This document shows positions 1 through 64,000 of a stretch of 64,000 bases of DNA, one piece after another. Made by a program: the position numbers and the translations under genes. The stretch's first letter is position 1. The number at the start of each line of letters is the position of its first letter. The notes under the pieces were generated by a model. That model saw only the letters and a program-made list of their open reading frames with translations. It ran no database searches and was not told the DNA's origin. This DNA comes from Eledone cirrhosa. Taxonomy: Eukaryota. The stretch spans positions 388,368,001 to 388,432,000 of the forward strand of contig OZ024740.1 of assembly GCA_964016885.1 (NCBI GenBank), given 5' to 3'.

Positions 1-377
1 CTTCTTTCCCACCATACCATAAATAGGTTGGCAATATCGCCAGTTATGTTGTCACCAATGGCTTATCCTTCATTTTGCGTGTAAATTTTCTGATTAAATT
101 GAAACATGTAGCCCTTTAGGGTAGTTCTAATACTAGCTCCTACCGCATGTGCGATTATTTTTCTCCCCTGACCGTTGTTATTGGGTGCATGAATATTATA
201 GAAAATGATGCGAATAGGACTTGCCCCACGTATAGGAGCAAATTTTTGAATAAGATAGAGAGAACTAAGAATACGAATAAGATCAACTCATGGTATGGCA
301 GCAAAAATACCAGAGTGTAATATATATATATATATATTAGAAAAGGTAAGTGAGGTTCTATACAAAACAGTGGATAT

Positions 378-945
378 AGAGAAAAGATGAAGTTGGAAAT
401 AGCACGGGAGATATATTTAAGGGTCTGTTTTTCTTTTTAGATTCGTCAAAGTGACATTATTCAAATTATAGTGTTATTAAAAAGATAATGTTATTAAAAA
501 AAGAGAGGTACAATTGTTTTTTAAAACTTTTTTATGAAGTATATACAGTATATGAGAAGATTACCTATTTCGATATATTAAGATCCATCTTGTCAAATTC
601 AATGAAAATAATTTCTTCCATCATGCTTCCAGGAAGCATGATAGAAGAAATTTTACTCAAACATTCGATTTTGATTTTAATTTAAAACCTTTTTTTACTC
701 CTACCAACTCTTTTTAATTAACGCTTTTCACTGAATTTGACAAGATGGATCTTAATACATCGAAACCGGTAATTTTCTCATATACTGTATATACTTCATA
801 AAAAAATTAAAAGAAAAGAATTGTCCCTCTCTTTTTTTAATAACATTATCTTTTTAATAACACTATCTTTTCAATAATGTCACTTTGACGAATCAAAAAA
901 GAAAAACACACTCTTAAATATATCTCCCATGCTATTTCCCGCTTC

Positions 946-955
<10 letters not shown>
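378..955. repeat. Imperfect long inverted repeat (arms ~378-608 and ~726-955, spacer ~120 bp); MITE- or foldback-like relic
   Basis: gattcgtcaaagtgacattatt (~440) is the reverse complement of aataatgtcactttgacgaatc (~873). taagatccatcttgtcaaattca pairs with tgaatttgacaagatggatctta. The right arm runs into (CT)n. Confidence 0.85.
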
Positions 956-1039
<84 letters not shown>

Positions 1040-1121
1040 TATCTCTCTATCTATCTATCTATCTCTCTCTATCTATCTATATATATATATAATTATAATT
1101 ATATATATATATATATATATA
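950..1121. repeat. Compound microsatellite (CT)n-(CTAT)n-(AT)n
   Basis: Directly visible. Confidence 0.95.
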
Positions 1122-2864
1122 TCATTTGTGGCGATATCTTTAACCTCATCATTGATCTTATTATAGGTGTTAGTTTTGGCCTTCTGGTATTTATTTGTTA
1201 CGCTATTTTGGATAATGTCGTTATATTTCCCTTATGTATTTCATAAAAATGAAATACTTAAGGGAAATAACTATTTAACTGGTTTCTTTCTTTGGAAAGA
1301 GGTCGCTTTGAAGTATTGTAGTCGATTATGTGAACGCCAGTAAATTCGATGTTATTTATGTTATTAATATTAAATTGGAGCACTGGAAATGGAACATTGG
1401 TGTAAAAGATTAAATTTCTTTAAATGGTTTTCCTCAACGCATCGATGTTCCTTCATCTCCTCTTTCTGGAGAATATTCTATGAACTATAGTTTCCACCAT
1501 CCAAATCGCTCACTGCGCTTTCTTCAACACAGAACTTCGGCTACAAACATTTTTTCAAATTACCGTGCAGTGGAATAGATTTCTTAAAACATGTTTCTGC
1601 GTGGCTAACCCCTTCAGGTACCAAGAGTCATCAATAGTTTTGAATCACATAAGTCTTTTAAGATAGATAATACTGTTGTTGCCCAATAAATAACGGAGAT
1701 TGTCTTTCCCAAACTGCAAGACATTTACTAAAAGGTTATGTACGTCCGTGTTCATTATAAATAATGTAAACCATACTCCACTCAAATGAAATGTTCTTGA
1801 ACTGTTGAGGTTAATATCAACTACACATATTTTATTTCTAACATCCGAATGATTCACACAGAGTATGAGTGGATAATGTAATGGAATTGAGCAAACATTT
1901 CACCCCTTCGAATAACAAAACATTTACCTAAACTAAATACCATACTAGAGCACATATTTAATATCAAAGCGTGTGATCTAGATGTGATGAAAGATATTTT
2001 TGCAATATTCTGTGTTCTACCAAATACTCGAAGGCGTTGCTAAATTGAACTAAAGAACAAAAACGAAATAGACATTTCAAACTATTATGAATAGAGTAAC
2101 TTTTGAATTTTTCTTTGGGCGTTTCTGAAGCAGTGTTTTGTGCAAGTGGGAATTCATTCAAATGTTGGCTGTGGGATGAGATATGTCAACTACATAGTCC
2201 GAGATATTCTTTCCCAATAAATATTTTATATGTAAGAAAATAATTTCCTTGTGAAATGTAGTCACGTGGTGACAACAAGTGATTGGACTGTATCACTTAA
2301 TTTAATCAATCCATTTACAACATAATTTATAATTAAGAAATATTTGTTTTGTCATAAAAATTAAGTCGTACGAAACAAGTATTTATCATAGAATCAGCTA
2401 TGGGCTGAAAAGTGTATACATATGTTTTTCTTAGAAAATGAAAGGGAAATTAAAGTAATTTCAAATTGCGCTGAAAGTGATTCGTGGCAAATATATGAAC
2501 AATAGAGATGTTTAATCTATACCGCCTCTTCAATCTATTCAACCTACATTTAACATTTACCAAAAGCAAACCCAAAACTTTTCGTAAATGCTACTAAATT
2601 ATAAATCACGAATACGTTTCTTTTTTCTCTGTTTAGATTTATTTCGTTTTCCTGTGTTTTTTTCCTATAGCCATAAAAGTGAAAATAAACATAAATAAAA
2701 TATTTAAATAAATTTAGTCATTTCCTTGACAGTGTAAGAATTTGTTTTCATGAAAAAGTCAAACACGTGTGAACTAATCAATTACATTGTAACTAAAATC
2801 ATCGATTTTTATATATAAAAATATTGATACACACTGAATTAAGAATAATACTTTTGGAGCGAAG

Positions 2865-3035
2865 AGAAAGTCGATTAAATAACCTCCAACGCTTTACTGG
2901 TACTTCATTTTTATGACCCTTTCAGGATAAATGGCAAGCTAACTTCAGCGGGATTTGAACTCAAAATATATAGGGTCGTAACTATATGCCGCAAACCATT
3001 TCCGGCCGTCTACCGACACTGCCAATCCACCGCCC
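2865..3035 (-). mobile_element. Degenerate tRNA-derived SINE (octopus-type)
   Basis: Minus strand reads ggcggtggattggcagtgtcggtagacggccgg...gagttcaaatcccgctgaag, with a B-box-like GAGTTCAAATCCC. Resembles the common octopus SINE consensus as recalled. A related copy lies at 25139-25233. Confidence 0.7.
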
Positions 3036-3210
3036 TTCATTTAAGAATCATAATGAGAAGTGTGCATTTTTAACATGAATTTAATAGATATTATATGATG
3101 GTATTAATTTCATACACAATATAGAACAAATCAAGGAGAAAATAATTTATTGAAGTTAATGAGGATGCAAACTTATATTTAATAAATTATCTATCTATCT
3201 ATCTATCTAT

Positions 3211-4176
3211 CTTGGCACCTCGAGTGCCTACAGGTGCTCACAGCCCCTTACCAAGCGGAAACGGCAATCAGCGGAGACTCTACTTCGACATTCTATAGGG
3301 GATTAGTGGAGGATAAGTGCGACGACGTTCCCGGGGAAACTCTAGGGATCGAGGAGAACGAACTGACCAGTCTGTTCGGGAGGACTTTCCGTCCAGGGCC
3401 TATGGATAACTTCCAGGGTCTCTGGCCTGGCAGTGCTACCGAGGAGCTCTACCAGTTCGAGACAAAATCTACAGGCACGGACACCCTGGCAGAGATCCCT
3501 CCAAAAGGATCTGTCCAAGATGCGAGCAGGACATCGAAACCGTTCTGCACGCAATTTTTCAGTGCCCAGGGGTGACCGACCTGTGGAATTATGTCGAACA
3601 GCTGCTGTCACGTGTGGGACGCATCCAGTTGTCAGCCGAGTCCATCGTGAGGATCACCCCGCCGCCTACATTTAAGGACGAAGGAGAGGCGGTTTTCCTC
3701 TGTCTTGTGGCTATGGCGAAAGAGGTAATATGGTGGACGAGGTTAAAAGGACTGAAGGCAAACACCTTTCTCTCCGGACAACAACTCATCCCCTTCTTTA
3801 AGTATCACTTCAGAAGGAAGGTGAGAGAGGAGAGAGAGATGCTATACACCAGTAAATTCGCTGAAAGGTGGGTGATGTGGCAAAAATGGGCTAAGTGAAT
3901 GGGCCTTCTCTGTATATAAACCTGTAGGTTGAGGAAGATAAATAGAGGGCAGACAGGAACACCTACAAAACGTGTTCCTGGTGTTGAGGGTTGTTCTATC
4001 CACGGGGTGTAAAACAACCCTGCAGTAACGTTCCCCCTACTGGGGATTTCAATTGTTATTTTATTATATATAGTTTATTGTTATTTATTAATGTTAAAGA
4101 TATTTTTATGTAAAACCCCCGCCGTCATGTCTTGTAATGTCCCATTTGTGTACGCCCCTGTGGCAAATAAAGAAAG
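3211..4176 (+). mobile_element. 5'-truncated Tx1/L1-clade LINE, divergent subfamily C (ORF2 C-terminus + 3'UTR)
   Basis: ORFs 3234-3575 and 3572-3898 are homologous to the C-terminus of ORF2 at 6663-9884 (ISGDSTSTFYRGL, GEAVFLCLVAMAKEVIWWTRLKGL). Ends in gcccctgtggcaaataaagaaag followed by (ATCT)n. Confidence 0.9.
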
Positions 4177-4177
4177 A

Positions 4178-4266
<89 letters not shown>

Positions 4267-4268
<2 letters not shown>

Positions 4269-4492
4269 ATACCTCTCGGCCGCTACGGGAAACGCAAATC
4301 ACCCGGTCTAGATGGTCGACCCAATGAGTTTTACATAGGCATGCCGGACTTGTTCTCTGGCGTCCTCGAAGCCGTCTATTGCAACTGGCAGCAGAGCGGG
4401 AGAATTCCCAGTTATGCAGGCAGGAGCATAGTAACGTTGATCAGGAAAGACGAGAACAGGGGCACGAACTAAGCAACTTTAGGTCCATAACT
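4267..4492 (+). repeat. 226-bp duplicate of 10181-10406 (RT fragment of Tx1 subfamily B)
   Basis: Matches 10181-10406 with one visible mismatch. The two copies flank the near-full-length element. Confidence 0.9.
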
Positions 4493-4520
4493 TTTGATTA
4501 CATAAAATTTTGATTACGTT

Positions 4521-6414
4521 ATGAACGCTGCGTCCAACAATAATGGTGGTGGAGAGGCGGTAAGACTACAAAGCTCGCAGTCAACAACGTCTTCTTCACT
4601 AGATACTATAGAGATGGAAAGACAAAATGAAAATAAAAAAACGAATTCACATCCAAACAACACAAATGACACCAAACAGCTCAATGACAACAAAAATAAC
4701 AGCAAAACCAATAATGATGATAAAAGCAACAATGATAACAACAACAAAGAAAAAAATAAAGACAACGCCAATAACACCAGCATCAAAGACAACAACAACA
4801 CCAAGGAAAATACGGATGATACCAACATCGGTGACAACAAGAATAACAACAAGAATAACAACAATAATGACAACACCACCAATACGGATTCCACAAAGAA
4901 ACCAAAAATCTCCTTTGCGGAGAAAGTTCAAAAGAAAGAACAATTGATATATCTCGACATAACAAATGCTGAACACCTTTTAAAGGACGCTAAGAGATAT
5001 GTCACCTTCGAAAAAAATGGTGCTTTCAGCATCAATTCTCCGGTAGAAATTCGCAAGGAAACTGCTCTCAAAACGATAGTTTTTAGGACAGTTTCCAATT
5101 CTACCCGAAAACCAGTCCAATTGTCACAGAAAGATATTGAACTGGTTTTCAAAGATTCAATGAATGATATTGCATTCATTCAAAGAAGCAAACTTTTTGG
5201 GAGTATTTCGGTACTGATGAAGGATCAATTGACGGCCCAAAATTACTCTGTGTCGCCAATTGTATCCAACCTGTACACCTTTTTCCCTACATACATGGGA
5301 AAAAGGACACAAAAGATCAGAATCACAAGTGTCACACCAAAGGTGAACATATGGTGGATACTGTGCGGCTTCATCAATTTTGATGAAGACAGAATACTGT
5401 CAGTAGGCAAGTCCCCCAGAGATGTATTCAATGGGACTAGCATTGAAGTTCTGGTGCAAATGAGCCCAGAGCGAATAGCTATGATCCCACAGCGTGTACT
5501 CCTGGACGGACTTACCTACATAAACCTTTCGGTTGAGGGTAGGCGGCCTTCATGTTACCATTGCTTTAGCAGGGGTCACCTGAGGGATTCCTGTCCTAAA
5601 CTAATGAACCAAAAAAAGGCTCTTCTGCCAACACCCATCAAAACAACACAACCACCAACACCACCACTACAACAACAACACCAACACACAAAAATAACCA
5701 CAACAAACACAGTCCCACCCAACCTCACTCCACCTAAAACCACTGCAAAATCACATACAGACACAACAGCTCCCCAAGACATACCCCTCCCCAATCACAC
5801 AGACGATACAACAGATGAGGCTATCTCGCCATCACCCAGTGAAGACGAGGGAGAACCCCATCGCTCGAAAAGAAAGAAAAGACATCACAAAAGCAAAAAA
5901 CCAGCAAACACTACCACAAACATACAACCACCAACACAAACAACAAAAATATCACAACAAAATACCTACAACAAAACGAAAGCACACACAAGAACTACAG
6001 ACAAAAACAAACACAACACAAGAAAATTACACTTACACTTACATAAACACTGAAAACAAAACACTAATGGAGACCATTACGAACGACCCTTCGGTTTTCA
6101 CCGAAGGGAAAACTTTCGCCCACTCTATAAAAAATAGCAAAAAAATGAACCTAAAACTGATTAGGGTCCCTATACAAATTTATAGGTCCCTAAAAGAAAC
6201 ATTTGAGAAGGATGTGGGGAATTCCTGCGTGAAACCACTCAACCGCGTCCTTCTCAAATGCCTCCCCACCCCAGACACCCCCATCCCACCAGACCCCACC
6301 CCACCAAACATCTGCGTCCCCACCCCGCCGGAAACCACCACCCATCCAGACAACCCCTCCAACACCCCCATGGAAATCGTGCGGCCTGGTCCCCAGGAGG
6401 CGAAGGGTGAGTGA
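4521..6414 (+). CDS. LINE ORF1 (gag-like, CCHC zinc knuckle), one frameshift near 5950-6020
   Basis: ORF 4521-6053 has an Asn-rich N-terminus and CYHCFSRGHLRDSC. It continues in the 5815-6414 frame. Copy 2 reads PPTQENYTYTY in one frame, which shows the two frames were one ORF. Confidence 0.8.
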
Positions 6415-6447
6415 TCTCTTTTCCTCTTTTAACTTTTCAGCACCAAC

Positions 6448-9400
6448 ATGGCCAATATAAGAGTTGGATGTGTGAACGTACGCGGCCTGGGGATGCCCTG
6501 GAAACAGGGCAAACTCTTAAACGACCTCAGGTCGCACAGTTTGGATGTGGTAGCCATTTGCGAGTCCAGGATCCACGGCGAGCGACAGCTGGACCCCATC
6601 TTCGATGACTTTGAGATCTACGCATCTCTCTGTCAACCGGGGGTGGGGGCGGAGTTGCCGTTTTGCTGCGGAAACACCTGGGCCTCGTAACACAGACGGT
6701 ACATCTGGACCCGGAGGGTCGACTGGTGGTCCTAGACGTTGACGGTAGTGAAGGTGGAGCGTTCAGGCTGGTGGCCGCATATGCCCCATCCGGGACACCG
6801 CGGCCAGACTTCTTCAAACGTCTAGAGACTTTTCTGGGAACGTCCCGCTCCTTGCTTTTAGTGGGGGACTGGAATGGAATCCTAGATGCACGTTGGGACT
6901 ATGTGGGAGCATGTCCCGATAAAGGGAGGTGTAACAGCCTCAAACAGTTAATCGACCGATTTGACCTGGCCGATAGATATCGACTAGATTTTCCGACTGC
7001 GCCACTGTGGACGTGGAGTAATCGTAGCGGAACATCTAGATCGTACCTAGATAGGGTTCTAGTTAGAAATAAGGATAGGGACATGTTAAGCTGTCCACAA
7101 ATGTTCATGGTTGCCTATTCAGATCACAAACTAGTGACCTGCATGGCCAACTTTGATAGAACCCATAGACAAGGACCCGGCTACTGGAAGCTGAACTTGT
7201 CGTTACCGACAAGCAAAGCCTACAGTAGACGGATTAGCACTTTAGTTAAACAGCACTTGACAGGGGCCATTGTCAACAACAGATGGTGGTACTCTCTCAA
7301 GAGGGCAGTTAGATTAGACTCGATAGTTTTTAGTAAAGAATTAGCGTTAGATAGAAATAGAACCGAGAAGGAACTGGTAGATAAAGTAGAAGAGGCTATT
7401 AGAAGTGGCAACGTAGCCAGCGTGCTAGCAACGAGAACGGCCTTGGACCAGTTCTTCGACGCAAAGCACGAGGGCTGCGTTGTCAGAAGCAAAATACGTG
7501 CTCTGGGAAACGAGGGAGCCAAAGCTGTTAGCTGGGCCCGAGTGACGGAGGCAAAAAGTGGCAACAAGTCCACGATTCGGTCTTTGAAGGACCAAAACGG
7601 ACGCGTGATACGTGAGCCGAAGCAGATGTGTGCGGCTTTTCAGCGGCACTTTGCTCGGCTGTTCGGGGGGAGCGGCGCGCCGGGAGAGGCTATGGATTTC
7701 GGTCCATACCTCGACGGCCTACCGCGACTCTCGGACAGCGAGGCGAAGTTCTGCGAAAAGCCGATTTCAGCCACTGAGATAGGGGACGCGCTGAGCCAAT
7801 GCGGCAAACGCAAATCTCCAGGTCTCGACGGTCTACCCTACGAATTTTACGTAGCAATGCCGGACTTATTCTCCGGTCTCCTGGAAGCGGTCTACTGCAA
7901 CTGGCAACAGAACGGGAGAATTCCCAGTTCTGTAACCGGGGGCGTGGTCACACTAATCAGGAAGGACGAGAATAAGGGGGATGACATAGGCAACTTCCGG
8001 CCCATAACTCTGCTAAACACAGAGTTACAGATTTTGGCCAAGGTGTTGGCAAAGAGGCTGGCGCTTGTCGTCGAGAACCTGGTGGGAGAAGCGCAGACAT
8101 GCGCGATCCCGACCAGGTCCATACACGACAACCTCCACCTCATGCGATACATCATAGAGAGGGTAGGGTGTAAACCCGGCTTCGGTGGGGCCCTGATCAA
8201 CTTGGATCAGTCTAAGGCTTTCGATAGGGTTGACCATCGTTACCTGGATGCGGTGCTCGAGGCGGCAGGCTTCGGACCCGTGTTCAGGGGCTGGATTGCT
8301 GCAATGCACAACAGCAACATCTGCTCAAGGGTCAAGGTGAACGGTTACCTCTCGGAGCCGTTCCATATTACGCGATCCATTCGACAGGGATGCCCTCTCT
8401 CCTCCCTTCTGTACGTACTGACTCTCGAGCCACTACTGCGGAAGCTGGAGCTATTGCAGGGCATCCCTCTGGAACCGGGACTGCGGAAAGCGGCGTCGGC
8501 CTACGCCGACGACGTGACAGTAATGGTGTCGAGCGCCTCGCAAATCGAGAAAGTCGGCACCTTACTAAAGGAATACGAAAGTCTCACAGGAGCGAAGCTG
8601 AACCGGGACAAGTCCATCGGTTTGCAACTAGGATCGTGGAGAGGCAGACCGATGCCTTCCGATGGCGTCGTCGGACGCTGGACGGAAGGACCGGTAAAGC
8701 TGCTCGGGGTCTGCTTTGGTCCGGACCTCCAGGTGGAGAAGAACTGGAACGAAGTGACGGCCAAGGTGTTTGCACTCACCCAGAAGTGGGCCGAGTGCAA
8801 ACTATCCTTGAAAGGTCGAGCGGAGGTTGCGAACACTTTTATAGCGTCCGCCATCTACTACCGCTTGACCGTCGTGCCTTGTCCAGCCAAAACGCTCGCC
8901 AAAATGGAGCGCGCCCTCTTCCGATTCCTTTGGAAGAGGCGGGCTCCTTTGGTAAGAAGATCCATCTGCTGCCAACACCCTTCTAACGGAGGGCTGGGGA
9001 TGCCGTGGTTGACGATGCGCAAACACGCGCTCAGGCTGCGGCATCTCTACGTATTCCTCACCGGACAACCGGTGTGGGCCCCGTTCGTGAGGCGAGCCTT
9101 CCCACGACTCGTCTCACTGACCGAGCTGCAGTTCTGGGTCAAGCAGAGACCGAGGAAAATGGGCGACTGGCACATCGAATGTGCTCAGGCGCTCACAGCC
9201 CTCTGGCAGGCGGACCCGGCGATCAGTGGAGACTCCACTTCGTCATTCTATAGAGGGTTGGTCCGCAGCAAGTGCGACGACGCGCTCGGTGAAACTCTAG
9301 GCGTGGAGGAAGATGAACTGGCCAGTCTGTTCGGTAGGACCTTCCGCCCGGGACCGATGGACAACTTCCAAAAGTCCCTGGCCTGGCAGTGCTACCGAGG

Positions 9401-9884
9401 AGCTCTACCAGTTCGAGACAAGCCCTACAGACATGGGCGCCCGGGCAGGGACCCTGCAAAAAAGATCTGTCCGAGGTGCGTGCGAGACGAAGAAAACGTC
9501 GCGCACGCATTCATACACTGCCCGGGCGTCACTGATCTGTGGGGATATGTAGAACGACTATTGTCGCGGGTGGGACCAATCCAGTTGACCACCGAGTCCA
9601 TTGTCATGATCAAACCGCCACCCTCCTTCAAAAACGAAGGAGAGGCGGTTTTCCTTTGTGTGATAGCTATGGCGAAAGAGGTTGTATGGTGGACAAGGTT
9701 GAAAGGGCTGAGGTCAGACACCTTTCTCTCCGGCCAACAACTGATTCTTTTTTTCAAATACCACTTTGGAAGAAGAATCAGGATGGAGAGAGAGGTGCTG
9801 TACCCCAGCAAGTTTTATGAAAGGTGGGTGAAAGTGGCGAGAATGGCCCGAGTGAATGGGCCTTCTCTCTATATCAGCCTGTAG
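6448..9884 (+). CDS. LINE ORF2: APE endonuclease + reverse transcriptase + C-terminal Cys/His finger; a single 1-bp deletion in the G-run at ~6640
   Basis: Endonuclease motifs: CVNVRGL, VGDWN, SYLDRVL, YSDHKLV. RT motifs: KSPGLDG, FRPITLLN, DQSKAFD, IRQGCPLS, YADD. C-terminal CPRC..H.FIHC. Copy 2 (14578-) has one more G and reads through. Confidence 0.93.
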
Positions 9885-10120
9885 ATTGAGGAAAAGGAGG
9901 AGGAGAGGAAAGGAGTACAAGCTCTTCGTACTCCTGGAGATGAGGGTTGCACATTTTTTTCGGGGGTATGTGTTACCCATATAAACTGTCTCCCTCTATT
10001 GGGGAAAATCGACTAACTTTTAAATTCCATCTGTGATAACATTTTACACGTTTTTATTGTATGTAAACTTCCCCCTTTGTATTTGTCCCCTTCTTTTGTG
10101 CCCCTGTGGCTAATAAAGAA

Positions 10121-10180
<60 letters not shown>

Positions 10181-10182
<2 letters not shown>

Positions 10183-12478
10183 ATACCTCTGGGCCGCTAC
10201 GGGAAACGCAAATCACCCGGTCTAGATGGTCGACCCAATGAGTTTTACATAGGCATGCCGGACTTGTTCTCTGGCGTCCTCGAAGCCGTCTATTGCAACT
10301 GGCAGCAGAGCGGGAGAATTCCCAGTTATGCAGGCAGGAGCATAGTAACGTTGATCAGGAAAGACGAGAACAGGGGCACGAACTAAGCAACTTTAGGTCC
10401 ATAACTCTGCTCAACACAGAGTTAAAGATTTTGGCCAAGGTGTTAGCAACGAGGCTGGCGTTTGTCGTCGAGAACCTGGTAGGAAAAGCGCAAACGTGTG
10501 AAATCCCGACCAGGTGCATACACGACAACCTCCACCTCATGTGATACATTATGGAGAGGGTGGGGTGTAAACCCGGCTTCAGTGGGGCTCTGATCAATTT
10601 AGATCAGTCTAAGGCGTTCGATAGGGTCAACCATCGATACTTGGAAGCGGTTCTCAAGGCGGCCAGTTTCGGACCCATCTTCAGAGGCTGGATCAAAGCA
10701 ATGCATACCAACATCTGCTCGACGGTAAAGGTGAACGGCTACCTATCGGAGCCGTTCGCAATCACGCGTTCCATCCGACAGGGATGCCCTCTCACCTACA
10801 TTCTGTACGTACTGACTCTAGAGCCACTACTGCGGAAATTGGAGCTTCTGCAGGGCATCCCGGGAGTGCGGAAAGCGGTGTCTGCTTAAGCCGACGACGT
10901 CATATAATGGTGTCAGAAGCCTTGGAAATCGGGGCGATTGGCAACTTACTGCAGAAATACGAAAGGCTCACAGGAGCAAAACTGAACCCGGACAAGTCTG
11001 TTGGTTTGCAACTCGGAATGTGGAGGGGCAAACCGATGCCGTCCGACAGCGTCGTCGGACGCTGGAAGGAAGGACCGGTGAAATTGCTCGGGGTATGGTT
11101 CGGTCCGGACCTCCAAGTGGAGAAAAACTGGAACGAGGTGACGGCCAAGGTATTTGCGCTCACCCAGAAGTGGGCAGAGTGCAAACTATCCTTGAAAGGT
11201 CGAGAGGAGGTGGCGAACACTTTCATAGCGTCCGTCATCTACTACCGCTTGACAGCCGTGCTTTGCCCCCGCGAATACCTTACCAAGATGGAACGCATAC
11301 TCTTCCAGTTCCTTTGGAAGATGCAGGCTCCACTGGTGAGGAGATTCTTCTGCTGTCAGCATCCTTCCAACGGAAGGCTGGGAATGCCGTGGCTGATGAT
11401 GCGTAAACATGCCCTGAGGCTATGGCATCTCCAGGTATTCCTCACCGACCAACCGGTCTGGGCACCATTTGTGAAACAGAAGCTGCAGTCCTGGGTCAAG
11501 TGCAGACCGAAGAAGATGGGCGCCTGAAACATTGAATGCGCTCAGGCGCTCACAGTCCTCTGTCAAGCAGGCAGACCAATCAGTGGAGACTCCACTTCGA
11601 CATTCTAAAGAGGGTTAATACGTCACAAGGGCGACGATGTGCTCGGAGAGACTCTGGGCGTCGAAGACGACGAGCTCACCAGTCTGTTTGGTAGGACTTT
11701 CCACCCGGGACCTATGGACAACTTCCAGAGGTCCCTGGCCTGGCAGTGCTACCGAGGAGCTCTACCAGTTCGACACAAGATCTACAGGCACGGACGCCCC
11801 GGCAGGGATCCTTAAAAGAGGACGTGTCCAAGATGCGAGCAGGACATTGAAACCGTCTTGCACGCAATTGTACACTGCCCGGGCGTAATTGACATGTGGA
11901 ATTACACAGAACAACTGCTGTCGCGTATGGAACAAATCCAGTTGACTGCCGAGTCCATAGTAAGGATCAAACCGCCAACTTCTTTCAAAAACGAAAGAGA
12001 GGCGGTTTTCTTCTGTACAGTGGTTATGGTGAAAGAAGTTATATGGTGGACGAGATTGAGAGGACTGAGGACAGATGCCTTTCTCTCCGGACAACAACTC
12101 ATTCCCTTCTTTAGGTACCACTTTAGAAGGAGAATCATAGTAGAGAGAGAGGCACTGCACCCCAGTAAATTTACTGAAAGGTGGGTAAATGTAGCAAAAA
12201 TGGCCAGAGTGATTGGGAATTCTCTATATATAAACCTGTAGGCTGAAGAAGAAAGCAAAAGGAAGAAAGGCGCACTTGCACAACACGCTCCTGAAGTTGA
12301 GGGTTGTTCTATCGACGGGGTATTATCAATCCATTTGTAACGCTTACCTCCTATTGGAGATTTCGATTGTTAAATTTGTTTCTTGAAAATATTTTTTTTT
12401 ACACGATTGTATGTAAAGTCCCCAGCATATGTCCTTGTATTGTCCTCTTTTCTTGTGCGCTTTTGTGGTAAATAAAGA

Positions 12479-12480
<2 letters not shown>
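10181..12480 (+). mobile_element. 5'-truncated, degenerate Tx1/L1 LINE, subfamily B
   Basis: Frameshifted RT/C-terminal ORFs 10293-12241 are homologous to ORF2. The YADD Tyr codon is mutated to a stop (taa gcc gac gac). Distinct 3'UTR ending gtggtaaataaagaaa followed by (TA)n. Confidence 0.92.
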
Positions 12481-12516
<36 letters not shown>

Positions 12517-12521
<5 letters not shown>

Positions 12522-15500
12522 CGTGTGTAACTTCGCGGAGAAGTTTCCGTTAATTTATGTAAGAAAAAGAAGTGAGTTTTTAGTTAAATTTTATATCACT
12601 GTGTAACTTTACTCCCCGTCTGAACCTTCAGGTGGTGGGTCAACTCATTTTCGCCCCTACAGGGGCGGAATATCCATTTGAAAATTTTTTCTCCATCGAA
12701 TCTTGGAAAAAATATTGTAAAATTTTGATTACGTTATGAACGCTGCGTCCAACGATAATGGTGGTGGAGAGGCGGTAAGACTACCAAGCTCGCAGTCAAC
12801 AACGTCTTCTTCACTAGATACTATAGAGATGGAAAGACGAAATGAAAACGTAAAAACGAATTCATACCCAAACAACACAAATGACACCAAACAATTCAAT
12901 GACAACAAAAATAACAGCAACACCAATAATGATGATAAAAGCAACAATGATAACACCAACAAAGAAAAAAATTAAGACAACACCAATAACACCAGCATCA
13001 AAGACAACAACAACACCAAAGAAAATACGGATAATACCAACATCGGTGACAACAAGAATAACAACAAGAATAACAACAATAATGACAACACCACCAATAC
13101 GGATTCCACAAAGAAACCAAAAATCTCCTTGGCAGAGAAAGTTCAAAAAAGGAAGAATTGATATATCTCGACATAACAAATGCTGAACAACTTTTAAAGG
13201 ACGCTAGGAGATATGTCAGTTTCGAAAAAAATGGTGCTTTCGGCATCAATTCTCCGGTAGAAATTCGCAAGGAAACTGCTCTCAAAAGGATAGTTTTTAG
13301 GACAGTTTCCAATTCTACCCGAAAACCAGTCCAATTGTCACAGAAAGATATTGAACTGGTTTTCAAAGATTCAATGAATGATATTGCATTCATTCAAAGA
13401 AGCACACTTTTTGGGAGTATTTCGGTACTCATGAAGGATAAATTGACGGCCCAAAATTACTCTGTGTCGCCAATTGTATCCAACCTGTACACCTTTTTCC
13501 CTACATAGATGGGAAAAAGGACACAAAAGATCAGAATCACGAGTGTCACACCAAAGGTGAACATATGGTGGATACTGTGCGGCTTCATCAATTTTGATGA
13601 AGACAGAATACTGTCAGTAGACAAGTCCCCCAGAGATGTATTCAATGGGACTAGCATTGAAGTTCTGGTGCAAATGAGCCCAGAGCGAATAGTTATGATC
13701 CCACAGCGTGTACTCCAGGACGGACTCACCTACATACACTTTTCGGTTGAGGGTAGGCGGCCTTCATGTTACCATTGCTTTAGCAGGGGTCACCTGAGGG
13801 CTTCCTGTCCTAAATTAATGAACCAAAAAAAGGCTCTTCTGCCGACACCCATCAAAACAACACAACCACCAACACCACCACAACAACAACACCATACACA
13901 AAAATAACCACAACAAACACAGTCCCACCCAACCCCACTCCACCTAAAACCACTGCAAAATCACGTACAGACACAACAGCTCCCCAAGACATACCCCTCC
14001 CCAATCACACAGACGATACAACAGATGAGGCTATCTCGCCATCACCCAGTGAAGACGAGGGAGAACCCCATCGCTCGAAAAGAAAGAAAAGACATCACGA
14101 AAGCAAAAAGCCAGCAAACACTACCACAAACATACAACCACCAACACAAGAAAATTACACTTACACTTACATAAACACTGAAAACAAAAACACTAATGGA
14201 GACAATCACGAACGACCCTTCGGTTTTCACCGAAGGGAAAACTTTCGCCCACTCCATTAAAAATAGCAAAAAAATGAACCTAAAACTGATTAGGGTCCCT
14301 ATACAAATTTATAGGTCCCTAAAAGAAACATTTGAGAAGGATGTGGGGAATTCCTGCGTGAAACCACTCAACCGCGTCCTTCTCAAATGCCTCCCCACCC
14401 CAGACACCCCCATCCCACCAGACCCCACCCCACCAAACATCTGCGTCCCCACCCCGCCGGAAACCACCACCCATCCAGACAACCCCCCCAACACCCCCAT
14501 GGAAATTCGTGCGGCCTGGTCCCCAGGAGACGAAGGGTGAGTGATCTCTTTTCCTCTTTTAACTTTTCAGGACCAACATGGCCAATATAAGAGTTGGATG
14601 TGTGAACGTACGCGACCTGGGGATGCCCTGGAAACAGGGCAAACTCTTAAACGACCTCAGGTCGCACAGTATGGATGTGGTAGCCATTTGCGAGTCCAGG
14701 ATCCACGGCGAGCGACAGCTGGACCCCATCTTCGATGACTTTGAGATCTACGCATCTCTCTGTCAACCGGGGGGTGGGGGCGGAGTTGCCGTTTTGCTGC
14801 GGAAACACCTGGGCCTCGTAACACAGACGGTACATCTGGACCCGGAGGGTCGACTGGTGGTCCTAGACGTTGACGGTAGTGAAGGTGGAGCGTTCAGGCT
14901 GGTGGCCGCATATGCCCCATCCAGGACACCGCATACAGACTTCTTCAAACGTCTAGAGACTTTTCTGGGAACGTCCCGCTCCTTGCTTTTAGTGGGGGAC
15001 TGGAATGGAATCCTAGATGCACGTTGGGACTATGTGGGAGCATGTCCTGATAAAGGGAGGTGTAACAGCCTCAAACAGTTAATCGACCGATTTGACCTGG
15101 CCGATAGATATCGACTAGATTTTCCGACTGCGCCACTGTGGACGTGGAGTAATCGTAGCGGAACATCTAGATCGTACCTAGATAGGGTTCTAGTTAGAAA
15201 TAAGGATAGGGACATGTTAAGCTGTCCACAAATGTTCATGGTTGCCTATTCAGATCACAAACTAGTGACCTGCATGGCCAACCTTGATAGAACCCATACA
15301 CAAGGACCCAGCTACTGGAAGCTGAACTTGTCGTTACCGACAAGCAAAGCCTACAGTAGACGGATTAGCACTTTAGTTAAACAGCACTTGACAGGGGCCA
15401 TTGTCAACAACAGATGGTGGTACTCTCTCAAGAGGGCAGTTAGATTAGACTCGATAGTTTTTAGTAAAGAATTAGCGTTAGATAGAAATAGAACCGAGAA

Positions 15501-17795
15501 GGAACTGGTAGATAAAGTAGAAGAGGCAATTAGAAGTGGCAACGTAGCCAGCGTGCTAGCAACGAGAACCGCCTTGGACCAGTTCTTCGACGCAAAGCAC
15601 GAGGGCTGCGTTGTCAGAAGAAAAATACGTGCTCTGGGAAACGAGGGAGCCAAAGTTGTTAGCTGGGCCCGAGTGACGGAGGCAAAAAGTGGCAACAAGT
15701 CCACGATTCGGTCTTTGAAGGACCAAAACGGACGCGTGATACGTGAGCCGAAGCAGATGTGTGCGGCTTTTCAGCGGCACTTTGCTCAGCTGTTCGGGGG
15801 CGGGGGCGCGCCGGGAGAGGATATGGATTACGGTCCATACCTCGACGGCCTACCGCGACTCTCGGACAGCGAGGCAAAGTTCTGCGAAAAGCCTTTTTCA
15901 GCCACTGAGATAAGGGACGCGCTGAGCCAATGCGGCAAACGCAAATCTCCAGGTCTCGACGGTCTACCCTACGAATTTTACGTAGCAATGCCGGACTTAT
16001 TCTCCGGTCTCCTGGAAGCGGTGTACGGCAACTGGCAACAGAACGGGAGAATTCCCAGTTCTGTAACCGGGGCGTGGTCACACTAATCAGGAAGGACGAG
16101 AATAAGGGGGATGACATAGGCAACTTCCGGCCCATAACTCTGCTAAACACAGAGTTACAGATTTTGGCCAAGGTGTTGGCAAAGAGGCTGGCGCTTGTCA
16201 TCGAGAACCTAGTGGGAGAAGCGCAGACATGCGTAATCCCGACCAGGTACATACACAACAACCTCCACCTCATGCGATACATCATAGAGAGGGTAGGGTG
16301 TAAACCCGGCTTCGGTGGGGCCCTGATCAACTTGGATCAGTCTAAGGCTTTCGATAGGGTTGACCATCGTTACCTGGATACGGTGCTCGAGGTGGCAGGC
16401 TTCGGACCCGTGTTCAGGGGCTGGATTGCTGCAATGCACAACAGCAACATCTGCTCAAGGGTCAAGGTGAACGGCTACCTCTCGGAGCCGTTCCATATTA
16501 CGCGATCCATTCGTACGTACTGACTCTCGAGCCACTACTGCGGAAGCTGGAGCTATTGCAGAGCATCCCTCTGGAACCGGGACTGCGCAAAGCGGCGTCG
16601 GCCTACGCCAACGACGTTACAGTAATGGTGTCGAGCGCCTCGCAAATCGAGGAAGTCGGCACCTTACTGAAGGAATACGAAAGTCTCACAGGAGCGAAGC
16701 TGAACCGGGACAAGTCCATCGGTTTGCAACTCGGATCGTGGGGAGGCAAACCGATGCCTTCCGATGGCGTCGTCGGACGCTGGACGGAAGGACCGGTAAA
16801 GCTGCTCGGGGTCTGGTTTGGTCCGGACCTCCAGGTGGAGAAGAACTGGAACGAAGTGACGGCCAAGGTGTTTGCACTCACCCAGAAGTGGGCCGAGTGC
16901 AAACTATCCTTGAAAGGTAGAGCGGAGGTGGCGAACACTTTTATAGCGTCCGCCATCTACTACCGCTTGACCGTCGTGCCTTGTCCAGCCAAAACGCTCG
17001 CCAAAATAGAGCGCGCGCTCTTCCGATTCCTTTGGAAGAGGCGGGCTCCTTTGGTGAGAAGATCCATCTGCTGCCAACACCCTTCTAACGGAGGGCTGGG
17101 GTTGCCGTGTTTGACGATGCGCAAACACGCGCTCAGGCTGCGGCATCTCTACGTATTCCTCACCGGACAACCGGTGTGGGCCCCGTTCGTGAGGCGAGCC
17201 TTCCCACGACTCGTCTCGTTGACCGAGCTGCAGTCCTGGGTCAAGCAAAGACTGAGGAAAATGGGCGACTGGCACATCGAATGTGCTCAGGCGCTCACAG
17301 CCCTCTGGCAGGCGGACCCGGCGATCAGTGGAGACTCCACTTCGTCATTCTATAGAGGGTTGGTCCGCAGCAAGTGCGACGACGCGCTCGGTGAAACTCT
17401 AGGCGTAAAGGAAGATGAACTGGCCAGTCTGTTCGGTAGGACCTTCCGCCCGGGACCGATGGACAACTTCCAAAAGTCCCTGGCCTGGCAGTGCTACCGA
17501 GGAGCTTTACCAGTTAGAGACAAGCTCTGCAGACATGGGCGCCCGGGCAGGGACCCTGCAAAAAAGATCTGTCCGAGATGCGTGCGAGACGAAGAAACCG
17601 TCGCGCACGCATTCATACACTGCCCGGGCGTCACTGACCTGTGGGGCTATGTAGAACGACTATGAAGAGAGAGGTGCTGTACCTCAGCAAGTTTTATGAA
17701 AGGTGGGTGAAAGTGGCGAGAATGGCCCGAGTGAATGGGCCTTCTCTCTATATCAGCCTGTAGGTTGAGGAAAAGGAGGAGGAGAGGAAAGGAAA
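12517..17795 (+). mobile_element. Full-length but disabled Tx1/L1 LINE, subfamily A copy 2 (includes 5'UTR)
   Basis: Begins tcagacgtgtg after (TA)n. ORF1 runs 12736-14540 with stops and frameshifts. ORF2 runs 14578-17763 in pieces (YADD changed to YAND; deletions at ~16513 and ~17663). Confidence 0.93.
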
Positions 17796-17797
17796 GG

Positions 17798-18714
17798 ATT
17801 CTTCTTCACTAGATACTATAGAGATGGAAAGACGAAATGAAAATGTAAAAACGAATTCATATCCAAACAACACAAATGACCCCAAACAATTCAATGACAA
17901 CAAAAATAACAGCAACACCAATAATGATGATAAAAGCAACAATGATAACAACAACAAAGAAAAAAATAAAGACAACACCAATAACACGAGCATCAAAGAC
18001 AACAACAACACCAAGGAAAATACGAATAATACCAACATCGGTGACAACAAGAATAACAACAACAATAACAACAATAATGACAACACCACCAATACGGATT
18101 CCACAAAGAAACCAAAAATCTCCTTTGCAGAGAAAGTTTAAAAAAAGGAGGAATTGATATATCTCGACATAACAAATGCTGAACAACTTTTAAAGGACGC
18201 TAGGAGATATGTCACTTTCGAAAAAAATGGTGCTTTCAGCATCAATTCTCCGGTAGAAATTCGCAAGGAAACTGCTCTCAAAACGATAGTTTTTTTAACA
18301 GTTACCAATTCTACCCGAAAATCAGTCCAACAACTGATTCTTTCTTTCAAATACCACTTTGGAAGAATAATCAGGATGGAGAGAGAGGTGCTGTACCCCA
18401 GCAAGTTTTATGAAAGGTGGGTGAAAGTAGCGAGAATGACCCGAGTGAATGGGCCTTCTCTCTATATCAGCCTGTAGGTTGAGGAAAAGGAGGTGGAGAG
18501 GAAAGGAGTACAAACTCTTCGTACTCCTGGAGATGAGGGTTGCACATTTTTTCGGGGGTATGTGTTACCCATATAAACTGTCTCCCTCTATTGGGGAAAA
18601 TCGACTAACTTTTTAAATTCCATTTGTGATAACATTTTACACGTTTTTATTGTATGTAAACTTCCCTCTTTGTATTTGTCCCCTTCTTTTGTGCCCCTGT
18701 GGCTAATAAAGAAA
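17798..18714 (+). mobile_element. Internally deleted derivative of Tx1 subfamily A (ORF1 5' part fused to ORF2 3' end + 3'UTR)
   Basis: 17798-18330 matches ORF1 (~4589-5120). At 'ccaa' it jumps to the sequence of ~9735-10121. Confidence 0.88.
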
Positions 18715-19483
18715 CATATCTATCTATCTATATATCTATATATCTACCTATCTCTCTCAATATATATAACTTTGATAACATTGATAAGTTTCGGCCAGTA
18801 TTGGCCCAAGCCATGTCTAATTTAAGAGCACCACCTGGCGTCGTCTTTCAAATCAGGATTTGGACACCATGGCTCACTCAAGTACTGAGTTATTGTATCC
18901 GAGATTTATTGGAGGAATTTGTCCAAAGACCTTTTCATTTTGATGAGGTCTGTTTCTGTTTTAATGTGTTTTGATGTTATATTAAAGAGAGCGGGATCAG
19001 TTGAGGTGAAATACATATATATGACGTATCTTTACCAAATCACTGCCACTGTATTCACTATATAACTATGATGTGCCACTTTGAAAATCGAGATGCAGTT
19101 TCACAACTGCAAACTTATTGTCTCGTTGAGTGAGTGGGGTCTCCGTCATGCAAAGCCCGTCTGTCTTCACTGCATAACGCAGACGATATTCTCAAGACAA
19201 GGAAAGAGAACGAGAGAGAAAGTGAAAAAATGAGATAAAACCGGTATAATATGGGTAATTTATAAATCAACGTTGAAGGGATCAAATATTGGTGGGACAT
19301 GAAAGCAGAGTGCAGTGCGATGGAATAAATACCGAGGTATTTCCAATCTTATACGCTAACGACTGTATAATTACGTCGATTAATTATGAATATATACAAC
19401 TGCTATTAAGTATGAATGTACGATTGTTTGTATCTCTCTATATATATATATAAATATTTGTATGCATGTGATTTGTATAAGTT

Positions 19484-19589
<106 letters not shown>

Positions 19590-19667
19590 ACGAAGGAGGT
19601 GTGGTAAGGAACCAGATGGACCATAACGCACCAGAGTACTCAATACTTAGGGTAGTAGAGTGGGTAA

Positions 19668-19784
19668 TAGGAAAATATTTAACCCCGACTGCAGAGTCAA
19701 GCCGTTTCGACGGCTATTTTGGGACTTGAGTCCAGAAATAGCCGTCGAAACGGCTTGAGCTCTGCCGTCAGGGTTAAACATTTT

Positions 19785-19788
<4 letters not shown>
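19668..19788. repeat. 121-bp palindrome containing the 3' half of a hammerhead (Penelope-terminus-like)
   Basis: taggaaaat...aagccgtttcgacggctattt pairs with aaatagccgtcgaaacggctt...attttccta. The right arm has GAAA-cggc...gccgt-C. A similar sequence occurs at 48340-48380. Confidence 0.8.
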
Positions 19789-19843
<55 letters not shown>

Positions 19844-19965
19844 GGAAAAAATAAAACGAAATTTCATTTCTCTCTCTTAGTACGGCTGTTACTTAAATAT
19901 AAGTATGTATACATACATACATATATGTATACAGACGTACAGTAGTATGTATATATATACATACA

Positions 19966-20039
<74 letters not shown>

Positions 20040-20158
20040 ACGTATGGATTTACCGAGCATTTATTATAATGCTCGGTTTGTTTGTAAACAAACATCCCAA
20101 ATTAAACCGTACAGTGTTTAGCAACCATCGTTGCCCTTTTGTTCAACACTGACAAAGG

Positions 20159-20203
20159 AACGATGTACTGGTTTCAAGCTTATTAGCTATCGTCAGCACC
20201 GTA
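20159..20203 (-). ncRNA. Type I hammerhead ribozyme
   Basis: Minus strand: acggtg-CTGACGA-tagctaataagctt-GAAA-ccagt-A-catcgt. Confidence 0.75.
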
Positions 20204-20703
20204 TACCTTCCTGCCAGATGATTGAACGTCTGAAAGTATATACATTCCTTACGCATATTAACGGCTGAGCAGCCTAATTTGCATATCGAGTGGGTTAATC
20301 GGCCGGACGCACCGAAAACGATAAATGGAAAAAATGAAACGAAATTTCATTTCTCACTCTTAGTACGGCTGTTACTTAAATATAAGTATGTATACGTACA
20401 TACATATATGTATACAGACGTACAGCAGTATGTATATATATATACATACATGCACACATATATATATATATATATATATGTACGTATGGATTTGCCGAAC
20501 AATTATTATAATGCTCGGTTTGTTTGTAAACAAACATCCGGAATTAAGCCATACAGTGAAATTTCGTTTCATTTTTTCCATTTATCGTTTTCAGCACGCC
20601 CGGCCGATTAACTCACTCGATATGCAAATTAGGCTGCTCAGCTGTTAATATGCATAAGGAAAGTATATACTTTCAGACGTTCAATCATCTGGCAGGAAGG
20701 TAT

Positions 20704-20746
20704 ACGGTGCTGGCGATAGCTAATAAGCTTGAAACTAGTACATCGT
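20704..20746 (+). ncRNA. Type I hammerhead, core mutated (CTGGCGA), probably inactive
   Basis: acggtg-CTGGCGA-tagctaataagctt-GAAA-ctagt-A-catcgt. Confidence 0.6.
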
Positions 20747-20933
20747 TCCTTTGTCAGTGTTGAACAAAAGGGCAACGATGGTTGCTAAACACTGTACGGC
20801 TTAATTCGGGTTGTTTGTTTACAAACAAACCGAGCATTATAATAAGTGCTCGGTATATATATATGTGTGCATGTATGTATATATATACATACTACTGTAC
20901 GTCTGTATACATATATGTATATACGTATACATA

Positions 20934-20996
<63 letters not shown>

Positions 20997-22709
20997 AGTG
21001 CACCATTGAAAACGCTGGGCGAATACAGGCCGAAACCACTATGCATTGCGGCTGGCATTTTACTTTCCTTTATAAATATACGGAATATTGCCTGTGAACG
21101 TTAACTGGAAAAGCGCAACACTGTTCTGAATAGATGAATTGAATGTCATATGTATTTCTTCCTTCACTTTTATTATTAGCGGTATTTTTTCAAACCTTTA
21201 TCTAACGTAGCTTTATGATTATCAACATAAATGAGAGTCAGGCAACAAAACACTTCTTTGCGACCTCATGACAAGCACTGACAAAATCGGCAATGCAAGA
21301 TAATTCCAAGAAAAATGAAACTCTCGGTATAATTTAGCAGTTCGATATCAGAATGGAGATCACTGTGGGGAACAGTTGTATTAGGTTTATTATGGTTTTA
21401 AATGTATGGACATAAGTATAATGCAATATTATACTATCAGAATAGCAAGCGCTGAAAATATTAATGTCTTACTCATATGTTCTGTAAACATTAAATATAA
21501 GCCTGAACTGCGCACTACTATATTTAATATATATTTTTTAAATGAGCAGTATCATAAATAATCAGGATGAATAGATTCATAGGGAAATTGGGGACACTAT
21601 CTAAAACAGAGAGAAGCCTATGTTTCAAAATATTGCTGTATGATTATCATTGAAAATATTTCACCTTAGGTTAATCTTATTGGAAGAGGGAAATTGATTT
21701 TCCTGCTTTGATCTTTAGAATTGCATTACTTTCTGATCTTATGAAGGAACATATTTCAATAAAAAAGGAAATGATAAAGCTATTTTCGATATTATATTAA
21801 AACTTTTGTTGTTATATTTCAATTATGCTGACTATTTTTCTTAGATAAATTTAGCAGCTTTAAAATTCCTGAACATCAGCTTTTCAATTTATTAAATATG
21901 TAATATATTCTTTGCTTCTCAGAAGGACAAAGTCATATCACTTACCCCTCACGGACAGTATCATTTCACGCAGTGTCTAGTGCCTTTTAGAAATGTCTCA
22001 ACATACAAACGTTATATTCACTCAGCTCTAAAACGCAATGCAAACATTATCATTATTTACCGACGAAGGATGGTGATTTCCAAGAAATCACCATTTCTGT
22101 GACTGACACAAAAAATGTTTCTTTCCTCGGTGGATTTACATCTACGCCAGAAATTACTCCTATTTTCCTTGACTAAACGTTAAAATTCGCTTGCAGTCAC
22201 CTTCTTAAAATATAGTACTTTTGTTTCCACTCAAAAATATCCACATAATAACTAAACTAATAAAACGAACCTGACACACACAGATAGAACAAGTACACAA
22301 CTAGTGACAAATAAATAAACGTATAAATAAATAAACAAACATATGTATTGTATTAAAATAGATAAGGAAAATAGAAACACACAGAAACACACACACGAAT
22401 CCGCGGATATAATGCATGTGCAGCCCAATTACACAGCTCACAAAAGCAAGATTGTGTCGGACAGAACAAAGGGAAAGACACAAAATAACAACAAAAGTAG
22501 TTATTGAAGAGGTCACAGAATGTGTGACGAATGACAATCAATTAAACAACTATCCGATTATTAAACTAACCGACTCAGAAGAGAAAACCGACAGGTACGT
22601 TTTATTGACAGCATGACCCTCCCAAAGTATAACTATATGTTTCAATACACATTTTCAGATAAGAAAGTTTGCAAAACAAATATAAGAAAGAAGTAGACAC
22701 ACACACGTG

Positions 22710-22770
<61 letters not shown>

Positions 22771-23378
22771 GGTGGCTGCCAACTCATTTTCGAGTATGGC
22801 CACTACTTTATATCCATGTAGGAGAACCCCTACCGATGCGCTGAACGAGTGTGACTTTTGAGTCCAGCCAGCGACTTGAAAACTCTGGTACAAACACTAC
22901 ACCTGTGACAATTATTGACACACAGTGCTGGGCCCATGGTACCATGTGACGACAAGTGCAGAGAGATCTCCAGATATAAAGCAATGCCTGTGCCGTGAAG
23001 CTTTTATAGTGAGCAAAGGCACTGCACAAAGCCAGTTCCACTCTCTTAACCAAGATTATATTTACCAAAAAGAAGAACAAGTCAACATCATTGGATACCA
23101 TCAGGATTGCAGGTGTTATATCAGAGTTTTCCTTCTCCTAGAATTCTGCCTTGACAAAGGCTAAGGGGTCATCTCTCCCGGTGATTTTGGATGGCCATTG
23201 ACTCTTAAGAGCTCCTTTGCCCTTTGACAGGTTTTGTTTTTAGTCCTGCAGGATGTCCAAAGTCACCCTCCTCACCAAGAAAACTTGGTGGGGTTGCCAG
23301 TTTAGTCGCGAACGACCCGACCATGAAACAGGTTGTACTGGGATACATGTTACCAGTAGCACCAACTGGTGACCTGAC
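22771..23378 (-). mobile_element. Non-coding interspersed repeat, possibly RTE-5'UTR-derived or SINE-like
   Basis: Bounded by (TA)n on both sides. Homologous to 58606-58645 plus 62753-63035 (cgagtatggcca; gcaatgcctgtgc; aaaagaagaa.a.gtcaacatcat; ccttctcctagaa). Confidence 0.55.
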
Positions 23379-23409
<31 letters not shown>

Positions 23410-25138
23410 CTACAACATTCCATCACACTTTCTGTCTAATAACTTCGGCTCAAGGCAGTGGTATTCTGTCAGCCCGAGGTTCTCGTGTGACGCAATCAAA
23501 CTATGTGATTTCAAATTGATATATTTATCTACACTGTCATACAAACGCCTATTGTTTAAGTCTTAAACACAATTTGAGGATATTACGCAACACCATCAAG
23601 CATTATGCGAACATTCTCTTCACCAATGAAGTATTCTGCACAAATGCAACAGCTAACAATCTAAAGTAAGAGAAAGTTTAACATTAATTGAAAAAAGTTT
23701 TCTATAAATTTTTCACAAAGGTTGAAAGAGATTAAATCATGTACTCAACAGAGCTGGATTTGACAACAGAAATCAGCGAAAGATTGTATTTGAGTTCTGG
23801 AAGAAAATTTAAAATGGAAACGAACAAAACTGTTCAATAGAAAAATTGAAAGAGAAATCGGATACAAACTTTTTATTATCATTAAATATGCACATAGGAT
23901 ATTGAGGGAGAAACTTCAGCGATAAAAAAAGAACTACGCCATTAGTATTTTGTTTCTCAGCATTGTGAGCGATAAATTAGATTTTGATGGGAAGAGAAAG
24001 ACTGTTTTCTTTATTCACTTGTTCAGTTGTATTGTATGCCATTGTTTGTAACGCCGAATTCAACTAATTGTATATTAACTCGTATTCCGTTTGCAGCACA
24101 TATACTGTTCCAGCAAAATATTGATCTGGTTAAATATTTTTTCTGACTTAGTCAAAGAATGAATGGCAATTTTGACATATTGTAGGTCTTGTGTGACTGT
24201 TAGGGTAAAGATAAGAAGAAATCATGAGTCAATAATTACTGCCAACAGGTGGTGATTCTCATTTAAATATTGTGCGGACATCATATGCTAGTATTAGTTA
24301 ATAATTCTCACACATTTACACAGATAGCTGTGGAATGCGCAGAGATTAAAATACTTACAGTGAGACTTATGTACAGTTATTATGCATAAATATATATATC
24401 ATTTCATACACATTTCATTCGCAAATAATGCGGCCTTCGCGGTTTAGTAATCATAAACATTAGCACTACTACGCCACGTCCTAATGTTTATGAATAATAC
24501 ACCATGAAGGGCGCACTACTTGAAAATGAGCAGCTCCAAAAATGTATAATCTACGAAATACTTATATAAGTCCCTAACATATGTACCTCAGTACTGAGTG
24601 AGTAACTTCTGTTGAGTAATGATTATGAAATACTATCATTTTGTGTTCTCAGATGGCTACTGAAGTAGTTGTGACATGATCATAGCTTAATATATTCACG
24701 GACAAACTTATGTGTCTATATAACAAGGTTGCTCAGTTCTTTGTGGACATTTGCATAGATTTAATAACATGATGTGTAAGTCATGAAAGAAGGGCTTTTT
24801 TTTAAAAGACAAACCGATAGGAATAACATTGGGCCTTATGTTAACTCAATGAATCTGCCGTTACCATCGATGAATGCTACAAAACGAGGTATGAAATGTT
24901 GACATTCCCTAATCAGATGATCTTTATTTTCGACATCGTGCTACTTATGGTGACATCAGAGACCGCCTATCGTAAAAGTATTAGACAGTTTAATTCGTTT
25001 CACGTGCGATACTTACGAGAAATCTGTGTCATCAAATAGTCTGACAAAACCAGAAACAGTAGGATCATTAAACGCTGCCCTGTCACAGGTATGGAGTCAA
25101 ATTTAAATAAACCCTTGAATAGATGAAAAACAAATTTT

Positions 25139-25233
25139 ACCTCAGCGGGATTTGAACTCAAAGAGAAGAAAGCCGGTACGATTACCGCAAATCACTCTAT
25201 CCGACGTTCTAACTACTCTGCCAATTCGCTGCT
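25139..25233 (-). mobile_element. Second degenerate copy of the tRNA-derived SINE head
   Basis: cagcgggatttgaactcaaa and ctgccaat are shared with 2946-3030. Confidence 0.6.
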
Positions 25234-25586
25234 TTCGATGCCATAAGGTAGATAAATAAATAGATACGTTAAGTTAGGTAATACCTCAAAGTAGCATGTG
25301 TTACGATATAACAAATTAGTATCTAAAGGGAACAAACGAAAAGATCGATACTGGAGTCAGGTCCATCACATCGATGAAGACTTCGGGCCGATCATCTGTG
25401 AAACATATGTAACAATACTTTCTTAATACATAGCCATAATTTATTGCGTATTATCGATTTCTTAGGAAATGTGTTTTGTTTTGTCCATGTCTTTTGTTTA
25501 GTGAATGTTTGCGGCAGAGTTCGGAGGCTAATAATTGAAAGTTATAACTTCAAATATATGAAAACCTACATTTGGAAATATTTGCA

Positions 25587-28500
25587 TCTATATATATAAA
25601 TCTGAGGATGTGTGTGTTAAGGTTTGTAACGTATGCATGTCCACAATTTCCAACGGATATTATTCAAAACCAGGTCAATTATTGCTTTTGGTCAGGAAGA
25701 GGTCATGAGGCAAAGAATTTTCAAATCCATCAACAATAAGGACAAAAATCAATCATGATCATTCCCCCCTCTATAATTTAACTGCTTTACTCTCTCTGTC
25801 GCTCTTCACTCCCTATATGAGAACACTGCAGTGGAGCATTCCGTATTGAGCGTTCCATATTGAGCGTTCCGTATAGACATACAGCTTATCTGGGGCATTT
25901 TCAATCGGCTTATTGCAAATAATAACCCGCAAAATAACACTTCATATAACATATTAATGCTATAGACATATGAATCGGAATGCAACCCGTGAACTTTTTC
26001 CTGGACAAAATTATTCGAACAGACATGACTTCATTGCCAGAGTGTTCAGACTGAAACTGGCTAAACTCATGGCTTTAATCAAAAAGTATCAGGTATTGGG
26101 AGCTGTAAAATGTGACATGTTCACCGTCAAATGGCAAAAACGAGGGCTGCCACATGCTCACATTTTGATTTGGTTAGCTGATAAAATCAATTCAAATGCC
26201 ATAGACAGCTTCATTTCGGCTGAAATCCCTAACCCAGCAACTGACCAAGAATTACATGACATCGTCAAAGCTAACATGGTCCGTGTGCGTCGGGTCCTAA
26301 TGAGCAGCACATGTGTGTGAAAGGGGAGTCGTGCAGTAAGGGATACCCAAAAAGATTTGTTGACCAGACTCAGACTGGTCGAGACGGGTACAGGCGGAGA
26401 CGGCCCGAGAATGGTGGCTTCACCACAACAGTAAAGGGAGGTCTAGTCGACAATAGATGGGTGGTCCCTTACTGTCCGCTTCTCTTGAAGATGTTCAACG
26501 CCCACATCAACGTTGAGTTTTGCAACTCCGTCAAGTCGATAAAATACATATGCAAATATGTAAATAAGGGCTCTGATGCCGCAATCTTCGCATTTCAAGC
26601 TGAAAATAGGAGGGACGAGGTCACAGAATACCTGGCGGGGCGGTACATCAGTAGCAATGAAGCTTTTTGGCGCCTATTTGGTTTACCCCTACACCAACGG
26701 CACCCCACCATCGTACAGCTTGCGGTACATTTGAAAAATGGGCAAAGGGTTTACTTTACGTACCAAACCGCCGCCAATTTGGCCACGATCCGAAAAAGAC
26801 CACTCTGACGGGTTTCTTCAAACTTTGCCAGTTCGATACATTTGTGCAAACAATTGTGTACCCCCAGGTTCCATCCTACTTTATATGGTCGAAAAATACT
26901 TGGGTGCGAAGAAAGTCAGGTCAGTCTGTTGAAAGACAACCTGGTGCAAAATTTGACAGTTGTCTTGGAAGGGTTTATACTGTGCCCCCAAGTCAGCATG
27001 AGTGCTTTCATCTCCGCCTTTTTCTGCATGAAGTTGTAGGCCCACAAAGTTTTCAGGACCTCAAAACTGTTGATGGAGAAATATGTGATACGTACCGGGA
27101 AGCCTGCTTTAAGCGTGGTCTTTTGGAAGATGATTCGCAATGGGATTCCATTTTAGCAGAGGGTGCTTTGTTGAAATCACCTAAAGGTCTACGGGAACTA
27201 ACTCTTTGCCATTTTGCTTCGAAAGTGTGAATTGTGTGATCCCAAATCTTTATGGGTCAAGTACAGAGACTTCATCTCTGAGGACTTCCTGCGCCTGGCT
27301 CATCTGCAGTATGCTTCAGTGGAAGTTGGTTACAGCGACATTATCTACAACAGGGCAGTCATTGATATCGAGGACGCCCTCCTCGACATGGGTGGGAGTA
27401 AGTTGGCGACGTATGGCTTGCCGTCAACCGTCAGAGAGGAAGCTAACACGTTGCCCCTGATTTGTTGCGGGAAACAGCATATGACATCGAATCTTTTTCC
27501 CAATACTTAGAGGAAAATGAGCCCAAACTTCTTTCGGACCAAAGGTTAGCCTATTTAACTATCATTGAAGCGGTTCAAAATCAGTCTGTGGGTATTTACT
27601 TTATCGATGCTCCTGGGGGTACCGGAAAAACTTTTGTAACGAAATTGATTCTCGCTAAGATTCGTCAGGAGGAAAAAATTGCGTTGGCCGTTACATCGTC
27701 CGGGATCGCTGCTACTTTGCTGCCGGGAGGCAGGACAACACATTCAACCTTTAAACGCCCCTTGGATTTAGTAAAAACTAGACAACAACATGCAATATCA
27801 GCAAGAGTTCACACGAAGCTCTGGTTCTTAAAAAATATTGCTTCATTGTTTGGGATGAGTGCACAATTGCACACAAGGGTGCCCTTGAGGCATTGGACTG
27901 CACCCTGAAAGACATTAGGGATTCTATAGCTCATATGGGCTGCGTAACCCTTCTGCTATCAGGGGATTTTCGGCAAACACTGCCTGTTATCCCCAAAGGG
28001 ACAAGAGCTGATGAAGTGCGTGCCTGCTTTAAGACGTCCATGTTGTGGCTCCAGGTGAAGAGTTTGTACCTGAGCACAAATATGCGTGCTCATTTGCATG
28101 GTGACAACATGTCTGCAGCATTTCCTCAGAACATTTTAGCACTTGGTGAGGGCAAGGTCCCTGCGGATGACAAGGGCGCTATAGCAATCGACTCCCTGTG
28201 CAACATTGTGTGCAGCCCTTCTGACCTTTGGGAAGCAGTTTTTCCTGTCTCATCTAACTTTAAAAACCTCTATTGGCTCAGCGAAAGAGCCATCCCTGCT
28301 CTGAAAAAATACCATGGTTAATTTTATTAACGAGCAGCTGATTGAGAATATTCCCGGTAAAGAGCACATCTTCAAACCTATCGACCGGACGTCAGACCCT
28401 GACGATATCGTTAATTATCCGGTTGAGTCATTAAATTCCCTTGAGCCCCCAGGGCTCCCACCTCACATTCTTAAGCATAGGGTTAGCTGTTCTATTATGC

Positions 28501-29216
28501 TAAGGAACTTGCATCCACCAAAGCAGTGCAACGGTACTCGCATGGTCGTCAAGTCACTGACGCCCCACTTGATTGAGGCCACCATTGTAACGGGGTGTGG
28601 GAGAGGGGATAATGTTTTCATTCCAAGGATGAACCTTTTCCCCTCGGCGTCAGATATCCCGTTTGATTTCCGGCGATCCCAATTCCCGGTGACACCATAT
28701 TTTGCCATGTCCATTAACAAGTCACAAGGGCAAACATTGTCGGTGGGGGGGGGGGGGAATCCATTCGGGGGAGCGATGCTTCACCCATGGCCAATTTTAT
28801 GTTGCCTGTTCCCGCGTAGGGAGCAGGAGTGGACTTTTTGCTTACACTCCTCAAGGAATGACACGCAATATCATCTACAAAGAAGTGCTATAGATGTTGG
28901 TGCAGGTGTTGGAGGTGTTGGAGCTATGCCGTCTGGAAAACTATTTCTTGGTAGGGTCACCCATGGCGGACAGATCTGATACCCAGCAGCATCAGAGCCA
29001 CCATGTTGCAACTTTGGTCTACTAAATTCGCTATTGAAAGATTATTAACCCATCATTGATTGTCCAAAATGCTAATTGGTTCGTAACTTTTAATAACCGG
29101 TTCAACTGCTTTATGCACTTAATTGGTAAGCTTATTCGCTTTCAAGCCACGTTTGCCTGTATGTAACTTTTCATAGCAAATGAACAAACCCGAGCAACGC
29201 CGGGCTAAACTGCTAG
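25587..29216 (+). mobile_element. Helitron, internally deleted and decayed, both termini present
   Basis: 5' end A|TCTATATA. 3' hairpin cccg-agcaacgc-cggg, then CTAG|T at 29213-29217. Contains RepHel fragments. Confidence 0.9.
25970..28893 (+). pseudogene. Helitron Rep/PIF1-helicase (RepHel) pseudogene with multiple frameshifts
   Basis: HUH motif WQKRGLPHAHILIW and Y2 motif KYICKYVNKG. Walker A DAPGGTGKT. Helicase motifs GDFRQTLPV, CNGTR, FAMSINKSQGQT and HGQFYVACSRV. Confidence 0.92.
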
Positions 29217-29649
29217 TAGTGAATAAATATTGCTTAATATTTATATATATATATGCATGAGTACCTTTACATATTGTAATGTGCGTTCATGTATATTCAT
29301 ACTTGGCGTCTTTGTGCCTATCTGTGAGAATGCGCGTGCGTTTGAGTGTCCATTATGATAATAATATTTTCCAGCCAAATTATAAGCCGTTTTGTCTTAG
29401 TATTTATGTACAATTTACAACCCTAATTATATGCGTCAATTCAATTTTGTTTTTGTCTATTATATTTTGCTTCTTTATAGATAGAAATATATAAATCTAG
29501 TAGATATTTTAAGTTTTAGATGATTATAGGATTATTTGTAACCAGGCCATTTTAAGCGTTTTATATTGTCTAGTTAGTATATGAAGATGCAGATGAGAGT
29601 ATTAACATTTTTGTATGATTTTCTATATATACGCACAGTGACACATTAC

Positions 29650-29744
<95 letters not shown>

Positions 29745-29746
<2 letters not shown>

Positions 29747-29916
29747 TTTCACCGTATTTTAGACTAGAGAAATTTCTAGCCTGATAGTGGGGTTTATAAC
29801 CCTCGGAGAAATGGAAAAAGATGAGTGTTGCCGTACTCATCTTTTTCCATTTTTCCGAGGGTTATAAACCCCACTATCAGGCTAGAAATTTCTTTAGTCT
29901 GAAATACGGTGAAAGC
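29745..29916. repeat. 172-bp near-perfect palindrome (8-bp loop) next to (TA)n
   Basis: gctttcaccgtattt...aagatgagt-gttgccgt-actcatctt...aaatacggtgaaagc. Confidence 0.92.
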
Positions 29917-29994
29917 TTATAATTTCTAATTTCTAATTTCAAACTCGCGCACCGTTTCAAAAACATACTTACCTGTTTACATTTATAATTTGCT

Positions 29995-30066
<72 letters not shown>

Positions 30067-30082
30067 AGTTTTAATATAGAAG

Positions 30083-30133
30083 AGATTCTACAGGACTAGA
30101 ACTGTTTCATTCATTAGAAATCATCAGGAATCT
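30083..30133 (-). ncRNA. Type I hammerhead ribozyme (inverted arm of PLE 2)
   Basis: Reverse complement of 44225-44275. Confidence 0.8.
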
Positions 30134-30742
30134 GGGTATCAAAAAATAAATATGGTATTTATAGGTCTCTACAAGTGGTAGGAGAGGGTGGGGAGTGGGA
30201 TGGGTGCAGGTCATTGGTTGATAGAAAAGGGAATTCATTAAAAGCTAATTCTACAAAGCTATAGTTTATTTTTATTTATTTATGTTTTTAGAGTAACAAA
30301 GGCAGACAGAATTCTATAAACAGGTTCCGGATGGGATACCATTCCTTGTCATTAAGTTTCTCTTAAGCTAACAGATGTCTATAAAATCAGTGGGGGGTCA
30401 GTCATGGTCGATAGAATTAAAGAAAAGGGAGATTCTTTAAAAGCTAATATCATTAAGGTTCTACTAAGTGACAAAGGTCTAGAGAATTCTGCAGACAGAT
30501 TCAAAATACTGAGTGCATATCTTACTATTATCTTCGAACTTCTCTTAAACTAATCAACTATATGCCAAAAATCAACAGACACATTCACAAAAAAAAAAAA
30601 AAAACACACATACTCACTCACACACTTACGCACAACCATAAACACACACACAAACACATAAACACACATAAAAACACACACACATATATAAAAATATATT
30701 CAAGTACACACACATACATACACATATACATACATACATACA

Positions 30743-30804
<62 letters not shown>

Positions 30805-30821
30805 TATATACACATACACAG

Positions 30822-30860
<39 letters not shown>

Positions 30861-31011
30861 CACACACACATACACATACATACACACACACACACATATA
30901 TACACAAATAAATACACTCACACGCATACATACAAACACAAATATACATGTGTATACATATACACACAAATACATATAGACATATATACATACACATACA
31001 CAGACACATAT

Positions 31012-31065
<54 letters not shown>

Positions 31066-31083
31066 ACACATACATACATACAC

Positions 31084-31122
<39 letters not shown>

Positions 31123-31458
31123 TACATGCACACACATATGTATATATATATAAAAAAAAACCCATACACACACATATATATACATATACACACACATACA
31201 CACAAACAAACACACACATATATATACACATATACACACGCATACATATATATATATATATATACACATATATACACATACATATATATATACACACATA
31301 TATACACACACCCACACATATACATATATATATATATACACACATACATACACACACATACACATATATATATGTGTATATATATATACATACATACACT
31401 CAAATATATACATATATATAAAAAAAATATACACACATATACATACATACACACACAC

Positions 31459-31533
<75 letters not shown>

Positions 31534-31548
31534 CATATATATATATAC

Positions 31549-31601
<53 letters not shown>

Positions 31602-31843
31602 CATACAAACATACATACAAACATACATATACACATACATACATATAAACATATATATACACACATATATACACTTATGCACATACATATATACACACAT
31701 ATATACACATATATATATATACACATATATATACACATATACACATATACATACATATATTTACACACACATATATATATATACATATTATATATACACA
31801 TATACACACACATACACACACACATATATACACATACATACAT

Positions 31844-31962
<119 letters not shown>

Positions 31963-32063
31963 TATATACACGCACACACATATATATACACACATATATA
32001 TATACACACACACACAAACACACACACACACACACATACACATGCATATGTATAAATATCTAT

Positions 32064-32128
<65 letters not shown>

Positions 32129-32220
32129 TCCATACATATACAAACATACACATACATACACAGACCTATACATAAATATACACATATATATACAGACATA
32201 TAACGCATATATACACACAC

Positions 32221-32323
<103 letters not shown>

Positions 32324-32401
32324 CACACACGGGCATACACACATACACACACACACACAGATATATATACACACTCTCTCTCTCACGCACATATATATAT
32401 G

Positions 32402-32519
<118 letters not shown>

Positions 32520-32566
32520 CATACATACACACAAATACATATATACACACATACACATACACAGAC

Positions 32567-32599
<33 letters not shown>

Positions 32600-32608
32600 T
32601 ACACACAT

Positions 32609-32651
<43 letters not shown>

Positions 32652-32660
32652 TATATATAC

Positions 32661-32759
<99 letters not shown>

Positions 32760-32788
32760 AAAGAATAGAGGTGTAACACACAAGTTAT

Positions 32789-33192
32789 TATATATTGGTA
32801 AACGGAATAGAAAATGCTGACAAATTGTTCACAGTTGAAAAATGGTTTAATTAGGAATAAAAGAGTATTAGTGATTGTATGGGTTAGTATTCAGTTGTGG
32901 TTTTAAGTTTTTAAGTTTTTACCGGTTGCGCATTTCTAAATGCTTTTCAAAAATAATTTTGAGATAGAGTGTCCGTGCTGTTTGCTCTGATCAGAGCAAA
33001 CAGCACGGACACTCTATCTCAAAATTATTTTTGAAAAGCATTTAGAAATGCGCAACCGGTAAAAACTTAAAAACTTAAAACCACAACTGAATACTAACCC
33101 ATACAATCACTAATACTCTTTTATTCCTAATTAAACCATTTTTCAACTGTGAACAATTTGTCAGCATTTTCTATTCCGTTTACCAATATATA
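32789..33192. repeat. Perfect spacerless ~400-bp palindrome centred at 32990/32991
   Basis: ...gtgtccgtgctgtttgctctga|tcagagcaaacagcacggacac...; arms match out to tatattggta / taccaatata. Confidence 0.95.
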
Positions 33193-33209
33193 TATATATA
33201 TATACAAAT

Positions 33210-33240
<31 letters not shown>

Positions 33241-33255
33241 CACACCTGCCCACAC

Positions 33256-33348
<93 letters not shown>

Positions 33349-33373
33349 CACACACACGCCCACACATACATAC

Positions 33374-33438
<65 letters not shown>

Positions 33439-33445
33439 CATACAA

Positions 33446-33516
<71 letters not shown>

Positions 33517-33553
33517 ATTAAATAAATGGAAACTATATTTATAAAACCATATC

Positions 33554-33619
33554 TATTTCATTATATATATTTCGGGGATATCATATTAACAATATGCTAT
33601 GCCTTCCTCAGACAAAATA
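33554..33619 (-). ncRNA. Type I hammerhead ribozyme (inverted arm of PLE 1)
   Basis: Reverse complement of 38501-38566. Confidence 0.65.
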
Positions 33620-34847
33620 CAATATAAACAGTTTTATAGATAAATAGATTCGACATACCGTTATAACACCGACTTCCATTTGAAGAGGTTTACGCTGGCA
33701 GTGAAAAAATTTACACAGAGAGAAAGAAAGAGAGAAAAAAAAAAGAAAGAAAGACAGAAAACGAAGAAAAGGAAGAAAAAGAAGAAATGCATGGAACAAA
33801 ATAGAGAGATGGAAAGATAGATAAAGCGAAGAACTTCATGTAAAGAAACAGAAAGAGATATATATATATAGAGAGAGAGGAAATAGAGATAGATACATAT
33901 ATATATAGAAAATTAGGTAGTGGGAGGTCATTTTGAGTAAATGTATCAATGATACATTTATTTATTTATTTATTTATTTAGCTCAAGTATTAATGTAAGG
34001 GAGATATATATAGAGAGAAAAAATATAGAGAGAGGAAAAAATAGCGAGAGAAAAAAAAAAAATTTAAAAATAGCCAGATATATTCGAGGCGTAAAAATCC
34101 TATGTTTTAATGTATTAGTATTTATAAAACTTACACTATATTGTAAATATCAGTATTCCTGAATGAGACAGGTACCCATAGTGTGTGAAAATTAATTATC
34201 TTATGTTTAGTTTTAAAAATTCATATGTTTATGTGACAGCTACAAACATCCATGCGAATCCACATGATTCACCCTGCAAACTCTAAGTTCACGGAAAACA
34301 TTCTCAATGTGGTATAAAAAATTTGAGCATACATATATGTGTATTAATTATTATTCCTGTCTTTACTCTACAAGATTATCTATCAAGCAGAAATAGAGAG
34401 CAGATTTCAATATACTAATAAAAATATATATCAGAAACAAAACTAAAAAAATAAAAAAAATAAAAAGATAACAATAATAATAATAAGTAAAAATAAGTAA
34501 TAATAAAATAGAAAACTAAAAAAATATTACGAAAGAATATTACATAATAACAAATATTACATATTAAAAATATTACGTATTAAAAAATATTACGTATTAA
34601 AAATTTACATATTAAAGATATTAAAAAATAAAAATAAAAAATAAAAAATATTATAGAATACTACAATAGTAAAAAATAAAAATAAAAAATAAAAAATATT
34701 ATAGAATACTACAATAGTAAAAAATAAAAATACTAGTTGTAAAATAGTAAAAAATAAAAATACTAGTTGTAACCCAACAATTTTAAATATAACTTTCCAT
34801 GTATCTTGCTCCAATACTGTTGAGCGCTTTATATTATAACTGGAAAA

Positions 34848-37071
34848 ATGGAATTCTTTAAGATTACTTCCTCTCTAAAAGACATACCTCTACCTAGAAA
34901 CAAAGACTTTATAAAACAATTAATAGATAAATCTGACTCTTTTATAAGGAGAATCAGGTGGCGTGCATTCCACTTTGATAAATCTAATGCAGACGAAAAT
35001 GTCTCGGACTTAAACAAAGTTTTCAAATCTAAAAGAAATCCACCCCCTAACAAACTTTTATCTGACTTTGAAAACGATATAATTTCTATCATACAAGGGG
35101 TCAAATTCAAGAGAAACTTCAAAGGCCAGGAATATCTGAAAGGCATTAAGGATAACATTGAGAGCTTAGAGAAAACTGAGAAGATCTTGGTGAAATCTGA
35201 CAAGACCAACAACCACCAACAACCTCTATGGAGTGCGGAAAGACATGTATAATGGCCTCATACTGAAAGAGCTGAGGAAAAAGTACAAGGTAGCAGATAA
35301 GGCCGAACTTGAGAAAATGAATGTCGAAGCATCTTGTATAATGCACGAGTTGGAAATTGAGAACAGAACACAACCTTTCGTGCCCAGGAAACCGAAGATC
35401 AATATGAAGGACCACAAGAGGAATTTTGAAAATGACCTGCCAGTTAGATTGATCGCACCTTCAAAATCGGACCTGGGCAAATTAAGCAAAAACATTCTTG
35501 ACAGGGTGATACAGCAAATTAAGAACTTGGATTGTGTATCTAACCTGAGCTTGTGGAAGGGAACTGGAGAGGTTGTTGAGTGGTTTAGGCAAATTAAATA
35601 TGACAATAATAATAGGTTTATTCAACTTGATATAGCTAACTATTATTCTTCTATTACCCCTAGTCTACTAAATAAGGCACTAAATTACGCATTCAAACAT
35701 ACTGACCTAACTAGCAAAGAAATGCATATTATAGTATCGGCTAGGAAAACTTTGATAGAATTTAATGACAAATTATGGACCAGAGCAGATAGAGATAGCA
35801 ATTTTGACATAACTATGGGATCTTCCGACTCAGCTCAGGTAACGGACCTTGTGGGCTTATTTTTAATCAATTCGCTACATAGGAAAATACCTGGTACTAC
35901 CGGAGGTTTATATAGGGATGACATGCTTTTACTTATTAATAATAATAACCCTGAACTAAATAGAAAATGTAAACAAATTACAAAATTTTTTAATTACTTT
36001 AACCTTAAAATAGAAATTGAGAACAACCATAGAATAGTCAATTTCCTAGATATAACATTAAATCTCAACACATGTCTCCACTATCCTTTTCACAAGTTGA
36101 ATGAAAACTTAAACTATGTCAACTTTAACTCTAACCACCCCAGATCTGTCAAAAACACTATAGTAAACTCAGTTCAAAAACGTATCTCTAGGATCTCGTC
36201 GAATAGAAAGATTTTCGACGAAAAGGCCCAATACTATAATGAAGCATTAGCTAGGGCAGGATATGCTGATAAGATTGTGTACATAGATAATGATAGACAA
36301 ACTAAACAAAGTAACAACTTTTTTAATTACGGCAACAACATTAACAACTATAATAGAAAGCATTACAATAATTCCAAAGGCCAAAAAAGAAATAGAACTA
36401 GGAACATAATTTGGTTTGCCCCCCCTTTCTCACTAAACATTAAAACCCACATCGCTAAATTATTTTTCAAAGCTCTTGATAATCGCTTCCCTAGAACACA
36501 TAGGTATCACTCAATTTTCAATAGGCATACAATTAAATTAACCTACTCATCCACCAAAAGTTTAGCACAAAATATTAATAGAATAAATAATAGGAACTTA
36601 AAACCTAGTGATAATAGCATAAATAATATACAAGTTAACAAATGTAACTGTAGAGATAGATCTAAATGTCCGTTAAATAACAACTGCTTAGTTAAAAATA
36701 TAGTATACAATTGTAATGTTAATACTGACTCTAATTCTTTTAACTACGTCGGTTCCACATCGACGGAATTTAAACTTCGCTATAATAACCACAAGAATTC
36801 TTTCACAGATCCAAGTAAAAAATCTTCAACGGCACTATCAGGCGTACTCTGGCAACTTAAGCTAGATAACGTTAGATATTCGACGGCTTGGAATATAGTC
36901 TCAAGGGGGATTCCTTTTAATTCATCCTCTGAGACATGTGACCTCTGCGCAGAGGAGATATTCTTTATACTAAAATCTAAAAATTCCCTTAACCTACGGA
37001 CAAATTTATTCAGTTGTTGCAAACATAGATTAAACTCAACGTTTAAATATAAATTTAAATTTAAAATGTAG
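34848..37071 (+). CDS. Penelope-like RT + GIY-YIG endonuclease, frameshifted by a 10-bp tandem duplication (35205-35224)
   Basis: Motifs FIRRIRWRAFHF, KSDKTNN, LDIANYYSSI, ITMGSSDS, LYRDD, VNFLDITL, SNHP. CNC-x4-CPL-x3-C precedes IVY...YVGST..FKLRYNNH, and CDLC follows. Removing one accaacaacc restores DKTNNLYGVRKDM. Confidence 0.92.
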
Positions 37072-38500
37072 TATATTTAGTTTGATTTATATTTATATGG
37101 GTAACTAGCCGATAAATTTTTGATTCCTAAATGTTTTGATTCCTTCTTTTTATTCTTTTTTTTATTGTTTATTTTTATTTTATTTTTATTTAAACATTCC
37201 TCATGAAAAATTAAGCTGCCCTAAAAGCTAATGCTCCAAATTTTTTGAATAGACCTTACACTAGATAAACTTCTATATTAAATATAAGAACATATGTAGA
37301 ACAATTTGGACATCATAGACTTTTTGAAATGATCTTTGCTAGATGTGATTTGATAGATAATTTTGGCTTTGTCTTGTAATGAACTTGGCAATATATTGTC
37401 AATTAATTTTGAAGGGTTGATCTTTGTGGTTTATTTTTATTTTTATTTTTTACTATTGTAGTATTCTATAATATTTTTTATTTTTTATTTTTATTTTTTA
37501 ATATCTTTAATATGTAAATTTTTAATACGTAATATTTTTTAATACGTAATATTTTTAATATGTAATATTTGTTATTATGTAATATTCTTTCGTAATATTT
37601 TTTTAGTTTTCTATTTTATTATTACTTATTTTTACTTATTATTATTATTGTTATCTTTTTATTTTTTTTATTTTTTTAGTTTTGTTTCTGATATATATTT
37701 TTATTAGTATATTGAAATCTGCTCTCTATTTCTGCTTGATAGATAATCTTGTAGAGTAAAGACAGGAATAATAATTAATACACATATATGTATGCTCAAA
37801 TTTTTTATACCACATTGAGAATGTTTTCCGTGAACTTAGAGTTTGCAGGGTGAATCATGTGGATTCGCATGGATGTTTGTAGCTGTCACATAAACATATG
37901 AATTTTTAAAACTAAACATAAGATAATTAATTTTCACACACTATGGGTACCTGTCTCATTCAGGAATACTGATATTTACAATATAGTGTAAGTTTTATAA
38001 ATACTAATACATTAAAACATAGGGTTTTTACGCCTCGAATATATCTGGCTATTTTAAAATTTTTTTTTTTCTCTCGATATTTTTTCCTCTCTCTATATTT
38101 TTTTTTCTCTATATATATATCTCCCTTACATTAATACTTGAGCTAAATAAATAAATAAATAAATAAATGTATCATTGATACATTTACTCAAAATGACCTC
38201 CCACTACCTAATTTTCTCTATATATATGTATCTATCTCTATTTCCTCTCTATATATATATATCTCTTTCTGTTTCTTTACATGAAGTTCTTCGCTTTATC
38301 TATCTTTCCATCTCTCTATTTTGTTCCATGCATTTCTTCTTTTTCTTCCTTTTCTTCGTTTTCTGTCTTTCTTTCTTTTTTTTTCTCTCTTTCTTTCTCT
38401 CTGTGTAAAATTTTTTCACTGCCAGCATAAACCTCTTCAAATGGAAGTCGGTGTTATAACGGTATGTCGAATCTATTTATCTATAAAACTGTTTATATTG

Positions 38501-38566
38501 TATTTTGTCTGAGGAAGGCATAGCATATTGTTAATATGATATCCCCGAAATATATATAATGAAATA
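38501..38566 (+). ncRNA. Type I hammerhead ribozyme in the PLE 1 terminal region (stem II partly mismatched)
   Basis: tattttgt-CTGAGGA-agg..catatt gtt aatatg..cccc-GAAA-tatatat-A-atgaaata. Confidence 0.65.
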
Positions 38567-38694
38567 AATATGGTTTTATAAATATAGTTTCCATTTATTT
38601 AATATTGTAAATATACTCCAAATATTTGTCGAGTGCTTTTATATCAGTTATAAATATTTACTAGTTGTAACCCAACAATTTTAAATATAACTTT

Positions 38695-38791
<97 letters not shown>

Positions 38792-38902
38792 TACACATAT
38801 ATATATATATATATACACTTACACATACATATACATACACACATATATACATAAACATACATACATACATACACATATATACATTCATACATACACATAT
38901 AT

Positions 38903-38939
<37 letters not shown>

Positions 38940-39004
38940 TATACACATATATATACATACATATACATACATAAATATACACACATAAAACACATATACA
39001 CACA

Positions 39005-39062
<58 letters not shown>

Positions 39063-39298
39063 TACATATACACACATACAAACAAATATATACACATACA
39101 AATAAATAGGTACTCAATAAATATACGCATATACGCAGGCACATAAAGACACCTCTACAGGCAGAAAATGTAGATACGAAAGAGGTACTCACATAACCAT
39201 AGTGGCCGTATTTCAGGTTGAGGAGGGGTGGGGGTAGGGTGGGGAGGAGGTATAGGGGCCAATAGGGGGAGGTCGTTTTTAGCCATCGGGCTTTAACT

Positions 39299-40495
39299 AT
39301 GGCGAGTGACTCGGCTGAAATTAGCGACCTTGTGGGCCTGTACATCCTACATAACCTGAAGAACCTCTTTACCGGCCTAACGGGAGGTTTATACCGAGAC
39401 GACGGCCTCTTCGCCCTGCATAAGGTTAGCCCCAGAACCACCGATGGGTTTCGAAAAAACTTAAGCTCTTTCTTCTCTAATCTAGGATTTAGTATAACTA
39501 TAGATTCTAATTTGACTAGGGCCAACTTCTTAGATGTCACTCTCGACCTAGATACTTCCCTCTATTACCCGTACCACAAACCTAACGAGTCCCTTAAATA
39601 TATTAATGTTAATTCAAACCACCCCCAAAACATCACTGATAACCTAGTAAAAAGCGTCTCTATTAGAATATCTGGCCTCTCCGCCAACAAAGATATTTTT
39701 AATGCATCTGCCTCCTACTACAATGACGCACTAGCCCGTAGCGGATTTAAAGATAAGATAACTTACCTAGAAACCACCGCAAGATTGCAGAGGAGGAATA
39801 GACATAGGCAGATAAGCTGGTACAACCCTCCCTTCAATAGAGAGGTATCTACTCCGATAGCTAGGATTTTCTTCACTTTACTGAAATTACACTTCCCCAT
39901 ACAACATAGGTACTACACCATCTTTAATAAGAACACTATAAGACTGTCTTACTCCACCACACCTAACCTAGCTAGGAATATAGCCAACCACAATTCTAAA
40001 CTAAATAAGCCAACCACCTCCGAAACCAATCCCCGGACTGGGGCTCTATGTAATTGCCTAAATAAGGAAGCATGCCCACTTGAAAACAAATGCCTCACAA
40101 ATGACATCGTATACAAATGCGATGTCATCTCAGGCACCGAGGATTGCAAAAAAACTTACATCGGCATGACCTCCAACAACTTTAAGACCCGTTGGTATGC
40201 CCATACCCACTCCTTCAGAAGACCGGATAAATCAAATCAGACAACACTCGCCTCCTACGTTTGGGACCTCAAAAGGAACTCCACCCCCTTCACGCTTAAT
40301 TGGAAAATACTCCAGAAAGCGCGCTCTTACAACGGAGGACACAAGGGCTGCGACCTTTGTATTTCAGAGAGCTACGAAATTTTATTCGCCAAGGGCCCGC
40401 TACTGAACAAACTCTCTGAACACTGCCCGAACTGCATGCACAAGAACTTTGCAACTTTCAAACACTTTAAGTCAGTGTTAAAGCCCGATGGCTAA
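39299..40495 (+). CDS. 5'-truncated Penelope-like RT C-half + GIY-YIG endonuclease
   Basis: Motifs [30 protein letters not shown]-x4-CPL-x3-C, IVY...[17 protein letters not shown]. Homologous to the PLE 1 ORF. Confidence 0.92.
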
Positions 40496-40708
40496 AAACG
40501 ACCTCCCCCTATTGGCCCCTATACCTCCTCCCCACCCTACCCCCACCCCTCCTCAACCTGAAATATGGCCACTATGGTTATGTGAGTACCTCTTTCGTAT
40601 CTACATTTTCTGCCTGTAGAGGTGTCTTTATGTGCCTGCGTATATGCGTATATTTATTGAGTACCTATTTATTTGTATGTGTATATATTTGTTTGTATGT
40701 GTGTATAT

Positions 40709-40761
<53 letters not shown>

Positions 40762-40826
40762 TGTGTGTATATGTGTTTTATGTGTGTATATTTATGTATG
40801 TATATGTATGTATATATATGTGTATA

Positions 40827-40873
<47 letters not shown>

Positions 40874-40986
40874 ATATATGTGTATGTATGTATGTATGTA
40901 TATATGTGTATGTATGTATGTTTATGTATATATGTGTGTATGTATATGCATGTGTAAGTGTATATATATATATATATATATGTGTA

Positions 40987-41035
<49 letters not shown>

Positions 41036-41040
41036 GTATG

Positions 41041-41093
<53 letters not shown>

Positions 41094-41109
41094 GTATGTA
41101 TGTGTGTGC

Positions 41110-41190
<81 letters not shown>

Positions 41191-41259
41191 TAGTTGTGTG
41201 GGCAGGTGTGTATATATATATATATGTGTGTGTGTGTATTTGTATATATATATATATAC

Positions 41260-41311
<52 letters not shown>

Positions 41312-41391
41312 TATATATATATAAATATATATATATATATGTATATATATGTGTATATGTGTATATATATGTGTGTGTGTGTATGTGTGTA

Positions 41392-41443
<52 letters not shown>

Positions 41444-41487
41444 TGTGTATGTGTATGTGTGTATATATGTATTTGTGTGTATGTATG

Positions 41488-41558
<71 letters not shown>

Positions 41559-41643
41559 ATATATATATATATATATGTGCGTGAGAGAGAGAGTGTGTAT
41601 ATATATCTGTGTGTGTGTGTGTATGTGTGTATGCCCGTGTGTG

Positions 41644-41770
<127 letters not shown>

Positions 41771-41862
41771 GTATCTGTGTGTGTATATATGCGTTATATG
41801 TATATATATGTGTATATTTATGTATAGGTCTGTGTATGTATGTGTAGGTTTGTATATGTATG

Positions 41863-41911
<49 letters not shown>

Positions 41912-41938
41912 ATAGATATTTATACATATGCATGTGTA

Positions 41939-41969
<31 letters not shown>

Positions 41970-42047
41970 GTGTGTATATATATATATGTGTGTATATATA
42001 TGTGTGTGCGTGTATATATATATATGTGTGTGTATTTGTATGTATAA

Positions 42048-42177
<130 letters not shown>

Positions 42178-42407
42178 GTATATATGTGTGTGTGTATGTG
42201 TGTGTATATGTGTATATATAATATGTATATATATATATGTGTGTGTAAATATATGTATGTATATGTGTATATATGTATATATATGTGTATATATATATAT
42301 GTGTATATATGTGTGTATATATGTATGTGCATACGTGTATATATGTGTGTATATATATGTTTATATGTATGTATGTGTATATGTATGTTTGTATGTATGT
42401 TTGTATG

Positions 42408-42470
<63 letters not shown>

Positions 42471-42471
42471 G

Positions 42472-42540
<69 letters not shown>

Positions 42541-42728
42541 GTGTGTGTGTATGTGTGTATATGTGTGTATATTTTTTTAATATATATGTATATATTTGAG
42601 TGTATGTATGTATATATATATACACATATATATATGTGTATGTGTGTGTATGTATGTGTGTATATATATATATATATGTATATGTGTGGGTGTGTGTATA
42701 TATGTGTGTATATATATATGTATGTGTA

Positions 42729-42781
<53 letters not shown>

Positions 42782-42888
42782 ATATGTGTATATATATGTG
42801 TGTATATGTATATATATATATATATATATGTATGTATGGTGCTTTTTCCTTTTATATGTGTATATATATGTGTATGTGTGTGTGTATA

Positions 42889-42951
<63 letters not shown>

Positions 42952-43210
42952 ATGTATGTGTGTGTGTGTGTTTGTATGTGTATATATTTGTTTATGTGTG
43001 TATATATATATATATATATGTTTGTGTATGTGTATGTATGTATATATGTATGTGGTTATATATATGAATGTGTATATATATATATATGTATATGTGTATA
43101 TATATGTGTGTGTGTGTTTGTGTGTATGTGTGTGTATATGTATATATATGTGTGTGTATGGGTTTTTTTTTATATATATATATATATATATACATATGTG
43201 TGTGCATGTA

Positions 43211-43261
<51 letters not shown>

Positions 43262-43279
43262 GTGTATGTATGTATGCGT

Positions 43280-43348
<69 letters not shown>

Positions 43349-43571
43349 ATGTGTGTGTGTGTGTGTATATGTGTCTGTGTATGTGTATGTATATATGTCT
43401 ATATGTATTTGTGTGTATATGTATACACATGTATATTTGTGTTTGTATGTATGAGTGTGAGTGTATTTATTTGTGTATATATATGTGTGTGTGTGTATGT
43501 ATGTGTATGTGTGTGTGTATGTGTATATGTATATATATATATATATATGTGTGTCTGTGTATGTGTATATA

Positions 43572-43623
<52 letters not shown>

Positions 43624-44224
43624 CGTATGTATGTATATGTGTATGTATGTGTGTGTACATGAATATATTTTTATATATGTGTGTGTTTTTTTATGTGTGT
43701 ATATGTGTTTGTGTGTGTGTTTATGGTTGTGCGTAAGTGTGTGAGTGAGTATGTGTTTTTTTGTTTTTTTGTGAATGTGTCTGTTGATTTTTGGCATATA
43801 GTTGATTAGTTTAAGAGAAGTTCGAAGATAATAGTAAGATATGCACTCAGTATTTTGAATCTGTCTGCAGAATTCTCTAGACCTTTGTCACTTAGTAGAA
43901 CCTTAATGATTTTAGCTTTTAAAGAATCTCCCTTTTCTTTAATTCTATCGACCATGACTGACCCCCACTGATTTTATAGACATCTGTTAGCTTAAGAGAA
44001 ACTTAACGACAAGGAATGGTATCCCATCCGGAACCTGTTTATAGAATTCTGTCTGCCCTTGTTACTCTAAAAACATAAATAAATAAAAATAAACTATAGC
44101 TTTGTAGAATTAGCTTTTAATGAATTCCCTTTTCTATCAACCAATGACCTGCACCCATCCCACTCCCCACCCTCTCCTACCACTTGTAGAGACCTATAAA
44201 TACCATATTTATTTTTTGATACCC

Positions 44225-44275
44225 AGATTCCTGATGATTTCTAATGAATGAAACAGTTCTAGTCCTGTAGAATCT
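44225..44275 (+). ncRNA. Type I hammerhead ribozyme at the 3' end of PLE 2
   Basis: agattc-CTGATGA-t ttc taat gaa t-GAA-acag ttctagtc ctgt-A-gaatct; GUA cleavage triplet. Confidence 0.8.
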
Positions 44276-45057
44276 CTTCTATATTAAAACTTTTATACTC
44301 TGCTATGTATTGAGTACCTTACTTACTGTGGTTACCTCCGATTCAACCCGGAATAACGTATATATATATATATATATACGTTATTCCGGGTATACATTTT
44401 CATATTACAAACGCTACCAGGATTGAACGCCTGTCTCCATCTCCGTTTGATTGTCAAAATACATATTAACATTCTCTATTAGTCTTAAATCTATCAACTT
44501 TTCTATTCTTTACCATTTAATATAAACTGCTATAGATAAAATGAGATTTCTTAATTCAACTCCCTAAAGCATATACCAGCAGGCTACCAGCATTGTTGTT
44601 ATACAGTAGTAGTGAAAATCTCTCTCTTCCTTACTTGACACTTTATATCTGTATTAATACTACTACACCAAACGACCAGCCCTGTCCATTGTTCAATTGG
44701 TCAAATATAGATTAAAATAGGCACTCCCCAATATTCTTATTTAGATAAAATAAGCCATATACTCATTTTATTCTCATTAAAAACCTTCTATACTTGTTTA
44801 CCAGCAAATTGAATTGCCATCTGTCATATACTATGCCTTCTCTTCTTCCTTTCTTACAACTAATATAAATACTTTGATTTTTCTGATTTTTTCCAGTTTA
44901 TCCAATATCTCTGAAGAAGTGACAACTGATTATACATTTGCTATTGAATACTTGTTAACATTATATGATTACGTAAGCAGCGATACATAGGTATTCCCTC
45001 TGTTACAGAAACATATGTCAATACCTAATAAATTCCTTTATATATATATATATATAT

Positions 45058-47115
45058 CTAAGGCGGGTAAAATTCCCGAGATCCATGGACGAGTTCTCTC
45101 CAGCGGTCTCTGTCCCTCATTATCGCTGCCATATCCTGCATCTCCAACAGACCAGTGTCTGTCCTTAGGGCATCAACATATGTTAACCTTGGTCTTCCTC
45201 TTCTAGTGTGTCCATGTAGGGGCTCCCAAAGGAGCACTGAGTGCAATGTCAACTCTGGATGTCGGTGAGCATGTCCAGCCAACCTCAGTCTCCTCTGTGT
45301 CACTTTTGAGCTGACTTTTGGGATGCTCCCATACAGCTCTGAGTTTTTCATCCTCAGTGTTTACTGATTAATGTTCAGAGCCATCCTCAGCATTCTCGTG
45401 TAGCACCCATCCACCATCTGAGTGAGTCTCTTGGTCAGTGTCCAAGTCTCAGACCCATACAGCAGCACAGACTCCACTACAGCAATGAAGAGGCGGATTT
45501 TCAGGTCTCTACGAAGGTCCGACTTCCACACCGATCTCAAGCTGTGATACGCCGCCCAGGTCTTGCTCTTCCTCTCAACCACATCATCTTCCGTATTCCC
45601 AATCTTTGCTCCCAAATACAGGAAGTCCTCAACCAATTCCAGCGGCTTTCCGCCTCATTAGTGATCCCCTCTGGCTTCTCAACATTCTCTACCAGATATT
45701 TTGTTTTAGTCTCATTCATTCTCAGCCCCACACTCATTGACACAGTCTCAACCTCCCGCATCAAATCCTCTGCCTCCTTCACTGTATTTGTCACCAAAAC
45801 TATGTCGTCGGCAAATTCAGCATACGATACCTTTTTCGCCCCAACTCTCCTGCTCTGAGCCGGTGCTACAGTAAAGCTAGAGTCCTGGTGTTTCTCCAGT
45901 GCAAGGCGCATACAATAGTCCACTACGATGATAAAAAGGTAGGGAGCCAATGTATCTCCCTGGAGCACTCCAGCCAGTATCTCAAAGAACTCTGTCATCC
46001 CATCAGGTGTAATGACTTGGGCTTTGGTGTTGGTGTAGAGCAGTGATATCAGGTCCACTATCCTCTTGGGGATTCCATAAGCCTGTAACGGTCCATCAGG
46101 CAGTAACGGTCCACAGAATCAAAGGCCTTCCTAAAGTCAATGAAAACCATGACCGCAGGAAGGCACTTTGCTCTAGCTCCCTCTAATATCCTCCTCAGCA
46201 TCAGGATGTGACTGGTGGTGGATCTACCCTCTCTGAAGCCGTTCTGGTTGTCCCTGAGCTTCTTCTCCATCTCAGGCTGGATCCTGTTAAGAATCATCCT
46301 GTTGAGGGTCTTTGCCACAAGTGACGTCAGTGAGATCCCCCGGTAGTTGTTGGTGTTAGAGTTGTTGGTTTAGTGCTCTGTGTGGAGAGTCAGAGGAGAG
46401 AGAGATTGGATGGACTGAGGAGAGTGTGACGAGGAGGTACGGGCACTTCACCAATGCAGTGGCGAAAGCAAGTGAAACCCTGGTGCCGAGGAAAAAGAAC
46501 AAAGGGAAGCACGTCGGCTCTGCAAACCCAAAAGTGTGTGCAGCCAGAGAACACCTGAAAGCTGCCAGGGACCAATTCTATGCTGATCCTACGGAGGAGA
46601 GGATGGAGACTGTGGAGGTGGTGAGGGAAGAGCTCTGTACCGCTTACACTGCGGTCAGAGAGGAGGCACTGATAGAGAAGATCAGAAGTGTGGAGAGAGC
46701 GATTGACAGATCTGGATGTAACGAGAGCTGGATGATCATCAACGAGATCACAGGGAGGAAGAAAAGGGTTTCGAGTCAGATCCAGGGAACGGGGCCCGAG
46801 GATAGGAAGAGGAAATGGCTAGACCATTTTAGGACCCTACTAGGAGAGCCACCCTCCACAGCCCAGAGCACTGGGGAGATCAGGCGGCTGTTTGAGGAAC
46901 TGGATGTTGAGACAGAGCCCTTCACCAGAGAGGAGCTTCAGAGAGCCAAGAAGAAGATCAAGGAGGGCAAGGCTCATGGAGAAGATGGAGTGGCATCAGA
47001 GGTGATGAAGAGGTGTGATTTTGATGATATCATCCTGGGGTTCTGTAACGGGGCACTGGAGAAAGGAGTTGCCCCGAATCAGTGTGGAGGATCAGTAACA
47101 TCGTCCCAGTGCCAA

Positions 47116-47124
<9 letters not shown>
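45058..47124 (-). mobile_element. RTE-clade LINE, 5'-truncated, with an inverted 5' segment
   Basis: Minus 46350-45058 carries NYRGISL, QNGFR, FIDFRKAFDS, LQGDTLAPYLF, FADD, LLYGSETW, RLRLAGH. Plus ~46380-47124 encodes the upstream part ending IVPVPKKG. (TA)n on both sides. Confidence 0.9.
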
Positions 47125-47159
<35 letters not shown>

Positions 47160-47162
47160 TAT

Positions 47163-47968
47163 AATCATAGATATTATAAGATATTTAATAGAAATGTAGT
47201 TAAGATCAGTTACGCTTGTTGCCCATCAATGAAGCCTAAGATCACTAATTCAAATTATACAAGAACAAATCCAGGATGCAGTTGCAGGAAACCGGATTAC
47301 AGGGCAAATGTAACACCAAATCTGTTGTTTATGAGGCCAAAGCGACACCTTTAATCAACAACCAGCAAGCCAGGAGTGAGCGATATGTTGGCATGACCCA
47401 GGACAGGTTTAAAACCAGGTTTTATGCACATGTTTCTTTTAAGCACTCCGATAAACGAACAGCAATGGCCCTCGCAAGTAAGGTGTGGGAATTCAAGGAT
47501 AAAAACATCCCGTACTCTATCGATTAGTCTATTTTAGACCATTCGAGGGAGTACCAAAGGGGCACAAAGAATTGTTCTTTGTGTACCACAGAAAAATATA
47601 GGATTTTGCTAAACTTGAAAGCCACTTCTGCTTGCCTGAACTCAAAGACCGAGATCTTCAGATGTTGTCCTCATCTGAAATCACATCTGATCTGTAACTG
47701 GATTGACATTCCTATGATAACTCAACCACGTTGAACTCCTTTCCTGCTCTTTACTTCCACTACGGCTTTTTTACCTGCTGAATCCACGTTCTGTACTCTC
47801 GTATTCTCTTTCTCCCTTATCTACCCTTATATTTAAACCTTTTCCTATGTCATTTATTCCCCCCTCTTTTTCCCCCCTACTTTTTTGCTTACCCTTCACA
47901 TACCAAATTTTTTTTATTTTCAGATATCACTTTTTTTTGTGTGTTGCGTATATGTATGTATATGTGTA

Positions 47969-48029
<61 letters not shown>

Positions 48030-48198
48030 GTATATATATATGTGTGTGTTTATGTATATGTGTATGTATATATGTGTGTGTATGTATGTTTATATCTATC
48101 TGTATGTATATGTATATGTATATATAATCGTATATTATATATTTCTGTTGTATTTGTGCGTGTGTGTGTGTATATATATATATATGTATATGTGTATA

Positions 48199-48246
<48 letters not shown>

Positions 48247-48380
48247 AGTGTATGTGTGTATATATAAATTTAATGTGTGTGTATGGGCGTGTGTATATTT
48301 GTGCGTGTATATGTATTTTTTTATATAATGGTTTTGTGTGAAACGGCTTGAGCTCTGCCGTGGGGTCAGACTTTTTCCTA
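47163..48380 (+). mobile_element. Third Penelope-like element fragment (GIY-YIG end, decayed) plus 3' tail
   Basis: HRYYKIFNRNVVKISY, GCSC, VVY...YVGMT..FKTRFYAH, CSLCTTEK, RCCPH; stop at 47732-47734. The tail ends in a half-hammerhead-like gaaacggcttgagctctgccgt. Confidence 0.85.
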
Positions 48381-48482
48381 TGTGTGTATATATATATATA
48401 TATATACGTAATTGTATGTGTGTGTGTATTTCTGTGGTTGTGTTTTTGTGTGTGTGTGTGTATGTATATATATGTATATATA

Positions 48483-48536
<54 letters not shown>

Positions 48537-48647
48537 TTGAAAAAAATGAAAACGAAATTTCATTTCTCACTCTTAGTATGGCACTTACTTAAATGTAAGT
48601 ATGTACGTATACGTACATACATATATGTATACAGACGTACAGTAGCA

Positions 48648-48693
<46 letters not shown>

Positions 48694-48869
48694 CATATAT
48701 ATACACATATGCATACAGGTACACATACATATATGCACGCATCAGTTTAGCCGACGTTTATTATAACGCCTGCTTTGTTCGTTTGTTTGTCAACAAATCG
48801 AACAGCCTGAATTTATGCCATACGGTGTTAAGGCAACCACGTCACCTTTTTGTTCAACACTGACACAGG

Positions 48870-48914
48870 AACGATGTACTAGTTTCAAGCTTGTTAGCTA
48901 TCATCAGCACCGTT
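48870..48914 (-). ncRNA. Type I hammerhead, unit 1
   Basis: Minus strand: aacggtg-CTGATGA-t agct aaca agct t-GAA-actagt-A-catcgtt. Confidence 0.85.
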
Positions 48915-49148
48915 TACCCATCTGCCAGATAGTTGAACGTTCGAAAGTATATACTTTCCTTATGAAAATTAACGGCTGAGCAGCCTAATTTGCATATTGA
49001 GTGAGTTAAATCGGTCAGGCATACCGAAAACGATAAGTTGAAAAAAATGAAAACGAAATTTCATTTCTCACTCTTAGTATGGCACTTACTTAAGTGTAAG
49101 TATGTATGTATACGTACATACATATATGTATACAGACGTACAGTAGCA

Positions 49149-49212
<64 letters not shown>

Positions 49213-49382
49213 TATACACATATACATACAGGTACACATACATATATGCACGCATCAGTTTAGCCGACGTTTATTATAACGCCTGCTTTGTTCGTTTGTT
49301 TGTCAACAAATCGAACAGCCTGAATTTATGCCATACGGTGTTAAGGCAACAACGTCACCTTTTTGTTCAACACTGACACAGG

Positions 49383-49427
49383 AACGATGTACTAGTTTCA
49401 AGCTTGTTAGCTATCATCAGCACCGTT
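49383..49427 (-). ncRNA. Type I hammerhead, unit 2
   Basis: Same motif as unit 1. Confidence 0.85.
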
Positions 49428-49661
49428 TACCCATCTGCCAGATAGTTGAACGTTCGAAAGTATATACTTTCCTTATGAAAATTAACGGCTGAGCAGCCTA
49501 ATTTGCATATTGAGTGAGTTAAATCGGTCAAGCATACCGAAAACGATAAGTTGAAAAAAATGAAAACGAAATTTCATTTCTCACTCTTAGTATGGCACTT
49601 ACTTAAATGTAAGTATGTATGTATACGTACATACATATATGTATACAGACGTACAGTAGCA

Positions 49662-49741
<80 letters not shown>

Positions 49742-49911
49742 TATACATATATGCATACAGGTACACACACATATATGCACGCATCAGTTTAGCCGACGTT
49801 TATTATAACGCCTGCTTTGTTCGTTTGTTTGTCAACAAATCGAACAGCCTGAATTTATGCCATACGGTGTTAAGGCAACCACGTCACCTTTTTGTTCAAC
49901 ACTGACACAGG

Positions 49912-49956
49912 AACGGTGTACTAGTTTCAAGCTTGTTAGCTATCATCAGCACCGTT
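49912..49956 (-). ncRNA. Type I hammerhead, unit 3
   Basis: Same motif; stem I fully Watson-Crick (aacggtg/caccgtt). Confidence 0.85.
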
Positions 49957-50190
49957 TACCCATCTGCCAGATAGTTGAACGTTCGAAAGTATATACTTTC
50001 CTTATGAAAATTAACGGCTGAGCAGCCTAATTTGCATATTGAGTGAGTTAAATCGGTCAGGCATACCGAAAACGATAAGTTGAAAAAAATGAAAACGAAA
50101 TTTCATTTCTCACTCTTAGTATGGAACTTACTTAAATGTAAGTATGTATGTATACGTACATACATATATGTATACAGACGTACAGTAGCA

Positions 50191-50312
<122 letters not shown>

Positions 50313-50482
50313 TATACACATATACTTACAGGTACACATACATATATGCACGCATCAGTTTAGCCGAAGTTTATTATAACGACTGCTTTGTTCGTTTGTT
50401 TGTCAACAAATCGAACAGCCTGAATTTATGCCATACGGTGTTAAGGCAACAACGTCACCTTTTTGTTCAACACTGACACAGG

Positions 50483-50527
50483 AACGATGTACTAGTTTCA
50501 AGCTTGTTAGCTATCATCAGCACCGTT
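50483..50527 (-). ncRNA. Type I hammerhead, unit 4
   Basis: Same motif as unit 1. Confidence 0.85.
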
Positions 50528-50761
50528 TACCCATCTGCCAGATAGTTGAACGTTCGAAAGTATATACTTTCCTTATGAAAATTAACGGCTGAGCAGCCTA
50601 ATTTGCATATTGAGTGAGTTAAATCGGTCAAGCATACCGAAAACGATAAGTTGAAAAAAATGAAAACGAAATTTCATTTCTCACTCTTAGTATGGCACTT
50701 ACTTAAATGTAAGTATGTATGTATACGTACATACATATATGTATACAGACGTACAGTAGCA

Positions 50762-50825
<64 letters not shown>

Positions 50826-50995
50826 TATACATATATGCATACAGGTACACACACATATATGCACGCATCAGTTTAGCCGACGTTTATTATAACGCCTGCT
50901 TTGTTCGTTTGTTTGTCAACAAATCGAACAGCCTGAATTTATGCCATACGGTGTTAAGGCAACCACGTCACCTTTTTGTTCAACACTGACACAGG

Positions 50996-51040
50996 AACGG
51001 TGTACTAGTTTCAAGCTTGTTAGCTATCATCAGCACCGTT
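50996..51040 (-). ncRNA. Type I hammerhead, unit 5
   Basis: Same motif as unit 3. Confidence 0.85.
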
Positions 51041-51274
51041 TACCCATCTGCCAGATAGTTGAACGTTCGAAAGTATATACTTTCCTTATGAAAATTAACG
51101 GCTGAGCAGCCTAATTTGCATATTGAGTGAGTTAAATCGGTCAGGCATACCGAAAACGATAAGTTGAAAAAAATGAAAACGAAATTTCATTTCTCACTCT
51201 TAGAATGGCACTTACTTAAATGTAAGTATGTATGTATACGTACATACATATATGTATACAGACGTACAGTAGCA

Positions 51275-51388
<114 letters not shown>

Positions 51389-51558
51389 TATAGACACATG
51401 CATACAGGTACACATACATATATGCACGCATCAGTTTAGCCGACGTTTACTATAACGCCTGCTTTGTTCGTTTGTTTGTCAACAAATCGAACAGCCTGAA
51501 TTTATGCCATACGGTGTTAAGGCAACCACGTCACCTTTTTGTTCAACACTGACACAGG

Positions 51559-51603
51559 AACGATGTACTAGTTTCAAGCTTGTTAACTATCATCAGCACC
51601 GTT
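51559..51603 (-). ncRNA. Type I hammerhead, unit 6
   Basis: Same motif; a stem II C-G pair is changed to U-G. Confidence 0.8.
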
Positions 51604-51837
51604 TACCCATCTGCCAGATAGTTGAACGTTCGAAAGTATATACTTTCCTTATGAAAATTAACGGCTGAGCAGCCTAATTTGCATATTGAGTGAGTTAAAT
51701 CGGTCAGGCATACCGAAAACGATAAGTTGAAAAAAATGAAAACGAAATTTCATTTCTCACTCTTAGTATGGAACTTACTTAAATGCAAGTATGTATGTAT
51801 ACGTACATACATATATGTATACAGACGTACAGTAGCA

Positions 51838-51917
<80 letters not shown>

Positions 51918-52087
51918 TATACACATATGCATACAGGTACACATACATATATGCACGCATCAGTTTAGCCGACGTTTATTATAACGCCTGCTTTGTTCGT
52001 TTGTTTGTCAACAAATCGAACAGCCTGAATTTATGCCATACGGTGTTAAGGCAACCACGTCACCTTTTTGTTCAACACTGACACAGG

Positions 52088-52128
52088 AACGGTGTACTAG
52101 TTTCAAGCTTGTTAGCTATCATCAGCAC
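52088..52128 (-). ncRNA. Type I hammerhead, unit 7 (stem I shortened by a deletion)
   Basis: Core intact; deletion immediately after atcagcac. Confidence 0.65.
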
Positions 52129-52283
52129 GTATATACTTTCCTTATGAAAATTAACGGCTGAGCAGCATAAATTCAGGCTGTTCGATTTGTTGACAAACAA
52201 ACGAACAAAGCATGCGTTATAATAAACGTCGGCTAAACTGATGCGTGCATATATGTATGTATACCTGTATGCATATGTGTATA

Positions 52284-52367
<84 letters not shown>

Positions 52368-52601
52368 TGCTACTGTACGTCTGTATACATATATGTATGT
52401 ACGTATACATACATACTTACATTTAAGTAAGTGCCATATTAAGAGTGAGAAATGAAATTTCGTTTTCATTTTTTTCAACTTAACGTTTTCGGTATGTCTG
52501 ACCGATTTAACTCACTCAATATGCAAATTAGGCTGCTCAGCCGTTAATTTTCATAAGGAAAGTATATACTTTCGAACGTTCAACTATCTGGCAGATGGGT
52601 A

Positions 52602-52646
52602 AACGGTGCTGATGATAGCTAACAAGCTTGAAACTAGTACATCGTT
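52602..52646 (+). ncRNA. Type I hammerhead, inverted unit
   Basis: aacggtg-CTGATGA-tagctaacaagctt-GAAA-ctagt-A-catcgtt on the + strand. Confidence 0.88.
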
Positions 52647-52888
52647 CCTGTGTCAGTGTTGAACAAAAAGGTGACGTGGTTGCCTTAACACCGTATGGCA
52701 TAAATTCAGTCTGTTCGATTTGTTGACAAACAAATCAGGCGTTATAATAAACGTCGGCTAAACTGATGCGTGCATATATGTATGTTTACCTGTATGCATA
52801 TGTGTATATATATGTATATATATATATATATATATGCATGCTACTGTGCGTCTGTATACATATATGTATGTACGTATACATACATACT

Positions 52889-52935
<47 letters not shown>

Positions 52936-52941
52936 GTGTAT

Positions 52942-53034
<93 letters not shown>

Positions 53035-53459
53035 GGTGTATGTATATGCATAATTATATACAGTGATTTAATGCTCATTTTCATTGATCTTTTGCTCCAG
53101 GAATTTGTTGAGTGCTCTAAATCTGTTATCAACATTTATACCCTTTTCTAAATATATAATTTTTTATTTATTATTTGTCGTATTCCCAACTTTTTATTTT
53201 CATTTTTATTTTTATTTTTATTTTTATTTTTATTTTTATTTTTATTTTTATTTTTATTTTTATTTTTATTTTTATATATACAATATTTTTTTATATATAC
53301 AATATTTAGGTTTTTTCATATATATAATGTTTATGTTCTTTCTCATATATATATATATATAGTTATATGTGCGTGTGTGTGTGTATGTATGTATGCATAC
53401 CTATGTGTATGTATATATGTGTGTGTAGGTATATGTGTGTATGTGTGTATGTATGTGTA

Positions 53460-53517
<58 letters not shown>

Positions 53518-53661
53518 TATATTAGGTATAGAATTATCCAAGATGTAGTAATCGTTAATTACTACACTGGATATAGTTGACGTACGGTAAGAGGTTACTC
53601 TACGAGTTATGGAAGAATTGTTCAAGAAACTTAGTTCCTGATACTTCAGTATTCCGGAGTG

Positions 53662-53960
53662 TATATAAAGAATGAATAATAACAGGTCGACATCATAAAA
53701 ATGTAATTTATTCCGTGTGCTTACAAGTGTTTCCACGGTGGTACTGCAGCCTAGTTATGCTACGTGCAAATTCACAAGTACTTGCAGAACTCGAATATCC
53801 AATGCTGTGACCACTGTTTCCTCAGAGCATTGGATATTCGAGTTCTGCAAGTACTTGTGAATTTGCACGTAGCATAACTAGGCTGCAGTACCACCGTGGA
53901 AACACTTGTAAGCACACGGAATAAATTACCTTTTATGATGTTTACCTGTTATTATTCATT

Positions 53961-53969
<9 letters not shown>
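53662..53969. repeat. ~308-bp near-perfect palindrome with a ~19-bp centre
   Basis: ttccgtgtgcttacaagtgtttccacggtgg...ccaatgct pairs with agcattgg...ccaccgtggaaacacttgtaagcacacggaa. Confidence 0.93.
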
Positions 53970-54039
<70 letters not shown>

Positions 54040-55038
54040 TTTGAAGTTAACAAGGTTCATATGAAGTATCTAAGTATGAGTTTTACACACACATATATAT
54101 GTGTCTTTGTATTTGTATGTATGTGTTTGTGATATGTATGTATATGTATGTGTATGTGTGTATGTGTGTGTATATATGTATATGTGTGTGTATATATGTA
54201 TATGTGTGTGTGTATATGTATATGTGTATGCGTATGTATGTGTTTATGTATTTGTATATGTATATTTATGTATGAGAGTGTGTGTATTTATTTATTTTTA
54301 CGTATGTATGTGTACGTGCATTTGTGTGTATTGCTTACCACATGTGTTTGTTCATTTATTTGTTGCCTGTATCGCTGTCAACACTATAATAATCTTTATA
54401 TTCATTTTTTTTTAATGTTATATATGTTTTCTTATATTTATTTGTGTATGAGTATGTAGGTGTGTGTATATATTTCTATATTTGTGCATGCGTATGTATA
54501 CGTGTAAATATGTGTGTATGTATGTGTATGTATGTACGTGTGTATATACGTATGATCGTGTGTGTGTATGTATGTGTATGTATATATGTATGTATATGTA
54601 TGTGTATGTATATATATATATGTGTGTGTGTGTGTATATATATGTATGTGTGTATGTATGTATATGTGTGTTTATGTATATATATATATATATGCATGTA
54701 GATGTGTGTGTGTGTGTGTATTCATGTTTGTCTATTTGTATGTATCTGTATGTATGAATATGTTGATATTTATGTGTGTATGTATGTATGTGTATATGTC
54801 TGTGTATGGATATATGTACACATATATATGTGTGTGCGTGTGTGTATATGTGTGTGTGTATGTATGTGTGTATGTATATATATATGTGTATGTCTATATT
54901 TGTGTGTGTGTGTGTGTGTTTGCATGTGTGTTTTCATTTTTCTTTCCTTCTTCCTTTTCCAGCCTCACTTTCATATAGAATATATTTTTGTCTTTAAAAT
55001 CCAATAAATACACCAAGCCAATAAATACACCAGGATGT

Positions 55039-55099
55039 TTTCATTCTGATGATTGAAAGCAAAATTCTTTTGCTTTTAAGAAACCACTGGTAAATGAAA
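55039..55099 (+). ncRNA. Type I hammerhead ribozyme (orphan, Penelope-terminus-like)
   Basis: tttcatt-CTGATGA-ttgaaagcaaaa ttc ttttgcttttaa-GAA-acca c tggt-A-aatgaaa. Confidence 0.85.
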
Positions 55100-55124
55100 T
55101 AATTGCCTTATGTTGTTTATTACA

Positions 55125-55197
<73 letters not shown>

Positions 55198-55345
55198 GAA
55201 ATAGGATTTCGCTTCAAGCATAGTTTTATACAATATGTATAAATATTTCGTATCTCCAAAGAAATACGGTTTTATGAAGCCGTAGCTATGCAAACACCGG
55301 GGGGCTAGCGCCATCTGGTGATGTCCAACAGAAGAAAGGGGGACA

Positions 55346-55389
55346 ACCGTCTATGCATTTCAGGCTTAACTGGCCTTCCTCAGGATGGT
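55346..55389 (-). ncRNA. Type I hammerhead ribozyme
   Basis: Minus strand: accatc-CTGAGGA-aggc cagttaa gcct-GAA-atgcat-A-gacggt. Confidence 0.8.
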
Positions 55390-55593
55390 CCCTCCCACCG
55401 CTTGGAGATACTAAATATTTATACATATTGTATAAAGCTGTGCTTGAAGCGAAATCCTATTACTTTTTTATTATAAGTTGAGCCAACTTATGCAGCTTCA
55501 TATGCAAATGAGATTAATCACCTCATTTATACAGATGAGAAAATATATATTCTCGCCTGTCTTCTAGTCCAGCAATCCCAAGCGGTGGGAGGG

Positions 55594-55637
55594 ACCGTCC
55601 TGACGAAGGCCAGTTAAGCCTGAAATGCATAGACGGT
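55594..55637 (+). ncRNA. Type I hammerhead ribozyme
   Basis: accgtc-CTGACGA-aggc cagttaa gcct-GAA-atgcat-A-gacggt; stems I and II are perfect. Confidence 0.9.
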
Positions 55638-55789
55638 TGTCCCCCTTGCTTCTGCTGGACATCACCAGAGGGCGTTAGCACCTCGGTGTTTGCATAGCTA
55701 TGGCTTCCTAAAACCGTATTTCTTTGGAGATATGAAATATTTATACATATATATATAGATATTGAGTGTTTGAGTATATTTTGACTTAA

Positions 55790-55872
<83 letters not shown>

Positions 55873-57420
55873 TAAAGTTAGTCTTTCGTCACTGATCTTC
55901 CAACCATCATTGGTATTTCATCGCTTTAAAGACCATAAACCTCCGGTTGGTGCGAGCAACGGCTAAAGAAAGTTGTTGAGACACATACATAAGGGGAATG
56001 AGCGAGAAACAAAAATGGTAAAGCAACGAAAAGTGAGGAAGAATGAGTCAAGTCCCAGATTTCCATGAATATAAGTTCGGTGAAATCGTGAACCAGAGAG
56101 AATAAAGCCCATCAAACCTAGTCGAAATGTGAGCAAGGAAGGAATTCTGCACAGGTCAAACGGGAGGAAGTAGGAGTCCAGTCCGTGAATTCGGTGAACA
56201 TAAATTCTGTGAAATCGTAGACGAGAGAGAGAAAAGGGGAACCAGCCTGGCCAAGCGTGCGAGAGAAAAGAATTACGCACAGGTCAAACGTGAGGAAGTA
56301 GTAGCAGAGAGTGTGTGAAGGGTGAGGAAGAGGCTAACAGAGAGAGTGACTGTTAGATAGGGTAAAGATACAGAGAAAGAGGAAGCACCTTCACCGAACT
56401 TAGATTCATTGAAATCTGGCCACCTGAGTCAAGCACTCGATCAATATGCAATTCTAGCACTTCGGCCACGTGAGTGAGAGGAGACTTTGGGATCCTGGTG
56501 ATGAATCTCCGTGACTGCCTGAGGCGTGAGATCTCAACCAAGGTTGAGCCGAGCAGCTGTGGTGTCGAGGGGGATAGGCATCGTGGGCTCTACCACCGGT
56601 GCAAGGATTCCAACGTGCGTCGAATGAGTTTGACGAGAGAAAGCGGTGGGAGCTGTTATATTTGGAGCAGTTCCTTCATCTCTTGTGCCTGTTGCGTGTG
56701 GCGCACGCGTGGAAGTGATCGACTTTCCGCAGACCAGACGACTGTGGAGAGGCGGGCATTTTTACTGAGGTTTTGGCGATGGGAGCAGCAAACTCTAAAT
56801 AGGGAGAATATGGGGATGGTTGGAATATGTGTGGATGGGTTGAACGATTGAGTTGTGGAAAGGGATTGATGATGGATGATTAAGAGGATAGTTGTATAGA
56901 AGGATAGAGAGAGTGGCCAAATGGATAGGAATGAGAGTGAGAGGAGGAGGTAAATAGATAGATGGATAGGTTCTATAAAGGGAGAGAACAAAGAGAAGGG
57001 AAACGAAATGTATATACCTAAATTTGAAAAAGGCACCATTTATAGTCAATGACATTATAACAGATTCCTGCAATGATAGAATTCAAACAAAATGTCTTAT
57101 GGTATTAATTCCATCGTTCTTTGTTATGGTAGTTGTTTTTTCTCCTCTTTTCAACCATTTGTTCTCAATATTGGCGAGCAGCTTCACGTGGTTGTGCTTG
57201 TTGCTGCAGACCCCAGCATCAGCATTTATAGTGTTCTTAAGATCATAATAGTAAAAAGCGGTATAGAATTTTACTGCAGAAAAATAAATATAATGATAGG
57301 TTTAAGATATGTGTATTGTCTGGTTCTACCTCTTATATTTGTCTCATTGGTATTTTCTGAAGTGCCATAGTATTATTTCTTTTCTTCGTTCGTTGCCTAA
57401 GCATATAATTGATATATATG

Positions 57421-57535
57421 CACACATATGTATACACAGACTTACACACACATATGTATACACAGACTTATACACACATATGTATACACAGACTTACACA
57501 CACATATGTATACACAGACTTACACACACATATGC
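57421..57535. repeat. ~26-28-bp minisatellite (cacacatatgtatacacagactta..) x4
   Basis: Directly visible. Confidence 0.85.
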
Positions 57536-58228
57536 ATATACATAAACACACACAAATACGTACATGAAAGTACACACATATATGATATACGTACAAAATA
57601 CATATGTGTACCAACATACACATACACAAACCCATGTGCGCACATACATTTCAATTATTTGATTTCATTCTTGGCAGGTAGCCACATTTGGTTGTGTGAG
57701 TTGCTGCTGACTTTAGCAGAAATCTAAAAAAAAGGAAAAACAGGTTTTCACTTGGCTGATATCAATTCAAATTATATAAAATAATAAAAAATGATTAAAA
57801 AAATGTTAGAAACACTTATAAAAGATTATATAAGTTACAAAAATAATAAATTTAACAAAATTTATAAAATTTATGAACTATGTCATAACCATTAAACTGG
57901 AGTGTAAAGTGTACTCCACCTATGATAATATATAGAATCAGAATAAAATAGAGTCGATTATATAATACGTATTATGCATCAATTATTAATCATTAATCGT
58001 TTCTGGCTACTTCTCATACTTCTTTAATAAATTCAATATTTATTTATCCACCTCCGTAATTTTTGATATAGTTAATATATACTATAATTACAGCTACACC
58101 ATATTTTTATATTTTTTTAATATTTTATTTCTTTTTATATCTGATGAGCCTAGGTCATCGCAATTGGTAGGATGAGCACTAGCTAGCCGTGGTCCTCAGC
58201 AAAATATGTATATATACGGAGATATCTA

Positions 58229-58478
58229 TCTAGGGCGGGTAAAATTCCCGAGATACATGGACGAGTTCTCTCCAGCGGTCTTTGTCCCTCATTATCGCTG
58301 CCATGTCATGCGTCTCCAAGAGACCAATGTCTGTCCTTAGGGCATCAACATATGTTAACCTCGGTTCTCCACTTCCAGTGTGTCCATGCAGAGTTTCCTA
58401 CAGGAGCAGTGAGTGCAGTGTCAACTCTGGATGTCGGTGAGCATGTCCAGCTAACCTCAGTCTCCTCTGTGCCACATT
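58229..58478 (-). mobile_element. Short 3' fragment of the same RTE family as 45058-46350, with a target-site duplication
   Basis: Homologous to 45058-45305. cggagatat occurs at 58217-58225 and 58479-58487. Confidence 0.85.
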
Positions 58479-58524
58479 CGGAGATATATATATAAACCTA
58501 AATCATATGACCTCCGATCTTTTT

Positions 58525-58612
<88 letters not shown>

Positions 58613-58694
58613 TGCCCCCTCGTTATCGAGTATGGCCATTGCACAATAAAAAAAAAAAAAAATAAAAATAAAATAAATAAAATAAAAAAAAAAA

Positions 58695-58745
<51 letters not shown>

Positions 58746-58776
58746 AAAAAAAAAAAAAAAAAAAAAAAAAGGGAAA

Positions 58777-58815
<39 letters not shown>

Positions 58816-58935
58816 TACATATATATATATATACACATATATATACACACACACATACATACACATACATACATATATACACACACACATACATACACAT
58901 ACACTCACACATATATACACACATACATTAATAAC

Positions 58936-58990
<55 letters not shown>

Positions 58991-59069
58991 GCAATAATAA
59001 TAATAACGACAACAACAATAATAATATACATATTCATATATATATACACACACACGCACGCACATAAGC

Positions 59070-59107
<38 letters not shown>

Positions 59108-59115
59108 GATAGCAA

Positions 59116-62100
59116 CTAACAGTGCTGCGATCGAATGTGGCTTTTTAGCCCAGCCAATGATCTAAAATGTCTTGCACAGAGTCGGCAACCAAAACATTTA
59201 CTGGGAATAGTCGGCTGTGGTTGGAGTTCGTGTACTTTTGCATGTCGCTTGAGTCCTCCTGCTGATTTACATTCTCTACCACATGTTTGGCAAGCATGAT
59301 GAGTAGCATCTCCAACAGCAGCCTGGTAGTCAACCACTGGTCTTACTTTATGACTGCGAAGATGACTTTCGAGTCCAGCTTTGCTTAGGCAGAGTCTCGC
59401 ACAGACGCTGCATGTCAGAAACATAGGAGGACCCTCGCCGTCTGGAAGTGCAACAGCAATACCTTTCCTCACGTCCCGCTTTACTTTCTCGTGTGCGATT
59501 CGAGATGCCTCAAAGGCAACTTTTCCCTCATATACAGTCTTTCTCCATTTATTACGATCAGCAGCAATATTTTCCCATGTATCAGCAGAGATGTTAGCGT
59601 CTTTCAGAGAGGCTTTCAAGGAATCCTTATACCTCTTTTTTGGTTTATGTGGCGGTCGTTTTCCTTTAACCAACTCTCCATAGAAGAGTTGTTTTGGTAT
59701 TCTAGAATCCTTCATCCTGGCAAGGTGACCACTCCAACGGAGTCGCTGCTTAAGCACAAGAGCTTCTATACTGTCACACATAGAGCTTTCCAAAATCTCG
59801 ACATCACTGATGTGGTCCCTCCAGCGAACGCCATGTATCCGTCTGAGACACATCTGATGGAAACGCTCCAATTGCTTAAGGTGGCGTCGATATGTGACCC
59901 AGGTCTCGCAGGCATAAAGAAGACAAGAGAGTACACATGCCCTGTACACCTTTACCTTTGTCCTCCTACATATGTCTCGCCGACCCCAGAGTCGCCTTTC
60001 TAGCTTTCCGAAAGCATCACTTGCTTTCCTAATCCTAAGTGAGATTTCACTGTCAAGGTTGCCGTATCGATTGACAGTGCTTCCCAGGTAGATAAACTGA
60101 TCAACCACTCCAAGTCGTCTGCCATACACATAGATGTTTGGTTCAGTGTACTGCCTACCAGGTGCAGGTTGGTACATGACGACGGTTTTCTTGAGACTGA
60201 CAGTCAAACCCAGGGCAGTGCAAGCGTCAGAAAATACATTCAAAATGTGCTGCATATCACTCTCTGTGTGCGCTACAAGATCGCAATCATCTGCATACAA
60301 GAGGTCTCTTATGACTGATGTAAATACTTTTGTCTTCGCAGCAAAGCGCCTGATGTTAAATATGCTGCCTGAGGTTCGATATCGGATGTAAACACCATGC
60401 TCGCAATTCCTGAATGCAATACAGAAAACCATTGCAAAGTATATGGCAAACAGGGTCGGTGCTGGAATATCCCCCTGTTTCACTCCATTTTTTACTGAGA
60501 TAGGCTCCGACATGTTACCTCCGACATTAACCCAAGCCTTCATGTCGTCATGGAAAGACCTAACTAAAGCAAGGAACTTATCAGGGCAACCAAGTTTCTG
60601 GAGAACCTTCCATAATGCATCTCTGTTGACAGTATCGAAAGCCTTTGTCAGATCGACAAAAACCTGATACAGATCCAAGCCCTGTTCAATGCACTTCTCC
60701 TGGAGCTGTCTAGCTGAGAAGATCATATCAGTAGTGCCGCGTCCAACACGAAAACCAGATTGACTTTCAGGAAGGACACAATCTGCAATGTGTGTCAGCA
60801 GACGGTCCAGAAGCACCCTACATAAAACTTTCCCCACGACAGAAAGCAATGATATACCTCTGTAGTTCCCACAATCATTCCTGTTACCCTTTCCCTTGTA
60901 CAAGACCACCATTACTGCATCTCTCCAGTCCTCAGGCACGGATTCATTAGCCCATATCCTTCCAAACAGAGAGTGAAGATGTTGCAGGAGTCTCTCACCA
61001 CCATATTGTAGGAGCTCAGCATGTATGCCATCCATACCTGGAGATCTTCCACTGTTCAGCTTCGAAATAGCCACTGCAACCTCCACAAGTGTCGGAGGTT
61101 CTGCGAGAGCTACTTTCACAGGACTTTCCGGAATGAGATTGAGGAAATCTTCACTGACGACAGACGGCTGATTCAAAAGATCATCAAAGTGCTCTCGCCA
61201 CCTTCGTAGAATTCCCTGTGAGTCACGAAGAAGTTCTTTGCCATCCTTGCTGCGAATCGGTGTCACCAGAGAAGAAGACGGTCCATAAACCTCACGCAAG
61301 AGACTGTACAACAGCTTTGTGTTATTGCAATCAGACGCAGTTTGTATCTCACCAGCCTTCTCACTCCACCACTGATCCTTCATCTGAGAAAGACTCCGCC
61401 TAACACGTGATTTTACATCCCTGAGCTCCTCATGCAACGTATTCCTCTCCTGTAGTTTTGCCGTCAAGTAGCGTGACAGAGCGCGCCTCTTATCAGCCAA
61501 CAAGTCATCTATATGCACATCTTTCTCATTAAACCAGTCCTGATGTTTTCTCTGCACCAATCCCAGAACACGTCTGCCTACATCATAAACCGACTTTTTA
61601 AGGGTCGGCCAATCCTCACCAAGATCTGCAGCCTGCATCTCTTCTTCCAATGTCCTCTTCACATTTTTATCCTTAAGACGAGCAGCATTCAATCTTTTGG
61701 GCAGGGTAACACCAGGAGCCCGGATTTTACGTTTGGTGATTAGATTAACTTTTGCGCGTACCAGGCGGTGGTCCGTCCAGCACTCAGCTCCACGAAGAAC
61801 ACGAACACACTGCACATCCTGTCTGTCACGCATCCTGACTAGGACGTAGTCCAAAAGATGCCATTCCTTAGATGCAGGATGCATCCATGTGGTCTTGAAT
61901 TTGTTCTTTTGTTGGAACATGGTGTTGGTAACACACAGATCCAGCTCCTCACACATCTGCAGCAAGAGCATACCATTGCTGTTACACTTTCCCACCCCAT
62001 GCCTTCCGATTACATTCCATGTGTTAAAATCCCTACCCACTCTAGCATTAAAGTCACCAAGCACGATGACTTTGTCTGCCTGAGGGATATTTCTTAAAAC

Positions 62101-62661
62101 ACCTTTCAAGGCATGGTAAAAGGACAGTTTTTCTTCATCGACAGAATTCATAGTTGGAGCATACACACTCACCAGGGTAGCATATCTTCCCTTGTCCAGC
62201 GGAACTCTCATGGACATAAGACGCTCACTAATCCCCACTGGGAATTCTTCTAATTTATTCACCAGTACAGTCTTAACAGCAAATCCTACCCCAGCCTCTC
62301 TTCTGGTTCCTTCATCTCTTCCTTTCCAGAAGAATGTATATTCTCCACAAAATTCCGTAAGATGACCATCTCCAGCTAACCTCGTCTCAGACAAAGCCAC
62401 GATGTCAAGATCGTAACGTCGAAGCTCCTTTGCAACAAGAGCGGTCCTTCGTTCAGGACGCTCCAAAGAATCCCTGTCAAGCAGCGTCCGTACGTTCCAG
62501 CAGCCAAGACTAAATGCCCTGTTTGGCTCTATTACAATGGCACGATGACGGGCGGGCCCAGGTTGTGATAACTTGGGGCCCCTGCCCTTATTGCCAATGA
62601 TCTTTTTTGTTCCAGAACCCAAATTGGCAATTATCTCGTTTACATTGTTCTGGAACATCAT
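59116..62661 (-). CDS. Intact RTE-clade LINE ORF (1181 aa): APE endonuclease + RT + three C2H2 zinc fingers
   Basis: Endonuclease motifs: GCWNVRTL, LSETR, VYAPT, LGDFNARVG, LLDYVL, TDHRLV. RT motifs: YRGISLL, QSGFR, DLTKAFD, GVKQG, YADD, LLYACETW. Fingers: CSVC..H..H, CQTC..H..H, CRLC..H..H. No stops; (GT)n tail. Confidence 0.96.
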   Translation of the reverse strand: MMFQNNVNEIIANLGSGTKKIIGNKGRGPKLSQPGPARHRAIVIEPNRAFSLGCWNVRTLLDRDSLERPERRTALVAKELRRYDLDIVALSETRLAGDGHLTEFCGEYTFFWKGRDEGTRREAGVGFAVKTVLVNKLEEFPVGISERLMSMRVPLDKGRYATLVSVYAPTMNSVDEEKLSFYHALKGVLRNIPQADKVIVLGDFNARVGRDFNTWNVIGRHGVGKCNSNGMLLLQMCEELDLCVTNTMFQQKNKFKTTWMHPASKEWHLLDYVLVRMRDRQDVQCVRVLRGAECWTDHRLVRAKVNLITKRKIRAPGVTLPKRLNAARLKDKNVKRTLEEEMQAADLGEDWPTLKKSVYDVGRRVLGLVQRKHQDWFNEKDVHIDDLLADKRRALSRYLTAKLQERNTLHEELRDVKSRVRRSLSQMKDQWWSEKAGEIQTASDCNNTKLLYSLLREVYGPSSSLVTPIRSKDGKELLRDSQGILRRWREHFDDLLNQPSVVSEDFLNLIPESPVKVALAEPPTLVEVAVAISKLNSGRSPGMDGIHAELLQYGGERLLQHLHSLFGRIWANESVPEDWRDAVMVVLYKGKGNRNDCGNYRGISLLSVVGKVLCRVLLDRLLTHIADCVLPESQSGFRVGRGTTDMIFSARQLQEKCIEQGLDLYQVFVDLTKAFDTVNRDALWKVLQKLGCPDKFLALVRSFHDDMKAWVNVGGNMSEPISVKNGVKQGDIPAPTLFAIYFAMVFCIAFRNCEHGVYIRYRTSGSIFNIRRFAAKTKVFTSVIRDLLYADDCDLVAHTESDMQHILNVFSDACTALGLTVSLKKTVVMYQPAPGRQYTEPNIYVYGRRLGVVDQFIYLGSTVNRYGNLDSEISLRIRKASDAFGKLERRLWGRRDICRRTKVKVYRACVLSCLLYACETWVTYRRHLKQLERFHQMCLRRIHGVRWRDHISDVEILESSMCDSIEALVLKQRLRWSGHLARMKDSRIPKQLFYGELVKGKRPPHKPKKRYKDSLKASLKDANISADTWENIAADRNKWRKTVYEGKVAFEASRIAHEKVKRDVRKGIAVALPDGEGPPMFLTCSVCARLCLSKAGLESHLRSHKVRPVVDYQAAVGDATHHACQTCGRECKSAGGLKRHAKVHELQPQPTIPSKCFGCRLCARHFRSLAGLKSHIRSQHC

Positions 62662-62752
62662 TGAATTGGAAAAAAAAAAAAAAAAAAAAAAAGTAATAAT
62701 AATAGTAATAATAATAATAATAATAATAATACTACACTATTAATAATTATTA

Positions 62753-63035
62753 ATGCACTCGTGCAATGCCTGTGCGTGACGAATATTTTTAAAGTGAGGA
62801 AAGACTGTGCACTGAACCAATCCCACTCTCTGAGCGACAGTAGCTATAACCCGAAAAGAAGAAAAGGTCAACATCATCGGTAACTACTGAGCCGCAGGTT
62901 TTATATCGGAGTTAACCCAGTTTCCTGAGATGCCTTCTCCTAGAAGAATACCCTGACATGGGCTAGGGGTTCTTCACTCCCAGTGGTTTAACTGCGCGAT
63001 CGGGCATCCAGCCCGATTATTTCTATGTCCCCGCG
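62753..63035 (-). mobile_element. Interspersed repeat homologous to 22980-23200
   Basis: Shared gcaatgcctgtgc, ccactctct, aaaagaagaa.a.gtcaacatcat and ccttctcctagaa. Confidence 0.55.
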
Positions 63036-63496
63036 CAAAAAAAAAAAAAAAAAAAAAAAATTACTTATTGACACTTATACGTACGACATACACACACACG
63101 CATACATATGCGTAGACACAGCAACACTCATACACACAACAAACACACACACACGCTACTCTACTCACTTACACGCACACACACACATATATATATATAT
63201 ATTACCGTCATTACTGATACAAGATTACCAGATTATGTCAACTGTTGACTTTCAAGAGTTTGTATAGTTGAAGCCGATCGTATTACAGTCCAGTATTACT
63301 ATAATTGCTTTACAGCATAGAGTTATGGCTCTCCACGGAGTCAACAAAAGAGAGTACCAGTGATGCGCTGGACAGTCGCTGGATCCGTGCCAAAAGCAGA
63401 AAAATTATTATTAAAGTTGTTCTTAAGGCCAGGTCGCTGGTGATGGTGATGGCGACGGCGGTGGTGGTGGTGGTGGCAGTTGATGTTGTTGTTCTG

Positions 63497-63545
<49 letters not shown>

Positions 63546-63561
63546 GTTATTTTGAGTTTTT

Positions 63562-63627
<66 letters not shown>

Positions 63628-63631
<4 letters not shown>

Positions 63632-64000
63632 GGAAAAAATGAAACGAAATTTCATTTCTCACTCTTAGTATGGCTGTTACTTAAATATAAGTATGTATAC
63701 GTACATACATATATGTATACAGACGTACAGTAGTATTATATATATATACATACATGCACACATATATATATGTACGTATGAATTCACCGAACATTTATTA
63801 TAATGCTCGGTATGTTTGTAAACAAACATCCCGAATTAAGCCGTACAGTGTCTAACAACCATCGTTGCTCATTTGTTCAACACTGACAAAGGAACGCTAT
63901 ACTAGTTTCAAGCTTATTAGCTATCGTCAGCAACGTATACCTTCCTGCAAGATGATTGAACGTCTGAAAGTATATACTTTCCTTATGCATATTAACGGCT
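63628..64000 (-). mobile_element. Another copy of the hammerhead-bearing unit (19840-type subfamily), cut by the window end
   Basis: Near-identical to 20323-20555 and 20100-20265. Confidence 0.88.
63893..63936 (-). ncRNA. Type I hammerhead ribozyme
   Basis: Minus strand: acgttg-CTGACGA-tagctaataagctt-GAAA-ctagt-A-tagcgt. Confidence 0.75.

Follow-up and report, generated by a model that had tools for sequence, protein, structure and literature searches.

Organization of the Locus

Within the window, i.e., the whole stretch of 64,000 nucleotides of Eledone cirrhosa DNA analysed here, an insertion bordered by AT repeats is made of a plus-strand arm and a partial inverted arm that meet head to head. 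The plus arm (55402–55750) is composed of one complete 322-bp unit (55402–55723, +), supported by junction read-through, ORF scan and fold z score, and of a repeat of its own first 27 bp (55724–55750, +), which forms the tail-less 3' end and is identical to 55402–55428 at 25 of 27 positions. The inverted arm (55195–55405, −) is 211 bp long, contains unit positions 177–322 followed by 1–65, and is identical to the plus copy at 197 of 211 positions; in particular, proceeding from 55405 to 55195, 162 of 173 positions are shared with 55578–55750 and then 35 of 38 with 55429–55466. This last segment (55195–55232, −) is a 38-bp tail past the plus-arm end point that belongs to the minus arm only, the plus arm ending at 55750 without it. 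Because the minus arm crosses the unit junction, the 322-bp period recorded in the first-pass annotation is confirmed; the joining of the inverted partial copy at a TTGG microhomology is likewise borne out, the two arms overlapping by exactly 4 nt (55402–55405) and mismatching beyond.

The unit has a GC content of 41.6% and is non-coding, the longest ATG ORFs being of 25 aa (+) and 35 aa (−). The terms family and period both stand on 1.08 units and one partial arm, with neither a further copy nor a tandem dimer of the unit within the 64-kb window. Two exact-pattern scans against prokaryotic genomes, where no match was expected, gave none and are uninformative on animal copies. Positions 55467–55577 have a single occurrence in the window, which leaves room for a one-off deletion junction in that stretch.

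The 3' end of the minus arm enters the left (TA)n flank (55129–55193; 32.5 copies, 100% matches), which is the likely insertion target. On the other side the plus arm is followed by an AT-rich spacer of 40 bp (55751–55790), probably host DNA and with no other match in the window, and then by the right (TA)n flank (55791–55869; 39.5 copies); the left end thus adjoins (TA)32 and the right end a short AT run, with (TA)39 located 40 bp beyond. As regards target-site duplications, which in metazoan non-LTR retrozymes are longer than 4 bp when present, both ends of the insertion pass into AT repeats.

Hammerhead Ribozymes of the 322-bp Unit

Each arm carries a type I hammerhead motif at the position already assigned to it by the first-pass annotation: an intact copy at 55594–55637 (+), with the core CUGACGA from 55600 and the predicted cut after 55631, and a decayed copy at 55346–55389 (−), with the core CUGAGGA from 55383 and the predicted cut after 55352. 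Both share CUGANGA, a 4-bp helix II, GAAA, UGCA and a predicted cut after AUA, and their conserved nucleotides differ at position 7 only, as had been noticed. The geometry of the plus copy is canonical, with a 6-bp helix I, a 4-bp helix II (AGGC/GCCU) that is not preceded by an extra unpaired base, and a short helix III whose loop belongs to the AUGCAU palindrome; the usual G10.1-C11.1 pair is replaced by A-U at the base of helix II. In the minus copy an A-C mismatch, the product of a CpG change, interrupts helix I at 55386. The last A of loop 2 and a U at position 1.7, which may form the tertiary pair, occur in both the 322-bp family and the 500-bp family described below.

A relaxed descriptor recovers 15 hammerheads in the window, and any match at all was obtained in one of 200 shuffled windows, so that the hits exceed chance. 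The strict descriptor, which demands a pair at the helix II base, retains 3 motifs instead of 15; of the two arms only the plus copy passes it, as does none of 100 shuffled windows. Rfam gave no match at the gathering score over the whole window, and the 11 weak matches at E ≤ 10 over 55100–55900 do not include any hammerhead family.

The isolated unit is strongly structured, with a linear fold at z −5.8 and a circular fold at z −5.2, neither equalled by any of 100 shuffles; the antisense strand folds equally stably (z −4.9), and fold stability therefore cannot pick the strand. In the computed fold of the circular monomer, helices I and II of the plus copy have probabilities of 0.93–1.0, while helix III, a single pair closed by the palindromic UGCA tetraloop, has a probability of about 0. 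In the minus copy the probability of helix I does not exceed 0.09. The fold is accordingly not the clean one initially described, given the one-pair helix III and the mismatched minus copy. When two 53-nt copies of the motif are co-folded, they are predicted to pair through AUGCAU over 6 bp and to form a double hammerhead that is symmetric, at −35.5 kcal/mol, compared with −15.9 kcal/mol for each copy alone. On these models the hammerhead is of the dimer-dependent type, which is known from newt and axolotl repeats (PMC7229834; PMC4209133). As for the cleavage triplet, AUA was the slowest of four in one viroid hammerhead (PMC1636495).

The 500-bp Family and the Octamer-TATATA Module

A second hammerhead family occupies 48534–52893, where six intact tandem hammerhead units are found on the minus strand with a spacing of 513–571 bp that varies with an internal (TA)n; one unit is internally deleted near 52125, and an inverted arm is joined near 52165. 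Two insertions of a subfamily approximately 83% identical to it lie at 19840–20940 and 63629–64000 and have the same end positions; the subfamily copy at 20710 shows a core change (CUGG) and the copy at 20196 a broken helix III palindrome. A 120-bp palindrome (19667–19789) lies beside the (TA)n tract that borders the insertion at 19840. The ends of the 500-bp family are reproducible: the tailed end has the same position in all 3 insertions compared, and the tail-less end, about 61 bp before it, coincides in both of 2. The array at 48534–52893 contains the tandem ribozymes that define a retrozyme and is a better candidate for cleavage than the 322-bp locus.

The first-pass annotation had denied any similarity between the two families outside the ribozyme core. 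This does not hold upstream, where both share ATATGCAAAT (55500–55509, +), a 10-mer identical in the 500-bp family that includes the octamer ATGCAAAT (55502–55509), and a TATATA located within a palindrome (55544–55549, +), in both families exactly 42 bp past the octamer start. The order of the module is constant, with the hammerhead core following at +98 or +88. The likeness also extends to the colinear hammerhead, the inverted arm, the (TA)n ends and the tailed end about 35–38 bp upstream of the octamer. The families differ in the size of the unit (322 vs. 513–571 bp), in the internal (TA)n, which is absent in the 322-bp unit, and in the tail, 38 bp in the 322-bp element and about 61 bp in the other.

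Among the 14 octamers of the window, 10 are accompanied by TATATA at +42, and all 10 are inside 322-bp or 500-bp elements. The pair at +40 to +44 was found in none of 100,000 shuffles of the unit, and the window-wide matches are 10 against 0.07 expected; these statistics overstate the case because the motif pair was picked after viewing the alignment, and 9 of the 10 sites come from one lineage. The spacer between octamer and TATATA is identical at just 12–13 of 34 positions. Upstream of the ribozyme, the comparison of the unit with 500-bp copies yields z 3.7–4.0 in four of five cases, the fifth copy being cut by the window end, with antisense controls at z 0–2.4; downstream of the ribozyme no similarity was detected in any of the five comparisons. 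A profile of the 500-bp family finds 55482–55633 as its sole match outside the family below E 0.3 (E 0.0014); the profile of the upstream part matches the unit only at E 1.5, the hammerhead-only profile does not recover it, and the number of k-mers that the two families share is no higher than chance would give (10-mer P 0.12). The hammerheads of the two families are colinear and align with one gap, and 6 of 13 hammerhead pairs, the helix III palindrome included, changed on both sides, counts which come down to roughly two independent lineages.

Two motifs kept at one distance across a spacer that has diverged suggest a promoter, and the element probably has a promoter of its own in this octamer-TATATA module, which lies upstream of the ribozyme. 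An octamer and a TATA box at this spacing work as a polymerase II promoter in immunoglobulin genes, and newt satellite 2 reportedly uses an octamer together with an snRNA-type element. A search by eye for an snRNA-type proximal element revealed nothing convincing, and a sigma-70 promoter scan, a model irrelevant to animal DNA, stayed at chance level. The start of the minus arm (55578, about 30 bp after TATATA) was considered as a transcription start and rejected, as the 5' ends of the arms in the 500-bp family fall elsewhere. According to a 2020 review (PMC7761336), retrozymes seem to lack promoters and the metazoan repeats have no motif that points to a partner. A promoter in such elements is not unprecedented: one is already in print for a plant retrozyme LTR, and TATA boxes are described in Penelope pLTRs (PMC3846280). 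In the mainly open-access literature searched, no report of the octamer in hammerhead repeats of this kind was found.

Penelope-Like Anatomy of the Insertion

The 322-bp insertion has the anatomy of a Penelope-like element (PLE), with a head-to-head inverted truncated copy at the 5' end, a one-sided 38-bp tail and (TA)n flanks. Head-to-head inversion, a 30–40-bp tail at one end and (TA)n targets are described as PLE marks (PMC8557442; PMC3846280); in particular, Penelope pLTRs are on record with the tail, the inverted copy and also a TATATATA box (PMC3846280), and Hydra and Naiad PLEs with insertion into (TA)n (PMC8557442). The locus is close to the pseudo-LTRs of Hydra-clade PLEs (PMC8557442; PMC3846280; PMC4209133), with which it has in common the inverted 5'-truncated copy, the 30–40-bp tail at one end and the (TA)n target, besides a TATA-like box and a hammerhead near the end. 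It differs from them in that no RT-GIY-YIG ORF is attached and the hammerhead is short and canonical instead of the long-helix-II minimal form.

Two coding PLEs in the same window display the RWR, DKT, YRDD and CxCx5C motifs, inverted arms, (TA)n ends and a hammerhead near each 3' end. Their ORF pieces (34824–37071 and 39266–40495) have motifs that fit the Hydra clade; Pfam assigned no family to these ORFs, and their class therefore rests on the motifs. The Hydra-type PLE at 33516–38698 has arms approximately 99% identical, each with a long-helix-II hammerhead (33611, −; 38509, +), an ORF split over two frames (34824–35249 and 35194–37071) and a terminal repeat of about 40 bp, and is apparently nested in the other element's inverted arm. 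That other element, at 30067–44350, is a second Hydra-type PLE with a 5'-truncated ORF (39266–40495), a 3' region in which TA/TG repeat takes up about 3 kb and a hammerhead at 44231 has a helix III of 4 bp, and an inverted arm that reaches back to 30067 with a hammerhead at 30127 (−). At approximately 47175–47700 (+) a degraded C-terminal piece of a third Hydra-type PLE has inserted into an RTE-like remnant, where it follows a (TA)n tract.

Using tblastn with 29 PLE proteins (E ≤ 0.1), matches in the window are confined to 34–36, 39–40 and 47 kb, with no PLE protein between 48 and 64 kb. No significant match was found between the unit and the ends of the two coding PLEs (P 0.5–0.87), nor any link with the 5' region of the first coding PLE or with the hammerhead element at 54930–55128 (P 0.5–0.87). 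Because the ends of the coding PLEs do not match, we infer the PLE partner of the 322-bp element from its insertion anatomy only, and not from sequence. Hammerheads of PLE ends are described as minimal, their helix II being long and preceded by an unpaired base (PMC4209133), features that the 322-bp hammerhead lacks; Hydra PLEs are said to have canonical hammerheads (PMC8557442), and a short helix II is consequently compatible with Hydra elements. In the supplement of PMC8557442 two hammerhead words of the element are absent and a third matched a coding stretch only.

A third, unrelated type I hammerhead, which the first-pass annotation had overlooked, is present 100 bp upstream of the 322-bp locus (55039–55099, +), in a single copy in the window, with the core at 55046, a 12-bp helix II, a 3-bp helix III and a predicted cut after GUA at 55092. 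It ends 36 bp before the (TA)n tract and is preceded by a TG/TA-rich tract, as in the element that ends at 44.3 kb; it is probably the 3' end of another PLE.

Age and Predicted Inactivity of the Copy

The arms differ at 14 of 211 sites, of which three are CpG transitions. Private changes are also found in all three copies of the 27-mer; both observations point to decay after insertion, and the 14 differences indicate that the copy is old. Identity is higher between the arms of either coding PLE (about 99%) and among the tandem 500-bp units (98–99%) than between the 322-bp arms, so the 322-bp insertion is the older.

Monomer release requires two ribozymes on one strand, and the locus has one per strand. 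Whichever strand is read through, the computed RNA fold (−353 to −365 kcal/mol) gives the helices of the ribozyme a probability of 0, as the transcript would form a 173-bp hairpin that destroys both ribozymes. With one ribozyme per strand and such a hairpin, the locus should not make circles, and the prediction for this copy is that it yields no circular RNA.

Origin of the Insertion and Alternative Explanations

The features seen in the sequence are a closed non-coding 322-bp unit and two arms whose 3' ends both face outward into AT repeats. They are best explained, and in our judgement quite probably, by an old decayed solo copy of a retrozyme-like non-autonomous element that was inserted by PLE enzymes into AT-repeat DNA. 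In the proposed pathway, tandem copies of the 322-bp family would be transcribed, and neighbouring hammerheads would pair through the palindromic AUGCAU into a double hammerhead and cut after AUA; the resulting 322-nt monomer could be closed into a circle by a ligase of the host. The reverse transcriptase-endonuclease of a PLE, for which the Hydra type is the local candidate source, would then copy more than one unit length from multimeric or circular RNA, and the two cDNAs, one from either end of a nicked (TA)n site, would meet at TTGG. The distance of 40 bp between the right arm and its long (TA)n tract counts against this reading, as do the lack of a tandem dimer in the window, the A-U pair in place of G10.1-C11.1, the slow AUA triplet and the silence of Rfam; as to the cleavage step, 8 of 9 predicted Xenopus dimers failed to cleave in vitro according to bioRxiv 10.64898/2026.07.22.740005. 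A wider proposal, possible and put forward tentatively, is that the two elements, of 322 and 500 bp, represent sister families, non-autonomous but with a conserved promoter of their own (octamer and TATA at the fixed 42-bp spacing) and a transcription start just upstream of the ribozyme, which Hydra-type PLEs inserted into (TA)n with family-specific ends.

The locus could instead be the remnant of a coding PLE, either a pseudo-LTR with its tail or a single ORF-deleted copy, in which case no independent 322-bp family would exist. Every insertion mark is a PLE mark, the coding PLE at 34761–38698 likewise ends in a terminal repeat that is short (about 40 bp), microhomology deletions are described as common in Penelope copies (PMC3846280), and the stretch 55467–55577, which occurs once in the window, would accommodate one. 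The first-pass annotation had itself named a sequence that is only the terminal repeat of a coding PLE as the outcome contrary to its proposal; the 29 queries show no coding PLE attached, with no protein match at 48–64 kb (E ≤ 0.1), although a one-off, internally deleted PLE is still conceivable. The short canonical helices are also at odds with the long helix II and the unpaired 5' base of the hammerhead at 38509, and the single-copy stretch holds the module of a tandem non-coding family, which a random deletion join would not. An origin as a PLE remnant is hence improbable. Still further from expectation is a DNA-level event, i.e., a foldback, a MITE-like element or an assembly chimera in which the hammerhead is incidental: several long inverted repeats do occur in the window, some of them without a hammerhead (53662–53969), yet the 14 differences in 211 with CpG-type changes are unlike a read chimera, the arms are unequal and the tail is one-sided, none of 100 shuffled windows passes the strict descriptor, and pairings have been kept through two-sided changes between families. 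We regard this explanation as very unlikely.

As for the locus being active itself as a retrozyme and source of a 322-nt circular RNA, the intact plus hammerhead, with helices I and II stable in the isolated unit, and the intact promoter-like module would be compatible with it. Excision, however, requires two same-strand ribozymes where one is present, helix III is absent in the monomer fold, and the read-through RNAs of both strands (−353 to −365 kcal/mol) leave the ribozyme helices at probability 0; a transcript that starts inside the plus arm escapes the hairpin yet keeps one cut site. Such activity is extremely unlikely, and the solo copy inserted by PLE enzymes is the reading retained in what follows.

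Comparison with Known Retrozymes and Significance

Metazoan non-LTR retrozymes of coral, mussel and axolotl, as described in PMC7229834, are of 150–450 bp, with GC below 50%, non-coding and self-paired, and the 322-bp unit resembles them in each respect, its size being within the known range as first proposed. The hammerhead is similar to axolotl HHR_Amex1 and newt satellite 2, which are of type I with a one-pair helix III and a palindromic tetraloop and are efficiently cleaved only as dimers (PMC7229834). The differences are that 1.08 units and an inverted arm are found here in place of a tandem array, and that an A-U pair is at the base of helix II. An active retrozyme is defined in bioRxiv 10.64898/2026.07.22.740005 by two tandem ribozymes; no two consecutive ribozyme units are present at the locus, which is thus not filed as an active retrozyme. 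The label retrozyme-like is consequently apt for the size, the GC content, the non-coding nature, the self-pairing and the hammerhead geometry, but not for the two tandem ribozymes, which are missing, nor for an independence from the 500-bp family. No report of cephalopod retrozymes was found in the literature searched, which consisted mainly of open-access papers.

The nearest counterparts are the solo or monomer retrozymes of bioRxiv 10.64898/2026.07.22.740005, dispersed full-length hammerhead-repeat monomers proposed to be moved by PLEs; solo monomers as non-autonomous PLE derivatives have thus already been proposed in that work. The same preprint ties Xenopus retrozymes to pLTRs by sequence, whereas the link here is the insertion anatomy.

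Small hammerhead repeats are widespread in animals, with thousands to more than 100,000 motifs per genome (PMC7229834), and one further decayed copy therefore matters little: the locus is a known kind of element and the octamer-TATA module is the new lead. The partnership between retrozymes and PLEs has been argued so far from co-occurrence and Xenopus sequence trees (bioRxiv 10.64898/2026.07.22.740005). A full PLE signature next to coding PLEs with the same signature is structural support for it in an invertebrate. The strong transcription of such elements is unexplained, and an octamer and a TATA at fixed spacing in two diverged families offer a concrete promoter candidate. If this is true, the module and the fixed ends make the questions of promoter and partner directly testable in an invertebrate.

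Other Features of the Window

TA/TG microsatellites and retrotransposons abound in the animal DNA of the window, in which ARAGORN finds no tRNA genes. To the right of the 322-bp locus a unique, GC-richer stretch (55870–57050) contains a 148-bp direct repeat (56029–56304) and a 30-bp inverted match, and has no long ORF. The palindrome at 53662–53969, of about 300 bp with arms 94% identical, ends at a (TA)n tract, is free of hammerheads by descriptor and is possibly a MITE or a foldback element. Partial tandem copies of an L1/Tx1-type LINE are located at 4506–9884 and 12700–17700, with a long open ORF2 (6615–9884, 1089 aa) whose best named relative is in Argonauta hians (63% identity); in the other homolog searches of the window the best named matches were Argonauta hians (38%) and Branchiostoma (48%). 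At 59116–62736 (−) an RTE-like LINE ORF, about 1,200 aa long and apparently intact, encodes an endonuclease, an RT and C-terminal C2H2 zinc fingers. Fragmented remnants of a Helitron-like Rep/Pif1 helicase are found at 25958–28979 (+), recognised by a Pif1 2B domain match and for the rest by eye, and a dispersed 249-bp repeat is present at 45058–45306 and 58230–58478 in copies that are 90% identical.
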